A DNA stretch of 64,000 nt from Gammaproteobacteria bacterium (GTDB taxonomy: Bacteria > Pseudomonadota > Gammaproteobacteria > UBA5861). A model generated the notes under the pieces. The model ran no database searches. It was not told where the DNA came from and was given only the letters and a program-made list of their open reading frames with translations. Shown here one piece after another: positions 1-64,000 of this stretch (positions are counted from its first letter, which is position 1; every line of letters begins with the position of its first letter). Both the position numbers and the translations under genes were made by a program. The stretch covers positions 1,364 through 65,363 of the forward strand of contig JAKSCV010000012.1 of assembly GCA_022360445.1 (NCBI GenBank). Direction: 5' to 3'.

Positions 1-2272
1 GTGGTGAATATTCGTATGTTGCGACAAGAAAGGCTGGGTTGCCTGAGAGGCTACCTGCTCTGACTAACGTACTGCCATCGGCCACGGAAGAGAGAGGTGA
101 CGTTAATAAGATTCGACCTTGCAAGGTATTCAGCGTGTAATCAACACCGGAAGCCAGCATGTAGCTGGACAGGACGATCCCCGAGTCTTTATCACGAATT
201 TCGATGCTAAGTTGCTCCGAGCCCTGTGTGATGTTTTGGTGTTGAAGGTAGTACAAAGAGCCACCCGTTCCGCGGAACTCTTCACGGGCAGCCAGTGTAC
301 CTGGATCTGCTGCAAAAGCTTGAATCACTGTTTTTCGCTCACCATGCTCTGTTGAAGACAGACTTTGCCACTGTGCTTGTGCACCGTATAGACCGCGGTC
401 TATACGGGCCAGCTCATTTTCATGAATATGTGTTTTAAAGTTACCCCACATAATATGGGACTGTTCATCTTCGATCTTAAGGTACGCTTTTCCTTGTGTG
501 GGAGCGTCTTCATAAGTGGTACTGTCATCACCATAAACGGAATAGTACTGTTCCTCGTCGAGTTTTCTGAGCAAGGTTTCGGGTGACTTTTCATCAAAGT
601 TTTTTAGCAGTTGATCAAGTTCTTTTTCCCGGGTGTCAACACTGGCGGTTAATTGGTATTTTTTCGAGATTTTACCTTTTGCATAAAACGCGATACGGCC
701 ATCTGCATAGGCTTCGTCACCGTAATAGTGTGTATTTCCTGTAACCAAGTCGGCTGGTCCGGAAGTTTTGTTTTCGCCAATGGTGAGGTCGGCCAACGCG
801 ACGATGAACCAGTCATCTTCCTCAAACTTGAGGTCTCTCCAGTAAATGTCGCCATTGCCGGTTTCATCAAGCACTGCAACTTCAACGGTATGGCCACCGT
901 TGCCTATGATGTGCTCAGTGACAAATTTTTGGTCACCAGCGATGGGTACTGGCATGCCCAGGAAAAAGACCTGATGACTATTTGGAATGTTTTCTCCGTA
1001 AACAGTCAATGTGCCACCTTGGACGGGAATGTTTCGGATGGCGAGATGATTTTTATCATAGCCGTCAAAGAGCGAGGTGGCCTCGGAAGTGCCTTCATTC
1101 TCTTCACCTTTTTTCAACCAAAGTGTATGGCTTTTCGTTTCGTCAAAACGGCCGTTTTTATCATAGACGCGCAACCGGTATGCGATTTTTGCTGATGTGG
1201 TGGTGATGTCAGTCCAGGCTCCTGACATGTCACTGTCAAGCGGTACAATAGCCAGAGGAATTGCCTGTGGCGATTGTCCAATTTCAAATAGTCGGACCTC
1301 AGCTTTTTGAAACCAGCTACGATAGTTAGTAAAGCCTTGAAATTGAATGTCTCCATCGATATCCGCTGTTTTGGGTAGTGCAGTAACGTTCAACCTTGGT
1401 TGGGTGGTCAGGTTGTTGTACTGAAGCTGTATTTTGGCTTGATCGAGTGCAACATCTGTACAACGTTGCAGGTCCGCGTTTTGTTTTGAGACTTTGCCGT
1501 TAACAGTTTTCCCGTCAATGCTGATACGAAAGCCATCGAATTCATTATTCTGGTTAACTGCATTGATGCCGCCTTCACAAATCCGGGCTTTATGTAATTG
1601 AATAGGTGGCGGTGTTGTGATGATTTCTTCTTCGTACCAGATCTTCATCTCCACCCGGCGGTTTTTGGCCATGCCCTCTTTCGTATCGTTGCTGGCAATG
1701 GGTGCCCGGTCGGCTTTACCTTGATACGTTACCGCATCGTCAGGCAGCTTAAGTGCAGACTTGAAAAACTGGGCAACGACACGTGCACGGGCCTCTGAAA
1801 GTTCTTGGTTGTCCGCATAAAACTGTCGGGTATAGGCGCTGAGTCGTTGACTGTCGGTATGGCCAATAAAGTGCAGGCGGAGATTATTTTTGGTTTTTAA
1901 CCCGTCTGCAATGCTTTGAAATTGATCCAATGCTGTGCCTTCAATGAAGGCTTTTCCTGATCGAAAAGTGATTGGGCTGTCTTCGCCGGCAAGGTTAGAT
2001 GTAACGCTATGCTCCCTAACTACTGGAGACACGGGCTTTTGAGTCGGGAGCGCCCAGAGAGTTAAGGTTTCATCAGGCAGGTGACGCTCGCTGTTTTCCG
2101 GCAGCTCCACTTTTTGAATAGAGCTATCTATGGGGAGTGCCGAGCGGATCACTTCAATCTCGCATACGGTATCACAGTGTATCTCACTCTGAGCAGAGAG
2201 GGGAGGTATTTGAACATAAAGCAGGCCACCAGCAATGAGCAGGAGAGCCTGCGCTTTTTGTGGTTTAATCAA
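1..2272 (-). CDS. OmpA/MotB-domain (peptidoglycan-binding) envelope protein, 3'-partial; continues beyond the window start
   Basis: Absent from the ORF track because no stop codon lies in the window. My minus-strand translation from TTG (2272-2270) stays open for 757 codons down to position 1. The N-terminus (L/M)IKPQKAQALLLIAGGLLYVQIPPLSAQS looks like a signal peptide. It is followed by ITFRSGKAF...LRLHFIGHTDSQRLS...ELSEARARVVAQFF...GKADRAPIASNDTKEGMAKNRRVEMKIW, an OmpA_C-like signature, and then by more than 550 aa of further sequence. The start codon lies 1 nt after the TAA (2276-2274) of the upstream giant gene. Confidence 0.75.
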   Translation of the reverse strand, partial: MIKPQKAQALLLIAGGLLYVQIPPLSAQSEIHCDTVCEIEVIRSALPIDSSIQKVELPENSERHLPDETLTLWALPTQKPVSPVVREHSVTSNLAGEDSPITFRSGKAFIEGTALDQFQSIADGLKTKNNLRLHFIGHTDSQRLSAYTRQFYADNQELSEARARVVAQFFKSALKLPDDAVTYQGKADRAPIASNDTKEGMAKNRRVEMKIWYEEEIITTPPPIQLHKARICEGGINAVNQNNEFDGFRISIDGKTVNGKVSKQNADLQRCTDVALDQAKIQLQYNNLTTQPRLNVTALPKTADIDGDIQFQGFTNYRSWFQKAEVRLFEIGQSPQAIPLAIVPLDSDMSGAWTDITTTSAKIAYRLRVYDKNGRFDETKSHTLWLKKGEENEGTSEATSLFDGYDKNHLAIRNIPVQGGTLTVYGENIPNSHQVFFLGMPVPIAGDQKFVTEHIIGNGGHTVEVAVLDETGNGDIYWRDLKFEEDDWFIVALADLTIGENKTSGPADLVTGNTHYYGDEAYADGRIAFYAKGKISKKYQLTASVDTREKELDQLLKNFDEKSPETLLRKLDEEQYYSVYGDDSTTYEDAPTQGKAYLKIEDEQSHIMWGNFKTHIHENELARIDRGLYGAQAQWQSLSSTEHGERKTVIQAFAADPGTLAAREEFRGTGGSLYYLQHQNITQGSEQLSIEIRDKDSGIVLSSYMLASGVDYTLNTLQGRILLTSPLSSVADGSTLVRAGSLSGNPAFLVATYEYSP

Positions 2273-2273
2273 T

Positions 2274-5200
2274 TTAATCACGTCGTAGCCTCCTGGGTTG
2301 TTTCCCAACCTCGTTGGCAGACGTTCTCCAAAGAATTTCCCGCTCGATAATCAGTTCGTAATTATCACAATCACACTGCTTCCAGCGTTTTTTTAGTTGT
2401 TTTTCTAAGGTGTCGAGACGGTCATTAACAGTTGATTGGCTCTCTCCTTCGGCGATATAAGCGAGTCGTAAAATAGATGGCTTTTGGTTGAGTATGTTCA
2501 CCAAGTCATCCAGTTTTTTAAGCGAGTCAGGCGTGAGTGCCGTGGTATTGGAAAAAGCAGACGGGCCTAAATCCAACCGTATCACACGGTGTATCGTCGC
2601 GCCGAAGTTGATTTTTTCCATTTTACCTTCGGTGAGGCGGACAACACGTGGGTTTTCGGTCGTCGTTCTAAAGCCAGAAGGTAAGCTACGCTCATCCATC
2701 TTCAGAATAAAGTTTGAGCCATGTAATCTGTTTGGTAGTGCGGCGCAGGCAATGTGGTAGCGCCCATATTGATCGGTTTTAGTAATAAGGCCGCGCGCAG
2801 TGACCAGCTTGACACCTGCAATGCCGGGTTCACCTTTGTCCGGATAACCATTGATGTTCCTGTCATCATAAACTTTTCCGATAAGATCGCTGCATTGGAA
2901 GAGCGGATCTGGTGTTACAAGGACTTTGGCTGTGGCGATGTTGGATAAGCGTTGGTTGATGGCAAAGCTGTAGGCCCAGGTTTGATTGACATACTCACCT
3001 TCTTCAACACCAGCGCCGACAATAAGCATTAGCGTAATTGTGCGGGTTTGGTTGGGAGTAAACGTGATGTTTGGCCAGGTTAACTCTAGGCCATTGATCG
3101 AGGGCTCATGGCTGGCACCATCAAGTTTTGCGCTATTTTCGATGTATTTGAAGCCTGGCGGTATCCGGTCCTGCAAGGCAATATTTCTTATTTCCAAACT
3201 CAGGTTATTGGTATAACGCAGTGTGTAAGGGACCAACTCACCTCGGATCACCTTATTTTTCGGAGATGATTTGATGGCAGTAATGGTGTCGCCATCCAAG
3301 GGGTCCAACGGGATATGGTTAGAGACGACATCAGCCGATGTGATCGGCGAAATATTAAACGTTAAGAAGTATTGCGTGCTACTAGCCGTGGCAGCGAGCC
3401 CCGGTGTGGTGATCGGGCAATTTTGCGGGTCGTGTATCGGGGCGCTTTCAACAGGCGCGCGTGCGTCGGCATGCACAAGGGCCGGATCGGGTGTTGGCAT
3501 AACCGCCAACGTGTTTTCACAAACCGGGATTATGGCCGAGTTGAGCGGTATGTAGCCGTCCGGTGCACTGACGTCTAGTGTGTAAGTGCCCGCTGGGGCA
3601 TCGGTGAGCAGCAGGAACTGGTAATAACCGTCATCCGCGGTTATTTGTGACTGGTTGTTTTCGCCTCCGACAAGATGCAGCCCCGGATCAAAACCTGTAG
3701 GGCCTGAAATACGCACGGTAGCGCCTGAAATGGGCTGTCGAGTGACGGCATTGTAGATGATGCCTGAAGGGTCAATCGGGAGGTTCTGGTCTGGAATATC
3801 TGCATTATCAGCTAAGGTGATGTTGCGGATCGTGCCTTGTGTAATTTCTGCTTCTGATAACGAAGAAATGGGGTCGCCGTAAACATAGCCATTGGGGTGC
3901 AAGAAGCGGATTTCATACCCTGAACCAGGCTCAATGTTGTTAAAGACATAATCGCCGTTTTCATTTGTCCGTGTTTCAGCGACCAGGCTGGCTTCGCTGT
4001 TATCGACGGGGCCAGTGCGTTGGTAGAGCTGGACTATCCAATCTTTTTGCCCTGAGTTGGGTTCGTTGATGATGCGGTCATGGTTTTCATCCAGCCAGAC
4101 ATGGCCAGAGATCCGTGCCGTGGCGGGTGGATCATCACTCCCTTGCCTTTCGCCAAATAAATAGCCTTTGGCATGGGGAGTCGTGATGAGGACTATGTTG
4201 AGGATGCGGTTGTCAGCTGCATTACCTCCTGCGTCGCCCACTGTAATAGTGCCTTCCAGCCACTGCCACCCGGCCGGTTGCATTTCTTCCAGCGTATAAC
4301 CCGTCGAGTCACTGGCTGGCAGTGTGTCAAAAGTGAAGTGACCGTCTTCTGCGCTCTGGGTTTCTCGATTGAGTGTGTTGCCTGAGCCATCTTGACCGGA
4401 TAGTTGCAAGGTGACTCCATCAATACCGGATTCACCTTCATCAAATAAGCCATTCTCATTGCTATCCAAATAGACAGCACCTGTGAGGCGAGAATACTGT
4501 TCGGTGAAGCGGTAATGGGTTCCATTGTCACCTGGCTGAAGAGGAATATCGTTAATCTGGTTAGCGTCTGAGCGGCCGCCTAAGGTGCCGGCCAGTGCTG
4601 TGCGATCGATTAAATGAGTCGGCTGTGTCTGAATCAAGCGATAAGTGCCAGCGGGCAGATTCGTGAAGGCAAATTGGCCGGTTTCGCTGGTTTGTGTCGT
4701 TTGGCTGAATAATTCACCGAGTGTTGTTGTCCCAGTTAGGCTGACGGTGTTGTTCTCTATGGGAAGGTCGTCACTTTCTTGCAAGCCGTTGCCGTTAATA
4801 TCAATGTAAACAGTGCCCGACAGGCTGCCGAGTGTTGGTGGATCATCAGGTTTTTGCTCACCAAACAGGTAATTCCGGGCATGAATACTACTTGCCAGTA
4901 CGATGTTGCTGATTTGATTATCGCTGACATCCCCCCCGGCAGTACCAGCAGACTCTATTCCATCTAGCCACCCCTCAGGTTGAGTTTGAGTAACCGTGTA
5001 CCCACTCGGGCTACTGGCGGGCAGGTTGCTGAAGAGGTAGTCGCCGTTGTCATTTGTGGCGACAGTAATGTTAATGTCATCGTTGGCGGCGCTTAGGCCG
5101 GTGAGTGTCAACAAGACACCAGGGATACCTGTCTCTTGTGACTCGCGTATCCCGTTGTTGTTTCCGTCAAAGTAAACACTACCGGAAAGCTGGCTGAGAT

Positions 5201-8200
5201 CCGGGTGGGTTGTCGTGGTTCGCTCGCCAAAGAGGTAGCTTGTAAGCGCTGTGCCTTCAAGCACAATGATATTGGAAATGATGTCTGTTCCAATGCTGTT
5301 TGGAATGGGCTCGCCAAGGATGCTTTCCTGTCCATCAAGGAAATCCTGTGGTTGTTCTTCGGAAAGTGCATAGCCCGTGCTATCACTGGGAGGCAGTTCA
5401 TCAAAAGTAAGTGTCCCATTTGATGCCGTACGTGCGCTTCGGCTCAGTGGTTGGCCGTAAGCGTCTTGGCCAGAGAGAGTGAGTAAGACATTAGCTATAC
5501 CAGGCTCGTCGATATCTTGAATACCATTGTCATTGCTATCCAAATAGACGCCAGCGGTAATGCTCGCTTTTGCAACATTCAAAGAACCAGAGCGGGTATT
5601 GTTAGATAGGTCAATATCAAATTCTACCGTGGATGCTGTTGCTGTGTTGCTCAGCGTGTCATTTTCCGGATAGGTTGTGACAACACTCGGTATTGTGATA
5701 ACGATTTCCTGGCCATGAGTCACATAGCCTAAATCGCAGGTAATACGTTCGCCGGTGTCGGCAACGTCACAACGGCCTTGTGTGGCTTCCGGGAGAGCGG
5801 TGAGTATTGTTCCCGGTGGTAAAGTATTAACCAAGGTGGTTTGTCGACTATCACCCGGACCATTGTTGACGACGGTGACGCGCCATTCAAAAGGCTGATT
5901 GAGGTTTACTGTATCCAGGCTGGAACTGACTTCACGGACTTCAATATCAACACCCAAAGCCGTTGTTGTCAGTTCTTCGGTGGTATTGTTGCTGGTATCG
6001 GAGTCAATTTGGTCGGATTGAATGTGCACATTCAACTTGTAGGTGTCGCCACCGATATCCGGCAAGGATATGACCTGATAAATCAAATTCCTCTCAAGTG
6101 TTTGATGAGCACTCAGTGTGTCGATGTGGCATGAGGTAATGCCCTCTGTCGTGATGATTTGATTTTGCCCAGTACATGTTTGCTCAGTCACTGGGGGACA
6201 ATCTGTGGTATCGGCACTGGTATCACAAATAAATTGAATGGATTTCCCAGGTGGTGTTGTCAGTTTGTTGTTCAGTTGAACATTGGTTGCCGCGGCAGGC
6301 CCTAGGTTTTCTGAACGCAGGGTATAGACAATTACGTTATTTTTCGGAATGAGGGGGTTGAATGCGGCTGGGTCATTGCTGTCTGAGGCGTTGACCAGTA
6401 GATCAAGAGTGGCCTGTCCAACGGACAGTGTGGCTGTTTTTGCATTATTGGTTTGATCAGTATCGTAAGTGTCAGCTGTCACACGAGCTGTGTTGTTGAT
6501 CGACCCGAACGCTTCACTCCCTGTTTGGATGTTGACTGTAACGGTTTGAGTTTCTCCAGCAGGTAAGTCACCAACGCTACAGGCAAGTAACAGACTTTCA
6601 CTTTCGTAAAGGCAGCTTCCTTGAGAGGCTGATGCACTCAGGAATGAGAAAGCTGCCGACTCAGGAGCAAAGGTGTCCTGTATGACCACATTGCTTGCTT
6701 TTGAGGGGCCATTGTTCCGAAAACTGATCACGTAACTTGCCTGATCACCCGAGATCACTTGCTGTGGTGAGACCGTTTTGCTCGTGAGCTGCAGGTCAGT
6801 CGCGGGTAGAACGGTCACAGGCGCAGAGGCCTTGTTATTACTGGGGTCTGGGTCGTCCGATGTTGACGTGTAGACAGTCGCTTCAAAGTCCCAAGTACCT
6901 GCGAGCATGGGGCGAGAAACCGTCACTGTGACACGCGTTGACTCACCGGACGCAAGGGAATCCAATGCACAATAAATATAGCGTTTTGTATGATTACTGG
7001 TTGAGCAGCTACCCTGTTCAGGTGTGATGACCAACCCTGTCGCCTGGTGGAAATCCGTAGCCGGGGCGTCCATCATAATGCGGTCAGTCAACCGTATATA
7101 GGTTGCTTCAACAGGTCCATTATTGGTGATCTCGAGGGTGTAAACCAGCGTGTTTTCGTTTGGGTTAAGAACGGCTTTGTCAACAGTTTTGGTGAGCGCG
7201 AGGTCAACAATATTGTTTGTAGATTTTACGCTTTCTGAGTCGCAATCATTGTTGGGGTTGGCGTCACCCTCTGGAGGAGGGTTGCCTGCTGACGTGCTTG
7301 TACAGGCCGTATTTGTGAGTTGCCCGGTCCCCTCTGCACGAGTGGTAATGGTCAGTATCGGTGTCAGCGCGTTAACAGCGAGTGGGTCTGGGTGTTCACA
7401 GGTGACGACATTTCCTGAGTGATTGCAGGTCCATCTATTGCCTGTAGCAGAAACAAACACTTCTTCTGGCTCTAGTGTGTCAGTCACTTTAATGGGGCCG
7501 GAGGCTTGTTTAGGACCTCTGTTCCCAACTTGAATCGTGGATGTGATGTTGGTGCCTTGGGCAATCGTTCCACTGGTCTTGCTTTTATTCAAATACAAAT
7601 CTGCGCCATTTGGCATCAGCGTATAAGTGACAGCATCATTATTATTGCCTGTATTAATTTCGGCTGATGTTGTGCTTACTGATACGGCATTGGTTTGGTT
7701 AGGTCCGCTTGCAGGTAAGGTATCTGCGGTTGTTGCTGTAATCGTGATGATGGGTGCACTGCCCGTTCCCAGCAGCGGCCTCTCGCAAGACACAATCAGA
7801 CCGCTCGCTTCACAGGTCCAGCCATCGCCATCGGCCACTATGTTTTTCAGTCCGCTGGGAAGGGTATCAGTGACGCGAACATTTTCAGCGCTTGATGAGC
7901 CTTGATTGCTTGCTGTGATAAAAAAGCGAATGGTTTCATTCAGCCCGGCATGGGTTGCTGATGCTGTTTTCTCTATGACGAGGTCAGGTCCGGATGAAAG
8001 GCTCAGCTGGTGTGTTGCCGTATTATTTTCAGTATTGGGGTCTGATAGATTGCCGGGGGACACCGAGACGCTGTTAGATACCGTTCCTGTTGCACTGCTT
8101 GAAATCTGTGTAGCGAGTTGAAGTGAAGACGCCTGGCCATCTGCTAGTAGAGTATTTGAGTAAGTGCAGCTAGCCGTTTGAGTGTTAAAACTGCATTGCC

Positions 8201-8876
8201 AGTTTGCCCCACTGTAGCCGGTGTATGTTAATTCCGGTGGCAGTGTGTTGGTTAATTGCAGTGAGCTGACAGAGTTGGGGCCTGAGTTTTCTGCCTCTAC
8301 GGTATAGATAACATCCGAACCTGTGGCCGCAGGATTCGGTGCAGCATCAAGTGTTACTGACACATCAGCGCCTGCAATGATGGTAGTCTCTTCAGTTTGT
8401 GCGTTGTTGCTAGTATTAATATCTTCGCTGGTTGAGGAGATTCTGGCTGTCAGGCTGACAATTTGAGGGCCTGGAGCAACGGCTTTGAGTGTTAAGTCGA
8501 GATTGAAACTGGATTGAGGCTGGAAGCTGCCAATATCACAAGTGACTTTTTGCTCTGAGGAAATAAATTCACACTGGCCAATGCTTGACGTTGCGCTAAT
8601 GAACTCAAAACTTGCCGGAATGTTGATATCAACTTTTGCATTTTCAGCAACACCGTATTGGCTGTTATCGGCTTTAATCGTATAAGTTACGTTGCTGCCC
8701 GCAATAACTGGGTCCTTCTGGTCATCAAAGCGGGTAATGCCTAAATCTGTTGCGACGGCTTCGGCACCTGCTGCATACCAAGCAGACCCCAAGACTAAGG
8801 CTAGCCATAGGGAAATGGTTTTTTTGGAAATGTGTTTATTCTTTTTATTCACTTCTTCTTTCTCGGCCCAACTCAA
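2274..8876 (-). CDS. Giant (about 2200 aa) secreted repeat protein, putative surface adhesin: DUF11-type repeats plus SdrD-B/Cna-B-type repeats
   Basis: Single 6.6-kb ORF. The N-terminus KKTISLWLALVLGSAWYAAGAEA is signal-peptide-like; the ORF-track start is TTG at 8876, and GTG at 8852 gives a more typical n-region. At least 8 modules carry the DUF11-like motif N-x-G-P/S..A-x-N-V..TD-x-LP, for example ITASNQGSSSAENVRVTDTLPSG and ISFRNNGPSKASNVVIQDTF. These are followed by modules of the form G-x-V-Y-x-D-x-N-x-NG...GI-x-GV-x-L-x-L-x-G. Confidence 0.85.
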   Translation of the reverse strand: MSWAEKEEVNKKNKHISKKTISLWLALVLGSAWYAAGAEAVATDLGITRFDDQKDPVIAGSNVTYTIKADNSQYGVAENAKVDINIPASFEFISATSSIGQCEFISSEQKVTCDIGSFQPQSSFNLDLTLKAVAPGPQIVSLTARISSTSEDINTSNNAQTEETTIIAGADVSVTLDAAPNPAATGSDVIYTVEAENSGPNSVSSLQLTNTLPPELTYTGYSGANWQCSFNTQTASCTYSNTLLADGQASSLQLATQISSSATGTVSNSVSVSPGNLSDPNTENNTATHQLSLSSGPDLVIEKTASATHAGLNETIRFFITASNQGSSSAENVRVTDTLPSGLKNIVADGDGWTCEASGLIVSCERPLLGTGSAPIITITATTADTLPASGPNQTNAVSVSTTSAEINTGNNNDAVTYTLMPNGADLYLNKSKTSGTIAQGTNITSTIQVGNRGPKQASGPIKVTDTLEPEEVFVSATGNRWTCNHSGNVVTCEHPDPLAVNALTPILTITTRAEGTGQLTNTACTSTSAGNPPPEGDANPNNDCDSESVKSTNNIVDLALTKTVDKAVLNPNENTLVYTLEITNNGPVEATYIRLTDRIMMDAPATDFHQATGLVITPEQGSCSTSNHTKRYIYCALDSLASGESTRVTVTVSRPMLAGTWDFEATVYTSTSDDPDPSNNKASAPVTVLPATDLQLTSKTVSPQQVISGDQASYVISFRNNGPSKASNVVIQDTFAPESAAFSFLSASASQGSCLYESESLLLACSVGDLPAGETQTVTVNIQTGSEAFGSINNTARVTADTYDTDQTNNAKTATLSVGQATLDLLVNASDSNDPAAFNPLIPKNNVIVYTLRSENLGPAAATNVQLNNKLTTPPGKSIQFICDTSADTTDCPPVTEQTCTGQNQIITTEGITSCHIDTLSAHQTLERNLIYQVISLPDIGGDTYKLNVHIQSDQIDSDTSNNTTEELTTTALGVDIEVREVSSSLDTVNLNQPFEWRVTVVNNGPGDSRQTTLVNTLPPGTILTALPEATQGRCDVADTGERITCDLGYVTHGQEIVITIPSVVTTYPENDTLSNTATASTVEFDIDLSNNTRSGSLNVAKASITAGVYLDSNDNGIQDIDEPGIANVLLTLSGQDAYGQPLSRSARTASNGTLTFDELPPSDSTGYALSEEQPQDFLDGQESILGEPIPNSIGTDIISNIIVLEGTALTSYLFGERTTTTHPDLSQLSGSVYFDGNNNGIRESQETGIPGVLLTLTGLSAANDDINITVATNDNGDYLFSNLPASSPSGYTVTQTQPEGWLDGIESAGTAGGDVSDNQISNIVLASSIHARNYLFGEQKPDDPPTLGSLSGTVYIDINGNGLQESDDLPIENNTVSLTGTTTLGELFSQTTQTSETGQFAFTNLPAGTYRLIQTQPTHLIDRTALAGTLGGRSDANQINDIPLQPGDNGTHYRFTEQYSRLTGAVYLDSNENGLFDEGESGIDGVTLQLSGQDGSGNTLNRETQSAEDGHFTFDTLPASDSTGYTLEEMQPAGWQWLEGTITVGDAGGNAADNRILNIVLITTPHAKGYLFGERQGSDDPPATARISGHVWLDENHDRIINEPNSGQKDWIVQLYQRTGPVDNSEASLVAETRTNENGDYVFNNIEPGSGYEIRFLHPNGYVYGDPISSLSEAEITQGTIRNITLADNADIPDQNLPIDPSGIIYNAVTRQPISGATVRISGPTGFDPGLHLVGGENNQSQITADDGYYQFLLLTDAPAGTYTLDVSAPDGYIPLNSAIIPVCENTLAVMPTPDPALVHADARAPVESAPIHDPQNCPITTPGLAATASSTQYFLTFNISPITSADVVSNHIPLDPLDGDTITAIKSSPKNKVIRGELVPYTLRYTNNLSLEIRNIALQDRIPPGFKYIENSAKLDGASHEPSINGLELTWPNITFTPNQTRTITLMLIVGAGVEEGEYVNQTWAYSFAINQRLSNIATAKVLVTPDPLFQCSDLIGKVYDDRNINGYPDKGEPGIAGVKLVTARGLITKTDQYGRYHIACAALPNRLHGSNFILKMDERSLPSGFRTTTENPRVVRLTEGKMEKINFGATIHRVIRLDLGPSAFSNTTALTPDSLKKLDDLVNILNQKPSILRLAYIAEGESQSTVNDRLDTLEKQLKKRWKQCDCDNYELIIEREILWRTSANEVGKQPRRLRRD
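3880..5565 (-). repeat. Tandem array of five coding repeats of about 115-125 aa (SdrD-B / Cna-B-like) inside the giant gene; a sixth, diverged copy lies near 2800-2880
   Basis: Repeat heads are GVYLDSNDNGIQDIDEPGIANVLLTLSG, GSVYFDGNNNGIRESQETGIPGVLLTLTG, GTVYIDINGNGLQESDDLPIENNTVSLTG, GAVYLDSNENGLFDEGESGIDGVTLQLSG and GHVWLDENHDRIINEP. Spacing is about 340-375 nt. A 26-mer at 5524-5549 matches 4450-4475 with one mismatch. Confidence 0.65.
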
Positions 8877-9253
8877 TAAAGTGATTAAATTTTGTGCCTA
8901 AAAAAATAAAGCTATCTGCGTTTACTTTTTACCTAAGCTATTGACCTGATGCGACTTAAATTTTTTTTTATTGATAATTAATACAGACTTATATCTATTT
9001 TTTTAATCAAAATGTTAATTAGTTAAAGTTCCTCGCATTTCATCAGTGCTTGTTAAATTTTAGAAGCAAACACTAAGCTTGATGACTGAGCGCAGTGTAT
9101 ACCTGATCAATAAGAAGCTATATCCCATAAGAGAGGTATCGTAGCGCTACTCCATGCATGTTACCACAGCATTAAAAGTCTATGATTTTGTAGGGTTCAC
9201 GATTAATGTGTTTTATTGTTTGGGGTGCGCTGGATGGTGAGTGAGCATAGGTC

Positions 9254-9276
9254 CCGCCCCGAGAATATAGGGGCGG
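9254..9276 (-). terminator. GC-rich hairpin just downstream of the thiolase-like gene; no U-tract on the minus strand
   Basis: CCGCCCC (9254-9260) pairs with GGGGCGG (9270-9276) around a 9-nt loop, 14 nt past the stop at 9290. The lack of a T-run on the transcribed strand keeps confidence low. Confidence 0.3.
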
Positions 9277-9289
9277 TTTGATAGGTTGG

Positions 9290-10441
9290 TTAGCTTGACG
9301 AAGGGTCGTTGGTCATCACGATTGTGCCACTTGCGCCAAACATGCCGCCTACGCCGTGGCAGACCGAAAGCGTTGCGCCTTCGACCTGAGCTGGCGAAGT
9401 ACCGCGCATTTGCCTAACACTCTCTTGCAATGCATACATCCCATACATGCCTGAGTGCATATAGCTAAGACCTCCGCCGTTAGTGTTCATAGGGAGTTTG
9501 CCTCCTGGCGCTGTGTTGCGCTCCCAAATGAAGTCACCAGCTTCTCCAGGTTTGACAAAACCCAAGTCCTCAAGCCCAAAGATTGGCAGGTGCGCGAAAG
9601 CGTCGTAGATCATCAAGTGGTCGACATCACTGTGTTGAATACCGGCTGATTCGAAAGCCTGCCTGCCAGAGACGCGGAATGCCCGGGAGCTGGTGAAACT
9701 TTCCATTTGGCTGATCATTGGCGTCTCGACGCTCTCGCCAGTACCTCTTATGTAAACTGGTTTGGTTTGAAAGTCTTTTGCGCGCTCGGCACTCGTCAGG
9801 ATGAGCGCACCGCCGCCATCAGTAACCAGACAACACTCCAGCAGATGAAAAGGATAAGCAATCATGCGGGAATTCAGTACATCTTCTACTGTGATTGGGT
9901 CTCGGAACGAAGCACGCGGGTGTGCAGCTGCCCATTCTCTTTGCACAACGGCAATGTTAGCCAACTGTTCGTGTGTGAGCCCCATGTCCTTCATGTAGCG
10001 CAAAACGGGGATTGTAAATAGAGTGGGCGGACCCATTGGACCGTAAGGTAACTCAAATTGCCCTTGTAAGTGGGTGGGCAGGACGGGTGGTCGGAATTTG
10101 CCAATCAAGGATTTCCCGCTTTCACCATGGGTGATGAGCACGGTTTCGCACAGCCCAGCATTAATTGCGGCAGCGGCATGCCGAACATGGAGCATGAAAG
10201 AACAACCGCCTACCGATGTGCCGTCGACCCACTTGGGTGTAATGCCTAAATAGTGTGCAATGTGAGTGGGCCACTCCATCGAACAGGCGACGCCGTCGAT
10301 GTCGGATGGTTTTAAACCACAGTCTGTCATGGCATTGAGGGCGGCATCCGCATGCAAGCTGATTTGCGACAGTTCGGGAATTTTCCCCAATTTAGTGGTT
10401 TCTGCCGCACCGACAATCGCAATGGAATTACGTTTCATCAA
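9290..10441 (-). CDS. Thiolase-like protein (SCP-x / lipid-transfer-type acetyl-CoA acetyltransferase family)
   Basis: 383-aa ORF with an N-terminus IAIVGAAETTKLGKIP...DIDGV and a C-terminal NTNGGGLSYMHSGMYGM...CHGVGG, typical of the thiolase fold. It lies 9 nt downstream of a DUF35 gene, which is the usual partner. Confidence 0.85.
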   Translation of the reverse strand: MMKRNSIAIVGAAETTKLGKIPELSQISLHADAALNAMTDCGLKPSDIDGVACSMEWPTHIAHYLGITPKWVDGTSVGGCSFMLHVRHAAAAINAGLCETVLITHGESGKSLIGKFRPPVLPTHLQGQFELPYGPMGPPTLFTIPVLRYMKDMGLTHEQLANIAVVQREWAAAHPRASFRDPITVEDVLNSRMIAYPFHLLECCLVTDGGGALILTSAERAKDFQTKPVYIRGTGESVETPMISQMESFTSSRAFRVSGRQAFESAGIQHSDVDHLMIYDAFAHLPIFGLEDLGFVKPGEAGDFIWERNTAPGGKLPMNTNGGGLSYMHSGMYGMYALQESVRQMRGTSPAQVEGATLSVCHGVGGMFGASGTIVMTNDPSSS

Positions 10442-10450
10442 AAGTCCCCC

Positions 10451-10861
10451 TTACTGCTTGGCCGGCTGGAACTGCGGTAAGTTAATATCATCACTCATTC
10501 GCTCAAAGGTGACTTCCAGTGGCATATCTAGGATCAGCGCTTCGGGTGTTTGATCACAATTCACAATGTTTGACATCATTCTGGGGCCTTCTTCCAGCTG
10601 CACGACGGCGATGGAGTAAGGTCCGTCGTACGATGGGTTTTTGAGATGATTGATTACATAACTAAACAGCGTGGCTTTCCCGCTGGCTTTTTTCCAAGCC
10701 ACATTTCGGGAGCCGCAGGATGGACAAAATGGCCGAGGAGGGAAGTAGTGACTTGCACAGTCGTTACATTGCTGAATATGCAATTCATCCTTCTGGGTGG
10801 CCTCCCAGAAGGGTTTTGTTTCCGGAGTGGCTTCCGGCAGCGGTTTGAAAGGGTTACTCAA
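10451..10861 (-). CDS. DUF35 Zn-ribbon / OB-fold protein (thiolase partner)
   Basis: 136 aa with a four-Cys ribbon CNDC...(x12)...CPSC, followed by an OB-fold-like segment ending in ...VTFE. Confidence 0.85.
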   Translation of the reverse strand: MSNPFKPLPEATPETKPFWEATQKDELHIQQCNDCASHYFPPRPFCPSCGSRNVAWKKASGKATLFSYVINHLKNPSYDGPYSIAVVQLEEGPRMMSNIVNCDQTPEALILDMPLEVTFERMSDDINLPQFQPAKQ

Positions 10862-10892
10862 CGTTGTTCTCCTGAATCAGTTGGAAAGTGAC

Positions 10893-11813
10893 TTATTCTG
10901 CCGTCCATGGGAATACCTGTCCTGAGTGTTCGAAAGGAACAAACGAAGGTTTCATGGCCGGTAATACACGTTCGGTAATGGATTCGACGGTCCAGCCTTC
11001 CCGTGTGTGCATGCCTCGGATAGGGCGTGGTTGGCTGTACAGAAAAATTTCATTATTACGAACGCCAAAAACCTGGGCGTTGACCTCACTGGCGGCATCG
11101 CTGCAGAGGAAGACAGCCATGGGTGCGATCTTGGACGGCGTCATGGCTTTGATGCTGGCAAGCCGCTCTTCACTCATGTGCTGGCCCGTCGGTACTGTGC
11201 CAATGAGGCGGCTCCACGCAGAAGGCGCAATGCAGTTAGAGCGCACATTGTAGCGACTCATATCCAGCGCGATATTTTTGGATAAACCCACCATGCCCAG
11301 CTTGGCCGCGCCGTAATTGGACTGGCCGAAATTGCCAATAAGCCCGGAGCTGGATGTCATATGCACATAGGCGCCGCTTTGTTGTTTACGAAAATGGGGT
11401 GCTGCGGCCCGGGAAACGTTGAAGGCGCCTTTGAGGTGGACCGCGATGACGGCATCAAACTCTTCTTCACTCATTTTATGAAACATACGATCGCGCAGAT
11501 TGCCGGCGTTATTGATGACGGCATCCACACGGCCAAAGTGAGCGATGGCTTGTTCGATCATATTGTGGGTTGCGTCAAAATCGGTGACACTGTCTGTGTT
11601 GGCAATGGCTTCGCCGCCGAGTACTTGGACTTCTTCGACGACCTCCTGGGCCGGACCTTTATCATGGCCGCGACCTCCCTCATCACCGCCAAGATCATTA
11701 ACGACAACGCGTGCACCGTATTTAGCCAGTAACAAGGCAATGTCCCGACCAATACCACGCCCCGCACCGGTTACGATGACGACTTTATCTTGCATTAATG
11801 TTGATTCGCTCAA
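10893..11813 (-). CDS. SDR-family oxidoreductase (MFE-2-type 3-hydroxyacyl-CoA dehydrogenase-like)
   Basis: Contains VVIVTGAGRGIGRDIALLLAKYGARVVVNDLGG and a Y-x3-K motif (YGAAKLG). The ORF track starts at ATG 11855. I prefer the in-frame TTG at 11813 because GGAGGA sits 6 nt upstream of it. The start remains uncertain. Confidence 0.85.
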   Translation of the reverse strand: MSESTLMQDKVVIVTGAGRGIGRDIALLLAKYGARVVVNDLGGDEGGRGHDKGPAQEVVEEVQVLGGEAIANTDSVTDFDATHNMIEQAIAHFGRVDAVINNAGNLRDRMFHKMSEEEFDAVIAVHLKGAFNVSRAAAPHFRKQQSGAYVHMTSSSGLIGNFGQSNYGAAKLGMVGLSKNIALDMSRYNVRSNCIAPSAWSRLIGTVPTGQHMSEERLASIKAMTPSKIAPMAVFLCSDAASEVNAQVFGVRNNEIFLYSQPRPIRGMHTREGWTVESITERVLPAMKPSFVPFEHSGQVFPWTAE

Positions 11814-11872
11814 TGGTTTTCCTCCGTTGTATATTGTTTTGTTATATAAATTCATCGTAGAAGAGGCTATAC

Positions 11873-13036
11873 CTATACAAACGCCCCCATGCCCAGGACT
11901 TCTCGGCCGATAATCAATTTATGAATTTCTGTGGTGCCATCCAGGTAAGTAAATGGACGAGCATCCCGGTAAAGTCTCTCGGCATCGTATTCCTCAGAAA
12001 TACCATAAGCCCCCATCACTTGGGTGGCACGATAGGTAATGCGGATGCCCGCTTCTGTGGCAAATGCTTTTGCCATAGAGCACTCTTTGAAACACTTGGG
12101 GTTCGAGTCTACTAAGATCATGGCCCGGTAAGTCATCAAGCGAGCGGCATCCAGGTCCATCGCCATTTCGGCAATATGTTCTTGCACTAACTGAAATTTA
12201 CCGATTGGGCGGCCAAATTGTTGACGGTCTTGAGCGTATTGAACGGCAATGTCATAAGCTGCTTGGCCAATCCCAACCGAGGCAATAGCTGCTTGAGTGC
12301 GTGCAGCATTAAGGAGCACATAAGTTGCGTCCAGGCCGTCGCCTTCTTGTAAGCGATTTTCAACCGGTACTTCGACATCGCTCAGGCCAATCTCTGCTGA
12401 TGAATAGGAGCGCATACCCATTTTGGGGATGATAGACGCACTAAATCCCAGGGTTGTGGTGGGTACGATAAACCGTCCTTTACCTGTGATATGGCCATCC
12501 CCTTCATCAACATTGGCGACAATGATAATGTAATCGGCGACAGTGCCATTGCTGATCCAGATTTTACTGCCATTGAGTATGTAGCGGTCTCCCTTGCGTA
12601 CGGCCTTGGTTGACATTGCCTCAGTGTTACTGCCGGCATTAGGTTCAGTAATGCCAACGCCGCAAATCATTTTGCCAGCCATGACTGGTTGAACATATTG
12701 TTCAAATTGCTTGGGTGTGGCCACTTTGGCGAGAGATGTGGCCGTGGCTGCTGTAGCACCCACGCTGCCTGCGAGAGAGCAGTACCCACGCCGCAAGTGT
12801 TCCATCAAGATGCCAAAACTGAGATAAGGGAGCTCAAGCCCGCCTTGTTCTTCAGGGAAAAGACAGGAAAAGTAACCGAAGGGTTCGAGTTTTTCGTAGA
12901 AGTCAAACAGGATTTCCCGAGGCAATGGATGGTGGTTTCGATCAAGCTCGGCGGCGACAGGAATGATCTCCTGGTCGACAAATCGCTGAATAGTATCGCG
13001 CAGTAACAGCTGCTCTTCAGACAGCAAAAAGTCCAT
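11873..13036 (-). CDS. Acyl-CoA dehydrogenase
   Basis: 387 aa with a typical ACAD layout: an N-terminal helical domain, then GITEPNAGSN, then a C-terminal ...QVMGAYGISEEYDAERLYRDAR. Confidence 0.9.
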   Translation of the reverse strand: MDFLLSEEQLLLRDTIQRFVDQEIIPVAAELDRNHHPLPREILFDFYEKLEPFGYFSCLFPEEQGGLELPYLSFGILMEHLRRGYCSLAGSVGATAATATSLAKVATPKQFEQYVQPVMAGKMICGVGITEPNAGSNTEAMSTKAVRKGDRYILNGSKIWISNGTVADYIIIVANVDEGDGHITGKGRFIVPTTTLGFSASIIPKMGMRSYSSAEIGLSDVEVPVENRLQEGDGLDATYVLLNAARTQAAIASVGIGQAAYDIAVQYAQDRQQFGRPIGKFQLVQEHIAEMAMDLDAARLMTYRAMILVDSNPKCFKECSMAKAFATEAGIRITYRATQVMGAYGISEEYDAERLYRDARPFTYLDGTTEIHKLIIGREVLGMGAFV

Positions 13037-13621
13037 GTATCCTCCCTCGTGCAGCCGTTATGACTGCCATTCGTGTCACTTTCTAGTTTTATGCATGCTT
13101 TTCGTTAGCTATCTATCATTTTGACGTGAAACAGAATATTTTGGAATGCTTTTGACATTATCTTTTTGTCTTTTCCCAAGAATTGATCATTGTGACTTGC
13201 GAAGAATGGCGCTTTTGATCCCCATACAAACGTCAGGAGGGGTAGGTTGTTGGTGTTCTGAATGGTGTGGCATTGCATGGCAGCGAATGTTGAAAACTCG
13301 CTGAAGCGAAATAAAACCAAGAGCGTATCTCTTCATTAGGTAGTACTGAGAGCGGGATCGCTAGCGTCCCAAATTATTAATTTTTAATTTTCCCTAAAAA
13401 TATTTTTTATAAAGGTTAAACCATTAAAAAATAAACATAATTGGAATATAAATAATGGGCGTGACATAGCTTGGTCTTTCGTTTACGATCCAGGAAAGGG
13501 TTTGTCTGCAATATCTCTAAGGTATTTGCTTTTGAAGCTATTCAGATGATTAGGTTGATTTAAACCGATTGTGCCACATGGAGTGTGTATTAATTCTTGA
13601 AATAATTCCGAGGAGGGCGCT

Positions 13622-15073
13622 GTGAGTTCATACGTTGAATCTAACTCTGTTGTAATGGATTTCTCTAAAGCTTCAATTAATGACGTATTTCAAAAGCAAA
13701 AAAATAACACAAAAAATCGTCGGGAAAACTTTGGTTACGCAGAAAGAGTTGTTGAATTAAAAAATCTGAGAGAAGCGGTTTTAGCTCATGAAGAGCAGCT
13801 CTATGAGGCACTGTACGCCGATTTTAAAAAACCTCAAGAGGAGGTCAAGCTAACTGAAGTGTTTCCTGTGCTTCAGGAAATACGCCATACGCTGTCACAT
13901 CTGAAGGGGTGGATGAAACCAAAGCGAGTAAAGCCTGCGTTATCTGTTTTTGGAACTCATGCTCAGTTGAGACCGGAAGCAAAAGGAACTTGTTTGATTA
14001 TTTCACCGTGGAATTATCCTTTCACATTAAGTTTTGGTCCGCTCGTTTCTGCATTAGCCGCAGGCAACTCAGTCATTATTAAACCCTCAGAGTTGACACC
14101 CAATACGTCGGCGCTCATTGCTGAACTTGTTAAAAAGACCTTCTCTCCCGACTTGGTGTCCGTAGTTGAAGGTGATGCCGAGGTTTCGCAGGCATTGCTG
14201 CAGCTACCATTCGACCACATTTTTTTTACAGGCAGCCCTCAGGTCGGGAAAATAGTCATGGCAGAAGCAGCCAAGTCATTAGCCTCGGTAACGCTTGAGC
14301 TAGGAGGTAAGTCACCGACGATCATTGGTCCAACAGCCAACATTAAGAAGGCTGTGCGAACAATTGTCTGGGGTAAATACGCGAATAACGGACAAACCTG
14401 TATTGCGCCCGATCATATTTTCGTGCATCAGAGTCTGTCTCATGACTTTGCTGAGGCGGTTAATCAGGAGGTTCAGCGTGTTTATGGAAAAACGAATGCT
14501 GAGCAAAAGAGTACACCCGACTACTGCCGGGTTGTGAACGAACGCCACTTTCAGCGTTTATCAGGGCTATTAGAGGATGCAAAAAATAAAGGGGCTGTTG
14601 TATTGCAAGGGGGGGAGCTTGATTCCAGTGATAACTTTATTCCACCTACTATTCTAAAAAACACTTCTGATGATATGCGCATTAATCAGGAAGAATTGTT
14701 TGGTCCGATACTGCCTATTATCGAGTTTGATGATATTGATATGGTTATTAAAAGAATTAACGATAACCCGAAGCCCTTAGCCTTGTATGTTTTTTCTAAA
14801 GATAAATCCTTCACAGGCAATATTATTAATCAAACGAGCTCCGGGGCAGTGGGGGTCAATATCGCAGTTGCGCATTTTTTACACCCTAATATGCCTTTTG
14901 GCGGTGTTAATAATAGTGGTATTGGCGCAGCACATGGCTATTATGGGTTCTTGGCTTTTTCTCATGAAAAAGGGGTTCTGAAGGACTATGCCTCAATTAC
15001 ACATATGTTATTTCCTCCCTATACACCTAAAGTAAAAAAACTCATTAATCTCGTTGTGAAGGTTTTTGGATAA
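13622..15073 (+). CDS. NAD(P)+-dependent aldehyde dehydrogenase, ALDH3 / coniferyl- or fatty-aldehyde dehydrogenase-like
   Basis: 483 aa. GTG start with GAGGAGG 5 nt upstream. Catalytic motifs LELGGKSP and [10 protein letters not shown] are present. Confidence 0.9.
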
Positions 15074-15096
15074 AATAATCAAAAGGTATAAAAAGT

Positions 15097-16692
15097 ATGT
15101 ATGACTATATTATTGTTGGGGCAGGGTCGGCCGGCTGTCTGTTAGCGAATAGGTTGTCTGCAAGTGGTGAAAAGCGTGTTTGCCTCTTGGAGGCGGGGCC
15201 AGAAGATAAAAGTCCGCTAATTCATATGCCTATTGGTATTGCTGTGTTGGCGAATAGTAAAAAGCTCAATTGGCAGTTTAGTACTGTTGAACAAAAAGAA
15301 TTGAATAATCGCACCCTTTTCTGGCCAAGAGGTAAGGCTTTAGGTGGTTCAAGTTCTATCAATGCAATGATTTATATTCGCGGCCATAAAAAAGATTACC
15401 AGGAGTGGGAGCAAGTGGCCGGTAAGAATTGGGGCTGGGAGCGGGTGTTGCCCTTGTTTAAGCGTCTTGAGAATAATCAACGCTTTGTAAATTCAGAGTA
15501 TCATGGTAATACAGGTGAGCTTTATGTGAGTGATCTTCAAACGGTTAATCCGTTAAGTCGATCATTTGTGGACGCAGGTGTCCAATCAGGTCTCCCTTTG
15601 AATCTCGATTTTAATGGTGAAAATCAGGAAGGCGTTGGGCTTTATCAAGTGACGCAAAAAGAGGGTCGTCGCTGGAGCTCAGCAAAAGCATTTTTGACGC
15701 AAGCTAAATCTCGTTCAAATTTGACTATTTTGACTGAAGCACAAGCAACTAAAGTGTTGTTTGATGGAAAGAAAGCTATAGGTGTTTCGTATCAAAAGAG
15801 TGCTGAAAATAAAAATGTCCACTTAAATCCAGGTGGAGAAGTCATCTTATCCGGTGGTGCAGTGCAGTCACCTCAACTTTTGATGCTTTCGGGGATAGGC
15901 GACGCGTCAGAGTTGAATCAGCACGGTATCCCTATCATTCATAACCTGCCGGAAGTTGGTAAGAACCTTCAGGATCATCTTGACGTTACTATCATGAACA
16001 GAGCTAACTCACGGTTACCCATTGCTGTGGCTTTCAGCGCACTCCCCAAATCACTTACGGCAATATTCTCATATATCTTTCGTCGCAAAGGTTTTTTGAC
16101 TAGTAATGTAGGGGAGTCTGGAGGGTTTATGAAAACAGACGAACATTCAGAGCGACCAAATATCCAGTTTCATTTTTTGCCAGCCTATTTGAAAGATCAT
16201 GGTAAGTCCGTTATGCCTGGCTATGGATTCACCTTGCATGTATGTGATTTACTCCCCAAGAGCCGCGGACGTATTGGACTGAACAGTGCGGATCCACTCG
16301 CACCCCCTTTGATTGATCCAAAGTATTTTGACCACCCGGATGATATGAAAACAATGATCGCTGCTGTGAAACGGGCTCGCAAAATTTTTGCTGAGCCAGC
16401 ACTGTTGGCCCACACAAAAAGTCAGGTATTGCCAGAACACCCGATTGAAACCGACGAACAATTAGAAGCCGATATTCGGCAGCGAGCAGAAACAATTTAC
16501 CACCCAGTGGGCACATGTCGTATGGGTGACGATAGTGCCTCTGTAGTGGACCCTGAGTTAAAAGTGCGTGGAGTCGATGGTTTGCGGGTCGTCGACGCTT
16601 CAATTATGCCAACTCTGGTTGCAGGGAATACGAATGCTCCAACGATCATGATTGCAGAAAATGCCGCCGATATGATCTTAAACGCTGATTAG
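15097..16692 (+). CDS. GMC-family FAD oxidoreductase (choline / alcohol dehydrogenase, AlkJ-like)
   Basis: 531 aa with [20 protein letters not shown] (FAD-binding fold), the GMC signature [14 protein letters not shown], and a C-terminal HPVGTCRMG...VVDASIMP. Confidence 0.9.
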
Positions 16693-16860
16693 TTCCAAGG
16701 CCTTAAAGTCCAGCGTATTCATGATACATGGCTACTTTCCGTGTCGATTGCTTAGGCTTTCTTTATTGAGAAGGCCTGTTCGTTATATCGCTATTTAAGG
16801 AGTGGCGGGCTGTTTTTATGTGAGTTAGCTAAACTCATGACTTATTCCAAGGTAGCGGCA

Positions 16861-16890
16861 TTGAAGGAAAAGGTGAATTGCTGCTATAAT
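16861..16890 (+). promoter_or_regulatory. Candidate sigma70 promoter: TTGAAG, 18-nt spacer, extended -10 TGcTATAAT
   Basis: A perfect TATAAT at 16885-16890 is preceded by TG at 16882-16883. TTGAAG lies at 16861-16866. The site is intergenic, about 220 nt upstream of rimP. Confidence 0.35.
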
Positions 16891-17018
16891 CCCGCCTTTG
16901 GAAGTGGGCTCCCTCCTGTGCGGAAAGTAGCATTTTCATCTTTGGTTGGTGTGTTCCCCTTAGTAGGCCAGCGATAGTTAAGTGTTGGTATGACATGTGT
17001 TGCCGGAGAACAGTAATG

Positions 17019-17046
17019 AAAAAGCCCCTTTAATAAGGGGCTTTTT
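17019..17046 (+). terminator. Rho-independent terminator-like hairpin; A-run and T-run flanks suggest it could act bidirectionally
   Basis: AAAAA-GCCCCTT-TAAT-AAGGGGC-TTTTT: a 7-bp stem with a 4-nt loop. It lies 60 nt upstream of the rimP ATG. Confidence 0.7.
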
Positions 17047-17106
17047 CATTATTTAGAGCACATCACGGAATCACGCACCTTTGGTTTTAATGTTTGAGTA
17101 TAGGTC

Positions 17107-17574
17107 ATGAAACGAGCGGCCCCGGGGATATTTGAATGTGTTGGACCTGTGGTTCAGCAGTTAGGCTACCAATTTGTGGGTGCATCTTATGGACAATCTG
17201 AAAATGGCTCAACGCTGAGAGTGTTTATTGATCATGGAAAAGGGATCACAGTGGACGATTGCGCGGTTGTCAGTCATCAACTCAGCGGGGTATTGGATAT
17301 TGAAGAGCCGATTAGGGAGCCTTATGTGTTAGAGGTTTCGTCGCCGGGTCTCGATAGACCGCTTTTTACAGTAGACGATTTTCAAAAGTATGAAGGTGCT
17401 ATTGTGCAGGTACGCATGGCAGTCGGTCAGGAAAATAACCGTAAACGCTTCAAAGGTTTCATCTTAGCAAGTGATAGTAACAGTGATAGTGTTATTATCG
17501 AAGTAGATGGGAAGGAATATAAGCTGTTCATAAGTGAAATGGATGAAGCGAAACTGGTGCCTGACTTCACCTGA
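17107..17574 (+). CDS. rimP: Ribosome maturation factor RimP
   Basis: 155 aa with the motif LEVSSPGLDRPL. It sits immediately upstream of nusA, in the conserved position. Confidence 0.9.
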   Translation: MKRAAPGIFECVGPVVQQLGYQFVGASYGQSENGSTLRVFIDHGKGITVDDCAVVSHQLSGVLDIEEPIREPYVLEVSSPGLDRPLFTVDDFQKYEGAIVQVRMAVGQENNRKRFKGFILASDSNSDSVIIEVDGKEYKLFISEMDEAKLVPDFT

Positions 17575-17631
17575 TTAAAATGTGTTCGCACGTTAGCAGT
17601 ATGGAGACAGTACGTCTGGAGATTAAGCACA

Positions 17632-19131
17632 ATGAATAAAGAAATATTGCTGGTTGCAGATGCGGTATCAAATGAAAAGGGCGTTGATCAGGAAGTTATT
17701 TTTGAAGCGCTCGAGTCGGCTTTGGCTTTCGCAACCCGTAAGCGTGAAACGGTTAATGTAGATGTAAGAGTTTCGATTGACCGTGAGACCGGAGACTATA
17801 GAACCTACCGCCGCTGGGAAATTGTCTCAGATGATGAAGAGCAAGAGTTTCCTACGAAACAGATATCCTTCAGTGCTGCCAAAGAGGAGGACCCTGATAT
17901 ACAGCTAGGGGACTACCTTGAGGAAGAAATTGAGTCAGTCGAGTTTGGTCGAATTGCAGCTCAGGCGGCCAAGCAAGTCATTGTGTCAAAAGTGCGTGAA
18001 GCAGAACGGGCGAAAGTCGTTGCTCAATATGAAGATAAAAAAGGCGACCTCGTCATGGGCATTGTAAGAAGGGTCGATCGTAATGGTGTTTATGTCGACT
18101 TGGGGAATAATGCAGAAGGTTTCGTGCCTCGTGAAGAAATGATTCCTCGAGAAGCCTTTCGCTCAGGCGACAGAATTCGAGGCTACTTAAAAGATGTGAG
18201 ATCGGAAGCAAAAGGCCCTCAGCTATTCGTAAGTCGGACAGCGCCCGAGTTTTTGATTGAACTGTTTAAATTGGAAGTTCCTGAAGTTGGTCAAGGCATT
18301 ATTGAGCTTATGGGAGCGGCGCGTGATCCTGGGTCGCGGGCAAAGATTGCAGTTAGATCAGTTGACCCCCGCTTTGACCCTGTGGGGGCCTGCGTGGGCA
18401 TGCGTGGATCCCGTGTGCAAACTGTTTCTAATGAACTTGCGGGCGAGCGTGTTGATATCATCTTGTGGGACGAAAACCCGGCACAATTTGTTATCAATGC
18501 CATGGCGCCGGCTGAAGTCGTTTCTATTTATGTGGATGAGGATAAGCGATTGATGGATATCGTCGTGGAAGCCGATAAGTTATCGCTGGCGATTGGGCGA
18601 GGCGGGCAAAATGTGCGCTTGGCCAGCCAGTTATCGGGGTGGACCTTGAACGTCATGGATGAGGCGCAGGCAGAAGAAAAATCTGGTCAAGAAATAAAAG
18701 TCATATTGCAGGCCTTTATGGAACAACTGGATGTTGATGAGGAAGTTGCCCAGATTCTTGCTCAAGAAGGCTTTTCGAGTATTGAAGAAGTTGCGTATGT
18801 GCCAACTCAGGAACTGCTTGATATCGAAGAATTTGACGAGGAGATTGTCGAAGAGCTCAGAAATCGTGCGCGCGATGCCTTACTAACACGGGCAATTGCC
18901 AAGGAAGAAAAACTCGAAGATACAATGCCCGAGCAAGACCTTCTTGAAATGGAAGGTATGCCGTCTGGGATAGCGTATCGCTTGGCCAGTCATGGGATAA
19001 AGAACATGGAAGAGCTGGCAGAGCAGTCGGTGGATGATTTGCTCGAAATTGGTGAGATAGATGAAGAAATTGCCGCGCAAATTATCATGAAAGCACGTGA
19101 ACCTTGGTTCACAAATGATGCAGAGAAGTAG
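17632..19131 (+). CDS. nusA: Transcription termination/antitermination factor NusA
   Basis: 499 aa starting MNKEILLVADAVSNEKGVDQEVIFEALESALA, with S1 and KH regions and C-terminal acidic repeats. Confidence 0.97.
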   Translation: MNKEILLVADAVSNEKGVDQEVIFEALESALAFATRKRETVNVDVRVSIDRETGDYRTYRRWEIVSDDEEQEFPTKQISFSAAKEEDPDIQLGDYLEEEIESVEFGRIAAQAAKQVIVSKVREAERAKVVAQYEDKKGDLVMGIVRRVDRNGVYVDLGNNAEGFVPREEMIPREAFRSGDRIRGYLKDVRSEAKGPQLFVSRTAPEFLIELFKLEVPEVGQGIIELMGAARDPGSRAKIAVRSVDPRFDPVGACVGMRGSRVQTVSNELAGERVDIILWDENPAQFVINAMAPAEVVSIYVDEDKRLMDIVVEADKLSLAIGRGGQNVRLASQLSGWTLNVMDEAQAEEKSGQEIKVILQAFMEQLDVDEEVAQILAQEGFSSIEEVAYVPTQELLDIEEFDEEIVEELRNRARDALLTRAIAKEEKLEDTMPEQDLLEMEGMPSGIAYRLASHGIKNMEELAEQSVDDLLEIGEIDEEIAAQIIMKAREPWFTNDAEK

Positions 19132-19152
19132 TAGTCGAGGAGACGTGAGTAG

Positions 19153-21780
19153 ATGTCAGGTGTATCAGTAGAACAATTAGCCAAAGTTGTTGGCACAACT
19201 ACGGAACGTTTGTTATCGCAGCTGGCGGATGCTGGTGTGCCTAAACAAAATGATGCTGATGTGGTTTCAGATACAGAGAAATTACAACTTTTGGATCACC
19301 TGAGAAAAGTACATGGCAAGCAAGAGCTTGAACAAAAGCCAGTCAACAAAATCACACTGCGCCGCAAGCGAACCAGTGAAATCAAAGTAGGTGGCAAGGG
19401 CAGCAAGACAGTTAATGTAGAGGTTAGGGGAAAGCGTACTTACGTTAAACGTAGCCAAACAGCGGATGAAGAAGCTAAACGAGCTGCTGCGATGGCTGAA
19501 GAGCGTGTCAAGCGGGAAGCTCAGGCTGCTGAGCTAGAACGCAAACGTTTAGAAGCAGAGCAAGCCAAACAGGCTGAAGAAGCGCTGAAAAAAGAAAAAG
19601 AAGCGGCAGATCGCCGGGCTCAAGAAGAGGCTGAAATCAAGGCTAAGGAAGAAGCTGAGCGGCAGGTGAGAGAAAAAGAGGAAGTATTACAAGCAGAAGA
19701 AAAACGTAAATCTGAAGAAGCTAAAAAAGAACAGCCCAAGGAAGAAAGTACTGAGTCTTCCAAAAAGCCACAACCAAAAATCGCAGCGCCTACTGATCAA
19801 GCTATAGGCGAATCGGCCAAATCTAAAAAAAGTAAAAAGAAGCCTCGCTTTGATAAAAGTGATGATGCGTATGACACGCGTTATGGACGAGAAGAGCTGC
19901 ATGTTGCACGAGGCAAAGCCGGTAAACGCAAAAAAGATGTGCGCAGTGGAAAGAAAGGCGGGGATGTTGCTTTTGATACACCTAAAAAACATGGTTTTGA
20001 AAAGCCAACTGCACCGATTGTCAGAGAGGTCAAAATTCCTGAAGCGATAACAGTTGCAGAGCTGGCTAATAAGATGTCTTTGAAAGCGGCCGATGTCATT
20101 AAAAAAATGATGGGCATGGGCGAAATGGTGACGATCAATCAGGTAATTGATCAAGACACCGCTTTACTTGTGGTTGAGGAGCTGGGACACGTCGGTATTT
20201 CTTCAAGCGGAGAAGACGTGGAAATCGGGCTCGAAGAAGCAATTCGTAACACAGCTGATCAAGGCAGTGAAATCACCCGGCCACCGATTGTTACCGTTAT
20301 GGGGCATGTCGATCACGGTAAAACCTCATTATTGGATTATATCCGCAGCACTAAAGTCACTTCTGATGAAGCAGGAGGAATCACTCAGCACATCGGCGCT
20401 TACCATGTAGATACCGAAGAAGGCACAATTACCTTTTTGGACACACCAGGCCATTCTGCTTTCACAGCGATGCGAGCTCGGGGAGCCAAGATTACTGACC
20501 TTGTTGTCTTGGTTGTTGCCGCAGATGATGGCGTTATGCCACAGACCATAGAAGCTATCCAGCACGCTCAAGCGGCCGAGGTACCTATTATTGTTGCTGT
20601 TAATAAAATAGATAAGCCAGAAGCTGATCCTGACCGAGTTAAGAATGAACTCTCAAATCACGGCATCATTCCTGAAGACTGGGGCGGTGATGCTCAGATT
20701 GTACATGTCTCTGCACATACAGGAGAGGGGGTTCAAAACCTGCTGGAAAGTATTTTGCTGCAATCAGAACTGTTAGAGCTCAAAGCTGCGTCAAGTGGGG
20801 ATGCGACGGGTATTGTTGTGGAAGCCGCACTTGAAGTTGGCCGTGGGCCAGTTGCAACTGTTCTTGTGCAATCGGGTGAGCTGAAACAAGGGGATATCCT
20901 TGTGTGTGGGGCTGAGTATGGGCGTGTTCGCGCTATGTTTGATGAAGATGGCAAACAAGTAAAAGTCGCTGGTCCCTCCATCCCTGTTCAAGTACTAGGT
21001 TTAACGGGTGTGCCCCATGCCGGTGATGAGATGCTTGTTGCCAAAAACGAGCGTAAAGCGAAAGAGTTAGCTGGATTAAGGAAAGAAAAATCTCGCCACA
21101 AACGTTTGTCAGGCTTACAAGCGGCTAAACTGGATGACTTTTTTGCGCAATCTTCAACAGATCAAAAAGAAAATCTGAATGTTGTCATAAAAGCGGATGT
21201 GCAGGGCAGCTTTGAAGCACTTAATGACTCACTACAAAAAATCTCTACAGAAGACATCACGATCAAGGTGATTGGAGGCGGGGTCGGAGGTATTAATGAG
21301 TCTGACGCGCAATTGGCAATCGCCTCTGATGCCATTTTAATTGGCTTTAATGTTCGTGCGGATGCGTCAGCGCGAAAAGTCCTGAATGAAGCTGAGCACG
21401 AAGTTCACTACTTTAGCGTGATATACGATGCCATTGATTATGTTAAGGCGGTTGGTAGCAATATGCTTTCGCCTGAGATTAAAGAAAGAATTATCGGACT
21501 TGCAGAAGTTAAAGATGTTTTTCGCTCATCTAAATTTGGTGCAGTTGCCGGTTCTATGGTCGTTGATGGTGTCGTCAAGCGAAAAAATCCGATTCGTGTG
21601 TTGCGAGATAACGTCGTTATTTTTGAAGGTGAACTGGAGTCGTTAAGGCGTTTTAAAGATGATGTCGATGAAGTACGAATGGGAACGGAATGTGGAATTG
21701 CTGTCCGTAATTACAAAGACGTAAAAGTTGGTGACCACATTGAAGTTTTTGAGCATACTGAGATCGCCCGGACACTCTAA
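19153..21780 (+). CDS. infB: Translation initiation factor IF-2
   Basis: 875 aa with a K/E-rich N-terminal region and the GTPase motifs [19 protein letters not shown] and NKID. Confidence 0.97.
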
Positions 21781-22149
21781 ATGGTAAAAGAAAGTTCACG
21801 CACATACCGAGTGGCAGACCAAATTCAACGCGAGCTGGCGGATATTCTTCGTAAGGGGGTTAAAGATCCCAGGCTGCCTGAGATGGTGACTATTTCTGAT
21901 GTCAGTGTAAGTCGGGACCTGTCTGTAGCTACAATCTATTTCACATTGGTTGATGAGGAACGTAGACAAGATGCTGACTTTGTATTGAATCGTGCCGCTG
22001 GTTTTATAAGAACGGAATTATCACGGCGCATTCAACTTCGTTCGGTGCCTCAATTGCGCTTCCGGTACGACGACTCGATTGAAAAAGGAGAGCATATCGA
22101 GTCTCTTATTCAGTCAGCTCTTGAGTCTGATCGTAGCTCGCGCCATTAA
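21781..22149 (+). CDS. rbfA: Ribosome-binding factor A
   Basis: 122 aa. It starts directly after the infB stop. Contains RVADQIQRELADIL. Confidence 0.93.
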   Translation: MVKESSRTYRVADQIQRELADILRKGVKDPRLPEMVTISDVSVSRDLSVATIYFTLVDEERRQDADFVLNRAAGFIRTELSRRIQLRSVPQLRFRYDDSIEKGEHIESLIQSALESDRSSRH

Positions 22150-22157
22150 ACCCACGA

Positions 22158-23111
22158 ATGAAAAAAACACAAAAAAGACGAGCAGTTAGCGGCATTTTAT
22201 TATTAGATAAATCCCAAGGCACCACATCGAACTGTGCGTTACAACGTGTTAAACGGTTTTTTAATGCTCAAAAGGCTGGTCATACGGGTAGTTTAGATCC
22301 ACTAGCAACGGGCATGCTCCCAATTTGTTTTGGCGAAGCCACTAAAGTGTCTTCCTTTTTACTGAACGCGGATAAGTGTTATCAAACAACGATGCGGCTT
22401 GGCCAAGTCACGGACACTGGCGATGCTGACGGGCAAGTCCTCCGTGAATTCCCAGTAGAACCCATAGATCCTGAAAATCTGCAAGCGATTTTGAAAGAAT
22501 TTATGGGGACGATCATGCAGACTCCACCGATGTATTCGGCACTTAAGCACCAAGGGCAGCCATTGTATGCTTTGGCTAGAAAAGGGGTGACGATCACAAG
22601 AGCCGAAAGACAGGTTACGATATCGGAGTTAAGTCTAATTCAGCAAACAGACACAGAACTGAAATTACAGGTTCGATGTTCGAAAGGCACATATATCCGG
22701 ACCTTAGTTGAAGACATTGGACGAAGGCTCGGCTGTGGTGCTCACGTAAAAACCTTGCGCAGATTGTACGTTGAACCTTTCAAATCTGAACCGACAATCA
22801 CTTTATCTGAGCTGGAAATGATTGCTGATAACTATATCGAGCTGGATCAGCATCTAAAGCCGGTTGATTGTGCGCTTGGTCACTGGCCTTCTGCTCGCTT
22901 GTCGCCCGATGGGGTAAAGTCATTATTCATGGGGAGAGAGGTTACTACGGTAGCCATTGATGATGCGCCCATAGGAAGCCTTATTCGTCTTTACAGTACA
23001 AATCAAGGTTTTCTTGGTATGGGTAAAGTACTTCTGAATGGACGGGTTGCGCCAAAGCGCTTAATTCAGCAATCGTCCACAACAACTCCAGTTTTGGTAG
23101 ATTCCCAATGA
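22158..23111 (+). CDS. truB: tRNA pseudouridine(55) synthase TruB
   Basis: 317 aa with GILLLDKSQGTTSN and the catalytic motif HTGSLDPLATGMLPI. Confidence 0.95.
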   Translation: MKKTQKRRAVSGILLLDKSQGTTSNCALQRVKRFFNAQKAGHTGSLDPLATGMLPICFGEATKVSSFLLNADKCYQTTMRLGQVTDTGDADGQVLREFPVEPIDPENLQAILKEFMGTIMQTPPMYSALKHQGQPLYALARKGVTITRAERQVTISELSLIQQTDTELKLQVRCSKGTYIRTLVEDIGRRLGCGAHVKTLRRLYVEPFKSEPTITLSELEMIADNYIELDQHLKPVDCALGHWPSARLSPDGVKSLFMGREVTTVAIDDAPIGSLIRLYSTNQGFLGMGKVLLNGRVAPKRLIQQSSTTTPVLVDSQ

Positions 23112-23126
23112 ACTGCTAGAATTCAC

Positions 23127-23166
23127 CGTTTGGCGTCACAGAATGACACCAAACGCAAAGTTTTTT
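23127..23166 (+). terminator. Imperfect hairpin plus T6 run downstream of truB; possible partial terminator ahead of rpsO
   Basis: CGTTTGGCGTC (23127-23137) pairs with GACACCAAACG (23145-23155) with one mismatch. TTTTTT follows at 23161-23166. Confidence 0.4.
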
Positions 23167-23230
23167 AAATGCTGGAGCGGTTTTTTTGTACTTCAGCTTA
23201 CTTTTTTAACTTAAAAGGAGATTTGACGGA

Positions 23231-23503
23231 ATGTCATGCTTATCCGCCGAACAAAAGGCAGAAATCGTTCGTGAATATCAATTAGACTCTTCGGATACGG
23301 GGTCACCCGAAGTTCAAGTTGCACTGTTATCCGCTCGCATTACGCACTTGACTGAACATTTTAAAACCCATAAACACGACCATCACTCTCGTCGTGGCCT
23401 GATTCGCATGGTAAACCAGCGACGGAAATTGCTCGACTACTTGAAACGGAAAAATCAGGATCGCTATCAAACGCTCATTCAGCGTCTCGGCTTGCGTCGT
23501 TAA
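23231..23503 (+). CDS. rpsO: 30S ribosomal protein S15
   Basis: 90 aa with [34 protein letters not shown]. Confidence 0.96.
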
Positions 23504-23529
23504 GACAACTATTACTCAGGAAAAATAAA

Positions 23530-25632
23530 GTGACTAAATACACGAAACAGTTCCAGTATGGTGATCGACAAGTCACCATCGAGACCGGCGAAATTGCGCG
23601 TCAATCCAACGCGGCAGTGCTAGTGAGTATTTCCGATACAGTGGTGCTTGTGACTGCGGTGGGGAGAAAAGAAGCTAAAGCAGATCAAGACTTTTTTCCA
23701 CTGACAATCAATTACCAAGAACGGACGTATGCTGCAGGAAAAATTCCTGGTGGTTTTTTTAAGCGGGAAGGGCGTCCAAGTGAAAACGAAACCCTTGTTT
23801 CGCGATTAATTGACCGGCCTTTAAGACCTTTATTTCCAAAAGGCTTTAAAAATGAAGTTCAAATTATTGCGACCGTTGTTTCGATTGACCCAGAAGTTAA
23901 TCCTGATATTGCGGCAATGATTGGTGCATCCGCAGCCGCTGTTTTATCCGGTATTCCCTTTAGTGGGCCGATTGGTGCAGCGCGGGTGGGTTATATTGAT
24001 AGTCAATTTGTCTTAAATCCGACTCGTGAACAACTGGGAAGTTCTGACCTTGATCTGGTTGTCGCCGGGACAGAAAGTGCTGTTCTGATGGTCGAATCGG
24101 AAGCGAACATGCTGTCCGAATCGGTGATGTTAGAAGCGGTCATGTATGGTCATGAGCAAATGCAAACAGTTATTAAGGCGATCAATGAACTGGCTCAAGA
24201 AGCGTCTCCTGATCAGTGGAATTGGCAAGAACCCGAAGTCGACTCCAGTATTGCAGAACGTGTTTCAGCGACGGTCGAAAGCGACTTAAATGCAGCGTAT
24301 TCAATTGCGGAAAAATTGAAACGTCAGGACGAAGTGGCTGCGGCCAAAGAAAAAGTCCTTAATGCACTGGTCAGTGAAAACTCTGACACAGTGGTGAGTG
24401 AAAAAGATATATTGAGTGCGTTCGCGGATCTTGAAAAACGTATTGTGCGTGGACGGATTTTGTCAGGAGAACTCCGAATTGATGGCCGTGATACACGGAC
24501 AGTCAGGCCCGTTACCGTTAAAACAGGCATTCTTCCACGCACACACGGTTCAGCGCTTTTCACCCGAGGTGAGACTCAAGCGCTGGTGACCACAACATTG
24601 GGAACGGCGCGGGATGCGCAAATTATCGATGCCCTGGAAGGTGAATATCGTGAACGCTTCATGTTGCATTACAATTTTCCACCTTATTGCGTGGGTGAAA
24701 CAGGCATGGTGGGATCTCCGAAACGGCGTGAAATTGGCCACGGGCGTCTTGCTAAGCGTGGTATAGCAGCAACATTGCCAGAAGAGGAAACTTTTCCTTA
24801 TACCATTCGTGTTGTGTCGGAAATCACCGAATCCAATGGATCCAGTTCAATGGCCAGCGTTTGTGGAACTAGTCTGGCGCTTATGGATGCGGGCGTGCCG
24901 GTAATAGCTCCTGTAGCTGGTATAGCGATGGGCTTGATTAAAGAAGGCAACCGATTTGCAGTTCTGACAGATATACTCGGCGATGAGGACCATCTGGGTG
25001 ATATGGACTTCAAAGTGGCCGGTGCTCGAGAGGGCATAACAGCGCTGCAAATGGATATTAAAATTGACGGCATCACTCGGGATATTATGGAAGCCGCTCT
25101 AGAGCAGGCTAAAGAAGGTCGGCTTTCTATCTTGGACAGTATGTCCGAAGTCATTTCCGGTGCTCGCGAGGAGCTTTCGAAGTTTGCTCCTCGGTTCATC
25201 ATGATGAAGATCGACCCCGAAAAAATTGCTGCGGTCATTGGGAAAGGCGGCTCGGTCATTCGTGCTTTGACTGAAGAGACCGGTGCGACAATCGATATCG
25301 TCGATGATGGTACGATTAAAATTGCTTCTGCAGATAGAGATGCAGGAGAGGAAGCACGACGCCGTATAGAGCAGCTGACAGCTGATGTGGAAGTGGGTAC
25401 AGTATACAAAGGCAAGGTCATTAAGATCATGGACTTTGGAGCGTTTGTTAATGTATTGCCGGGTAAAGATGGCCTGGTCCACATTTCCCAAATTTCTGAG
25501 CAGCGCGTGCAAAGTGTCTCAGATGAGTTGTCAGAAGGTCAGGTTGTACGTGTCAAAGTTTTAGAAATCGACAAGCAAGGCCGTATCCGTTTGAGTATGA
25601 AAGCAGTAGAACAAGAGCAAACTGCAGAGTAG
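23530..25632 (+). CDS. pnp: Polyribonucleotide nucleotidyltransferase (PNPase)
   Basis: 700 aa from a GTG start. Two RNase PH domains, plus KH and S1 domains at the C-terminus ([18 protein letters not shown]). Confidence 0.97.
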
Positions 25633-25650
25633 GTTTCGGTCTCACGTAAA

Positions 25651-25677
25651 TGGAGAGAGCTTCTTCTCTCCATTTTT
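25651..25677 (+). terminator. Rho-independent terminator after pnp
   Basis: TGGAGAGA...TCTCTCCA stem followed by TTTTT, 19 nt after the pnp stop. Confidence 0.75.
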
Positions 25678-25746
25678 AAACGAGATAGCTCAAATTCGAC
25701 TGTATTCAAACTACTTTTCTACCTATCGCTAATATGAGCCTGATCA

Positions 25747-26223
25747 GTGGAAGACAGTTCGAGCGCAACGCTTGATAAATACTGGATGGAATATGCTCTG
25801 AGCCTTGCCGTGGCTGCTGGCAGAGCGGGGGAAGTTCCCGTCGGTGCATTGATTACGAAAAATGATAGGCTAATCGCTGAAGGCGCTAATCAGTCTATCA
25901 CTACTGTTGATCCAACGGCTCATGCAGAAATTATTGCCCTGCGGGCCGCAGCGAAAGCGTTGGGCAATTATAGGCTCCCCGGTTGTACTCTGTACGTTAC
26001 GATTGAGCCCTGCAGTATGTGTGTGGGGGCATTGGTGCATGCACGGATTGAGCGCTTAGTATATGGGGCCCCAGAACCAAGAACGGGTGCTGTGTGCAGT
26101 GCCATTGAGTTGTTGGGCGCTTCTTTTTACAATCACAGAGTGGCGGTGACCTCAGGTGTTATGCAGCAGGCATGTTCAACGGTAATCCAGTCGTTTTTCC
26201 GTAATAAACGTTTGAAATCATAG
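25747..26223 (+). CDS. tadA: tRNA adenosine(34) deaminase TadA
   Basis: 158 aa with the zinc motifs HAEIIALR and PCSMCVGAL. Confidence 0.9.
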   Translation: MEDSSSATLDKYWMEYALSLAVAAGRAGEVPVGALITKNDRLIAEGANQSITTVDPTAHAEIIALRAAAKALGNYRLPGCTLYVTIEPCSMCVGALVHARIERLVYGAPEPRTGAVCSAIELLGASFYNHRVAVTSGVMQQACSTVIQSFFRNKRLKS

Positions 26224-26247
26224 TCAGCTGCATTTTTAGTTTGTGTT

Positions 26248-26706
26248 CTATTGCGATGTGTAGATGGGCTCGACGCACAGTGCGGCCCCTTCAAGCCGCG
26301 TCACAATCACGCGGGTGCCGGCTGGGCAATCCGTTCCTGTAATTTGCCACAGGGTATCATCAATACGGATTTTCCCTTTTCCATTTTCCATTGGACTATC
26401 TAATACGAATGTTTTATTTATATATTGCTCTCCACGTCGGTTTAGCGTGGGGTTATCTGTACTTTTGTAGAAGGTTTGTACGTAAGTGCGTCCCAAGAAA
26501 ACGCTGATCACCGACACAAAAGCGAAAATTAAAAACTGAACTTCCCAATTGAGGGTGGGGGAAAACAATAAAATAACACCCACCACGCCTGCTGAGATGG
26601 CCATCCATAGCATAAAAGTGGTTGGAAGAATAATTTCGACAATGATGAGCAAAACGGCGAAGATCAGCCAATGCCATATTTGTAAAGGTATTAACCAATT
26701 GAGCAC
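26248..26706 (-). CDS. NfeD-family membrane protein (YbbJ-like)
   Basis: 152 aa with hydrophobic N-terminal helices and a C-terminal OB-like segment. It lies directly downstream of an SPFH gene, the classic pairing. Confidence 0.85.
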   Translation of the reverse strand: MLNWLIPLQIWHWLIFAVLLIIVEIILPTTFMLWMAISAGVVGVILLFSPTLNWEVQFLIFAFVSVISVFLGRTYVQTFYKSTDNPTLNRRGEQYINKTFVLDSPMENGKGKIRIDDTLWQITGTDCPAGTRVIVTRLEGAALCVEPIYTSQ

Positions 26707-26733
26707 ACATCTCTCCTGTAGTTATTAAACTGT

Positions 26734-27759
26734 TTATGTTTTATTATCACCTTCACCTTCACTTTTTCCTTTATCTTGATCCAAGGCTGCAACGTCAGCA
26801 ACAATATTCTCGGAGTCAACGCCGCGTGGCTTTGTTGGGCCTCTGGAGTTATTAAATAATTCAGTGATACCGGCGATTGAACCAATAACGCCAGATGCTT
26901 CCAAAGGCATGAATACCACTTTTTGATTATCGGCAGAGGCAACCTGGCCCAAAGCTTCAATGTATTTTTGAGCAACAAAATAGTTTACAGCCTGAGTATT
27001 TCCTTGCTCAATAGCTTTAGACAGTACATGAGTTGCTCTGGCTTCTGCTTGTGCCTCGCGCTCCCGTGCTTCGGCTTCAAGAAAAGCGGCTTGTTTTTTG
27101 CCTTCAGCCGTTAAAATTGCTGCGCGCTTTTCACCTTCCGCTCTTTCAATGGCCGCTCGTCGTGCACCTTCAGCTTCAAGTACGACAGCTCTTCGCTCCC
27201 GCTCTGCTTTGAGCTGGCGACTCATGGCTTTTTCTAAGTCTTCGTCTGTCGAAATATCCTTGATTTCGATGCGAGTGACTTTGACGCCCCAGGGCGTGGT
27301 GGCTTCATCGATAACGCTCAGAAGTCGTGTATTAATTTCATCACGGTGTGACAGTAGGTGGTCCAACTCCAGTGATCCCATGACGGTTCGGATGTTGGTC
27401 ATGACAAGGGTATGGATGGCGTGAGGGAGGTCATCGACTTCATAAGCGGCTTTAGCGGCATCCAGAATTTGGTAGAAGACAACGCCATCAACTTCAACGA
27501 CAGCGTTATCCAGGGTGATGACTTCTTGAGAAGGCACATCAATGACTTGTTCCATCATTTTGATTTTTTTGCCTACTCTGTCAATAACAGGTCGTACGAC
27601 GTGTAATCCAGGCCCCAATGTATAGATGTAGCGCCCAAATCGCTCAATCGTATATTCCATCCCCTGAGGGACAGTAACGACACCAAAAAAGATGATAACA
27701 ATCGCTAAGATAACAACGATCAGTGCAAAAATTGAAAAGGTGATTCCGGTCAGTGCCAT
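26734..27759 (-). CDS. SPFH/band-7 (stomatin/QmcA-like) membrane protein
   Basis: 341 aa with an N-terminal TM helix, an SPFH core (VPQGMEYTIERFGRY...) and an A/E/R-rich coiled-coil segment. Confidence 0.9.
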   Translation of the reverse strand: MALTGITFSIFALIVVILAIVIIFFGVVTVPQGMEYTIERFGRYIYTLGPGLHVVRPVIDRVGKKIKMMEQVIDVPSQEVITLDNAVVEVDGVVFYQILDAAKAAYEVDDLPHAIHTLVMTNIRTVMGSLELDHLLSHRDEINTRLLSVIDEATTPWGVKVTRIEIKDISTDEDLEKAMSRQLKAERERRAVVLEAEGARRAAIERAEGEKRAAILTAEGKKQAAFLEAEAREREAQAEARATHVLSKAIEQGNTQAVNYFVAQKYIEALGQVASADNQKVVFMPLEASGVIGSIAGITELFNNSRGPTKPRGVDSENIVADVAALDQDKGKSEGEGDNKT

Positions 27760-27861
27760 AGGTATTCTTCTCTATAAAGTGCTGTAAAATGTAAGCTGAG
27801 AAGCTTTATATATTCTGCTATCAGAACCCTATAGTAACGTTAATAGGTTATTGCACCAACT

Positions 27862-28275
27862 ATGGAACAAACAGTTTTGCAATATGCGTCGCAGGGCAGA
27901 GGGCTCTATGAGCTGACGGACCGGATCAACCAATTCATCGCTGAGAAACCAGCTCGCTTAGGCCTGTGCCATATATTTTTACATCACACCAGTGCTTCAT
28001 TGATTGTGACTGAGAATGCCGACCCAACCGTGTGCGAAGACCTTGAGCGTTTCTTGAGTCGCTTGGTGCCAGACGGTGATGCTTCATATCAACATACTGC
28101 CGAGGGGTCAGATGACATGGCTGCACATGTTCGTAGTGTATTGACACAAACGGAGTTGAGCATTCCTTTTGAGCAAGGCCGTTTGACACTGGGAACATGG
28201 CAGGGCGTTTATCTCTGGGAGCACCGGCTAGAACCCCATCGTAGGAAAATAACGGTGACGTTGTTGGGTTGCTGA
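27862..28275 (+). CDS. YjbQ/UPF0047-family protein (secondary thiamine-phosphate synthase enzyme family)
   Basis: 137 aa with LCHIFLHHTSASL...ENADP...D and LGTWQGVYLWEHR, characteristic of YjbQ. Confidence 0.85.
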   Translation: MEQTVLQYASQGRGLYELTDRINQFIAEKPARLGLCHIFLHHTSASLIVTENADPTVCEDLERFLSRLVPDGDASYQHTAEGSDDMAAHVRSVLTQTELSIPFEQGRLTLGTWQGVYLWEHRLEPHRRKITVTLLGC

Positions 28276-28289
28276 TCAACCAATATTGT

Positions 28290-29180
28290 TTAGGAATAAA
28301 CGCCTGTGGAGATATAGCGATCACCGCGATCACAGACGACGGTGACGATCAGGGCATCTTGTAAGCTTTCAGATAAATGTAACGCTGCGGCGAGTGCACC
28401 ACCTGATGAAACTCCAGCAAAAATACCTTCAACAGTCGCCAATTTATGCATGGTTTCAAGAGCTTCACTCTTAGAAACGTCAATAATCTGGTCTACGCGT
28501 GAGGGCTCAAAGATCTTTGGCAGGTAGGCAGGTGGCCATCGGCGAATGCCGGGGATACTCTCGCCTTCTTCGGGTTGTACACCAATGATTTTAATAGCTG
28601 GATTTTTTTCTTTTAAATAGCGGGATGTCCCCATAATGGTGCCGGTTGTTCCCATTGCGCTTACGAAGTGTGTGACCTTCCCGTCTGTCGCTCTCCATAT
28701 TTCTGGCCCCGTCGTTTCGTAGTGCGCCAGTGGGTTATCAGGATTGGCAAATTGATCCAGCACCTTGCCTTCGCCTCTCTTTTCCATGGTCGCTGCCAGA
28801 TCGCGGGCACCTTCCATTCCTTCCTGCTCACTGACAAGAATAATGTCGGCACCATATCCACGCATTGATGCCTGTCGTTCTTGGCTCATGTTATCTGGCA
28901 TGATGAGTTTCATGTGATAACCCCGGATGGTGGCCGCCATTGCTAAAGCGATTCCTGTATTACCACTGGTGGCTTCAATAAGCGTGTCGCCAGGCTTGAT
29001 TTCACCACGGGCCTCAGCATGTTTGATCATGCTCAGGGCCGGGCGATCTTTTACGGAGCCGGCAGGATTATTGCCTTCTAATTTTGCGAAGAGACGGTTA
29101 CCTGTCGACTCTGGTAGTAGGCGTTTCAATGCAACCAGAGGGGTTTGGCCTACGGTATTTTCGATAGAAATCGTATCCAT
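28290..29180 (-). CDS. cysM: Cysteine synthase B
   Basis: 296 aa. It matches E. coli CysM along its length as I recall that sequence: KLEGNNPAGSVKDRPALSMI, EATSGNTGIALAM, SIPGIRRWP, CDRGDRY. Confidence 0.93.
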   Translation of the reverse strand: MDTISIENTVGQTPLVALKRLLPESTGNRLFAKLEGNNPAGSVKDRPALSMIKHAEARGEIKPGDTLIEATSGNTGIALAMAATIRGYHMKLIMPDNMSQERQASMRGYGADIILVSEQEGMEGARDLAATMEKRGEGKVLDQFANPDNPLAHYETTGPEIWRATDGKVTHFVSAMGTTGTIMGTSRYLKEKNPAIKIIGVQPEEGESIPGIRRWPPAYLPKIFEPSRVDQIIDVSKSEALETMHKLATVEGIFAGVSSGGALAAALHLSESLQDALIVTVVCDRGDRYISTGVYS

Positions 29181-29488
29181 TAAGCATTCATCCTTACATT
29201 ATTTTTCATAAGTAGCTCTACAAAAAATCCTAGCACAGTGGGATGGCAGAGGTTTAGAACGTGTGGTCACATCGTAATGCACTAAGTCACTAAATCATCA
29301 TAGGTAACCCGCATGTACAGAGGGAATGTAATGGAATTTTCATAAATGACTTGAAGTTCATTATGAGTATGGTAGGTTTAAGTCGTCAAAGACGCTCTGT
29401 GTTGCCTTCTACGCGCTTTACGTAACAAAAGACGTTACGATTTTGCTGCTTATTTGCCTGCTTGTTTACGTCAAAATGGAGAAAAATA

Positions 29489-30508
29489 ATGAAATTTTTT
29501 AATTCCTTAGCTGCTCTTGTTGTCTTGGGGACTACTGCCGTCACCCCTGTAGCGTCTGCTGCGACGCTAGACGATGTTATGAAGAAAGGTTTTATTCAAT
29601 GCGGTGTGAGTCAGGGTTTACCCGGCTTTTCTAACCCTGATGAGAAAGGCAACTGGACAGGGATTGATATTGACGTTTGCCGTGCTGTCGCGGCCGCTGT
29701 TTTTGGCGATGCAAGCCAAGTCAAGTACACACCCCTATCTGCCAAAGTGAGGTTCACTGCCTTACAGTCGGGTGAGATCGATATGTTATCGCGCAACACC
29801 ACGTGGACATTGACTCGTGATACCTCCTTGGGGCTCAATTTTGCGGGTGTCAACTATTATGACGGACAAGGCTTCATGGTACCGAAAAAGCTGGGTGTGG
29901 AAAGTGCAAAAGAACTTGATGGTGCCGCCGTTTGTACAAACTTGGGTACAACGACTGAGCTTAATATGTCCGATTATTTTGCAGCAAATAAAATGAAATA
30001 CACACCCGTGGTGTTCGAAAAAGCAGACGAAGTGGTTGCCGCTTATGATGCTGGCCGGTGTGACGTTTACACGACGGACCGTTCAGGTTTAGCCGCACAA
30101 CGTTTGAAAATGAAAGATCCGGATGCTCATATGGTTTTGCCTGAAACGATCTCCAAAGAGCCGCTGGGCCCTGTCGTTCGTCATGGTGATGACCAATGGC
30201 TTGATATTGTCAAGTGGACGCTCTTCGCAATGATTGAAGCTGAAGAACAAGGCATCACATCTAAAAATGTTGATGACAAGCTGAAGTCTGATAACCCAGC
30301 CACTAAACGCCTCCTAGGTGTTGAAGGTGATATGGGTGAAAAACTCGGATTATCAAACAAGTGGGTCTACAACATTGTTAAGCAAGTGGGCAATTATGGT
30401 GAAAGCTTTGATGAACATGTAGGCCCGAATACACCACTCAAACTCACACGTGGGGTGAATGCGCTTTGGAATAAAGGCGGCTTAATGTACCCCATGCCAA
30501 TCCGCTAA
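29489..30508 (+). CDS. aapJ: General L-amino-acid ABC transporter, periplasmic substrate-binding protein (AapJ/BztA-type)
   Basis: MKFFNSLAALVVLGTTAVTPVASA is a signal peptide, and the rest has a family-3 SBP fold. ATG 29489 has GGAG 9 nt upstream. The ORF-track TTG at 29462 is probably an over-extension. Confidence 0.85.
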   Translation: MKFFNSLAALVVLGTTAVTPVASAATLDDVMKKGFIQCGVSQGLPGFSNPDEKGNWTGIDIDVCRAVAAAVFGDASQVKYTPLSAKVRFTALQSGEIDMLSRNTTWTLTRDTSLGLNFAGVNYYDGQGFMVPKKLGVESAKELDGAAVCTNLGTTTELNMSDYFAANKMKYTPVVFEKADEVVAAYDAGRCDVYTTDRSGLAAQRLKMKDPDAHMVLPETISKEPLGPVVRHGDDQWLDIVKWTLFAMIEAEEQGITSKNVDDKLKSDNPATKRLLGVEGDMGEKLGLSNKWVYNIVKQVGNYGESFDEHVGPNTPLKLTRGVNALWNKGGLMYPMPIR

Positions 30509-30520
30509 CAAGCAGTCCCC

Positions 30521-30553
30521 ACAACGCCCGACTTTTCGGGCGTTGTCTTTTCT
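30521..30553 (+). terminator. Intra-operon hairpin plus T-rich tail after the binding-protein gene; probable partial terminator or mRNA stabiliser
   Basis: ACAACGCCCGA-CTTT-TCGGGCGTTGT followed by CTTTTCTT, located between aapJ and aapQ. Confidence 0.55.
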
Positions 30554-30591
30554 TACTCCGATAGAATTGCCAGTTTCTCTGTGAGTCGTTT

Positions 30592-31788
30592 GTGAATAAC
30601 TCCGATCCCGCTTTGTTTGGGTCAGCACCACCTAAACCTTCGATTTGGAATGACCCTTTTTACCGTTCTCTTTTCTTTCAATTTTCGGCATTTGTTGTTG
30701 TTGTTTTACTCGGTAAATACCTGTTCGATAACACGACTGAAAATATGGCCAGGCAGGGAATTGCCTCTGGTTTTGGCTTTATGGGCTCGGTGTCGGGTTT
30801 TGATGTTACGTCTAGCCTTGTAAAATACAGCGCAAGCTCAACTTATGGGCAGGCTTTCCTTGTCGGCCTCTTGAATACCCTGTTGGTGTCAGCCGTTTCG
30901 ATTTTTTTAGCAACGATGATCGGTTTTATGGTTGGCATCGCGCGATTATCAAGTAATTGGCTGATTGCCAAGATGGCAACGGTTTATATTGAGGTCCTCC
31001 GTAATATTCCATTGTTACTGCAGATTTTCTTCTGGTATTTCGCTGTTTTAAGACCGCTGCCATCCCCTCGGCAGAGCCTGGATTTGTTCGACATGGTGTT
31101 TGTCAATAACCGTGGGCTATACCTACCGGCACCCGTGTTTGATGATCTTGCGATATGGCTATTGATTGCCGTAGTGGTGGCGATTGCCTTAATCATTTTT
31201 TTAACACGCTGGGCAAAACGTAAGCAAGATGAAACCGGTGAAACTTTTCCGCTTTTTTTAACATCGGTGAGTTTATTGATAGGGTTGCCTTTGTTGGCAT
31301 TGCTAGCTACAGGTTTTCCTGTCCATTGGGAAATGCCCGTACTACAGGGGTTCAACTTTCGTGGCGGCTTAACTTTGATTCCGGAGTTTGTCGCGCTAAC
31401 GCTGGCGCTCTCAACATACACCGCGGCTTTCATTGCCGAAGTTGTGCGTGCTGGTATTCAAGCGGTTCCTAAAGGGCAAACGGAGGCCGCCAACGCACTT
31501 GGACTGCGATCAGGTGTAATACTTCGCCAGGTGGTTATTCCCCAAGCGATGCGTGTGATTGTGCCGCCGCTTACGAATCAGTATTTGAATCTGACCAAAA
31601 ATTCGTCACTTGCGGCTGCGATTGCGTACCCTGATCTCGTGCTGATCTTTGCAGGCACGGTGTTGATGCAGACTGGGCAAGCGGTTGAAATTATTTTTAT
31701 TACGATGGCTGTTTATTTGTTGATTAGTTTGTCGATCGCTTTATTTATGAATTGGTACAACAAACGCATGATGCTGGTTGAGCGATGA
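30592..31788 (+). CDS. aapQ: Amino-acid ABC transporter permease (AapQ-type)
   Basis: 398 aa, polytopic, with an EAA-type loop (VPKGQTEAANALGL). Confidence 0.85.
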   Translation: MNNSDPALFGSAPPKPSIWNDPFYRSLFFQFSAFVVVVLLGKYLFDNTTENMARQGIASGFGFMGSVSGFDVTSSLVKYSASSTYGQAFLVGLLNTLLVSAVSIFLATMIGFMVGIARLSSNWLIAKMATVYIEVLRNIPLLLQIFFWYFAVLRPLPSPRQSLDLFDMVFVNNRGLYLPAPVFDDLAIWLLIAVVVAIALIIFLTRWAKRKQDETGETFPLFLTSVSLLIGLPLLALLATGFPVHWEMPVLQGFNFRGGLTLIPEFVALTLALSTYTAAFIAEVVRAGIQAVPKGQTEAANALGLRSGVILRQVVIPQAMRVIVPPLTNQYLNLTKNSSLAAAIAYPDLVLIFAGTVLMQTGQAVEIIFITMAVYLLISLSIALFMNWYNKRMMLVER

Positions 31789-31798
31789 GGAGTGAATA

Positions 31799-32914
31799 AT
31801 GTCATCTCTTGGTAATAACGCTCAATATCCGGTGGGCGAACACCCCAATTGGGAACCCCCTGTTTCCAATGTAGGCATAATTGGTTGGATGAAACAGAAT
31901 TTGTTTTCATCTCGTCTGAATACCGCTCTAACGTTTCTGGCTATCTATCTGCTCTATACCGTTATTCCACCGGTTGTTCAGTGGGTCATTTTAGATGCTG
32001 ACTGGGTCGGCTCCAGTAAAGCAGACTGTACTGGCGAAGGTGCTTGCTGGGTTTATATTAATGTTTGGTGGAAGCAAATTATGTATGGTCGCTATCCGGA
32101 TGCCGAGTTGTGGCGCGTACAGACGGCCTATGTATTGGGTCTGGTAGGTCTTATTCCCCTCATGATCCCTAACTTCCCAAAGAAAAAGTGGATTTCAGCT
32201 TATCTGCTTTTTCTGTTTCCCTTTATGGCTTATATCTTGTTTTATGGCGGTAATCTGGGGTTAACGTTCGTTGAAACGCCGCTCTGGGGTGGTTTATTTT
32301 TAACACTGGTCATTGCCATAACAGGCATTGTTGCCTCGCTGCCGCTCGGTATTTTGCTGGCTCTCGGTCGGCGTTCGAATATGCCGGTGATTAAAACATT
32401 ATGTATTTTATTCATCGAGTTTTGGCGGGGCGTGCCCCTGATTACCGTCTTGTTTATGGCTTCGGTGATGTTCCCGCTATTTTTGCCACAAGGCGTTAAT
32501 TTTGATCAGCTATTGCGTGCGCTCATCGGAGTTGCGCTGTTTTCAGCCGCTTATATGGCCGAAGTTGTTCGAGGTGGTTTGCAAGCGATTCCTAAAGGCC
32601 AGTATGAAGCGGCTCAGGCGCTAGGTTTGAGTTACTGGAAAACAACGTTTTTCATCATCATGCCACAGGCTCTGAAGCTCGTGATTCCAGGTATCGTAAA
32701 CGTCTTTATTGCGTTGTTTAAAGATACCACGCTGGTTTCGATCATTGGTTTGTTTGATTTCCTGGGCATGATCCAGCTGGTCAACACGAATCCTGATTGG
32801 CTTTCATTCGCTATTGAAGGCTATGTGTTTGCGGCAGTTATTTTTTGGTTTTTTTGTTTCGGCATGTCGCGTTACAGCCAACACCTGGAAAAGAAACTGC
32901 ACACTGGGCATTAA
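31799..32914 (+). CDS. aapM: Amino-acid ABC transporter permease (AapM-type)
   Basis: 371 aa, polytopic, with the loop [17 protein letters not shown]. Confidence 0.85.
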
Positions 32915-32940
32915 CTTACTTTTTTGAAGAAGACGGATTA

Positions 32941-33708
32941 ATGAAAACTGAGAACAGCCAACACGATACAGATGATGCCATAATTGAAATCATGGGAATG
33001 CATAAGTGGTATGGGCCTTTTCATGTATTAAAAGATATTAATCTAACTGTCCGAAAGGGTGAACGGATTGTTATTTGTGGCCCTTCTGGCTCAGGCAAAT
33101 CAACCATGATTCGCTGTATTAACCGTCTTGAAGAACACCAGAAAGGACAGATCCTTGTCGAAGGTACAGAGCTGACAAGTGATCTTAAAAATATCGAGCG
33201 GATTCGGCGTGAAGTTGGTATGGTTTTCCAACACTTTAATTTATTCCCTCATTTATCCGTGGTGGACAATCTAACGCTGGCACCTATTTGGGTGCGTAAA
33301 ATGCCCAAGAAAGAAGCCATTGACAAAGCAATGTATTATCTTGAGCGCGTTAAAATCCCCGAGCAGGCCAAAAAATACCCAGGACAGCTTTCTGGCGGGC
33401 AGCAACAGCGTGTTGCCATCGCACGGTCTTTGTGCATGAGTCCTAAAGTGATGTTGTTTGATGAGCCCACGTCAGCATTAGACCCTGAAATGATCAAAGA
33501 AGTACTCGATGTCATGGTCGAACTGGCAGAAGAGGGCATGACCATGCTGTGTGTCACGCATGAGATGGGCTTTGCTAAAACTGTTGCTGATTGCGTGGTT
33601 TTTATGGACGGTGGGCAGATCATTGAACGCAATGATCCTGAAACATTCTTTAATCACCCCCAGCATGAGCGCACGAAACTCTTCCTTTCCCAGGTTTTAC
33701 AACATTAG
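32941..33708 (+). CDS. aapP: Amino-acid ABC transporter ATP-binding protein (AapP-type)
   Basis: Walker [10 protein letters not shown], signature [13 protein letters not shown], Walker [12 protein letters not shown]. The ORF-track start at 32845 overlaps aapM by 70 nt, so I prefer ATG 32941 (MKTENSQ...). Confidence 0.9.
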
Positions 33709-33974
33709 CTGTGAAAGTCGCTATCGCCGATTCTTTTTTGAGTTGTTCAAACTTGTCTTGCAGTCCAGCTGGAATAAGGCCCTTATTGAGCAGTTGACTC
33801 CTTATTAAGGGTCACGTTTCTATACTCTGCACCGGTGCTAAGGGTCTGCAACTGTATCTGTCATTCATGGTAGACACCTGTACACTTGGCTTTATGAATC
33901 CGTGTTTCCGGCTCAGTGGTTTTGACTAAAGGCTGAAGTGGTATCCACGCTCAGCAAGAAAGGTTACAAAAGTC

Positions 33975-34475
33975 ATGTTTTTCGATATCCGTGAATATGC
34001 CTTGGTGATGGCGCAGTATAACCAATGGATGAATATGAACATTTTTCGAGCGGCAGCTCTGCTGGATGATCAGCAGCGCAAAAGCGACTGTGGACTGTTT
34101 TTTCGCTCTATTCACGAAACCTTAGGGCACCTGCTGTTAAGTGACCGTATGTGGTTGCAACGGTTTACAGGGCAACAGGAGGTTAGAGTCGATAACGTGG
34201 ACGATGCTCATTTTGAGGCCCAAAAAACCAAACGATTTGCGCTTGATTGTGAAATTTTATCCTGGGCCGACTCGTTACGTGTGCCAGATAATCGAAAGAA
34301 ATTACATTATCTAAGCACGGTGACGCATGCGGTAGAAAGGGTAGACTTGAACTACGCAATTCTGCACTTTTTCAATCACCAAACACACCATCGAGGACAG
34401 GTGACAGCTGCACTTTCTCAGCAGGACGTCGACTTTGGAATCACAGACCTTATTTTTATGCCGCTATGTGCATGA
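33975..34475 (+). CDS. DinB-family (damage-inducible, four-helix-bundle metalloprotein) protein
   Basis: 166 aa with His residues spaced as in DinB (HETLGHLL...; HFFNHQTHHRGQ). Confidence 0.8.
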   Translation: MFFDIREYALVMAQYNQWMNMNIFRAAALLDDQQRKSDCGLFFRSIHETLGHLLLSDRMWLQRFTGQQEVRVDNVDDAHFEAQKTKRFALDCEILSWADSLRVPDNRKKLHYLSTVTHAVERVDLNYAILHFFNHQTHHRGQVTAALSQQDVDFGITDLIFMPLCA

Positions 34476-34564
34476 GCTGAAGCACAGCTTGTTACAAAAA
34501 CACGCGAAAGATGGTTATTATACCAACTGCTTCTGGAGGGATTTTAAAAAATGGAGAGACATCA

Positions 34565-34996
34565 ATGACGCCCCCTGCCCCTGACCCAGACTATGAACAG
34601 AAAACCCGGGAAAGTTTTAATCGTCAGGCCGTTATGCAGACAATTGGAGCGACTTTGGAAAGTATTAAACCGGGAGGTGTCACGATTGAGCTGCCGTTTA
34701 ATGCACAATACACTCAGCAAAATGACTTCATGCACGCGGGTATTATCTCCACAGTATTGGATAGTGCCTGCGGTTATGCCGCTTTTACCTTAATGCCGGC
34801 AGGTGCGGATGTATTGACAGTCGAGTTTAAAGTCAATTTACTCCGCCCTGCCAAAGGAAAATTTTTTACCGCCAAGGCTCGTGTCGTTAAAGCCGGGCTC
34901 TCTATTTCTGTAACAGAAGCCAGTTTGTTTTCTTCAGACTACGGAGAAAAAGAAGTCGCGACAATGTCGGCAACAATGATGGCGATTTATGCTTAA
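34565..34996 (+). CDS. PaaI-family hotdog-fold thioesterase
   Basis: Contains GGVTIELPF...Q.NDFMHAGIISTVLDSACGYAA, typical of PaaI/YdiI thioesterases. ATG 34565 has GGAGAG 7 nt upstream. Confidence 0.8.
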   Translation: MTPPAPDPDYEQKTRESFNRQAVMQTIGATLESIKPGGVTIELPFNAQYTQQNDFMHAGIISTVLDSACGYAAFTLMPAGADVLTVEFKVNLLRPAKGKFFTAKARVVKAGLSISVTEASLFSSDYGEKEVATMSATMMAIYA

Positions 34997-35215
34997 TACC
35001 TTCGTTTGATTGCGACTTCCAACAACGCACTATATTCTGTACAAGCTTTAAAGATGGATGAGCGCTAACTTAGGATAGCACTCGGCGATCATAGTATTTG
35101 TGTTTGTTTTCATATTCATCTCGTAAACTGCCATACCCTTAGTTACAAAGAGATACCACAAGCTTGAATAGAACTCGTGTCACAGTAATAATTGAAAGAG
35201 TTTAAAGTTAAGTCA

Positions 35216-36478
35216 ATGCAATTCAGTAAATTTGGCGAGAAGCTGGCAGGGAATACCGGTATTTTTCAGCTGATGGACGATTTTTCGGCATCGCTCAACA
35301 GTGAACAGCCCATGCAAATGCTTGGCGGAGGCAACCCGAGCCACATTCCCGAAGTTCTGGAATGCTTTCGACAAGCATTGCTGGCTTTGATCAATGATCC
35401 CCATAGATTTGCAGCCTTTTTAGGAAACTACGATGCCCCTCAAGGTAACTTTGAGTTTATCTCAGCGCTTGCGACGATGTTGCGGGACCAGTGCGGGTGG
35501 GATGTCACAGAAGAGAACATCACGCTGACCAATGGTAGCCAGAATGCCTTTTTCTTTTTGTTTAATTTACTGGCAGGAGAAATGCCGGACGGCCAGCATA
35601 AAAAAATACTCTTGCCGTTGACGCCCGAGTATATTGGATATACAGATGTCGGTTTGTCAGAGAACCTGTTCGCCACAGAGAAACCTGTGCTCGAAATGAT
35701 AGACCGGCGCACCTTCAAATACGGAATTAACTTCGACAAATTGAACGTCACCGGTGACATTGGCGCGATTTGTGTGTCACGCCCGACCAACCCAACAGGC
35801 AATGTGCTGACAGATGATGAGATCGCTCACTTGGATCGTTTGGCGAAAATACACAACATACCGCTGATTATTGATAATGCTTATGGCACACCGTTTCCAA
35901 AGATCATTTCTACCGATATCCAACCCCATTGGAATAAAAATACAATCACCTGCATGAGTTTGTCGAAACTGGGCCTTCCAGCGGCGCGAACAGGCATTAT
36001 CATTGCGGACAAACCGATAGTGAAAGCCATATCAGCCATGTCTGCTATTGTGAATTTATCGCCGGGTGGGCTGGGAGCATCATTGGCGACAGAGATGGTC
36101 CGCACCGGTGAGATATTGGCTATCAGTAACCAAATGGTAAAACCGTACTATGCCCAAAAAGCGGAACAAGCCATGCAATGGTTTGATGAGGCCATGGGCG
36201 ATACAGAGGGTTACATTCATAAGCCCGAAGGTGCTATTTTTCTTTGGCTATGGTTTAAAGGGCTTCCAATCAGTTCACAGGAGTTGTACGAACGGTTGAA
36301 ACGGCGGGGGACGCTGGTTTGTCCTGGCCACTACTTTTTTCCCGGTATCAATGAAGATTGGCAGCATAAACATGAGTGCATAAGAATCACTTACTCGCAG
36401 TCTAATGACGATGTGCGTACAGGTATTGGTAAGATTGCTGAAGAGGTTAAACGTGCTTATCGAGAGGCAAAGGAATGA
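35216..36478 (+). CDS. avtA: Valine--pyruvate aminotransferase (AvtA)
   Basis: Aligns by eye with E. coli AvtA from residue 1 (MQFSKFGEKL versus MTFSLFGDKF). Shared blocks include LGGGNP, ALTNGSQNAFF, CVSRPTNPTGNV, SLSKLGLP and HKPEGAIFLWLWFK. Confidence 0.9.
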   Translation: MQFSKFGEKLAGNTGIFQLMDDFSASLNSEQPMQMLGGGNPSHIPEVLECFRQALLALINDPHRFAAFLGNYDAPQGNFEFISALATMLRDQCGWDVTEENITLTNGSQNAFFFLFNLLAGEMPDGQHKKILLPLTPEYIGYTDVGLSENLFATEKPVLEMIDRRTFKYGINFDKLNVTGDIGAICVSRPTNPTGNVLTDDEIAHLDRLAKIHNIPLIIDNAYGTPFPKIISTDIQPHWNKNTITCMSLSKLGLPAARTGIIIADKPIVKAISAMSAIVNLSPGGLGASLATEMVRTGEILAISNQMVKPYYAQKAEQAMQWFDEAMGDTEGYIHKPEGAIFLWLWFKGLPISSQELYERLKRRGTLVCPGHYFFPGINEDWQHKHECIRITYSQSNDDVRTGIGKIAEEVKRAYREAKE

Positions 36479-36930
36479 ACAGTTTAGTCCGCCATGCAAC
36501 GAAAGAAGATCTTTCGACAATTGCTGATTTTAATGTCGCCATGGCATTGGAGACTGAAAATAAGGTTTTAGATGTGGCCACTGTTTTTCAAGGTGCCGGT
36601 AATCTGTTTTCTCACCCTGAGCTAGGCTTTTATATCGTAGCTGAATCTGAAGGAGAGCTAGCCGCGTGCCTGATGGTGACATTTGAATGGAGCGACTGGC
36701 GCAACGGCTTGTTCTGGTGGATACAAAGCGTTTATGTTGCACTACCTCACCGTTGCAAAGGGCTCTACAGAAAAATGTATACCCACATTAAAGAATTGGC
36801 AAAAGAAAAAAGAGATGTCCTCGGTGTTCGACTTTATGTGGATAAGCAGAATGTGCATGCACAAACAACGTACCAGACCTTGGGGATGCGTGAAACAGAC
36901 TACCTTCTATTTGAAGAAATGTTGAAATAG
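36475..36930 (+). CDS. GNAT-family N-acetyltransferase
   Basis: 151 aa with the motif-A-like segment RCKGLYRKMYTHI. Its start overlaps the avtA stop by 4 nt. Confidence 0.75.
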   Translation: MNSLVRHATKEDLSTIADFNVAMALETENKVLDVATVFQGAGNLFSHPELGFYIVAESEGELAACLMVTFEWSDWRNGLFWWIQSVYVALPHRCKGLYRKMYTHIKELAKEKRDVLGVRLYVDKQNVHAQTTYQTLGMRETDYLLFEEMLK

Positions 36931-36951
36931 TCGAAACTGAAAGAGAGGTGA

Positions 36952-36978
36952 GGAGGCACCGAATAAAGCGGCGCCTCC
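36952..36978. terminator. Hairpin between convergent genes (GNAT on the plus strand, binding protein on the minus strand)
   Basis: GGAGGCACCG-AATAAAG-CGGCGCCTCC: a 10-bp stem with one mismatch and no clear U-tract. Confidence 0.4.
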
Positions 36979-36997
36979 ACCAATAGGGCGAACAGGG

Positions 36998-38200
36998 TTA
37001 GCGCTTGCCCCAAACCAAGCTGGGCTCATGCCAGTCGGTAATCGGGGTAAACTGTTTGTTGGCCGCATCCGCCGTGAAAATGCGATAGTAATGTGTACCT
37101 TTTCGCATGTTTTTGCCGTAGCGAATGGGACCTGTGCCGCCTGTATCAAAGTCTTGTAATGCTTCCATTGCGTCAATCACTTTTTCTCGCGTGAGGTCCG
37201 GGCCAACATTCTGCAAAACTTGGGTGAAATGAGCCAGCGGTGTCCACAGCATGGGAAGCAGAGGGGAATTCAATAGTGCTTCTGCGCCAATGGCTGTGAA
37301 GCGTTTTTCCAACTCTTTCCAGCCGGGCACGCCTTCATTGCGGACGGCATGATTAAAGATGTGGTAGTGACCGTCTGCTAATTCGCCGGCGATGAAAGAG
37401 CGTGGATCAACGGTGACGTAACCACCGATAATCACAGGGTTATAGCCAATTTTATTCGCTTCTTTTAAGAAGCTGGCATAAGTCGTTGCATAACTGGAGA
37501 CGTACAAATGCGTTACCCGTTTGGCTTTTAATTTAAGAACTTGAGCACTTAAGTTTTTAGTCCCTCGTTTGAAAGGGCTGTAAACAGGCTTGAGATTGTA
37601 CTTTTTAGCCGCCAGCTCGATGCCTTTGCGGCCGTCTTTACCCCATTCGTCGTCTTGATACAAAATACCCAGTTTTAACTTTTCAGGTTTCAAAGTATTC
37701 ATAATAAAGTCAGTCGCAAGAATGCCTTCATCCTGTGCGCTGGAGGTATACCAAAAGAGGTAACGGTTAGGTGGGTCAAACATCGATTGAGTGGATGCTG
37801 CAGTTGAAATGATAGGAACCTTATCTTTTTCCAGCTCACCTTTGATCGCGGTCAGAGGGCTCGATCCGTAGGTGGCAATGAGCGCAAATACTTTGTCTTG
37901 ATTGACGAGTTTGTTGTAAACCGTTTTGGTTAGAACAGGGTCATATTTGTTGTCTTCGATAACGACTTCAATTTTCCGGCCATGGATCCCCCCCATTTCT
38001 TCATTCACCATGTGAGTCCAGACTTTAATAATGCCTGTAACAAATTTACCAATATACGCGGCTGGTCCTGAAAGGTCCTGGAAGGTACCAAGGACAATTT
38101 TGTCATCAGTCACTCCGACTTCGGCCTGGGCAGAGCCCAGTGGAAAGATGAGCAATGCACAAGTAAGTGCAAGGCCGAGTTTTCTAAACGTATTAAGCAT
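36998..38200 (-). CDS. Periplasmic substrate-binding protein of a HAAT/Liv-type ABC transporter
   Basis: Signal peptide MLNTFRKLGLALTCALLIFPLGSAQA, followed by a type-I PBP fold. ATG 38200 has GGAGG 8 nt upstream; the ORF-track start is 38236. Confidence 0.85.
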   Translation of the reverse strand: MLNTFRKLGLALTCALLIFPLGSAQAEVGVTDDKIVLGTFQDLSGPAAYIGKFVTGIIKVWTHMVNEEMGGIHGRKIEVVIEDNKYDPVLTKTVYNKLVNQDKVFALIATYGSSPLTAIKGELEKDKVPIISTAASTQSMFDPPNRYLFWYTSSAQDEGILATDFIMNTLKPEKLKLGILYQDDEWGKDGRKGIELAAKKYNLKPVYSPFKRGTKNLSAQVLKLKAKRVTHLYVSSYATTYASFLKEANKIGYNPVIIGGYVTVDPRSFIAGELADGHYHIFNHAVRNEGVPGWKELEKRFTAIGAEALLNSPLLPMLWTPLAHFTQVLQNVGPDLTREKVIDAMEALQDFDTGGTGPIRYGKNMRKGTHYYRIFTADAANKQFTPITDWHEPSLVWGKR

Positions 38201-38272
38201 TATGCTTCCTCCAAATGTTAACCAATGATGTTGCATTGGCCAGTTAGGGTTACCTTATGTATGTCATCTTAA

Positions 38273-39319
38273 CTAATAAGTGTAGGGCCACGTTAACCAA
38301 TAGCGTTTGATTCTAAACCAAATACCGACGAGCCCTTTGGGCTCAAAGAGTAAAAAGAAAATCAAAATCAAGCCATAAATCGTGACAGAAATACCCCCGA
38401 CTCGTGGAGCAAGCAAGGGGTAAGCCGATGAAATCGGACCACTGATGGCACTGATAAACTCGGGCAGCAAAACCATAAAAATGGCGCCGATAATTGCACC
38501 CATGACAGTCCCCATACCACCTACGATGATCATAGCCACGTAAAGAATGGATTGATTCAACGTAAAATGATCAGGACTGATTAAGCCCAGTAAATAGGCA
38601 TACAAAGCTCCGGCGATACCGGCCGTAAAAGAGCTGATAATGAATGCGATGATTTTATATTTGGCAACATGAACACCGATCATTTCTGCGGCGATATCAC
38701 GGTCTCTTACTGCAACCAGCGCCCGACCTGTACGGCTCATGGCAAGGTTTTTCATCAATATTGCGGCGATAACCGCCAGGGCAATCACAACGTAGTAATA
38801 CCCCATGTACTTATCGAGGGTAAACCCAAACAGATCGGGGTCGGGTAGGTTAATCCCCCGGTCTCCGGCTGTGACATCTTCCCAATGATAAACGATGTGT
38901 TCGACGATAAATTGAAAAGCAAGTGTTGTGACCAGCAAATACATGCCTTTTAAGCGCAGCGTTGGAATGCCAACAACCGCACCAAGCAGAGCGGCGAAAA
39001 TGCCAGCGGCGGGTAGCGTAATCAGAAAGGGAAGCTGATACTGGGTCGAAAGAATGGCTGCAGTATATGCGCCCACCCCTAAAAAAGCCGCGTGCCCCAG
39101 TGAAATGAGCCCGGCGTAGCCTGTGAGTACATTTAATCCCAATGCCCCGATCACCGATACGGCTGCGACACTGGCGATAAAAATGATGTATTTGCCGGCT
39201 ACCCAAGGTAAGGCAATCAGAGCAATAGCCAGTAATAAAAGCCCTATTTTGGCCGAGGTACTTGGGAAAATACGGGAATCCTGCTCATAAGAGCGAACAC
39301 AGAAACGGGTGACAGCCAT
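38273..39319 (-). CDS. HAAT-family ABC permease (LivM-like)
   Basis: 348 aa, polytopic, with the LivM-type segment GYAGLISLGHAAFLGVGAY. Confidence 0.88.
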   Translation of the reverse strand: MAVTRFCVRSYEQDSRIFPSTSAKIGLLLLAIALIALPWVAGKYIIFIASVAAVSVIGALGLNVLTGYAGLISLGHAAFLGVGAYTAAILSTQYQLPFLITLPAAGIFAALLGAVVGIPTLRLKGMYLLVTTLAFQFIVEHIVYHWEDVTAGDRGINLPDPDLFGFTLDKYMGYYYVVIALAVIAAILMKNLAMSRTGRALVAVRDRDIAAEMIGVHVAKYKIIAFIISSFTAGIAGALYAYLLGLISPDHFTLNQSILYVAMIIVGGMGTVMGAIIGAIFMVLLPEFISAISGPISSAYPLLAPRVGGISVTIYGLILIFFLLFEPKGLVGIWFRIKRYWLTWPYTY

Positions 39320-39364
39320 TACACTTTCCCCCCGTATTGAAGTTTATTCTGAGAAAACGTTGGA

Positions 39365-40255
39365 TTAAACACGTTCAATTTCCTTACTACCAAAGAGCCC
39401 ATAAGGGCGAATCATCATGACCACTAATACCACGACATAAGCGGTAATTTCATTGATACCGCTGCCGAGGTAGTCTTCCAGATAAAAGCCTGCGAGGTTT
39501 TCCATAACACCGATCAGTAAGCCGCCAATAATGGCTCCATGCACACTGTCCATGCCGCCCAAGATAATGGCCGGCAAGGCTTTTAAGGCCAGAAAGTTCA
39601 TTTTGGGGTCGACGAACGTAAAGCTGGCCAGGAAGGTGCCTGCGATGGCTGCGATCAGCCCGGCGATTACCCAGGAGCCGGTAAAAACCCGTTTAACATT
39701 AATTCCCATTAAGAATGCTGCGGTCGTGTCTTCGGCCGTGGCGCGGAGCGTGATGCCGGAGCTTGAAAATTTGAAGAACAGGAAAAAGACGACCAGCAGG
39801 ATAGCCGTACAAATAATGGTGTAGAGCTCTGCCTGACTGATGACCACTTCGCCGAAAAGGATGGGGTCCGTGGGGAAAGGCGATGGGTATTCAAATTCTT
39901 CATAGCCCCATGTCATGCCAACAAATCCTTGTATGACATAAGCCAGGCCGATCGTAATCATCACAATGGATAGCATTGGCTCCCCAACCAAGGGACGCAC
40001 GACCAGCATTTCCATCAGTGCAGTTAACACGGCCATGATCAGCATGGTTAGGACAAAGCCTAAGAAAAACGGCAGATGGAAGACAGACACAAGCGTAAAG
40101 CCAATGTACGCGCCCAGCATCATGATTTCTGGCTGAGCAAAATTAAACGTGTCGGTTGCTTTAAAAATGAGCACGAAGCTCAAGGCAACCAGGGCATATA
40201 CGCTCCCCCATGCCAGGCCGGTGAGCGTGAGTTGCAAAAAAATCTGGTAATCCAT
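39365..40255 (-). CDS. HAAT-family ABC permease (LivH-like)
   Basis: 296 aa, polytopic, starting MDYQIFLQLTLTGLAWGSVYALVAL..., typical of LivH. Confidence 0.88.
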   Translation of the reverse strand: MDYQIFLQLTLTGLAWGSVYALVALSFVLIFKATDTFNFAQPEIMMLGAYIGFTLVSVFHLPFFLGFVLTMLIMAVLTALMEMLVVRPLVGEPMLSIVMITIGLAYVIQGFVGMTWGYEEFEYPSPFPTDPILFGEVVISQAELYTIICTAILLVVFFLFFKFSSSGITLRATAEDTTAAFLMGINVKRVFTGSWVIAGLIAAIAGTFLASFTFVDPKMNFLALKALPAIILGGMDSVHGAIIGGLLIGVMENLAGFYLEDYLGSGINEITAYVVVLVVMMIRPYGLFGSKEIERV

Positions 40256-42063
40256 CAGCTAGCCTCCTGGTACATCGATTCAATAAGGTCAGCAAACTTC
40301 TTATTCACCTCGCGTCGGCGCAGTTTTAAGGTAGCTGTCACTTCGCCATCGTCATGGTCGAGTTCTTTTTCCAGCAAGGTAAACTTTTTGATGCGCTCAA
40401 CCTGTGAGAAGTCTCCGTTTGCTTGTTCAACTTCTTCACTGATCAGTTTTTTCACTTCATCCATTTGTACAAGGCTGCGGAAGGTGGTGAAAGCCAGGCG
40501 TTTTTCTTGAGCCCACTTGGCGACGTTGTCGTATTCAATTTGGATTAGGGCACTGAGAAATTTGCGTTGATCGCCAATGACAACGGCTTCATTAATGTAG
40601 GGGCTACATTTGAGGCGATTTTCCAATTCAGATGGGGAAATGTTTTTTCCGCCTGAAGTGATAATGATTTCTTTTTTGCGGTCAGTAATCGAGAGCCGAC
40701 CTTGGGCATCAATTTCACCGACATCGCCAGTATGTAGCCAGCCGTTTTGAATCGCCTCGGCAGTGGCTTCTTGGTTTTTCCAGTAGCCGACAAAAATGTG
40801 AGGGCACCTGAGGAGGATTTCCCCATCTTCCGCGATTTTTAATTCGACCCCGGGAATAGGGCGGCCAACAGAACCAAGTTTGACTTCACCCGGGTGGTTA
40901 AAGGTGGCAATCCCCGTTTCTTCTGTCATGCCCCAGCCTTCTAACACTTCAATCCCTAGACCGTGGAAAAACTTGATTACTTCGGGCGAGATGGGGGCTG
41001 CACCACTAAGGGCAATGCGCACCCGGGAGAGGCCGAGTTCCTTACGGAGCGCACGGAGCACCAGGATATTGGCTAATGCATATTTAAGCCGCAGGCCTAG
41101 CGAGATCGGGCGGCCTGTCAGGCGAGTTTCGGCCATTGCTTGGCCCCAGGGCAGAGCAAGGTGGTAAATTTTTTTCTTAATTGGTGTGGCATCCTTCATT
41201 TTGATTTGGATGCTCGCCATCATCTTTTCCCATATTCGAGGCACTGCGAGATAAAACGTCGGCATGACTTCCCGCATTGCCAGCACCACGGTATCCACAC
41301 TTTCGGCAAAGTTGACGGTGGACCCGGAACCCAATGGCATAAATACCGACATCATACGTTCGGCGACATGGCATAGAGGAAGGTAAGAAACAACCTCGTC
41401 CTCTGCGCTTTGAGGCAAAACCTGAGATTGCCCTTTAATCAGTTGAATCACATTGTCATGAGAGATCATGGCGCCCTTTGGCGGCCCTGTCGTGCCAGAG
41501 GTATAGACCATGATGGCGACGTCTTCCGGGCGGATGGAATCAAGCAACTCATCATATTTGCGCGGTTCCGCCTGATCGATTGCTTCACCGAGCTCCTCAA
41601 CGGCTTCAAAGCTCATGATGCAAGGCTCACTATAATTGCGCAAGCCTTTCATATCCATGATAATTATTTTTTCCAGCAAGGGCAGCTCGTGTTTGATTTC
41701 GAGTACCTTGTCGACCTGTTCCTGGTCATCGCACACAACGATTCGGGAGTCTGAATGTTCAATGACATATTTCGCCTCGGCAGACGGGTTCGTGGGGTAG
41801 ATGCCCACTGCAATACCGCCGATACTTTGAATAGCGAGGTCTGCGTAGAGCCATTCGGGCTTATTGTTACCAAAAATACTGACATGGTCACCGTGATGAA
41901 TGCCCAGCTGAGTCAGCCCCAGTGCGAAATGCCGAACGTGCCGGGCATAGTTATTCCAGGAAATCTCCTGCCACAAACCGAGGTCTTTCTCTCTGAGTGC
42001 AACACGGTCTCCAAAGCGATGGACTTTTTCGAGGAAAAGATGAGGTAGAGTGTCGGTGCGCAT
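40255..42063 (-). CDS. AMP-dependent acyl-CoA synthetase (long-chain-fatty-acid--CoA ligase-like)
   Basis: 602 aa with the AMP-binding motif MVYTSGTTGPPKGAMISH, plus GWGMTE and ...DRKKEIIITSGGKNISP. It shares one nucleotide with each neighbouring transporter gene, at 42063 and at 40255. Confidence 0.9.
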   Translation of the reverse strand: MRTDTLPHLFLEKVHRFGDRVALREKDLGLWQEISWNNYARHVRHFALGLTQLGIHHGDHVSIFGNNKPEWLYADLAIQSIGGIAVGIYPTNPSAEAKYVIEHSDSRIVVCDDQEQVDKVLEIKHELPLLEKIIIMDMKGLRNYSEPCIMSFEAVEELGEAIDQAEPRKYDELLDSIRPEDVAIMVYTSGTTGPPKGAMISHDNVIQLIKGQSQVLPQSAEDEVVSYLPLCHVAERMMSVFMPLGSGSTVNFAESVDTVVLAMREVMPTFYLAVPRIWEKMMASIQIKMKDATPIKKKIYHLALPWGQAMAETRLTGRPISLGLRLKYALANILVLRALRKELGLSRVRIALSGAAPISPEVIKFFHGLGIEVLEGWGMTEETGIATFNHPGEVKLGSVGRPIPGVELKIAEDGEILLRCPHIFVGYWKNQEATAEAIQNGWLHTGDVGEIDAQGRLSITDRKKEIIITSGGKNISPSELENRLKCSPYINEAVVIGDQRKFLSALIQIEYDNVAKWAQEKRLAFTTFRSLVQMDEVKKLISEEVEQANGDFSQVERIKKFTLLEKELDHDDGEVTATLKLRRREVNKKFADLIESMYQEAS

Positions 42064-42851
42064 TAATTGGCTTCTCCTCTGCGAATCGCCTCATAATTTT
42101 CACCCAGGTAAGCTTTTTGTACCTCGGGATCATTCTGAATTTTTTCCGGTGGGCCATCGGCGATTTTCTCGCCAAAATCAAGAACAGCAATGTGTTGAGA
42201 AATATCCATCACGACAGCCATATCGTGTTCGATCATTACAATGGTGGTCCCCAGTTCCTGGTGAACGTCGAGAATAAACCGCGCAATGTCCTCCGTTTCC
42301 TCAAGATTCATACCGGCCATGGGCTCATCCAGTAAAAGCAGTGTGGGTTCTTGTGCCAACGCACGCCCCAATTCCACACGCTTTTGAATGCCATAGGGTA
42401 AATCGGACACCAGGTGCTTTCGCCACTGTTCCATTTCGAGAAAATCGATGATTTCTTCCACGCGGCGGCGCTCTCTTGATTCATCTTTTGAGCGGTAGCC
42501 CATCAGAGCATTGCGGAAATAGCCACCTTTAAAATAGTTATGCCGACCTAGAAGGAGATTGTCGATAACATTCATGTTGGAAAACAGTTCGACATTTTGA
42601 AACGTACGGGCAACCCCTTTTTGGGCGACTTTGAAAGGAGGTAAGGGCGTGATGTCTTCCCCTTGAAACAAGACTTTGCCCTGAGTAGGTTTATAAAATC
42701 CGCTGATGCAGTTAAGCAGAGAGGTTTTGCCTGCACCATTAGGACCAATGACAGCGGCCAGCTGGCCTTTTTCGACCGTGAAAGAGACATTGCGAAGTGC
42801 GTGGACGCCGCCGAAACTGATAGAAATATCCTGAATTTCAAGTAAATCCAT
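42063..42851 (-). CDS. HAAT-family ABC ATP-binding protein (LivG-like)
   Basis: Walker A GPNGAGKTS, signature LPYGIQKRVELGRAL, Walker B LLLLDEPMAG. Confidence 0.9.
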   Translation of the reverse strand: MDLLEIQDISISFGGVHALRNVSFTVEKGQLAAVIGPNGAGKTSLLNCISGFYKPTQGKVLFQGEDITPLPPFKVAQKGVARTFQNVELFSNMNVIDNLLLGRHNYFKGGYFRNALMGYRSKDESRERRRVEEIIDFLEMEQWRKHLVSDLPYGIQKRVELGRALAQEPTLLLLDEPMAGMNLEETEDIARFILDVHQELGTTIVMIEHDMAVVMDISQHIAVLDFGEKIADGPPEKIQNDPEVQKAYLGENYEAIRRGEAN

Positions 42852-42865
42852 GAAGGGAATTCCTC

Positions 42866-43660
42866 TTAGGAAAGCCAGCGTTTACGCCGTTTATAGTGTT
42901 TAACTTCAGCAAAATTTCGACGATCGTGCCCTTCACCGGTCCCAAGATAGAATTCTTTTACATCTTCATTCGTGATCAGTTCATTGCAGGGGCCATCCAG
43001 AACAATTTTGCCATTTTCCAGAATGTACCCGTAATCCGCTGTTCCTAACGCCATTAGCGCATTTTGTTCGACGAGTAAAATAGAGACATTTTCTTCGGTG
43101 TTAATTTTTTTGATGATGTCGAAAATCTCTGTCACAAGCATAGGCGCCAGTCCAAGAGATGGCTCATCCAGCATCATAAGTTTGGGTTTGGCCATCAGTG
43201 CGCGTCCGATTGCTAGCATTTGTTGCTCTCCGCCGGAAAGGAAGCCAGCTTGCATTTTTAGACGTTCTCTCAGTCTGGGAAAGTAAATTAAGACGCGTTC
43301 CATTTCCTGCCGGATATTGATGTTTTTGTGTTGTGTGTGTGAGCCAACGCGTAAATTTTCTTCAACCGTTAACTCAGCGAATACGCGGCGCCCCTCAGGA
43401 ACTTGAGTGATCCCAAGTCGAACGATATCTTGAGGTTGTTTTTTGTGAATTTCGACGCCATCGAATTCAATGGCGCCATTGGTAATTTCGCCGTCTTCGT
43501 ACTCAAGTAGGCCGGATATGGCTTTCAGTGTTGTGGATTTACCGGCGCCGTTCGCACCTAAAAAAGCAACAATACTGCCTTTGGGAACTTCCAGAGAGAT
43601 TCCCCGGAGGACAAGGATGATATCGTTATAAACCGCCTCCAGGTTTTTTAGTTTCAGCAT
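42866..43660 (-). CDS. HAAT-family ABC ATP-binding protein (LivF-like)
   Basis: Walker A GANGAGKST, signature LSGGEQQMLAIGRAL, Walker B LMMLDEPSLGL. Confidence 0.9.
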   Translation of the reverse strand: MLKLKNLEAVYNDIILVLRGISLEVPKGSIVAFLGANGAGKSTTLKAISGLLEYEDGEITNGAIEFDGVEIHKKQPQDIVRLGITQVPEGRRVFAELTVEENLRVGSHTQHKNINIRQEMERVLIYFPRLRERLKMQAGFLSGGEQQMLAIGRALMAKPKLMMLDEPSLGLAPMLVTEIFDIIKKINTEENVSILLVEQNALMALGTADYGYILENGKIVLDGPCNELITNEDVKEFYLGTGEGHDRRNFAEVKHYKRRKRWLS

Positions 43661-44010
43661 AAAAGGGGGACTCCATCGCTTAATTTTTTAGTTGTTGTTG
43701 TCTTTTGCATTAATGTGATCTACGCCACACGCTAGAAATTACCGCGTTGCAACCGCTCTTGTCAATTAGTTGATTTTAAACAAAGAATTAAAGGTTTATT
43801 GGACAGGCCATTTTAATTGGGTTGAGTCGACTGGGGCTATTTACCTTGCGCTGATAGTTATTTTGTGATCAGAAAATGCGTGGAGAGGTCTTGCGCTATC
43901 ATGAGAGAACTTGATGTTTCCAGCTTCTTAAAAAAACTGTCAACAAAATAAAATCCGTTTGACATAAAGGTGATTTAGCCTGTACTAAATTCAATCAGCG
44001 GAGTAACACC

Positions 44011-44880
44011 ATGAAACATCTTAGGTTAGTTGCGCTTGTGCTCAGTCTTTTGTTACCGAGCTGGGTAGGTGCTAAAACGTACAACCTTGCCGTGACTGAT
44101 GTAGAAGGTATGGAAAAGTTACAGCTCGAATGGTCGGGTTTCAAGGAGGCACTTGAACGCGCAAGTGGTTATGAATTTAAATTTTTTCCTGTGAGTAACC
44201 GTACAGCAGCGGTTGAAGCTCTACGTGCCAAACGTCTTGACTTTGTCGTCTCAGGGCCGGCTGAGTATGTCGTTATCAATAAAATGACAGAAGCGACGCC
44301 ATTGATTGGTTTAGGCCGTCCAGACTACTTTTGTGCCGTTGTGGTGATGGCGGAGTCACCTTATCTGCGCGTCACGGAATTAAAAGGCAAGAAAGTGGCA
44401 TTTAAAGATGTCGGTTCTACTTCAGGCCATCTTTGCCCGATGCAGTTGATGCAAGACCTCGGTTTGGACCCTGTTAAAGACATTACACGCATTCATACCT
44501 CGCGTAATGTGATGCACGAAGCACTGAAACGGGGCGACGTACAAGCCATCGGTGTGAATCACAACAGCTGGGTAGATAAGGCTCGGAATAAAGATACGCG
44601 CTTGGAGCCCGGTGCTTTTCGTATTATCGCGCGTTCAGGTGACCTTCCCAATGATATGTTGATAGTGGCGGCTCATGTTGATCCTTCGGTTGCCAAACAG
44701 GTCAGAAAGGGGATTCTGGATCATTCCAAAGAAGTTATTCAGGGCATCCTGGCGCACGAAGAGAATCTAAAGTATGAAGGGATGAAACTAAGATCCATTC
44801 AAGATAAGGACTATAATCTCGTTCGCGCCATGTATACAACAGCAGGTTTTCCTCAGTACGATCGTTTTATTGGCGAGTAA
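44011..44880 (+). CDS. phnD: Phosphonate/phosphite-type ABC transporter substrate-binding protein (PhnD family)
   Basis: 289 aa with a signal peptide and PhnD-like blocks (FVVSGPAEYV, FKDVGSTSGHLCP). Confidence 0.8.
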   Translation: MKHLRLVALVLSLLLPSWVGAKTYNLAVTDVEGMEKLQLEWSGFKEALERASGYEFKFFPVSNRTAAVEALRAKRLDFVVSGPAEYVVINKMTEATPLIGLGRPDYFCAVVVMAESPYLRVTELKGKKVAFKDVGSTSGHLCPMQLMQDLGLDPVKDITRIHTSRNVMHEALKRGDVQAIGVNHNSWVDKARNKDTRLEPGAFRIIARSGDLPNDMLIVAAHVDPSVAKQVRKGILDHSKEVIQGILAHEENLKYEGMKLRSIQDKDYNLVRAMYTTAGFPQYDRFIGE

Positions 44881-44924
44881 TTCGTTTGCTGGAGTACGCA
44901 AAATATCGGCCGAGGCGGGCAGTA

Positions 44925-45725
44925 ATGTCTCAAGTTGGCTCAGAAGCAGGGCAGGGAAGCCCCATGTCAATTGAACAGAGGCATATTGTTTTACAGGTTC
45001 AGGGGTTATCCAAGCGGTTTGCAGATAAAACTGTTCTTGAAGACATTACGTTTGATATCAGGCAAGGTGAGTCGGTCGCGCTAATCGGCTCCAATGGGGT
45101 AGGAAAGTCCACCGCTCTGTACTGTTGCCTGCGTTTGATAGAACCGGAAAATGGACGTATCCAGCTACTTGACCAAAACTTATTGGGCGTCAAAGCAAAG
45201 TCATTGAGGATGGTGCGCAGAGAAGTTGGGTTCATTTTTCAAAAGCACAATCTGGTTCCTCGTGCCTGTGCGCTTACCAATGTTTTGCACGGAGCTCTAG
45301 GCTATCAATCAGGCCCTCGTCAGTGGTTACACTGCCTAACAAAAAGTAAAAACCGCAAACGTGCTTATGAAATGCTTGAGCGTGTTGGCTTAAACCATAT
45401 TGCTTTGCAGCGGGCCGATAAGCTTTCGGGTGGGCAGTCACAACGCGTTGCAATTGCACGGGCATTGATGCAAAACCCCAAAATAATCATGGCTGATGAG
45501 CCCGTTGCCAGTCTTGACCCTATTGCGGGTGAGGCGATTATGCAGTTGTTTTTCTCATTGTGTAAAAGCGACGGCATTACCTTGTTGTTTACTTCCCACA
45601 ATATTGAACATGCATTGCAATATTCCGATCGTGTATTGGCCATTGCGGGCGGTAAAATTACTTTGGATGCCTGTTCGGCCGAGCTGGATGCGGCGGATCT
45701 TAATCAGCAATACCACTATGGATAA
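44925..45725 (+). CDS. phnC: Phosphonate ABC transporter ATP-binding protein
   Basis: Walker A GSNGVGKST, signature LSGGQSQRVAIARAL, Walker B IIMADEPVASLD. The start is ambiguous: TTG 44886, ATG 44925 or ATG 44964. Confidence 0.85.
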   Translation: MSQVGSEAGQGSPMSIEQRHIVLQVQGLSKRFADKTVLEDITFDIRQGESVALIGSNGVGKSTALYCCLRLIEPENGRIQLLDQNLLGVKAKSLRMVRREVGFIFQKHNLVPRACALTNVLHGALGYQSGPRQWLHCLTKSKNRKRAYEMLERVGLNHIALQRADKLSGGQSQRVAIARALMQNPKIIMADEPVASLDPIAGEAIMQLFFSLCKSDGITLLFTSHNIEHALQYSDRVLAIAGGKITLDACSAELDAADLNQQYHYG

Positions 45726-46533
45726 TGTGCGCAATCAACGTTCGGAAGATACGTTACCAGGGCGTTTTGAAAGAACCAGCAGTTTAACGTTCATTTTGTA
45801 CTTTATTGCGCTAGCGTTTGTGGTGTGGTCGTTTACTGGAGCAGGTTGGTCTTTCTCTGCACTAGGCCAGGGTGTGCCCGCCATGCTGGACTTTTTGTCC
45901 CGCGCCTGGCCGCCTTCAACTGATCGTCTGGCTGCTGTTGGCCTGTCTATTTTAGAAACCTTTCAAATGGCACTCGTGGGCACATTGGTGGGTATTGTGT
46001 TGAGCCTTCCATTAGCTATTTTAGGCGCAAAAGGCTTAACAGGGTCTCGTTCTTTGTATTTCCTGTCGCGGAGTATTGTCGCGTTATTTCGCACAGTTCC
46101 TGATCTTGTTTGGGCATTGATATTCGTTATTACCGTTGGCCTGGGGCCCTTTGCAGGTACGTTGGCCATCATGGTTGACACGATTGGTTTCTGTGGGCGT
46201 TTTTTTGCCGAAGCGATGGAAGATGTCGATAAAGCTCCGAGCGAGGCGCTGGTGGCCACGGGTGCAAAACGCCTTGATGCCATTTTCGCGGCTGTTATCC
46301 CTGCCGCGATGCCGGCTTTTATTACAACTTCCTTGTTTGCACTTGAAAAAGCGACCCGGTCATCTGTGATTTTAGGGTTGGTCGGAGCAGGGGGGGTTGG
46401 TATTGAGTTAAAAGTTGCGATGGACTTTTTTGATTACCCGTTGGCGATGAGCATTATCGTAATGATATTTGCTCTGGTTTTGGCTGTAGAACGACTGGGT
46501 GTTTGGGCACGTAAAAAAATAATCGAGGGTTAA
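45718..46533 (+). CDS. phnE: Phosphonate ABC transporter permease
   Basis: Polytopic, PhnE-like (LETFQMALVGT..., VPDLVWALIFV). ATG 45718 overlaps the phnC stop by 8 nt. The ORF-track start at 45496 is an out-of-frame overlap artefact within phnC. Confidence 0.85.
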   Translation: MDNVRNQRSEDTLPGRFERTSSLTFILYFIALAFVVWSFTGAGWSFSALGQGVPAMLDFLSRAWPPSTDRLAAVGLSILETFQMALVGTLVGIVLSLPLAILGAKGLTGSRSLYFLSRSIVALFRTVPDLVWALIFVITVGLGPFAGTLAIMVDTIGFCGRFFAEAMEDVDKAPSEALVATGAKRLDAIFAAVIPAAMPAFITTSLFALEKATRSSVILGLVGAGGVGIELKVAMDFFDYPLAMSIIVMIFALVLAVERLGVWARKKIIEG

Positions 46534-46539
46534 CTATCT

Positions 46540-47220
46540 ATGAGTAAAGACATACAAAAAACTGATGGAACGGATACTGCTCATCATTCATGGGATCATC
46601 GTTGGGAAACTGAAGAGGGCCGTTCTGACTGGCTGCAGCCCGACGATGATGTGAAGAATATCATCCCTTTATTGCAAGCGCGTAACGTGAAACGTGTATT
46701 GGATCTTGGCTGTGGGGTTGGGCGCCACGCTTTGTTCTTGGCAAATGAAGGTTTTGATGTTATTGCGATTGACGGGAGTGAAGTCGGGCTTAATTTTGTT
46801 GCCAGAGAGGCGAGCAAACATCATTTATCTGTGACCTTTAAGCAGGCTCTGATGACAAGCCTTCCATTAGAAGACAATAGCATTGATTACGTTTTGGCGT
46901 TCAATGTGATCTATCATGGTAGCCCGGCTGTTGTCAGAAAAGCAGTGAAAGAAATAGCACGTGTGCTGGTTCCTGGCGGGCTTTACCAAGGCACGATGCT
47001 ATCCAAGCGCAACGGCAATTATGGCTTAGGTACTGAGGTGGATGACCATACATTCGTGCAAGAGGAGTCCGATGATGATAAGTCTCATCCGCATTTTTAT
47101 TGTAACGCTTTAGAGTTGATACAAATGTTTGATGGTTTTGAACTGATTGCCTTGCACGACAAGTGTCATCAAAAACCCGAGTCATGGCATTGGCATATGA
47201 TTTGTGAAAAAATGGAATAG
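46540..47220 (+). CDS. Class I SAM-dependent methyltransferase
   Basis: 226 aa with motif I VLDLGCGVGRHALFLANEGFDVIAIDGS. It starts 6 nt after the phnE stop. Confidence 0.85.
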   Translation: MSKDIQKTDGTDTAHHSWDHRWETEEGRSDWLQPDDDVKNIIPLLQARNVKRVLDLGCGVGRHALFLANEGFDVIAIDGSEVGLNFVAREASKHHLSVTFKQALMTSLPLEDNSIDYVLAFNVIYHGSPAVVRKAVKEIARVLVPGGLYQGTMLSKRNGNYGLGTEVDDHTFVQEESDDDKSHPHFYCNALELIQMFDGFELIALHDKCHQKPESWHWHMICEKME

Positions 47221-47320
47221 TCCTGTAAATGCTTGTCATAGCAGAAGTTTGCAATCTGCTGGATGCCATCCCGGTTACCTTGCTTCGGTACAATTGACCT
47301 GAACAGTTGATGAGGAAAGC

Positions 47321-47725
47321 ATGAAGATTAAGAAAACAAAAGCCTTTAATGCTTCGGTAGACGTCGTGTGGGATGCCATTACGGATGAAAAAAAGCTCTC
47401 TGAGTGGTTTATGAAGGCTCGATTTCAGCCTGAAGTGGGCTATCAATTCGAGTTTCAGGATACCCCTCGAGGGAAGTGGGATGGCCGGTTGTGGGGAGAA
47501 GTTCTCGTAGTTGAGCCCCTGCAGCGGCTTTCTTACACCTGGATGGGCAATCAAATGAAACATAACACGCAGGTGACCTGGGTGTTAAAACCCACTGTAT
47601 CAGGTACGGAACTGACCCTTGAGCACATAGGCTTCAAAGGGTTTGGGGATCATGTCATTGGCTTTTTTCATCTGCTGGGTTGGCGTCAGTATCTGCGCGG
47701 TTTGACAAACTTTTTGCGCTCTTAG
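47321..47725 (+). CDS. SRPBCC/AHSA1-family protein
   Basis: 134 aa containing VDVVWDAITDEKKLSEWF...RLSYTW, typical of the Aha1/START-like fold. Confidence 0.75.
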   Translation: MKIKKTKAFNASVDVVWDAITDEKKLSEWFMKARFQPEVGYQFEFQDTPRGKWDGRLWGEVLVVEPLQRLSYTWMGNQMKHNTQVTWVLKPTVSGTELTLEHIGFKGFGDHVIGFFHLLGWRQYLRGLTNFLRS

Positions 47726-47810
47726 TTCGGGAAATTATGTGACCGCTGATGAGTAGGTGGACTCAGTGCAATGTGAATTTTGTGAGGAAGTGTGACGAGG
47801 CACGCTCACA

Positions 47811-48176
47811 TTAGAAAAGCAAGACCAATAGCCAGGTCATAAAAGCCAGAAATAAGGAGAGCAACACTGCCGCTGAACCGGCATCTTTTGCGCGGCCGGA
47901 CAGTGTATGTTGCTCAAAGCCAACTCGGTCAACAGCCGCTTCAATGCCGGTATTCAATAACTCTACGACCATTACGAACACGATGCTGCTAATTAAAAGG
48001 GCTGCTTCAATGCCGGAGTCGCTCAAAACAAGCGCAGCAGGGACCAGAATCACAGTAGCCCAGCATTCTTGCCTGAATGCTTCTTCATTATGGTAGGTGG
48101 CTCTGAAACCTTGTGCTGAATAATGCAGGGCATTCCACAACCGTTTGATGCCATGCACTTTAGGGTTTTGTGTCAT
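47811..48176 (-). CDS. dgkA: Diacylglycerol kinase
   Basis: 121 aa. It aligns with E. coli DgkA at EAAFRQE, ELLNTGIEAAVDR and LSGRAKDAGSAAV. Confidence 0.93.
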   Translation of the reverse strand: MTQNPKVHGIKRLWNALHYSAQGFRATYHNEEAFRQECWATVILVPAALVLSDSGIEAALLISSIVFVMVVELLNTGIEAAVDRVGFEQHTLSGRAKDAGSAAVLLSLFLAFMTWLLVLLF

Positions 48177-48301
48177 CGGCCTTCACCTCACTGTATGCAA
48201 GCACGATACTGTTTCAGCCTGCCAGGAGGAAGTTAAACACGAATGACGTGTAATGGTGCTGATACCCCCGAATCAAGGCTTCCGGGGATATCTAACCACA
48301 T

Positions 48302-49273
48302 TTATGCAATCATCTGTTGTCGTAGATCAATGCCGGATAGCTTTTCAATTCTTCCTGACATCATTGATGCGTACATATGTTCAAAGAGTTTCCCGGGTTT
48401 ACCATTAGGAGTTTCGGCAAAATAGCTGTGGCCCGTTAATGGGTCATACTTCATATTGATGTCATCGCAATCCACCGAGTAAACATTTTTGGATACTCGA
48501 TTGATGTCTTCCGGCCCGGAGTGACCTAAACGACGTGAGGAAATTTTATTTTTCAAGTTAGACACTTTACTGGCGCGCAGTGCAAGATCATCTGAGGCGT
48601 AGTAGACGCAGACATTACGGGAAGCATGGCTGATCAGCTCACCGGAGTGTCCTCGGTGAAGCGACTCATTGACGATATCGGCAGCGACCATGAAGGTGTT
48701 CCGAAATAATAGAGGAACACCGTTTGCCAGATCATATTTATTCCACATTCTTAAGGTTTCCCTTAGCACACGGTTCCCCATGGAGTGAGCAACGATGTTG
48801 ATTCGCTTTGTGCAAGGCTTACCATCATCGTCAGTACCGGTGCGCCATTTTAGAAACAATTGCAGTGCGCGGGAAAATGCAAAAGCACTATTATCTGCTG
48901 CTTTTTGATCATCCCAATAGTCCAAAACGACGCCAAAGTCATTGTCGCATGGCCAGATCATAGGGATTACCAGCACTTGGTTTTTTTGTTTTTGATCAAA
49001 AAGTTTTTGTAGTTTTTCGGTTCTTGAAAAGACTTGATCAGGCAGATTGGAAAATCCATGGATGTAAAGCAATATTTGTTCAAAAGGACTCTCTCTTAAC
49101 TCTTGCAAAAACGGTTTCGATGTCACTTCTTCATATTGATCCGGGCCCGTCTTACGGCAGAAGTAAATATTGTTTTCCGGCGTGTTTATTCTTAAGTCAA
49201 AGTCGATACCTCGCCCGCTTCTCAAACGTTTTGTAGGGGCCTGTTTGAGTTTCCTATTGGTGATAAAAAGCAT
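48302..49273 (-). CDS. Alpha/beta hydrolase of unknown function (DUF900-like)
   Basis: 323 aa with LLYIHGFSN and the nucleophile elbow VAHSMGN. No signal peptide is evident. Confidence 0.65.
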   Translation of the reverse strand: MLFITNRKLKQAPTKRLRSGRGIDFDLRINTPENNIYFCRKTGPDQYEEVTSKPFLQELRESPFEQILLYIHGFSNLPDQVFSRTEKLQKLFDQKQKNQVLVIPMIWPCDNDFGVVLDYWDDQKAADNSAFAFSRALQLFLKWRTGTDDDGKPCTKRINIVAHSMGNRVLRETLRMWNKYDLANGVPLLFRNTFMVAADIVNESLHRGHSGELISHASRNVCVYYASDDLALRASKVSNLKNKISSRRLGHSGPEDINRVSKNVYSVDCDDINMKYDPLTGHSYFAETPNGKPGKLFEHMYASMMSGRIEKLSGIDLRQQMIA

Positions 49274-49361
49274 ACGTCCTCCTTGGTATTGTTATGCAAT
49301 TGGCTTAGTAATGTAGCGAAAGCGCTCATTTTGCGGCATACCTGATTTTAGGGATATCCCG

Positions 49362-49871
49362 TTATGTTTTAGTGAAGTGTTCCGCAATCAACTTGAAAAG
49401 TCGCCGGGCACTTTTAGGCGAATGATGGTTTTGTGCCTCTTTTTGTGCATTGCGTACAAGCTGCTGTATTTGCTGTCTGTCTAGTGAGGGCAGTGTTTCC
49501 ATCAGCCGGTCAATGGCGGGCTGCCCTTCCGTCAAAAGTTGCTGTCGCCAGTTTTCGATGGCATGGAGTTGCTGGGTTTGCTGGGCAGATTGATTGCGGT
49601 ATTGTGTGAGCTGATCTTCGATTAGAGATAGATCTGTATTCCGCAGGAGTTTTGCCACATATTGCAGCTGTCTTTTACGAGCCCCATGAGCATTGATCGC
49701 GCGTGCCTGGACCAAGGCATCGTGAATATCCGCAGGCAATACAAGTTTGGAAAAATCCTTATCGCTCAATGTGGCCATTTCTTCTCCTAAGGCCTTAATG
49801 TTATGGGCGAGGCGTTTCCGTTCGCTTTTACTGATCGTTTCTTCGGTGTCTGAGTCAGAAAAATGTGTCAT
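49362..49871 (-). CDS. yjgA: Ribosome-associated protein YjgA (DUF615)
   Basis: Contains SKSERKRLAHNIKALGEEM...ARKRQLQYVAKLLR, characteristic of YjgA. ATG 49871 avoids the 122-nt overlap with the upstream gene that the ORF-track start (50003) would create. Confidence 0.8.
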   Translation of the reverse strand: MTHFSDSDTEETISKSERKRLAHNIKALGEEMATLSDKDFSKLVLPADIHDALVQARAINAHGARKRQLQYVAKLLRNTDLSLIEDQLTQYRNQSAQQTQQLHAIENWRQQLLTEGQPAIDRLMETLPSLDRQQIQQLVRNAQKEAQNHHSPKSARRLFKLIAEHFTKT

Positions 49872-49881
49872 GTGTGTGTTT

Positions 49882-50571
49882 TTAAAGCCAGAGGTCAAAA
49901 AACTGATTGAGCCAAATCTCAACATCCTGCTGGTGTTTTTCATTTTCGGCTCGTTGTTTTTCAGGTTGCTGTGCGCCTGGGAAAGCCAATTTATGAGCGG
50001 CACGCTCCATCCAAAGCTCCATAATATCGGTGGTTACTTCCGGGTGAAATTGTACGCCGTAAATATTGTTTTTTAAGCGGAATGCCTGGTTAGGAAAGTA
50101 AGGGCTACCTTGGGCCAGCGACACGGCATGTTGAGGAAGGCAAAAACCTTCTTGGTGCCATTGGTAAAAGTATTGAGTATTGCCAAAAAGCGGGTCAGCA
50201 CTGGCGGTGGGGGTGATCGGGAAGTAGCCGATTTCCACCTGCCCGGAAGGGTGTGGGGCAACGAGCTCCCCTTGTGATTGAGCGATGAGCTGTGCGCCAA
50301 GGCAGATCCCCAGCAGGCGATGATCTTCTTCAACCGCTTGTTGAACCAGTTTTATCTCCGTGAGTAGAGCAGGGAACTCTTCGGTGTCGTTGACACTCAT
50401 TGGTCCACCGAAAATCACGATCCCCGCATAGTCACCTAAACGGTCGGGCAACACTTCGCCGCCGATGGGGTAACGAATATCCAGCAAATAACCGCGTTGT
50501 TTCAAGTGCATACCCACGCGACCTGGGTTGGCGGATGAACTGTGGGTAATGATTAAAATTTTTTGTGACAA
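49882..50571 (-). CDS. Class I glutamine amidotransferase-like protein
   Basis: 229 aa with GICLGAQLI (nucleophile Cys) and FHPE (catalytic His/Glu). Confidence 0.8.
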   Translation of the reverse strand: MSQKILIITHSSSANPGRVGMHLKQRGYLLDIRYPIGGEVLPDRLGDYAGIVIFGGPMSVNDTEEFPALLTEIKLVQQAVEEDHRLLGICLGAQLIAQSQGELVAPHPSGQVEIGYFPITPTASADPLFGNTQYFYQWHQEGFCLPQHAVSLAQGSPYFPNQAFRLKNNIYGVQFHPEVTTDIMELWMERAAHKLAFPGAQQPEKQRAENEKHQQDVEIWLNQFFDLWL

Positions 50572-50710
50572 TAGCTTTACTTAAATCATTTAAATGATGA
50601 AAAAAAGATTGTAACTTAATAGTACATTTTCTGAAGTGCGGTGCCACAACTTTTATGCCAGGACCTTTTGAGAGAGCCTGGGTTCAACGCTTTGAAGCAT
50701 ATGCTTTTGG

Positions 50711-51652
50711 TCAGGTTACTTGTGTCAGCAAAGGGCGGCCTTCAAAGTAAGCATCTAAATTGGCAACAACCATATCCACGGCATCACCAATTGCATTCAG
50801 GGTAACGCCGCCAATGTGGGGCGTGACAACCACGTTATCCAATTGCATTAAGAGCTCTGGAACAATGGGCTCGCCATCAAAAACATCCAGTCCAGCGGCA
50901 CCGAGTTGGCCTGAGGACAGCATCTCGGTCATTGCGGCCTGGTCAACCACTGAGCCACGCGCAATATTGACGAGAGTGCCTCCAGGGCCGAGTGCTTCCA
51001 GCACTGGCCGGGAGACAAGGTGGTGAGTTTCCCGGCCACCAGGACAGGCGAGAACAAGGTAGTCGGCCTCACGGGCCATAGATAACACGTCGTTGTGGTA
51101 GTGATAGGGCAGATCAGGTTTTGGGGTCCGGCTATGGTAATGAATATCCAGGTCAAAACCTGCTGCCCGTTGAGCGATAGCTTGGCCAATATTACCCATA
51201 CCCACAATGCCTATTTTTTTGTGATTGAAGCCGGGGGCAACATTCGTAAGCCGGTCAGCCAACCAGCCAAGTTCACGCATTTTTCGATCCATCAGACTGA
51301 CGCGACGCACGGCATCCAATAGAAGCGTCATTGCCAGGTCTGCAACGCAGCTGCTGTTGGAACCCGGGGAGTTTGTCACGGCAATTCCGCGTTCGCGAGC
51401 CGCGTCCAGGTCGATTCGGTCATAACCCACACCCAGACAGCAGATGATTTCGAGCCCGGGTAGTTGGTCCATAAATTCGGCGTCTGCACCGACCGAGTTA
51501 AGGGTAAACACGGCTTTGATTCGGTGGGCAATTTCGCTTACAAACGGAACGATATCTTTCGCATGCCAGGCATCGTGTACGACAAATTTTTCTTTGAGTG
51601 TGCTGACAATTGGGGCAGGTAGTTCGGCGGTGACGAGTAAGTCGGGCTTCAT
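50711..51652 (-). CDS. D-isomer-specific 2-hydroxyacid dehydrogenase (glyoxylate/hydroxypyruvate reductase-like)
   Basis: 313 aa with GIVGMGNIGQAIAQRA, NIARGSVVD and TPHIGG. Confidence 0.88.
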   Translation of the reverse strand: MKPDLLVTAELPAPIVSTLKEKFVVHDAWHAKDIVPFVSEIAHRIKAVFTLNSVGADAEFMDQLPGLEIICCLGVGYDRIDLDAARERGIAVTNSPGSNSSCVADLAMTLLLDAVRRVSLMDRKMRELGWLADRLTNVAPGFNHKKIGIVGMGNIGQAIAQRAAGFDLDIHYHSRTPKPDLPYHYHNDVLSMAREADYLVLACPGGRETHHLVSRPVLEALGPGGTLVNIARGSVVDQAAMTEMLSSGQLGAAGLDVFDGEPIVPELLMQLDNVVVTPHIGGVTLNAIGDAVDMVVANLDAYFEGRPLLTQVT

Positions 51653-51726
51653 GTGTTTTCTCCATTTATTATTTAAGTTATTGTTTTTATATGTTTGTAC
51701 ATTAATTTTTTGTTGAAAATAACGGT

Positions 51727-52446
51727 TTATTTTTTGAATTGAATCACTTTTGTTAAAGCGCTGATCGTCAATTCATCGACTGAGCAGCCCGGTCGTAAGG
51801 ATAAAACAGCGGCAATTTGTTGAGCGATGTCTTCGGGCTTAATGTGTTGATTGGCTTCTTCGCCGGGCTTGAAGTTCAGCGCATCAAAAAAGGGTGTATC
51901 AACCATCCCTGGATTCACGACGGTGACTTTCACCCCCGCTCGGCCGCATTCGTCCCTTAAGGCTTGAGCAAAGCCGCGCAGGGCAAATTTACTGGCGCTG
52001 TAGATGGTTCCCTTCCGGTCACCCCGCAACCCAGCAATAGAACTCATTAAAATGATGTCACTGGATACGTTTTTTTTTAGAGCTGGCAAGAAGGCCCGGA
52101 TTAAAAAGGCCTGACTGGTGAAGTTAAGATCCATCAGCGAGCGAATTTGCGGGTAGGAAAACTCTTCCAGTGACTTGAAAATGCCCTGGCCAGCACAGCA
52201 GATGAGGCCAGAGACGGGTATTTCATCCTGTGCGAGAGAGGTTTGAAGTTGGACGAGCTGGTTGGGGAGTTGGTCAAGGTCAGAGAAGTCCAGGGGAACA
52301 GGTGTGAAGGCGTGGCTGTTTGGTGAAAATTTACGCCAGTCTCGTGCTAGCCCTACGACTTTGTGGCCTTCAGCCAGCAAGGTCTCGGTCATGGCTTTTC
52401 CGATACCTGAGCTTGCGCCAGAGATGATGAATCGCCTGATTGTCAT
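51727..52446 (-). CDS. Short-chain dehydrogenase/reductase (SDR)
   Basis: Contains ISGASSGIGKA and YSASKFAL. ATG 52446-52444 overlaps the TGA (52445-52443) of the upstream radical SAM gene, forming an ATGA junction. Confidence 0.85.
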   Translation of the reverse strand: MTIRRFIISGASSGIGKAMTETLLAEGHKVVGLARDWRKFSPNSHAFTPVPLDFSDLDQLPNQLVQLQTSLAQDEIPVSGLICCAGQGIFKSLEEFSYPQIRSLMDLNFTSQAFLIRAFLPALKKNVSSDIILMSSIAGLRGDRKGTIYSASKFALRGFAQALRDECGRAGVKVTVVNPGMVDTPFFDALNFKPGEEANQHIKPEDIAQQIAAVLSLRPGCSVDELTISALTKVIQFKK

Positions 52447-53435
52447 AATGTGCAGCGGAAGAATTTCTCTTCGGGTATGTGGTTTAAAATTTGTGTTTTG
52501 CAAAACGCGATCATTTCTTCTTCCAGTGCGGCTTCATAAGATGTCATGCCATTGTCGCTGGATAATGGCCCCGCGAACAGTTTCTCGTCAGGATACAGGC
52601 GGGTCAGTTTTTTGAAAAAGCCATCAGGCAAACGGAAAGGCCCGAGACTGACAGAGTGAATACTGGGCTCGGGCAATGCGGAGAAAACCTGCTCAAACAG
52701 TTCCAGGTAAAGCGTTTGATAATGGCTTTGGTAAATCAAAGGGTCGAAGCGCAAGCCAATTTTCCAACCGTTTTCAGCAAGCTTCAGCATCGCCCGAATA
52801 CGGGCGGATAACCCAGGCGCACCGTGTTCAAGTGACTTTGCCACGCTCGCGGGATTCAAGCTGTAGGCTACGACGACATTATTGATGGCTTCTGTTTCTA
52901 GTAGCGCACTGATTTGTGTGCTTTTGGTTCTTAGTTCAAGTAGGGTGTGTGGCCGCTCTCGAAAAAGTGGCAAAATGTGCGAGGCAAACCCCGAGGTACT
53001 CTCAAAAGCGAGGCTATCGCAATCGTAACCGGAGAAAAAATGAATGCTTTGGCCTGGGTGTTGACTGGCCGTTAGCCGAATCGCTTGGTCAAAGTCTTCG
53101 TAATTGACAAAAAGAACATAATTTGCTGAGCGGTACATGCCTTGTAAAAAACAATAGCGACAGTCATACAGGCAGTTGAGCATATGTGAGAAATAATAAT
53201 TATACGCGCCGCCAATGCCGTATCCATCAGGCGCAGGCAGTATAAATCCTTTATGTTTTTGCGCCAGGATCAGCGCGGGTATTTTCTTTTGCAGTCGGAA
53301 GTTTTGCGCCTTGGGATTGAACACTTCGCTATAGCGCTCACAAGTGATTCGACGGGCATTTGGGTAGCGCTTTAAGATGTCGGTGACTCGTGGGTGGCCC
53401 TGAAGGGCAGCTTCAATGTAGATGGTATCGATCAA
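52443..53435 (-). CDS. SPL-family (spore-photoproduct-lyase-like) radical SAM protein
   Basis: 330 aa with a CLYDCRYC (C-x3-C-x2-C) cluster in an SplB-like context. The family assignment is by recollection of the family, not by search. Confidence 0.7.
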   Translation of the reverse strand: MIDTIYIEAALQGHPRVTDILKRYPNARRITCERYSEVFNPKAQNFRLQKKIPALILAQKHKGFILPAPDGYGIGGAYNYYFSHMLNCLYDCRYCFLQGMYRSANYVLFVNYEDFDQAIRLTASQHPGQSIHFFSGYDCDSLAFESTSGFASHILPLFRERPHTLLELRTKSTQISALLETEAINNVVVAYSLNPASVAKSLEHGAPGLSARIRAMLKLAENGWKIGLRFDPLIYQSHYQTLYLELFEQVFSALPEPSIHSVSLGPFRLPDGFFKKLTRLYPDEKLFAGPLSSDNGMTSYEAALEEEMIAFCKTQILNHIPEEKFFRCTL

Positions 53436-53441
53436 GTGGCG

Positions 53442-54275
53442 TTAATCCAATGTTGTCGGCTGTTGATGGAGGGTGTTGCGGAGTGTTTGCAGGCACTCCC
53501 GGCTGCTGCGGCAGTTGGAGATAGCGGACTCTACGGAAGCCGTATCGCCCCAGATTAAATGCCAACGCCGGAGTAATTGTTGAAGTTGCATTTTTTGCTG
53601 TTGAGAAAATCGCCACTTTTGTGCGATAGCTTCGAAGTTATTAGGAATGTGGTGCGCGACTTCCAACTCGTCCAGCAAGGCTTTCTGGCTTTGCAGCACT
53701 TGCTCGATGGATTCAAGATGATGTTTTATATTTTGTTCGATCCAGGCGGGTGTAATACTTTCAATCGGGTGGTGATGTGTGTCAGATACCACTTTAAGAC
53801 ACTGCACTAACTCATTAGATGTAAAGCGTGTTGCAGTATAGTAAAACCCTGAGGCTTCCATCTCGAACAAACCGTGCGCAGGATAATCAGTCACGGGTTT
53901 GGGCACAGTAAAGACCTCCTCTGTCTGGCATGGCAGTGTATACGTGAGAGAGGGGTAGTGGCTGTGGCCCGTGTCGCCATCAGTTATTTTGTGGGCTGCA
54001 AATAGGTCGCCCAGTTCGACATGGCCATGACCGGCTATGCCAACATTGAGCCAGCTGCTAAAGCTATTATGACCGGCGAGCATGTAGGTATAAGCAACGG
54101 CAGCGGCACTGGCGACCTTGCCGATACCACTAATGGTTAACCAGAGGTTATCTCTCCGGTAAACCTCGAAAGTCGGCGCGTGAGTCAGCTTTTTTAGCCC
54201 GAAAAAAGGAAGCAATGCTTTGGCTTCAATTGGCATTGCCACGATCAGATGTTGATGGGGCTGCTGCAGGGGCAT
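53442..54275 (-). CDS. PNP_UDP_1-family nucleosidase/phosphorylase (MTA/SAH-nucleosidase-like) with an extra C-terminal helical region of about 90 aa
   Basis: Blocks match E. coli MtnN by eye: LIVAMPIEAKAL, SGIGKVASAAA, NVGIAGH, EMEASG, KVVSD. Its start shares 1 nt with the GT2 stop (TGATG). Confidence 0.7.
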   Translation of the reverse strand: MPLQQPHQHLIVAMPIEAKALLPFFGLKKLTHAPTFEVYRRDNLWLTISGIGKVASAAAVAYTYMLAGHNSFSSWLNVGIAGHGHVELGDLFAAHKITDGDTGHSHYPSLTYTLPCQTEEVFTVPKPVTDYPAHGLFEMEASGFYYTATRFTSNELVQCLKVVSDTHHHPIESITPAWIEQNIKHHLESIEQVLQSQKALLDELEVAHHIPNNFEAIAQKWRFSQQQKMQLQQLLRRWHLIWGDTASVESAISNCRSSRECLQTLRNTLHQQPTTLD

Positions 54276-55120
54276 CAGTGGCTTCCCGTTGTTTTTTGCA
54301 CGGATTGGAATAAAGATTCGTAGTGCGTAGCATCTTCCAAGCGGCCTCGCTTACGTGCGCCGGCTGCAAATATGTTGGTTTTTTTCTTTAACATTGACAT
54401 TGCGGCTTGTCTGTCGGTGTCGGAAAGTAACGGCGCCCCCGCCTTTAAAAGGTTATGAAGTGCACGGATCCGAAAACGATCCATGCCCCAATATTGCTTA
54501 GACAGTTGGTCGTCATGTCCGCCGTATTTGATAATTTGAGGTTTTGAGACAAAAGTGACCGGGTATCTGGCAGTGATCCGCAGCCATAAGTCGTAATCTT
54601 CACAAGCAGGCAGAGAGGTATCGAAGTGTCCAAGTTCTTCGAAGACCCGCTGATGGATGATGATGGATGAGGGCGACATGGCGCAAAGCGGCAGGCAGTG
54701 CTGAAAAATCCGCCCGCCTTTTTTTGCGTGTTTTTTGTGTGGGTTCACGCGTTGACCATTGCGAATCCAGATTTCTTCGGTATGGCAAATCAGCTGTCCC
54801 GACGCGCTTAGTGCCTGCTTTTGGGCAGAAAGCTTTCCGGGCAACCACTCATCATCAGAATCCAGCAAAGCGTTCCACTCGCCCGATGCTGTCCGGGTGC
54901 CGGCATTACGAGCAGCACTCACACCTTTTTGTGTTTGTTTGAGGTAGCGGACCTGGCTGAAATTATCTTTAATAAGCGTTTCTGTGTCATCAGTCGACCC
55001 ATCATCTACAACGATGATCTCATCAGGGGGGGGCGTCTGTTTGAACACAGAATTTAATGCGCGGGGTAAATAACCCGCGCGGTTGTGAGTTGGAATGATG
55101 ACGGAGACACTGTCAAACAT
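54275..55120 (-). CDS. Family 2 glycosyltransferase
   Basis: 281 aa containing VSVIIPTHNRAGYL...VVDDGSTDDT...LDSDDEW (GT-A fold with a DxD motif). Confidence 0.88.
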   Translation of the reverse strand: MFDSVSVIIPTHNRAGYLPRALNSVFKQTPPPDEIIVVDDGSTDDTETLIKDNFSQVRYLKQTQKGVSAARNAGTRTASGEWNALLDSDDEWLPGKLSAQKQALSASGQLICHTEEIWIRNGQRVNPHKKHAKKGGRIFQHCLPLCAMSPSSIIIHQRVFEELGHFDTSLPACEDYDLWLRITARYPVTFVSKPQIIKYGGHDDQLSKQYWGMDRFRIRALHNLLKAGAPLLSDTDRQAAMSMLKKKTNIFAAGARKRGRLEDATHYESLFQSVQKTTGSH

Positions 55121-55129
55121 AGTGCCGAT

Positions 55130-55924
55130 TTATCCGTAGCTTTGCGAGATGCTGTCTAATGGTGATTTTTGAATACCGTGATTTGGAATAGGGTAGCGCA
55201 ATCCGACTTTATGCAAAGCTTCGAGGCCTTTGAGGATATGAGGCAGATAGGACGGCGCAAAAGCAATGAGGAGTTCGTCGTCTTGCACGCCGCCAAACTT
55301 GCGTTCTGCATAACAGGGAATGGATAAACTCGGTTCACCGGTACGCAGTGCTTTCCCCCAGGAGTCCGCACAGGCACTTTCGCCTACACAGGTAAATTCA
55401 AGTTTTTTATAACCAGTATGCTGTAATCCATTGATAAGTGTGATCATTTGCCCAGGCGTTGCATACACAAGACAAATGTCAGGATTATCCAGGCGTTTTG
55501 AGGTTAATGGCGAGACAGCCAGTGCTTTATAGTCACCGTGACTGGCGCAATCCATGGCGCGCTGATGGGCAGCACTGTCTTCGAGTGTGCCATACCAAAC
55601 GCCGTTCATTTTTTCGCCACTCAGCCACTCATCATCTGGAGGGTGTAATCCAACTACGGCACCACATTGCTCGCCCATGAGATGATCCATCGTGATACCC
55701 AGTGTCCAGCCGATCCAACGGCTTTGACCCACAACTTGGTCCATGGCAAGTTTTTCTTTAGGGTTGGGTTTGCGCAGACGAGGTATGGCCTCCATTTGTT
55801 CGACCGTCTCAAAACGTTTCATCCCGATTGGATTGGTTTTTAACCGAAGGTATTGGTTGAGCCCGTTAACAAGTGTGTTGTAATCGTAGTCTGTAGTATC
55901 ATCCCAGCAATTCTTGTTGGCCAT
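55130..55924 (-). CDS. DUF169-family protein
   Basis: 264 aa with the Cys-containing blocks EQCGAVVG and FTCVGESACADSW and the overall DUF169 pattern as I recall it. Its stop lies 9 nt upstream of the GT2 start. Confidence 0.6.
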   Translation of the reverse strand: MANKNCWDDTTDYDYNTLVNGLNQYLRLKTNPIGMKRFETVEQMEAIPRLRKPNPKEKLAMDQVVGQSRWIGWTLGITMDHLMGEQCGAVVGLHPPDDEWLSGEKMNGVWYGTLEDSAAHQRAMDCASHGDYKALAVSPLTSKRLDNPDICLVYATPGQMITLINGLQHTGYKKLEFTCVGESACADSWGKALRTGEPSLSIPCYAERKFGGVQDDELLIAFAPSYLPHILKGLEALHKVGLRYPIPNHGIQKSPLDSISQSYG

Positions 55925-55987
55925 GGTTCCTCCCGTCTAGGCGTGATTGGAGTGGAAGTGAGGTAGCCTGAAACTATATCGCACCGA

Positions 55988-56968
55988 CTAGGGCAGGACT
56001 AGTTTAATCTCCGCAGCTGCGCTTTCAACACACTGTCGGCCGATATCGATGGCGTCTTTTGCTGAAAAAAACTCTAAAATGCCAATGTGAGCAAGCCGGG
56101 GTGTCAAATTAATTTCAGGCGGGTCGCCCGCCATGCGGCTGCGTGTGATTCGGTCTTGCATGATGTCGATGGATTTAGCCAATGTGTCAAAAAGCTTGGG
56201 CGGCTCAAAGAGGCTGGTTTCTTCATTCGAAGTGAAAAAGGATGTGTAGTTTTTTAACTTCTGGCTCAGTGCATCCAGCAAGTTAGGATCTTCGGAGGAT
56301 CTCGCTTCGTTCTCCTCTTTTTGTCTGGCGACCTGCTGTATTTTTGCCATGTTTTGTTGGGAAAAAACATGGTGGTTTAAATTAACGGCGATTACAATGT
56401 CTGCGCCGAGTGCGCGGCAAAGAGACACAGGCACCGGGTTGACCATGCCCCCATCCATGTACCAATTGTCATTGATTTTTCTTGGTGGGAAAATGCCTGG
56501 GATCGCAATGGAGGCCCATAATGAGTCCAGTATGTTACCGTGCTGTAGCCATATTTCTTGTCCATTATCCAAACGAGTTGTGACCATGCCGAAGGTAATT
56601 TCCTGATCTTCGATCAAGGCGTCATCCGGTGCAATATATTGATTGAAAACGATTTGTAGTCGTCTTTCATCAATAAAGCCGGGTTGAAGAGGATTGACAT
56701 CAAAAAACCTGATCACGTCCCATTTGTGAAGTTCACATGCCCATTTCGTAAGGGTATCAAATCTGCCGCTGACATAAGCGGCACCAATGACAGCACCCAT
56801 TGAGCATCCTGAAACAACAGCTGGAGTAATACCTTGCTCCTGCAGTGCCTGGATGACGCCTATATGTGCCCATCCTCGGGCACCACCACCGCCGAGTGCA
56901 AGCCCAATGCGCGGTTTTGGTCTTTCATGCGCATTAACATCAGAGTTTGGGTGTGTGCGTGTTGTCAT
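55988..56968 (-). CDS. Patatin-like phospholipase (RssA/YchK-like)
   Basis: 326 aa with GLALGGGGARGWAHIGV (oxyanion hole), GCSMGA (G-x-S-x-G) and DGG (catalytic Asp). Confidence 0.88.
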   Translation of the reverse strand: MTTRTHPNSDVNAHERPKPRIGLALGGGGARGWAHIGVIQALQEQGITPAVVSGCSMGAVIGAAYVSGRFDTLTKWACELHKWDVIRFFDVNPLQPGFIDERRLQIVFNQYIAPDDALIEDQEITFGMVTTRLDNGQEIWLQHGNILDSLWASIAIPGIFPPRKINDNWYMDGGMVNPVPVSLCRALGADIVIAVNLNHHVFSQQNMAKIQQVARQKEENEARSSEDPNLLDALSQKLKNYTSFFTSNEETSLFEPPKLFDTLAKSIDIMQDRITRSRMAGDPPEINLTPRLAHIGILEFFSAKDAIDIGRQCVESAAAEIKLVLP

Positions 56969-58143
56969 ATGGTCTCTTCGATAGCCTCTGTTTTTATTAG
57001 GGCTGTAATTTGATCGTCGTTAAACCCCCATGCCTTTAAGCCGTCTCGACTATGGTCGCCAGGTGTGGGTGATGCGTATTGAACGGCCCCGGGGGTGCGG
57101 CTGAATTTGGGCACTGGAGAGGGCTGGGTATAGCCACCGACTTCTGTGAAGTTTTGACGGCTGATGTGATGAGGGTGTTGATGAGCTTCACTCAGTGACA
57201 ATACCGGCGCATAGCACACGTCTGTGCCGGTGAGCAGTTCATCCCATTCATCGCGTGTTTTGGTTTTGAATATGGATTGCAGTTTGGCTTTCATTTCCGG
57301 CCACTGCGTTTGGTCGTTCTGCTCGGGGAGTTTTGTTTTGTCCAGTCCCAGCTTGTCCAAAAGCTGGAGATAGAAGCGATGTTCAATGGGGCCGATGGAA
57401 ATAAACTTGTGGTCTTTTGTTTCATAAACCTCATAAAAGTGTGCACCGGTATCTAGAAGGTTGGTGCCGACTTCATCATTCCAGGTGCCTGCATGTTCGC
57501 GCCCGCCTACGACGCCGGATATCAAGGATGCTACACAATCAATCATGGATGTGTCCACGACTTGCCCTTGTCCTGATCGGCCAGTTTCCCAGAGCGCACA
57601 CATCATGCCGAAGGCTAAGTATAACGCGCCACCGCCATAGTCACCCACAAGGTTAAGTGGTGGGACAGGTTTTTGCCCACGTCGTGCAAAGTAGTGCAAT
57701 GCGCCCCCTAGGGCGATGTAGTTGATGTCATGTCCAGCTGCCATGGACATTGGACCTGTTTGTCCGAATCCGGTCATTCGCCCGTACACGAGTTTTGGGT
57801 TTCGTTGGAGGCAGACATCCGGGCCAAGGCCGAGCTTTTCCATGACGCCAGGGCGAAACCCTTCGATCAAACCGTCTGCTCGCTCGATCAGTTTGAGAAG
57901 AGTTTCTATCCCCTCAGGGTTTTTCATGTCAATGGCAACAGAGCGGCGACTTCTGAGTGTAATGTCGTTGAGGGTATCTCTCGGCTCTCCAACAATAGCC
58001 TTTTGCGGGCGATCAATACGTAAAATATCCGCGCCCAAATCCGCCAGCAGCATGGCGCAGAATGGACCAGGGCCAATGCCTGCAATTTCGACAATTTTAA
58101 GGCCGGTGAGTGGTCCTCAGGCTGGGTTAATGCGTTTGCTCAT
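56965..58143 (-). CDS. Family III CoA-transferase (alpha-methylacyl-CoA racemase/CaiB-like), interrupted by an in-frame TGA at 58119-58117; possible pseudogene, sequencing error or recoding
   Basis: The ORF track gives 56965-58053, starting MLLADLGADILRIDRP. The same frame upstream reads ATG(58143)-SKRINPA-TGA-GPLTGLKIVEIAGIGPGPFCA, which is the conserved N-terminus of this family (compare human AMACR [33 protein letters not shown]). AGGAGG lies 7 nt upstream of ATG 58143. Confidence 0.75.
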
Positions 58144-58179
58144 ATCGTTATCCTCCTAGTGAATGTTTGATTCTTATAT

Positions 58180-58737
58180 TTAGTTTTGGTGAATCAGCTT
58201 CAAGAATTCGCTGCGTGTCCGGTGGTCATCTTTAAAGCGGCCACGCATAGTGGATGTTGTCATTTTAGAGTTTTGTTTTTCCACGCCTCGCATTTTCATG
58301 CAGAGGTGTTCTGCTTCGATAATGACGGCTACGCCATCACCCTGAGTAATTTCTCCCACAGCGTCTGCGATCTGTTGAGTGAGTCCTTCCTGGATTTGCA
58401 GGCGCCGGGCATACATGTCAACAATGCGACCAATTTTAGAGAGCCCAATGACGCGGCCCTTCGGCAAGTAACCCACATGGCATTTGCCAAAGAAGGGGAG
58501 CAGGTGGTGTTCGCAGAGGGAGTAGAGTTCGATGTCTTTTACGATGACCATTTCATCCATTTGAGATTCGAAGATGGCGCCATTAACCACGCTTTCGAGG
58601 GTTTGCGAATAGCCACGGGTCAGGTATTGCATGGCTTTGGCGGCGCGCACGGGCGTATCGTGCAAGCCGTCGCGTTCCAGGTTTTCCCCCAGGTTTTTGA
58701 TAATACTGGCATAGCTTGCCGTGAGGTCTTTAATCAT
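58180..58737 (-). CDS. folE: GTP cyclohydrolase I (FolE, type 1)
   Basis: 185 aa containing [18 protein letters not shown]...[11 protein letters not shown]...[13 protein letters not shown]. Confidence 0.93.
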
Positions 58738-58797
58738 AGGTTTGAGGCCTTGTATCGGAAGGTTGGTTAGCTAATATACCAAATCATGCAGGACCTT

Positions 58798-60063
58798 TTA
58801 GCTTTCTACTTCGTGAACGATTCGCCACTTTCCGTCCTGTTCCAATTGCCAATAAAGCTGCTTGTCACTGAGCCTGGAACCCTTTTTGGGGTAGTTGTTA
58901 CTTTGGTACTCTTGCACAAAACGCGTCATGAACAGGTTGCGCTCACCCGGGTAGAGGAAAATATCCAGCTCGGAAATGTCGACTTGAATATAGGTTTTTA
59001 CCTCAGCAATGTGGCGCTTGTATTGCGCCCAAAAAGCATACCCCCGGGCTCGTCGGCGGTAGTTACTGGAATAGTGCTGGAGGTGTAGATCAACGTTGAG
59101 GCTTTCCCAATCATCCTCCCATGTTGTCAGAATGTTTTTGATATTTTGTTGTTGCAGAGCCCAGTCCTGCTGCGATAACCAGTTGATTTTTTCAGTTAAA
59201 ATCAGAGGTGTTTCTCCGATTGTGATGAAGCGTTTGAGTTTTTCAAAAGAATCATTGCTGATCGTGATGCAGCCACGACTGTCTCTTGGTGGCCGGCTAT
59301 ATTTTTGACTAGGGTTGCCGTGAAGCCAGATTCCGTACCCCGTTTTTTGATTGTATTTATCCCAGGCATTGGGATAATTGATCGGGAAAGCGCCTTTTCC
59401 GTAAAGGTCAGGAAGTTGGTTCCCATCCAGAAATTCGTGGATGGTATACACCCCGAGCGGCGTTTTGTTGTCGTTAATGCGCGCCTTGCCAAAACCCGCT
59501 TTACCCAGTGTGATGTAGTGATCTCCAATGATGCTGGGCAGGGCTTGTCGGTTATCGATGAGGTAGAGCCTGGCGAGCGTCAAATCAACAATCAGTGCGT
59601 AGGGGTGCTTTTTACTTAATGACACAATACTGGCAGGGATTTTACCTTCTGTTAGAACGTGACGAGCCTGGTACCGCTTTTGAGCTTCCCGGTGCAGAGG
59701 TGTGATCAGACTGTTTTTTTCGGAACTATGGTGTGGTGTTATTTGGCCAAGCGTGGCAAGAGCTTCTGCATAGGCCATATGAGCGAGCTGAAAGTAGGGC
59801 CGGCTCTGAACAAGCTGCTCCAGCGCTGATAGCGCGCTATTGATGTCTCCAGCATGAAAGTGATCAACCGCCTGGATAAGCTGAACTTCCTCTCGCTCAT
59901 GGAATTGCTTTTGAAAGGCTGTTTCTGCGTTTGTTATTTGAAAAGCCGACAGTGTTGCAAGCAGCAGTAAAACAGTGGGGCTTGGAAAACTCCAGAGGCG
60001 ATAAGGTGTCGATAAGTTCAGTGTGAGTTTTTTACTCCGGTAGTTTGTTTTCTCGGATAACAC
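58798..60063 (-). CDS. L,D-transpeptidase (YkuD-domain) family protein with N-terminal TPR-like and C-terminal small domains
   Basis: YkuD active-site block GIWLHGNPSQKYSRPPRDSRGCITISN, with hydrophobic signal TVLLLLATLSAFQITNA. The start is uncertain. The ORF-track maximum is TTG 60138. In-frame GTG 60063 is the start codon closest to the signal sequence. Either choice overlaps the upstream gene. Confidence 0.8.
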   Translation of the reverse strand: MLSEKTNYRSKKLTLNLSTPYRLWSFPSPTVLLLLATLSAFQITNAETAFQKQFHEREEVQLIQAVDHFHAGDINSALSALEQLVQSRPYFQLAHMAYAEALATLGQITPHHSSEKNSLITPLHREAQKRYQARHVLTEGKIPASIVSLSKKHPYALIVDLTLARLYLIDNRQALPSIIGDHYITLGKAGFGKARINDNKTPLGVYTIHEFLDGNQLPDLYGKGAFPINYPNAWDKYNQKTGYGIWLHGNPSQKYSRPPRDSRGCITISNDSFEKLKRFITIGETPLILTEKINWLSQQDWALQQQNIKNILTTWEDDWESLNVDLHLQHYSSNYRRRARGYAFWAQYKRHIAEVKTYIQVDISELDIFLYPGERNLFMTRFVQEYQSNNYPKKGSRLSDKQLYWQLEQDGKWRIVHEVES

Positions 60064-60721
60064 GCCAGTATTCGCCGTTTTTTTCAAGAATAATCTGCAC
60101 CCCGTCCCTGACAGGTCCTCTACTTGAAATAGTAACAAGAGCTACGGTTTCCGTCAGCTGATCAATCTCAAACAACAAAGGTTGACTGGCCCCCAGGATT
60201 GTCAATGGTGGGTCCCCCCGGAATGGGATGTCAAAAGAGGGCCCCTCGCGTTGCACCAACGTTTGCCAGGCTTTGAGCTGCAATTGAATGTTTTCAAGAC
60301 GATTTTGTTCATCGCTAGCCGCATTGCTCAGAGTCACCAGCTTGCCCAAATGGTCACTTTGTGGCGCTATTAACGACAGAACAGAGGCATAGGTTTGGCG
60401 CGATTTGTGAATATACAAGTTTTGTAGATTACTGTGGATCGCATAATAGAGGTGACTGGATGTCAGTGCCAGTTCTAGTAGGTCAATGGCGGCGTCCAGG
60501 TCTCCTGCCCGGGCGAGCGCAATAGCTTTGTTATTCATCTGGGTCAAATATGTTGCGTTTAGATTCACAGGTTTGGGGCGCGCCAGCGATACCGGTGGTG
60601 TTACCGTCGTGAAGGCTGAAATAGTCGAGGGATCAGCGATAGCCCTGTGAGCCGCGAATATGAGGCAAAGGCCTGCTACAAATTGAAGTGGTTTGTGGTA
60701 TGTGCCCATGGGAAAGGTCAT
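60032..60721 (-). CDS. Secreted hypothetical protein resembling the non-catalytic ends of the adjacent L,D-transpeptidase
   Basis: 229 aa with signal-like KPLQFVAGLCLIFAAHRAIA. No catalytic motif was recognised. Confidence 0.6.
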   Translation of the reverse strand: MTFPMGTYHKPLQFVAGLCLIFAAHRAIADPSTISAFTTVTPPVSLARPKPVNLNATYLTQMNNKAIALARAGDLDAAIDLLELALTSSHLYYAIHSNLQNLYIHKSRQTYASVLSLIAPQSDHLGKLVTLSNAASDEQNRLENIQLQLKAWQTLVQREGPSFDIPFRGDPPLTILGASQPLLFEIDQLTETVALVTISSRGPVRDGVQIILEKNGEYWRVIRENKLPE

Positions 60722-60989
60722 TTAAAGTAACGACGTATCTGGAATAAGCAAACGCTAGGCTTGCTCCTTATGGTTATGAGTGTATGTCAATAGACAGCCG
60801 ACGTATAGGTGCAGTAACATTACTGAAATGTTTTGAAGTCGAGGATTTGTTATTCAAATTTTGAGTCTTTATAAGGTTTAAAAACTCACCTTTAAATTTA
60901 GAGAACAACTTGAAGGTTAATTGTCAGTTTTATGGTGATTCAACTCTTTAAGCATAAGGACATACAAGCTATTCAAAGTGAACATGTAG

Positions 60990-61020
60990 AACGGGAAACC
61001 AGCTGTTTCCCGTTTTCTTT
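60990..61020 (+). promoter_or_regulatory. Terminator-like hairpin plus T-run in the carA leader; candidate transcription attenuator
   Basis: AACGGGAAAC-CAGC-TGTTTCCCGTT followed by TTCTTT. It ends about 19 nt before the carA start, and the RBS GGGAGA at 61025-61030 lies just downstream of it. Confidence 0.5.
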
Positions 61021-61038
61021 GCGCGGGAGAAATGAAAG

Positions 61039-62187
61039 TTGGTAAAACCGGCTTTATTAGCACTGGCTGATGGCAGTGTATTTCATGGTGAATCAATTGG
61101 TGCTGAGGGTAAATCGATTGGTGAGGTTGTTTTTAACACATCAATGTCAGGGTATCAGGAAATCCTGACAGACCCTTCTTACGCTCGGCAAATCGTAACG
61201 CTAACTTACCCTCATATCGGGAATGTCGGCAGCAATAGTGATGATGAAGAATCGAGGCAGGTCTTCTGTGAAGGCTTGGTCATACGCGATTTGTCGTTGG
61301 TCGCAAGTAACTTCCGAAGTCAAGTTAGCCTTCCCGACTACTTGAAGGAAAACAATGTTTTGGCAATTGCTGGCATAGACACCCGTCGGCTCACTCGTCT
61401 ATTGAGAGAAAAAGGCGCCCAAAATGGTTGCCTGGTCGCTGGCGATAGCCTTGACGAAGCTTTAGCGCTTGCTGAAGCAAAAGCGTTTCCTGGCCTGAAA
61501 GGTATGGATCTGGCTAAAACGGTGAGCACAACAGAAGCTTATATGTGGACCCAAGGCTGCTGGCACCTAGAGTCTGGTCAATCTGATCCTCAACCTGTGC
61601 AAAACTTGCCCCTGCATGTCGTTGCCTATGACTTTGGAGTAAAAAAGAATATTCTCCGCATTCTGGTTGATAAAGGCTGTCGGATCACCGTTGTCCCGGC
61701 GACAACCCCTGCTGTTGATGTACTCGCTTTAAACCCAGATGGTATTTTCCTCTCAAATGGTCCGGGCGATCCTGAGCCCTGTGATTATGCGATTCAGGCC
61801 ATTCAAACACTGTTGGAATCAGATGTACCCGTTTTTGGGATTTGCTTGGGGCACCAATTATTGTCGCTCGCATGTGGTGCGAAGACTAAGAAAATGAAAT
61901 TTGGGCATCATGGGGCTAATCATCCAGTACAGGATCTCGTCTCTAAAAACGTCATGATTACCAGCCAGAATCATGGATTTGTTGTTGATGAAACCACTCT
62001 TCCAGACAACTTGGTGGCTACCCACCGTTCTTTATTTGATGGCACTTTGCAAGGTGTGATTCGCACAGATCGACCAGCCTTGAGCTTCCAAGGCCACCCC
62101 GAAGCCAGCCCGGGTCCACAGGACATTATTTGCCTATTCGACGATTTTATAGACATGATGAATAAGCGAGCGAGTGAGCATGCCTAA
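61039..62187 (+). CDS. carA: Carbamoyl-phosphate synthase small (glutaminase) subunit
   Basis: 382 aa from a TTG start. Contains [27 protein letters not shown] (catalytic Cys) and FQGHPE. Confidence 0.95.
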
Positions 62188-64000
62188 AAGAAGTGATATC
62201 AAAAGTATTTTATTGATTGGGGCTGGCCCGATTGTCATTGGCCAGGCCTGCGAGTTCGACTATTCCGGGGCGCAAGCCTGTAAAGCGCTTAAAGAAGAAG
62301 GTTATCGCGTCATTTTGGTGAACTCCAATCCGGCAACGATCATGACAGACCCGGAGATGGCTGATGCGATTTATATCGAACCCATCAATTGGCGAGTGGT
62401 CGCGAAAATTATTGAAACTGAAAGGCCCGATGCTGTATTGCCAACCATGGGTGGGCAGACGGCACTCAATTGTGCACTGGATCTAGAGAGAGAAGGTGTT
62501 CTGGAAGCGTTCGGCGTTGAAATGATTGGTGCAACGCGGGATGCCATCGACATGGCTGAGGATCGGGATAAATTTCGCAAAGCCATGGGTGAAATTGGCT
62601 TGGCGACACCGAGAGCATTCATCGCCCACAGTATGGAAGAAGCCCGCCAAGGGCAGGCTCAGATCGGTTACCCCTGCATCATACGACCTTCTTTTACGAT
62701 GGGAGGCAGTGGCGGCGGCATCGCATATAATCACGAAGAATTTGAAGCAATCATCAAGCGGGGATTAGACCTTTCACCCACCAACGAAGTACTTCTGGAA
62801 GAGTCTGTCTTGGGATGGAAAGAGTATGAAATGGAGGTTGTCCGTGATTGCAAAGACAACTGCATTATTATCTGTTCAATTGAAAACCTGGACCCGATGG
62901 GTGTGCACACAGGTGACTCGATTACCGTTGCGCCTGCGCAGACACTGACAGATAAAGAATATCAAATCATGCGCAACGCATCACTAGCGGTTTTGCGCAA
63001 GATTGGTGTTGATACGGGTGGTTCAAACGTTCAGTTTGCGATCAACCCGGAAACAGGCGCCATGATCATCATTGAGATGAACCCAAGGGTATCGCGTTCC
63101 TCTGCGCTGGCTTCCAAAGCCACGGGTTTTCCCATTGCCAAAATCGCAGCTAAGTTGGCCGTGGGTTATACTTTGGACGAACTGAAAAACGATATTACTG
63201 GCGGTGCGACGCCGGCTTCTTTTGAGCCTGCGATTGACTACGTTGTCACTAAAATCCCTAGATTCACGTTTGAAAAGTTTCCCAGGGCAAACGCCAAACT
63301 AACGACTCAGATGAAATCGGTTGGTGAAGTCATGGCCATCGGCCGGACTTTTCAAGAGTCATTACAAAAAGCCATTCGAGGCCTGGAAATTGGGTCGGAC
63401 GGTTTACATGAAATACTCCCGAAAGGTTTAAGTGCAGAAGAGCAAGAAAAACGGTTACGTGAGGAGCTTAAAGAGCCAGGTGACCAACGCTTATGGTACG
63501 TTGCAGATGCTTTTCGCCAAGGCGATAGCGTGGAAGACTTGTTCCAAACCACGTCAATCGATCCGTGGTTTTTATCGCAAATTGAAGACTTGATCCAAGA
63601 AGAAAAGCGGCTGGAAAGGCGGACGCTGGATCAATTGTCACAGGAAAATTTGCGGCGGCTTAAACGTAAGGGTTTTTCAGACAGCCGGCTGGCTACGTTG
63701 CTGGACGCCACTGAAACCTCTGTCCGTGCGTATCGCTTGGCTTTAGACGTACGGCCTGTTTATAAGCGGGTTGACACATGTGCGGCTGAGTTTTCTACCA
63801 GCACGGCATACATGTACTCAACTTATGAGGAAGAGTGCGAGGCCGAACCCACCGAGCGAGAAAAAATCATGGTGTTGGGCGGTGGACCCAACCGTATTGG
63901 ACAAGGCATAGAGTTTGATTACTGCTGTGTTCATGCCGCAATCGCTATGCGTGAAGAGGGTTATGAAACCATTATGGTGAACTGTAACCCCGAAACGGTC
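62180..64000 (+). CDS. carB: Carbamoyl-phosphate synthase large subunit, 5'-partial (continues past the window end)
   Basis: Absent from the ORF track because no stop lies in the window. From ATG 62180 it reads [68 protein letters not shown], nearly identical to the E. coli CarB N-terminus. It overlaps carA by 8 nt. Confidence 0.95.

What the first reader, a model, noticed from the sequence alone, without database searches (positions are those of the whole stretch)
51727..58143. Seven tightly packed minus-strand genes (CoA-transferase, patatin, DUF169, GT2, MTAN-like nucleosidase, SPL-type radical SAM, SDR): candidate uncharacterised pathway
Seen directly: the seven genes are co-directional and tightly spaced. 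Junctions in transcription order are an ATGA overlap at 56965-56968, a 63-nt gap, a 9-nt gap, a 1-nt TGATG overlap at 54275, a 6-nt gap, and an ATGA overlap at 52443-52446. This pattern argues for one translationally coupled unit. folE ends only 36 nt upstream of the first start, and a 2-hydroxyacid dehydrogenase follows after 74 nt.

I do not recognise this combination as any named pathway.

Established precedents: a radical SAM enzyme is paired with a PNP/MTAN-family nucleosidase in two characterised cases. These are HpnH/HpnG (adenosylhopane to ribosylhopane in bacteriohopanepolyol synthesis) and MqnE/MqnB or MTAN (aminofutalosine route to menaquinone). In both, the 5'-deoxyadenosyl radical is added to the substrate and adenine is removed afterwards.

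Inference: the rSAM plus nucleosidase pair, together with a GT2, an SDR, a lipid hydrolase (patatin) and an acyl-CoA-handling enzyme, could build or remodel a ribosyl- or glycosyl-decorated lipid or other small molecule.

Counter-points: no squalene-hopene cyclase or mqn genes lie in the window. SPL-family enzymes classically abstract hydrogen on DNA rather than adenosylate a substrate. The nucleosidase may simply clear inhibitory 5'-deoxyadenosine.
Basis: partly seen in the sequence, partly recalled or inferred. Interest (0 to 1): 0.7.

Follow-up and report, generated by a model that had tools for sequence, protein, structure and literature searches.

The report
Four-gene radical-SAM/nucleosidase module, three bystander genes
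The seven tightly packed genes are real, but only four of them (a sugar transferase, an adenine-removing enzyme, a radical enzyme and a reductase) travel together across bacteria, forming an uncharacterised pathway found in nearly all the type I methane-oxidising bacteria sampled.

Summary

Comparison with 158 related loci splits the block in two.
- CoA-transferase, patatin, DUF169 and the flanking folE lie beside the radical SAM (rSAM) gene only in near-identical relatives. They appear in 0 of 158 other loci.
- GT2, an MTAN-like nucleosidase, an SPL-fold rSAM enzyme and an SDR recur together, in several different arrangements. Hosts include Methylococcales, MAGs labelled Planctomycetota and Ectothiorhodospiraceae, and unidentified high-GC genomes.

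The strongest link is a set of natural fusions. Among the 150 best 50%-identity cluster representatives of the rSAM family, 23 are fusion proteins with the nucleosidase at the N-terminus and the rSAM at the C-terminus.

The rSAM enzyme has the complete spore photoproduct lyase (SPL) fold (TM 0.82). It has Tyr where SPL has its catalytic Cys140, and it scores far below the SplB cut-offs. The nucleosidase keeps the MTAN catalytic Glu/Glu/Asp.

My best reading is inferred, not shown. The rSAM adds 5'-deoxyadenosyl to an unknown substrate, the nucleosidase removes adenine, and the SDR and GT2 finish the product. This parallels HpnH/HpnG and MqnE/MqnB. I found no paper describing this module.

The parts
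54275..55120 (-). GT2 glycosyltransferase, 281 aa, soluble GT-A type. Carries 'VVDDGSTD' and the DXD-type motif 'LDSDDEW'. Member of the conserved module.
   Evidence: PF00535 at 113 bits. Family-specific homologues 49-65% identical lie next to the nucleosidase and/or the rSAM in L005-L008, L035, L036, L070, L076, L080, L083 and many metagenome loci. It is immediately upstream of the nucleosidase in 19 of 61 nucleosidase-anchored loci. No predicted TM segment.
53442..54275 (-). MTAN-like adenine nucleosidase, 277 aa. Compact MTAN core plus a helical C-terminal extension of roughly 70-100 aa (helices at residues 176-270), with a conserved 'RWRFT..E..QL..LL.RW' motif. Member of the module.
   Evidence: Profile hits to solved MTANs align E17, M139-E140 and S164-D165 with MTAN Glu12, Met173-Glu174 and Ser196-Asp197. 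The AF2 model (pLDDT 93.4) matches MTAN and futalosine hydrolase structures, E about 1e-11 to 1e-12. Best NCBIfam hit is futalosine hydrolase, 35.3 bits against a 124.7 cut-off. It occurs fused N-terminally to the rSAM in 23 representative clusters.
52443..53435 (-). SPL-fold radical SAM enzyme, 330 aa, TTG start. Cluster motif C88-x3-C92-x2-C95. Invariant Tyr137 where SPL has catalytic Cys140. Phe96 where SPL has Tyr98. Core of the module.
   Evidence: PF20903 at 65 bits. TIGR04070 at 76 bits against a 400 cut-off, and TIGR03886 at 59.9 against 437.55. The AF2 model (pLDDT 88.5) matches SPL 4fhc/4fhe over its full length, TM 0.82-0.83, E 1e-19 to 1e-20; the next best hits (PFL-AE, MqnE) reach TM about 0.47. 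At least 581 GTDB species encode a relative. 695 50%-identity clusters score E<1e-30.
51727..52446 (-). Classical SDR oxidoreductase, 239 aa, read from the ATG at 52446. Motifs 'SGASSGIG', a 'GLARD' Arg that suggests NADP(H), and 'YSASK'. Member of the module.
   Evidence: adh_short at 123 bits. It is immediately downstream of the rSAM in 70 of 74 rSAM-anchored GTDB species. It lies divergently upstream of GT2 in L070, L080 and L083. It also lies downstream of a nucleosidase-rSAM fusion in a 25%-GC contig, L173.
56965..58143 (-). CoA-transferase family III gene, interrupted by an in-frame TGA at 58117-58119. Lineage-specific neighbour, not part of the conserved module.
   Evidence: CoA_transf_3 at 268 bits for the reading frame after the TGA. 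The stop codon is shown; relatives read CGT (Arg). Absent from 158 of 158 other loci.
55988..56968 (-). RssA-like patatin phospholipase. Lineage-specific neighbour, not part of the conserved module.
   Evidence: PF01734 at 106 bits. NF007623 (RssA) at 253.5 bits against a 272 cut-off. Absent from 158 of 158 other loci.
55130..55924 (-). DUF169 protein. A stand-alone, very conserved gene, not part of the conserved module.
   Evidence: PF02596 at 135 bits. Homologues 72-78% identical occur in Chromatiales, Rhodospirillales and Oceanibacterium, in unrelated neighbourhoods. Absent from 158 of 158 other loci.

Best explanation
The window carries a conserved, self-contained, uncharacterised four-gene module: GT2, MTAN-like nucleosidase, SPL-fold radical SAM enzyme and SDR (51727-55120). 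In this lineage it has come to lie directly behind three unrelated genes (CoA-transferase, patatin, DUF169), which gives the appearance of a seven-gene operon.

Proposed mechanism:
1. The radical SAM enzyme cleaves SAM and adds the 5'-deoxyadenosyl radical to an sp2 centre, or a heteroatom, of a still unknown soluble substrate. The conserved Tyr137, in the place of SPL's H-donor Cys140, could quench the resulting adduct radical.
2. The dedicated nucleosidase hydrolyses adenine off the adenosylated product and exposes a 5-substituted ribose.
3. The NADP(H)-type SDR reduces the ribose aldehyde or keto form, or oxidises a hydroxyl.
4. The GT2 adds a sugar from a nucleotide-sugar donor.

Shown here: the four-gene linkage, the physical coupling of nucleosidase and rSAM through fusions, intact catalytic motifs, the SPL fold, and the absence of SPL's Cys.

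Inferred from precedent only: that the enzyme adenosylates rather than abstracts hydrogen, the order of the steps, and the nature of the product. The substrate is unknown.
For: Linkage.
- SDR is immediately downstream of the rSAM in 70 of 74 species.
- GT2 is adjacent to the nucleosidase in 19 of 61 nucleosidase-anchored loci, and the rSAM in 15 of 53.
- At least five architectures occur: GT2-nuc-rSAM-SDR; SDR(-)|GT2-(phosphatase)-nuc-rSAM; GT2-nuc-TauE-rSAM; rSAM-SDR-nth-nuc; nuc...GT2 alone.
- These come from genomes spanning 39-64% GC.

Fusions.
- 23 of the 28 representatives longer than 380 aa, among the top 150, are nucleosidase-rSAM fusions.
- Three of them are confirmed as uninterrupted ORFs.
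- The fused nucleosidase domains keep their catalytic residues: Glu17 in 19 of 23, Glu140 in 17 of 17 aligned, Asp165 in 16 of 16 aligned.
- One fusion is followed by an SDR (L173). Another is preceded by a GT-B glycosyltransferase (L175).

Enzyme features.
- CX3CX2C is conserved in every representative aligned across that region (135-136 of 150; the rest are fragments with gaps there).
- The nucleosidase's nearest curated family is futalosine hydrolase, which acts on an adenosylation-route intermediate.
- The residue aligned to SPL Cys140 is Tyr in 134 of 146 aligned representatives.

Precedent.
- HpnH with HpnG, and MqnE, are rSAM adenosylation routes (PMC13459092, PMC12583986). That dedicated PNP/MTAN-type enzymes (HpnG, MqnB) remove the purine base in both routes is partly from my own knowledge.
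- hpn clusters also carry an SDR-type gene (hpnA) and a GT gene (hpnB) of unknown role, and the reductase that converts ribosylhopane to BHT is unidentified.
- A SAM synthetase gene sits in the L005 cluster.
- No other gene family recurs with the four.
Against: - No chemistry was tested. Every characterised member of the SPL fold abstracts hydrogen rather than adenosylating a substrate.
- In most Methylococcales only rSAM-SDR are adjacent, with the nucleosidase and GT2 elsewhere in the genome or not seen. I could not verify strict four-way co-occurrence within single genomes.
- A fused or adjacent nucleosidase is equally compatible with removal of inhibitory 5'-deoxyadenosine.
- The full-length match to SPL includes the regions that bind DNA in SPL, so a nucleic-acid substrate remains possible.
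- GT2 enzymes need an activated donor, so the place of GT2 in the scheme is a guess.
Confidence: 0.45

Rival explanations
1. By-product clearance. The rSAM is an ordinary hydrogen-abstracting enzyme (lyase, mutase or dehydrogenase type) acting on an unknown substrate. The dedicated or fused nucleosidase only destroys the inhibitory by-product 5'-deoxyadenosine. SDR and GT2 process the rSAM product.
For: Characterised SPL-fold chemistry is hydrogen abstraction, and the fold matches SPL at TM 0.82. The nucleosidase keeps a generic MTAN catalytic triad. Most Methylococcales loci carry rSAM-SDR without an adjacent nucleosidase, as expected if the nucleosidase is an accessory. That 5'-dA inhibits rSAM enzymes is established knowledge.
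Against: To my knowledge no other rSAM family has a dedicated or fused 5'-dA nucleosidase; the housekeeping MTAN normally does this job. This nucleosidase family is divergent: it falls below every MTAN cut-off, has its own C-terminal domain, and is fused to the rSAM in 23 clusters. That points to a specialised substrate. Its nearest curated family is futalosine hydrolase, not Pfs.
Confidence: 0.2
2. Nucleic-acid enzyme. The rSAM repairs or modifies a DNA or RNA base lesion in the manner of SPL, for example a pyrimidine or purine cross-link. The partner genes act on an excised or modified nucleoside.
For: Full-length structural match to SPL, including the N- and C-terminal parts. Very high conservation, 52-57% identity between Methylococcales and distant high-GC genomes, is typical of enzymes with macromolecular or universal substrates. 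Occasional neighbours are DNA-repair genes: AlkB-like in L089 and endonuclease III in L049 and L148. The gene is retained in methanotrophic endosymbiont and sponge-symbiont genomes (L050, L064).
Against: SPL's catalytic Cys140 is replaced by Tyr, and the Tyr98 position is Phe in half the family. Scores are far below both curated SPL models. The constant partners are an SDR, a GT2 and a nucleosidase, which no known DNA-repair pathway uses. The repair-gene neighbours are sporadic. The family's median pI is 7.5, so it is not markedly basic.
Confidence: 0.12
3. Nucleosidase first. The nucleosidase generates a ribose derivative from an adenosine-containing metabolite such as SAH, MTA or 5'-dA. The rSAM then rearranges or cleaves that product, the SDR reduces it and the GT2 transfers it or decorates it.
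For: Gene order and fusion order are always nucleosidase then rSAM. SPL-type enzymes catalyse C-C bond scission after hydrogen abstraction. Deoxy-sugars derived from rSAM by-products are known: 7-deoxysedoheptulose and 5-deoxyribose salvage are listed.
Against: There is no precedent for this chemistry. Gene order need not follow reaction order. It does not explain the strong conservation of the SPL N-terminal domain.
Confidence: 0.1
4. All seven genes form one pathway that builds or remodels a ribosyl- or glycosyl-decorated lipid, using the CoA-transferase and the patatin.
For: Tight spacing and overlapping stop/start codons in this lineage, with the same order in five close relatives. L005 carries a MaoC dehydratase near its module.
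Against: CoA-transferase, patatin and DUF169 occur in 0 of 158 other loci. DUF169 homologues live in unrelated contexts. The CoA-transferase carries a premature stop in this window. None of the four module proteins has a predicted membrane segment.
Confidence: 0.05

Closest known systems
HpnH / HpnG (with hpnA and hpnB) of bacteriohopanepolyol side-chain synthesis
   Same: The same four enzyme classes sit in one cluster: a radical SAM enzyme, a PNP/MTAN-superfamily adenine-removing enzyme, an SDR-superfamily protein and a GT2. One search lists HpnB as a GT2 model. PMC12583986 and PMC13459092 describe the pathway. In that pathway the ribose is opened and reduced by an enzyme that is still unknown, a role an SDR could fill.
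   Different: The members are not orthologous. The rSAM has the SPL fold, not HpnH, and no NCBIfam hit to the HpnH or HpnG models appeared among hits at E<=0.01. The SDR is a 239-aa classical type, not the extended epimerase type of HpnA. No shc or other hpn genes are nearby. The module also occurs in 25%-GC organisms.
MqnE / MqnB (aminofutalosine synthase and futalosine hydrolase) of the futalosine menaquinone route
   Same: An rSAM adenosylation step is followed by removal of the purine base by an MTAN-type hydrolase. The nucleosidase here has futalosine hydrolase as its best curated family (35 bits) and matches H. pylori futalosine hydrolase structures.
   Different: MqnE is only a distant structural hit, TM about 0.47. 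The score is far below the futalosine hydrolase cut-off of 124.7. There are no mqnA, mqnC or mqnD genes. SDR and GT2 partners are not part of the futalosine route.
Spore photoproduct lyase SplB (PDB 4FHC; TIGR04070)
   Same: Full-length fold, TM 0.82. The CX3CX2C position and context 'C..YC(F/Y)LQ' match. Tyr94 matches SPL Tyr96.
   Different: About 15% identity. 76 bits against a 400-bit cut-off. Catalytic Cys140 is Tyr. Tyr98 is Phe in this protein. The hosts are not spore formers. The constant partners are a nucleosidase, an SDR and a GT2, and the enzyme is sometimes fused to the nucleosidase.
ArsS-type arsenosugar biosynthesis (rSAM adenosylation of arsenic, with TIGR04283 glycosyltransferase)
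   Same: The logic is adenosylation, loss of adenine and formation of a riboside or glycoside. The window GT2 gives a partial hit to the TIGR04283 'arsenosugar biosynthesis glycosyltransferase' model, 65.5 bits. The ArsS chemistry is from my own knowledge, not tested here.
   Different: The hit is far below the 182-bit cut-off. ArsS belongs to a different rSAM family. There are no arsM or ars genes here.

Membership tests
Spore photoproduct lyase (SplB, TIGR04070) | Radical SAM CX3CX2C cluster motif | tested here: met
   C88, C92 and C95 are invariant in alignments A1 and A3. They are present in every representative aligned across that region, 135-136 of 150, the rest being fragments with gaps there.
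Spore photoproduct lyase (SplB, TIGR04070) | SPL three-dimensional fold over the full length | tested here: met
   The AF2 model (pLDDT 88.5) against 4fhc/4fhe/4fhg gives TM 0.82-0.83, E 1e-19 to 1e-20.
Spore photoproduct lyase (SplB, TIGR04070) | Score above the curated equivalog cut-off | tested here: not met
   76 bits against a 400 cut-off. The sister model TIGR03886 gives 59.9 against 437.55.
Spore photoproduct lyase (SplB, TIGR04070) | Catalytic H-donor Cys (Cys140 in G. thermodenitrificans) and the Tyr98 radical relay | tested here: not met
   In the profile alignment to 4fhc, Cys140 aligns with invariant Tyr137 and Tyr98 aligns with Phe96. Across 150 representatives the Cys140 position is Tyr in 134, and the Tyr98 position is Tyr in 66 and Phe in 65. 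Caveat: from my own knowledge, some clostridial SPLs place the Cys elsewhere. The nearby Cys139 of this protein is not conserved (Thr 62, Cys 42, Ser 26).
Spore photoproduct lyase (SplB, TIGR04070) | Repairs 5-thyminyl-5,6-dihydrothymine in DNA | not testable with these tools
   This needs a biochemical or UV-survival assay.
MTA/SAH nucleosidase superfamily (MTAN, futalosine hydrolase) | MTAN fold | tested here: met
   The AF2 model (pLDDT 93.4) has MTAN or futalosine hydrolase structures as essentially all of its top 50 PDB hits, E about 1e-10 to 1e-12, TM 0.55-0.71 relative to the target.
MTA/SAH nucleosidase superfamily (MTAN, futalosine hydrolase) | Catalytic Glu12, Glu174 and Asp197 equivalents | tested here: met
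   E17, E140 and D165 are invariant in alignment A2 and align to the MTAN motifs. They are conserved in the fusion proteins.
MTA/SAH nucleosidase superfamily (MTAN, futalosine hydrolase) | Score above the equivalog cut-offs (Pfs NF004079; MqnB TIGR03664) | tested here: not met
   22.5 against 169, and 35.3 against 124.7. The window protein has no Pfam PF01048 hit. It is a distinct subfamily with a C-terminal helical extension.
Adenosylating radical SAM enzymes (HpnH TIGR03470, MqnE) | Sequence membership of the HpnH or MqnE families | tested here: not met
   Neither model appears among the NCBIfam hits at E<=0.01. MqnE structures match only at the level of the generic rSAM core, TM about 0.47.
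Adenosylating radical SAM enzymes (HpnH TIGR03470, MqnE) | The 5'-deoxyadenosyl group is incorporated into the product | not testable with these tools
   This needs in vitro turnover with LC-MS.
Adenosylating radical SAM enzymes (HpnH TIGR03470, MqnE) | A dedicated PNP/MTAN-type enzyme genetically coupled to the rSAM | tested here: met
   Adjacency in many lineages and 23 fusion clusters.
   CoA-transferase, patatin and DUF169 occur in 0 of 158 loci outside the clade whose rSAM is 92% identical. DUF169 contexts elsewhere are unrelated.
Glycosyltransferase family 2 | GT-A domain with a DXD motif | tested here: met
   PF00535 at 113 bits. 'LDSDDEW' is read directly from the translation.
Classical SDR | TGxxxGxG-type dinucleotide motif and the catalytic Ser...YxxxK | tested here: met
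   PF00106 at 123 bits. 'SGASSGIG' and 'YSASK' are read from the translation.
Anti-phage defence systems (PADLOC) | Match to any defence-system protein model | tested here: not met
   None of the four module proteins has a hit. The patatin has only a marginal phospholipase-effector hit, E 2e-4.

The most novel reading that the evidence does not exclude
The SPL fold has been recruited for radical adenosylation. This would be a third, independent family of 5'-deoxyadenosyl-transferring radical SAM enzymes, after MqnE and HpnH. It would work hand in hand with, and often be fused to, its own adenine hydrolase. Together with an SDR and a glycosyltransferase it would make an undescribed ribose- or ribitol-extended, glycosylated metabolite. 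That metabolite would be produced by nearly all the type I methanotrophs sampled, including methanotrophic symbionts of mussels and sponges, and by scattered Planctomycetota-labelled, high-GC and low-GC bacteria.
Probability: 0.35. Interest if true: 0.85.

Novelty: new variant of a known kind. Interest (0 to 1): 0.6.

Why it matters
Only a few radical SAM enzymes are known to transfer the whole 5'-deoxyadenosyl group. In the HpnH and MqnE cases a dedicated nucleosidase partner acts on the adenosylated product. Here the same signature, up to covalent fusion, is attached to a different scaffold, the spore-photoproduct-lyase fold. That fold has so far been known only for DNA repair.

If the inference holds, it gives a new reaction type for that fold. 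It also points to an unknown metabolite, cofactor or envelope component that nearly all sampled type I methane oxidisers keep, including symbionts of mussels and sponges.

If it fails, the fused 'self-cleaning' rSAM enzyme would still be a new arrangement.

For annotation, the result corrects the label 'spore photoproduct lyase / DNA photolyase' now carried by thousands of database entries. It also shows that tight gene packing alone over-called a seven-gene pathway here.

Tried and rejected
- Promoter and terminator scan of 49-61 kb: no more matches than in shuffled sequence, so uninformative.
- Rfam scan of the window: no hits.
- Literature: six full-text searches on SPL homologues, rSAM-nucleosidase fusions, adenosylation and methanotrophs found no description of this module. 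One query was rejected for syntax. PMC10491745 contained none of the terms I looked for.
- PDB sequence searches for GT2 and SDR returned only generic relatives, including chondroitin synthase, PglI and assorted SDRs. They give no clue to the substrate.
- Additional recurrent partner genes. SirB, Rsd/AlgQ, IlvE, ProC and YggT recur only as Methylococcales-local synteny. TauE, a DSP-type phosphatase, NadE, isochorismatase, MetK and MaoC each appear in only one or two lineages. The neighbours of the non-Methylococcales modules read from sequence as ordinary housekeeping genes.
- Ideas considered and dropped for lack of support:
  - A link to folE or pterin glycosides. folE is adjacent only in this lineage.
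  - H4MPT or methanofuran biosynthesis. The known route does not need these enzymes, and the distribution reaches 25%-GC bacteria.
  - Selenium or sulphur chemistry. The SelD fusion and TauE occur in one lineage only.
  - An anti-phage defence system. No PADLOC hits.
- pI and hydrophobicity of the module proteins are not discriminating: rSAM family median pI 7.5, no TM segments.
- I could not obtain the model coordinates, so I did not analyse the active-site pockets.

Full report
**Observation.** These are ATGA overlaps at 56965-56968 and 52443-52446, gaps of 63, 9 and 6 nt, and a 1-nt TGATG overlap at 54275. folE ends 36 nt upstream of the ATG at 58143, and the 2-hydroxyacid dehydrogenase follows the SDR stop after 74 nt.

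Pfam and NCBIfam confirm the domain calls: CoA_transf_3, an RssA-like patatin, DUF169, GT2, an SPL-family radical SAM (rSAM) enzyme and a classical SDR. The 'nucleosidase' has no Pfam hit. Its best NCBIfam hit is futalosine hydrolase, at 35 bits against a cut-off of 124.7.

Two details were missed. First, the CoA-transferase frame from the ATG at 58143 contains an in-frame TGA at 58117-58119, codon 9. Five close relatives read CGT (Arg) there. Second, the rSAM gene starts with TTG. Promoter-like and terminator-like matches inside the block are no more frequent than in shuffled sequence.

**Organism.** The closest rSAM homologues come from Methylobacter, Methylomonas, Methylomarinum and other Methylococcales, at 60-65% identity. 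Two UBA genome bins are 92% identical. The window therefore comes from a type I methanotroph-like gammaproteobacterium.

**Comparative genomics.** I collected 80 loci anchored on the rSAM, one per GTDB species. I also collected 80 metagenome loci anchored on the nucleosidase, plus individual look-ups. I searched all of them with the window's proteins.

- CoA-transferase, patatin, DUF169 and folE lie beside the rSAM only in the five near-identical loci (L002-L004, L090, L091). They appear in 0 of the other 158 loci.
- DUF169 has homologues 72-78% identical in Chromatiales, Rhodospirillales and Oceanibacterium. They sit in unrelated neighbourhoods, so it is a stand-alone gene.
- The SDR lies immediately downstream of the rSAM in 70 of 74 species with enough flank.
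- A family-specific GT2 (49-65% identical) lies immediately upstream of the nucleosidase in 19 of 61 nucleosidase-anchored loci.
- The rSAM lies immediately downstream of the nucleosidase in 15 of 53 such loci.

The four genes occur in at least five arrangements:

| Arrangement | Where seen |
|---|---|
| GT2-nuc-rSAM-SDR | this window and about ten metagenome loci |
| SDR divergent from GT2-(DSP-type phosphatase)-nuc-rSAM | L070, L080, and L083 (a Planctomycetota-labelled MAG, without the phosphatase ORF) |
| GT2-nuc-TauE-rSAM | L006-L008, 61% GC |
| GT2...nuc-rSAM, with MetK, MaoC, NadE and isochorismatase nearby | L005, a 12-Mb genome at 64% GC |
| rSAM-SDR-nth-nuc | Methylomonas, L049 and L148 |
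| nuc...GT2 without the rSAM | L095, L098, L105, L113 |

No other gene family recurs with them. The conserved unit is therefore four genes, 51727-55120. The other three genes are lineage-specific neighbours.

**Rosetta-stone evidence.** I ran an exhaustive profile search of 1.84 billion cluster representatives with the rSAM alignment. It found 2666 clusters at E<=1e-3 and 695 at E<=1e-30.

Among the best 150 representatives, 28 are longer than 380 aa. Of these, 23 carry this specific nucleosidase family at the N-terminus and the rSAM at the C-terminus, in some cases including the nucleosidase's C-terminal extension. Three were checked on their contigs and are uninterrupted ORFs. They come from contigs of 25-38% GC.

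One fusion is followed by an SDR (L173). Another is preceded by a GT-B glycosyltransferase (L175). The fused nucleosidase domains keep their catalytic residues. One further representative, P0403, runs from the rSAM straight into the start of an SDR. The nucleosidase and the rSAM therefore work together physically. Reduction and glycosylation are recurrent partner activities.

**The proteins.**

- *rSAM.* The AF2 model has pLDDT 88.5. It superposes on spore photoproduct lyase (SPL) over its full length, TM 0.82-0.83 at about 15% identity. The next best hits, PFL-activase and MqnE, reach only TM about 0.47.
  - The cluster motif is C88-x3-C92-x2-C95.
  - SPL's hydrogen-donor Cys140 aligns with an invariant Tyr137, and SPL Tyr98 aligns with Phe96.
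  - Across the 150 representatives, the Cys140 position is Tyr in 134 and the Tyr98 position is split between Tyr and Phe. The window's nearby Cys139 is not conserved.
  - Scores against both curated SPL models are far below their cut-offs: 76 against 400, and 59.9 against 437.55.
  - The protein has the SPL fold but fails the membership tests for SplB.
- *Nucleosidase.* The model has pLDDT 93.4. It is an MTAN/futalosine hydrolase fold with a helical C-terminal extension. E17, M139-E140 and S164-D165 align with MTAN Glu12, Met173-Glu174 and Ser196-Asp197.
- *GT2 and SDR.* Both have canonical motifs. None of the four proteins has a predicted membrane segment.
- There are no PADLOC defence hits for the four module proteins.

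**Interpretation.** Two characterised pathways pair an rSAM with a PNP/MTAN-type enzyme. In HpnH/HpnG and MqnE/MqnB the rSAM adds the 5'-deoxyadenosyl radical to an olefin, and the partner then removes the purine base (PMC13459092 and PMC12583986; the MqnB step is from my own knowledge). hpn clusters also contain an SDR-type gene (hpnA) and a GT gene (hpnB) of unknown role, and the reductase that turns ribosylhopane into bacteriohopanetetrol is still unidentified. The module here has the same four enzyme classes, built from non-orthologous members.

I therefore favour, at about 0.45, this sequence: adenosylation of an unknown soluble substrate, hydrolytic loss of adenine, SDR-catalysed reduction of the exposed ribose, and GT2 glycosylation. 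Tyr137 is a candidate to quench the adduct radical.

This reading is inference from precedent. No step of the chemistry was tested, and all known SPL-fold chemistry is hydrogen abstraction. The rivals are:

- a 'self-cleaning' hydrogen-abstracting rSAM whose nucleosidase only removes 5'-dA (0.2);
- a nucleic-acid repair or modification enzyme (0.12), supported by the full SPL fold and sporadic AlkB or Nth neighbours, but contradicted by the missing Cys and by the constant partners;
- a scheme in which the nucleosidase acts first and supplies a ribose derivative (0.1);
- the original seven-gene lipid pathway (0.05).

**Novelty.** Six full-text searches found no description of this module or of nucleosidase-rSAM fusions. 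Databases label these proteins 'spore photoproduct lyase' or 'DNA photolyase', which is probably wrong in function. I rate the finding a new variant of a known kind, namely rSAM plus a dedicated nucleosidase on a new scaffold with an unknown product.

**Verdict.** Interest is 0.6.

Noticed in passing
window 58117-58119 (minus strand, codon 9 of the CoA-transferase gene, 56965-58143): There is an in-frame TGA where five close relatives have CGT (Arg), a two-base difference. A Shine-Dalgarno-like AGGAGG still precedes the ATG at 58143. The next canonical in-frame start, ATG 58053, would delete about 30 N-terminal residues. This could be a pseudogene, a sequencing error or read-through.
   Followed up: partly
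window 55130-55924 (DUF169): This protein is 72-78% identical to homologues in Chromatiales, Rhodospirillales and Oceanibacterium. That is higher than the identity of the neighbouring rSAM to other Methylococcales (about 63%). It suggests either very strong constraint or recent horizontal acquisition. Its contexts elsewhere are unrelated: a CRISPR-Cas locus, an old-yellow-enzyme gene, and an enoyl-CoA hydratase gene.
   Followed up: partly
L049, L095, L098, L099, L107, L110, L111, L113, L121, L126, L136, L148, L157 (nucleosidase-anchored loci): Where the nucleosidase is not next to the rSAM, it is very often directly beside a small SirB-family membrane protein (PF04247, about 118 aa), seen in 40 loci. 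This could be a fifth component or only local synteny. No copy is present in the window.
   Followed up: partly
L070:8651-9130 and L080:2230-2715: A 160-aa DSP/PTP-like phosphatase ORF (PF22741 'PTP-NADK', with an 'HCAMNWR' loop) is inserted between GT2 and the nucleosidase in two loci of about 41% GC. This hints at a phosphorylated intermediate.
   Followed up: no
L006-L008 (about 8820-9542) and L005 (2710-7992): Lineage-specific insertions lie within the module. A TauE/SafE-type membrane transporter sits between the nucleosidase and the rSAM in L006-L008. In L005, SAM synthetase, a MaoC dehydratase, NAD synthase and an isochorismatase-family protein lie around GT2 and the nucleosidase. A SelD fused to a pyridine-nucleotide oxidoreductase lies 4 kb downstream in L006-L008.
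   Followed up: no
L089:7384-7983; L049:11913-12551 and L148: DNA-repair genes lie next to the nucleosidase in some methanotroph loci: AlkB-like 2OG-Fe(II) oxygenase in L089, and endonuclease III in L049 and L148. The pattern is sporadic, but it bears on the nucleic-acid hypothesis.
   Followed up: partly
window 2274-8876 (minus strand): A very large ORF of 2200 aa with a TTG start lies near the left end of the window. I did not examine it.
   Followed up: no
P0403, P0404, P0488, P0496 (rSAM-family representatives): A subgroup of the rSAM family, with a 'CVMNCIYDCEYCYLKGMYPS'-type motif, carries an unrelated N-terminal extension of 80-170 aa with no Pfam hit in the two scanned (P0403, P0488), in place of the nucleosidase. 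P0403 continues into the N-terminus of an SDR.
   Followed up: partly
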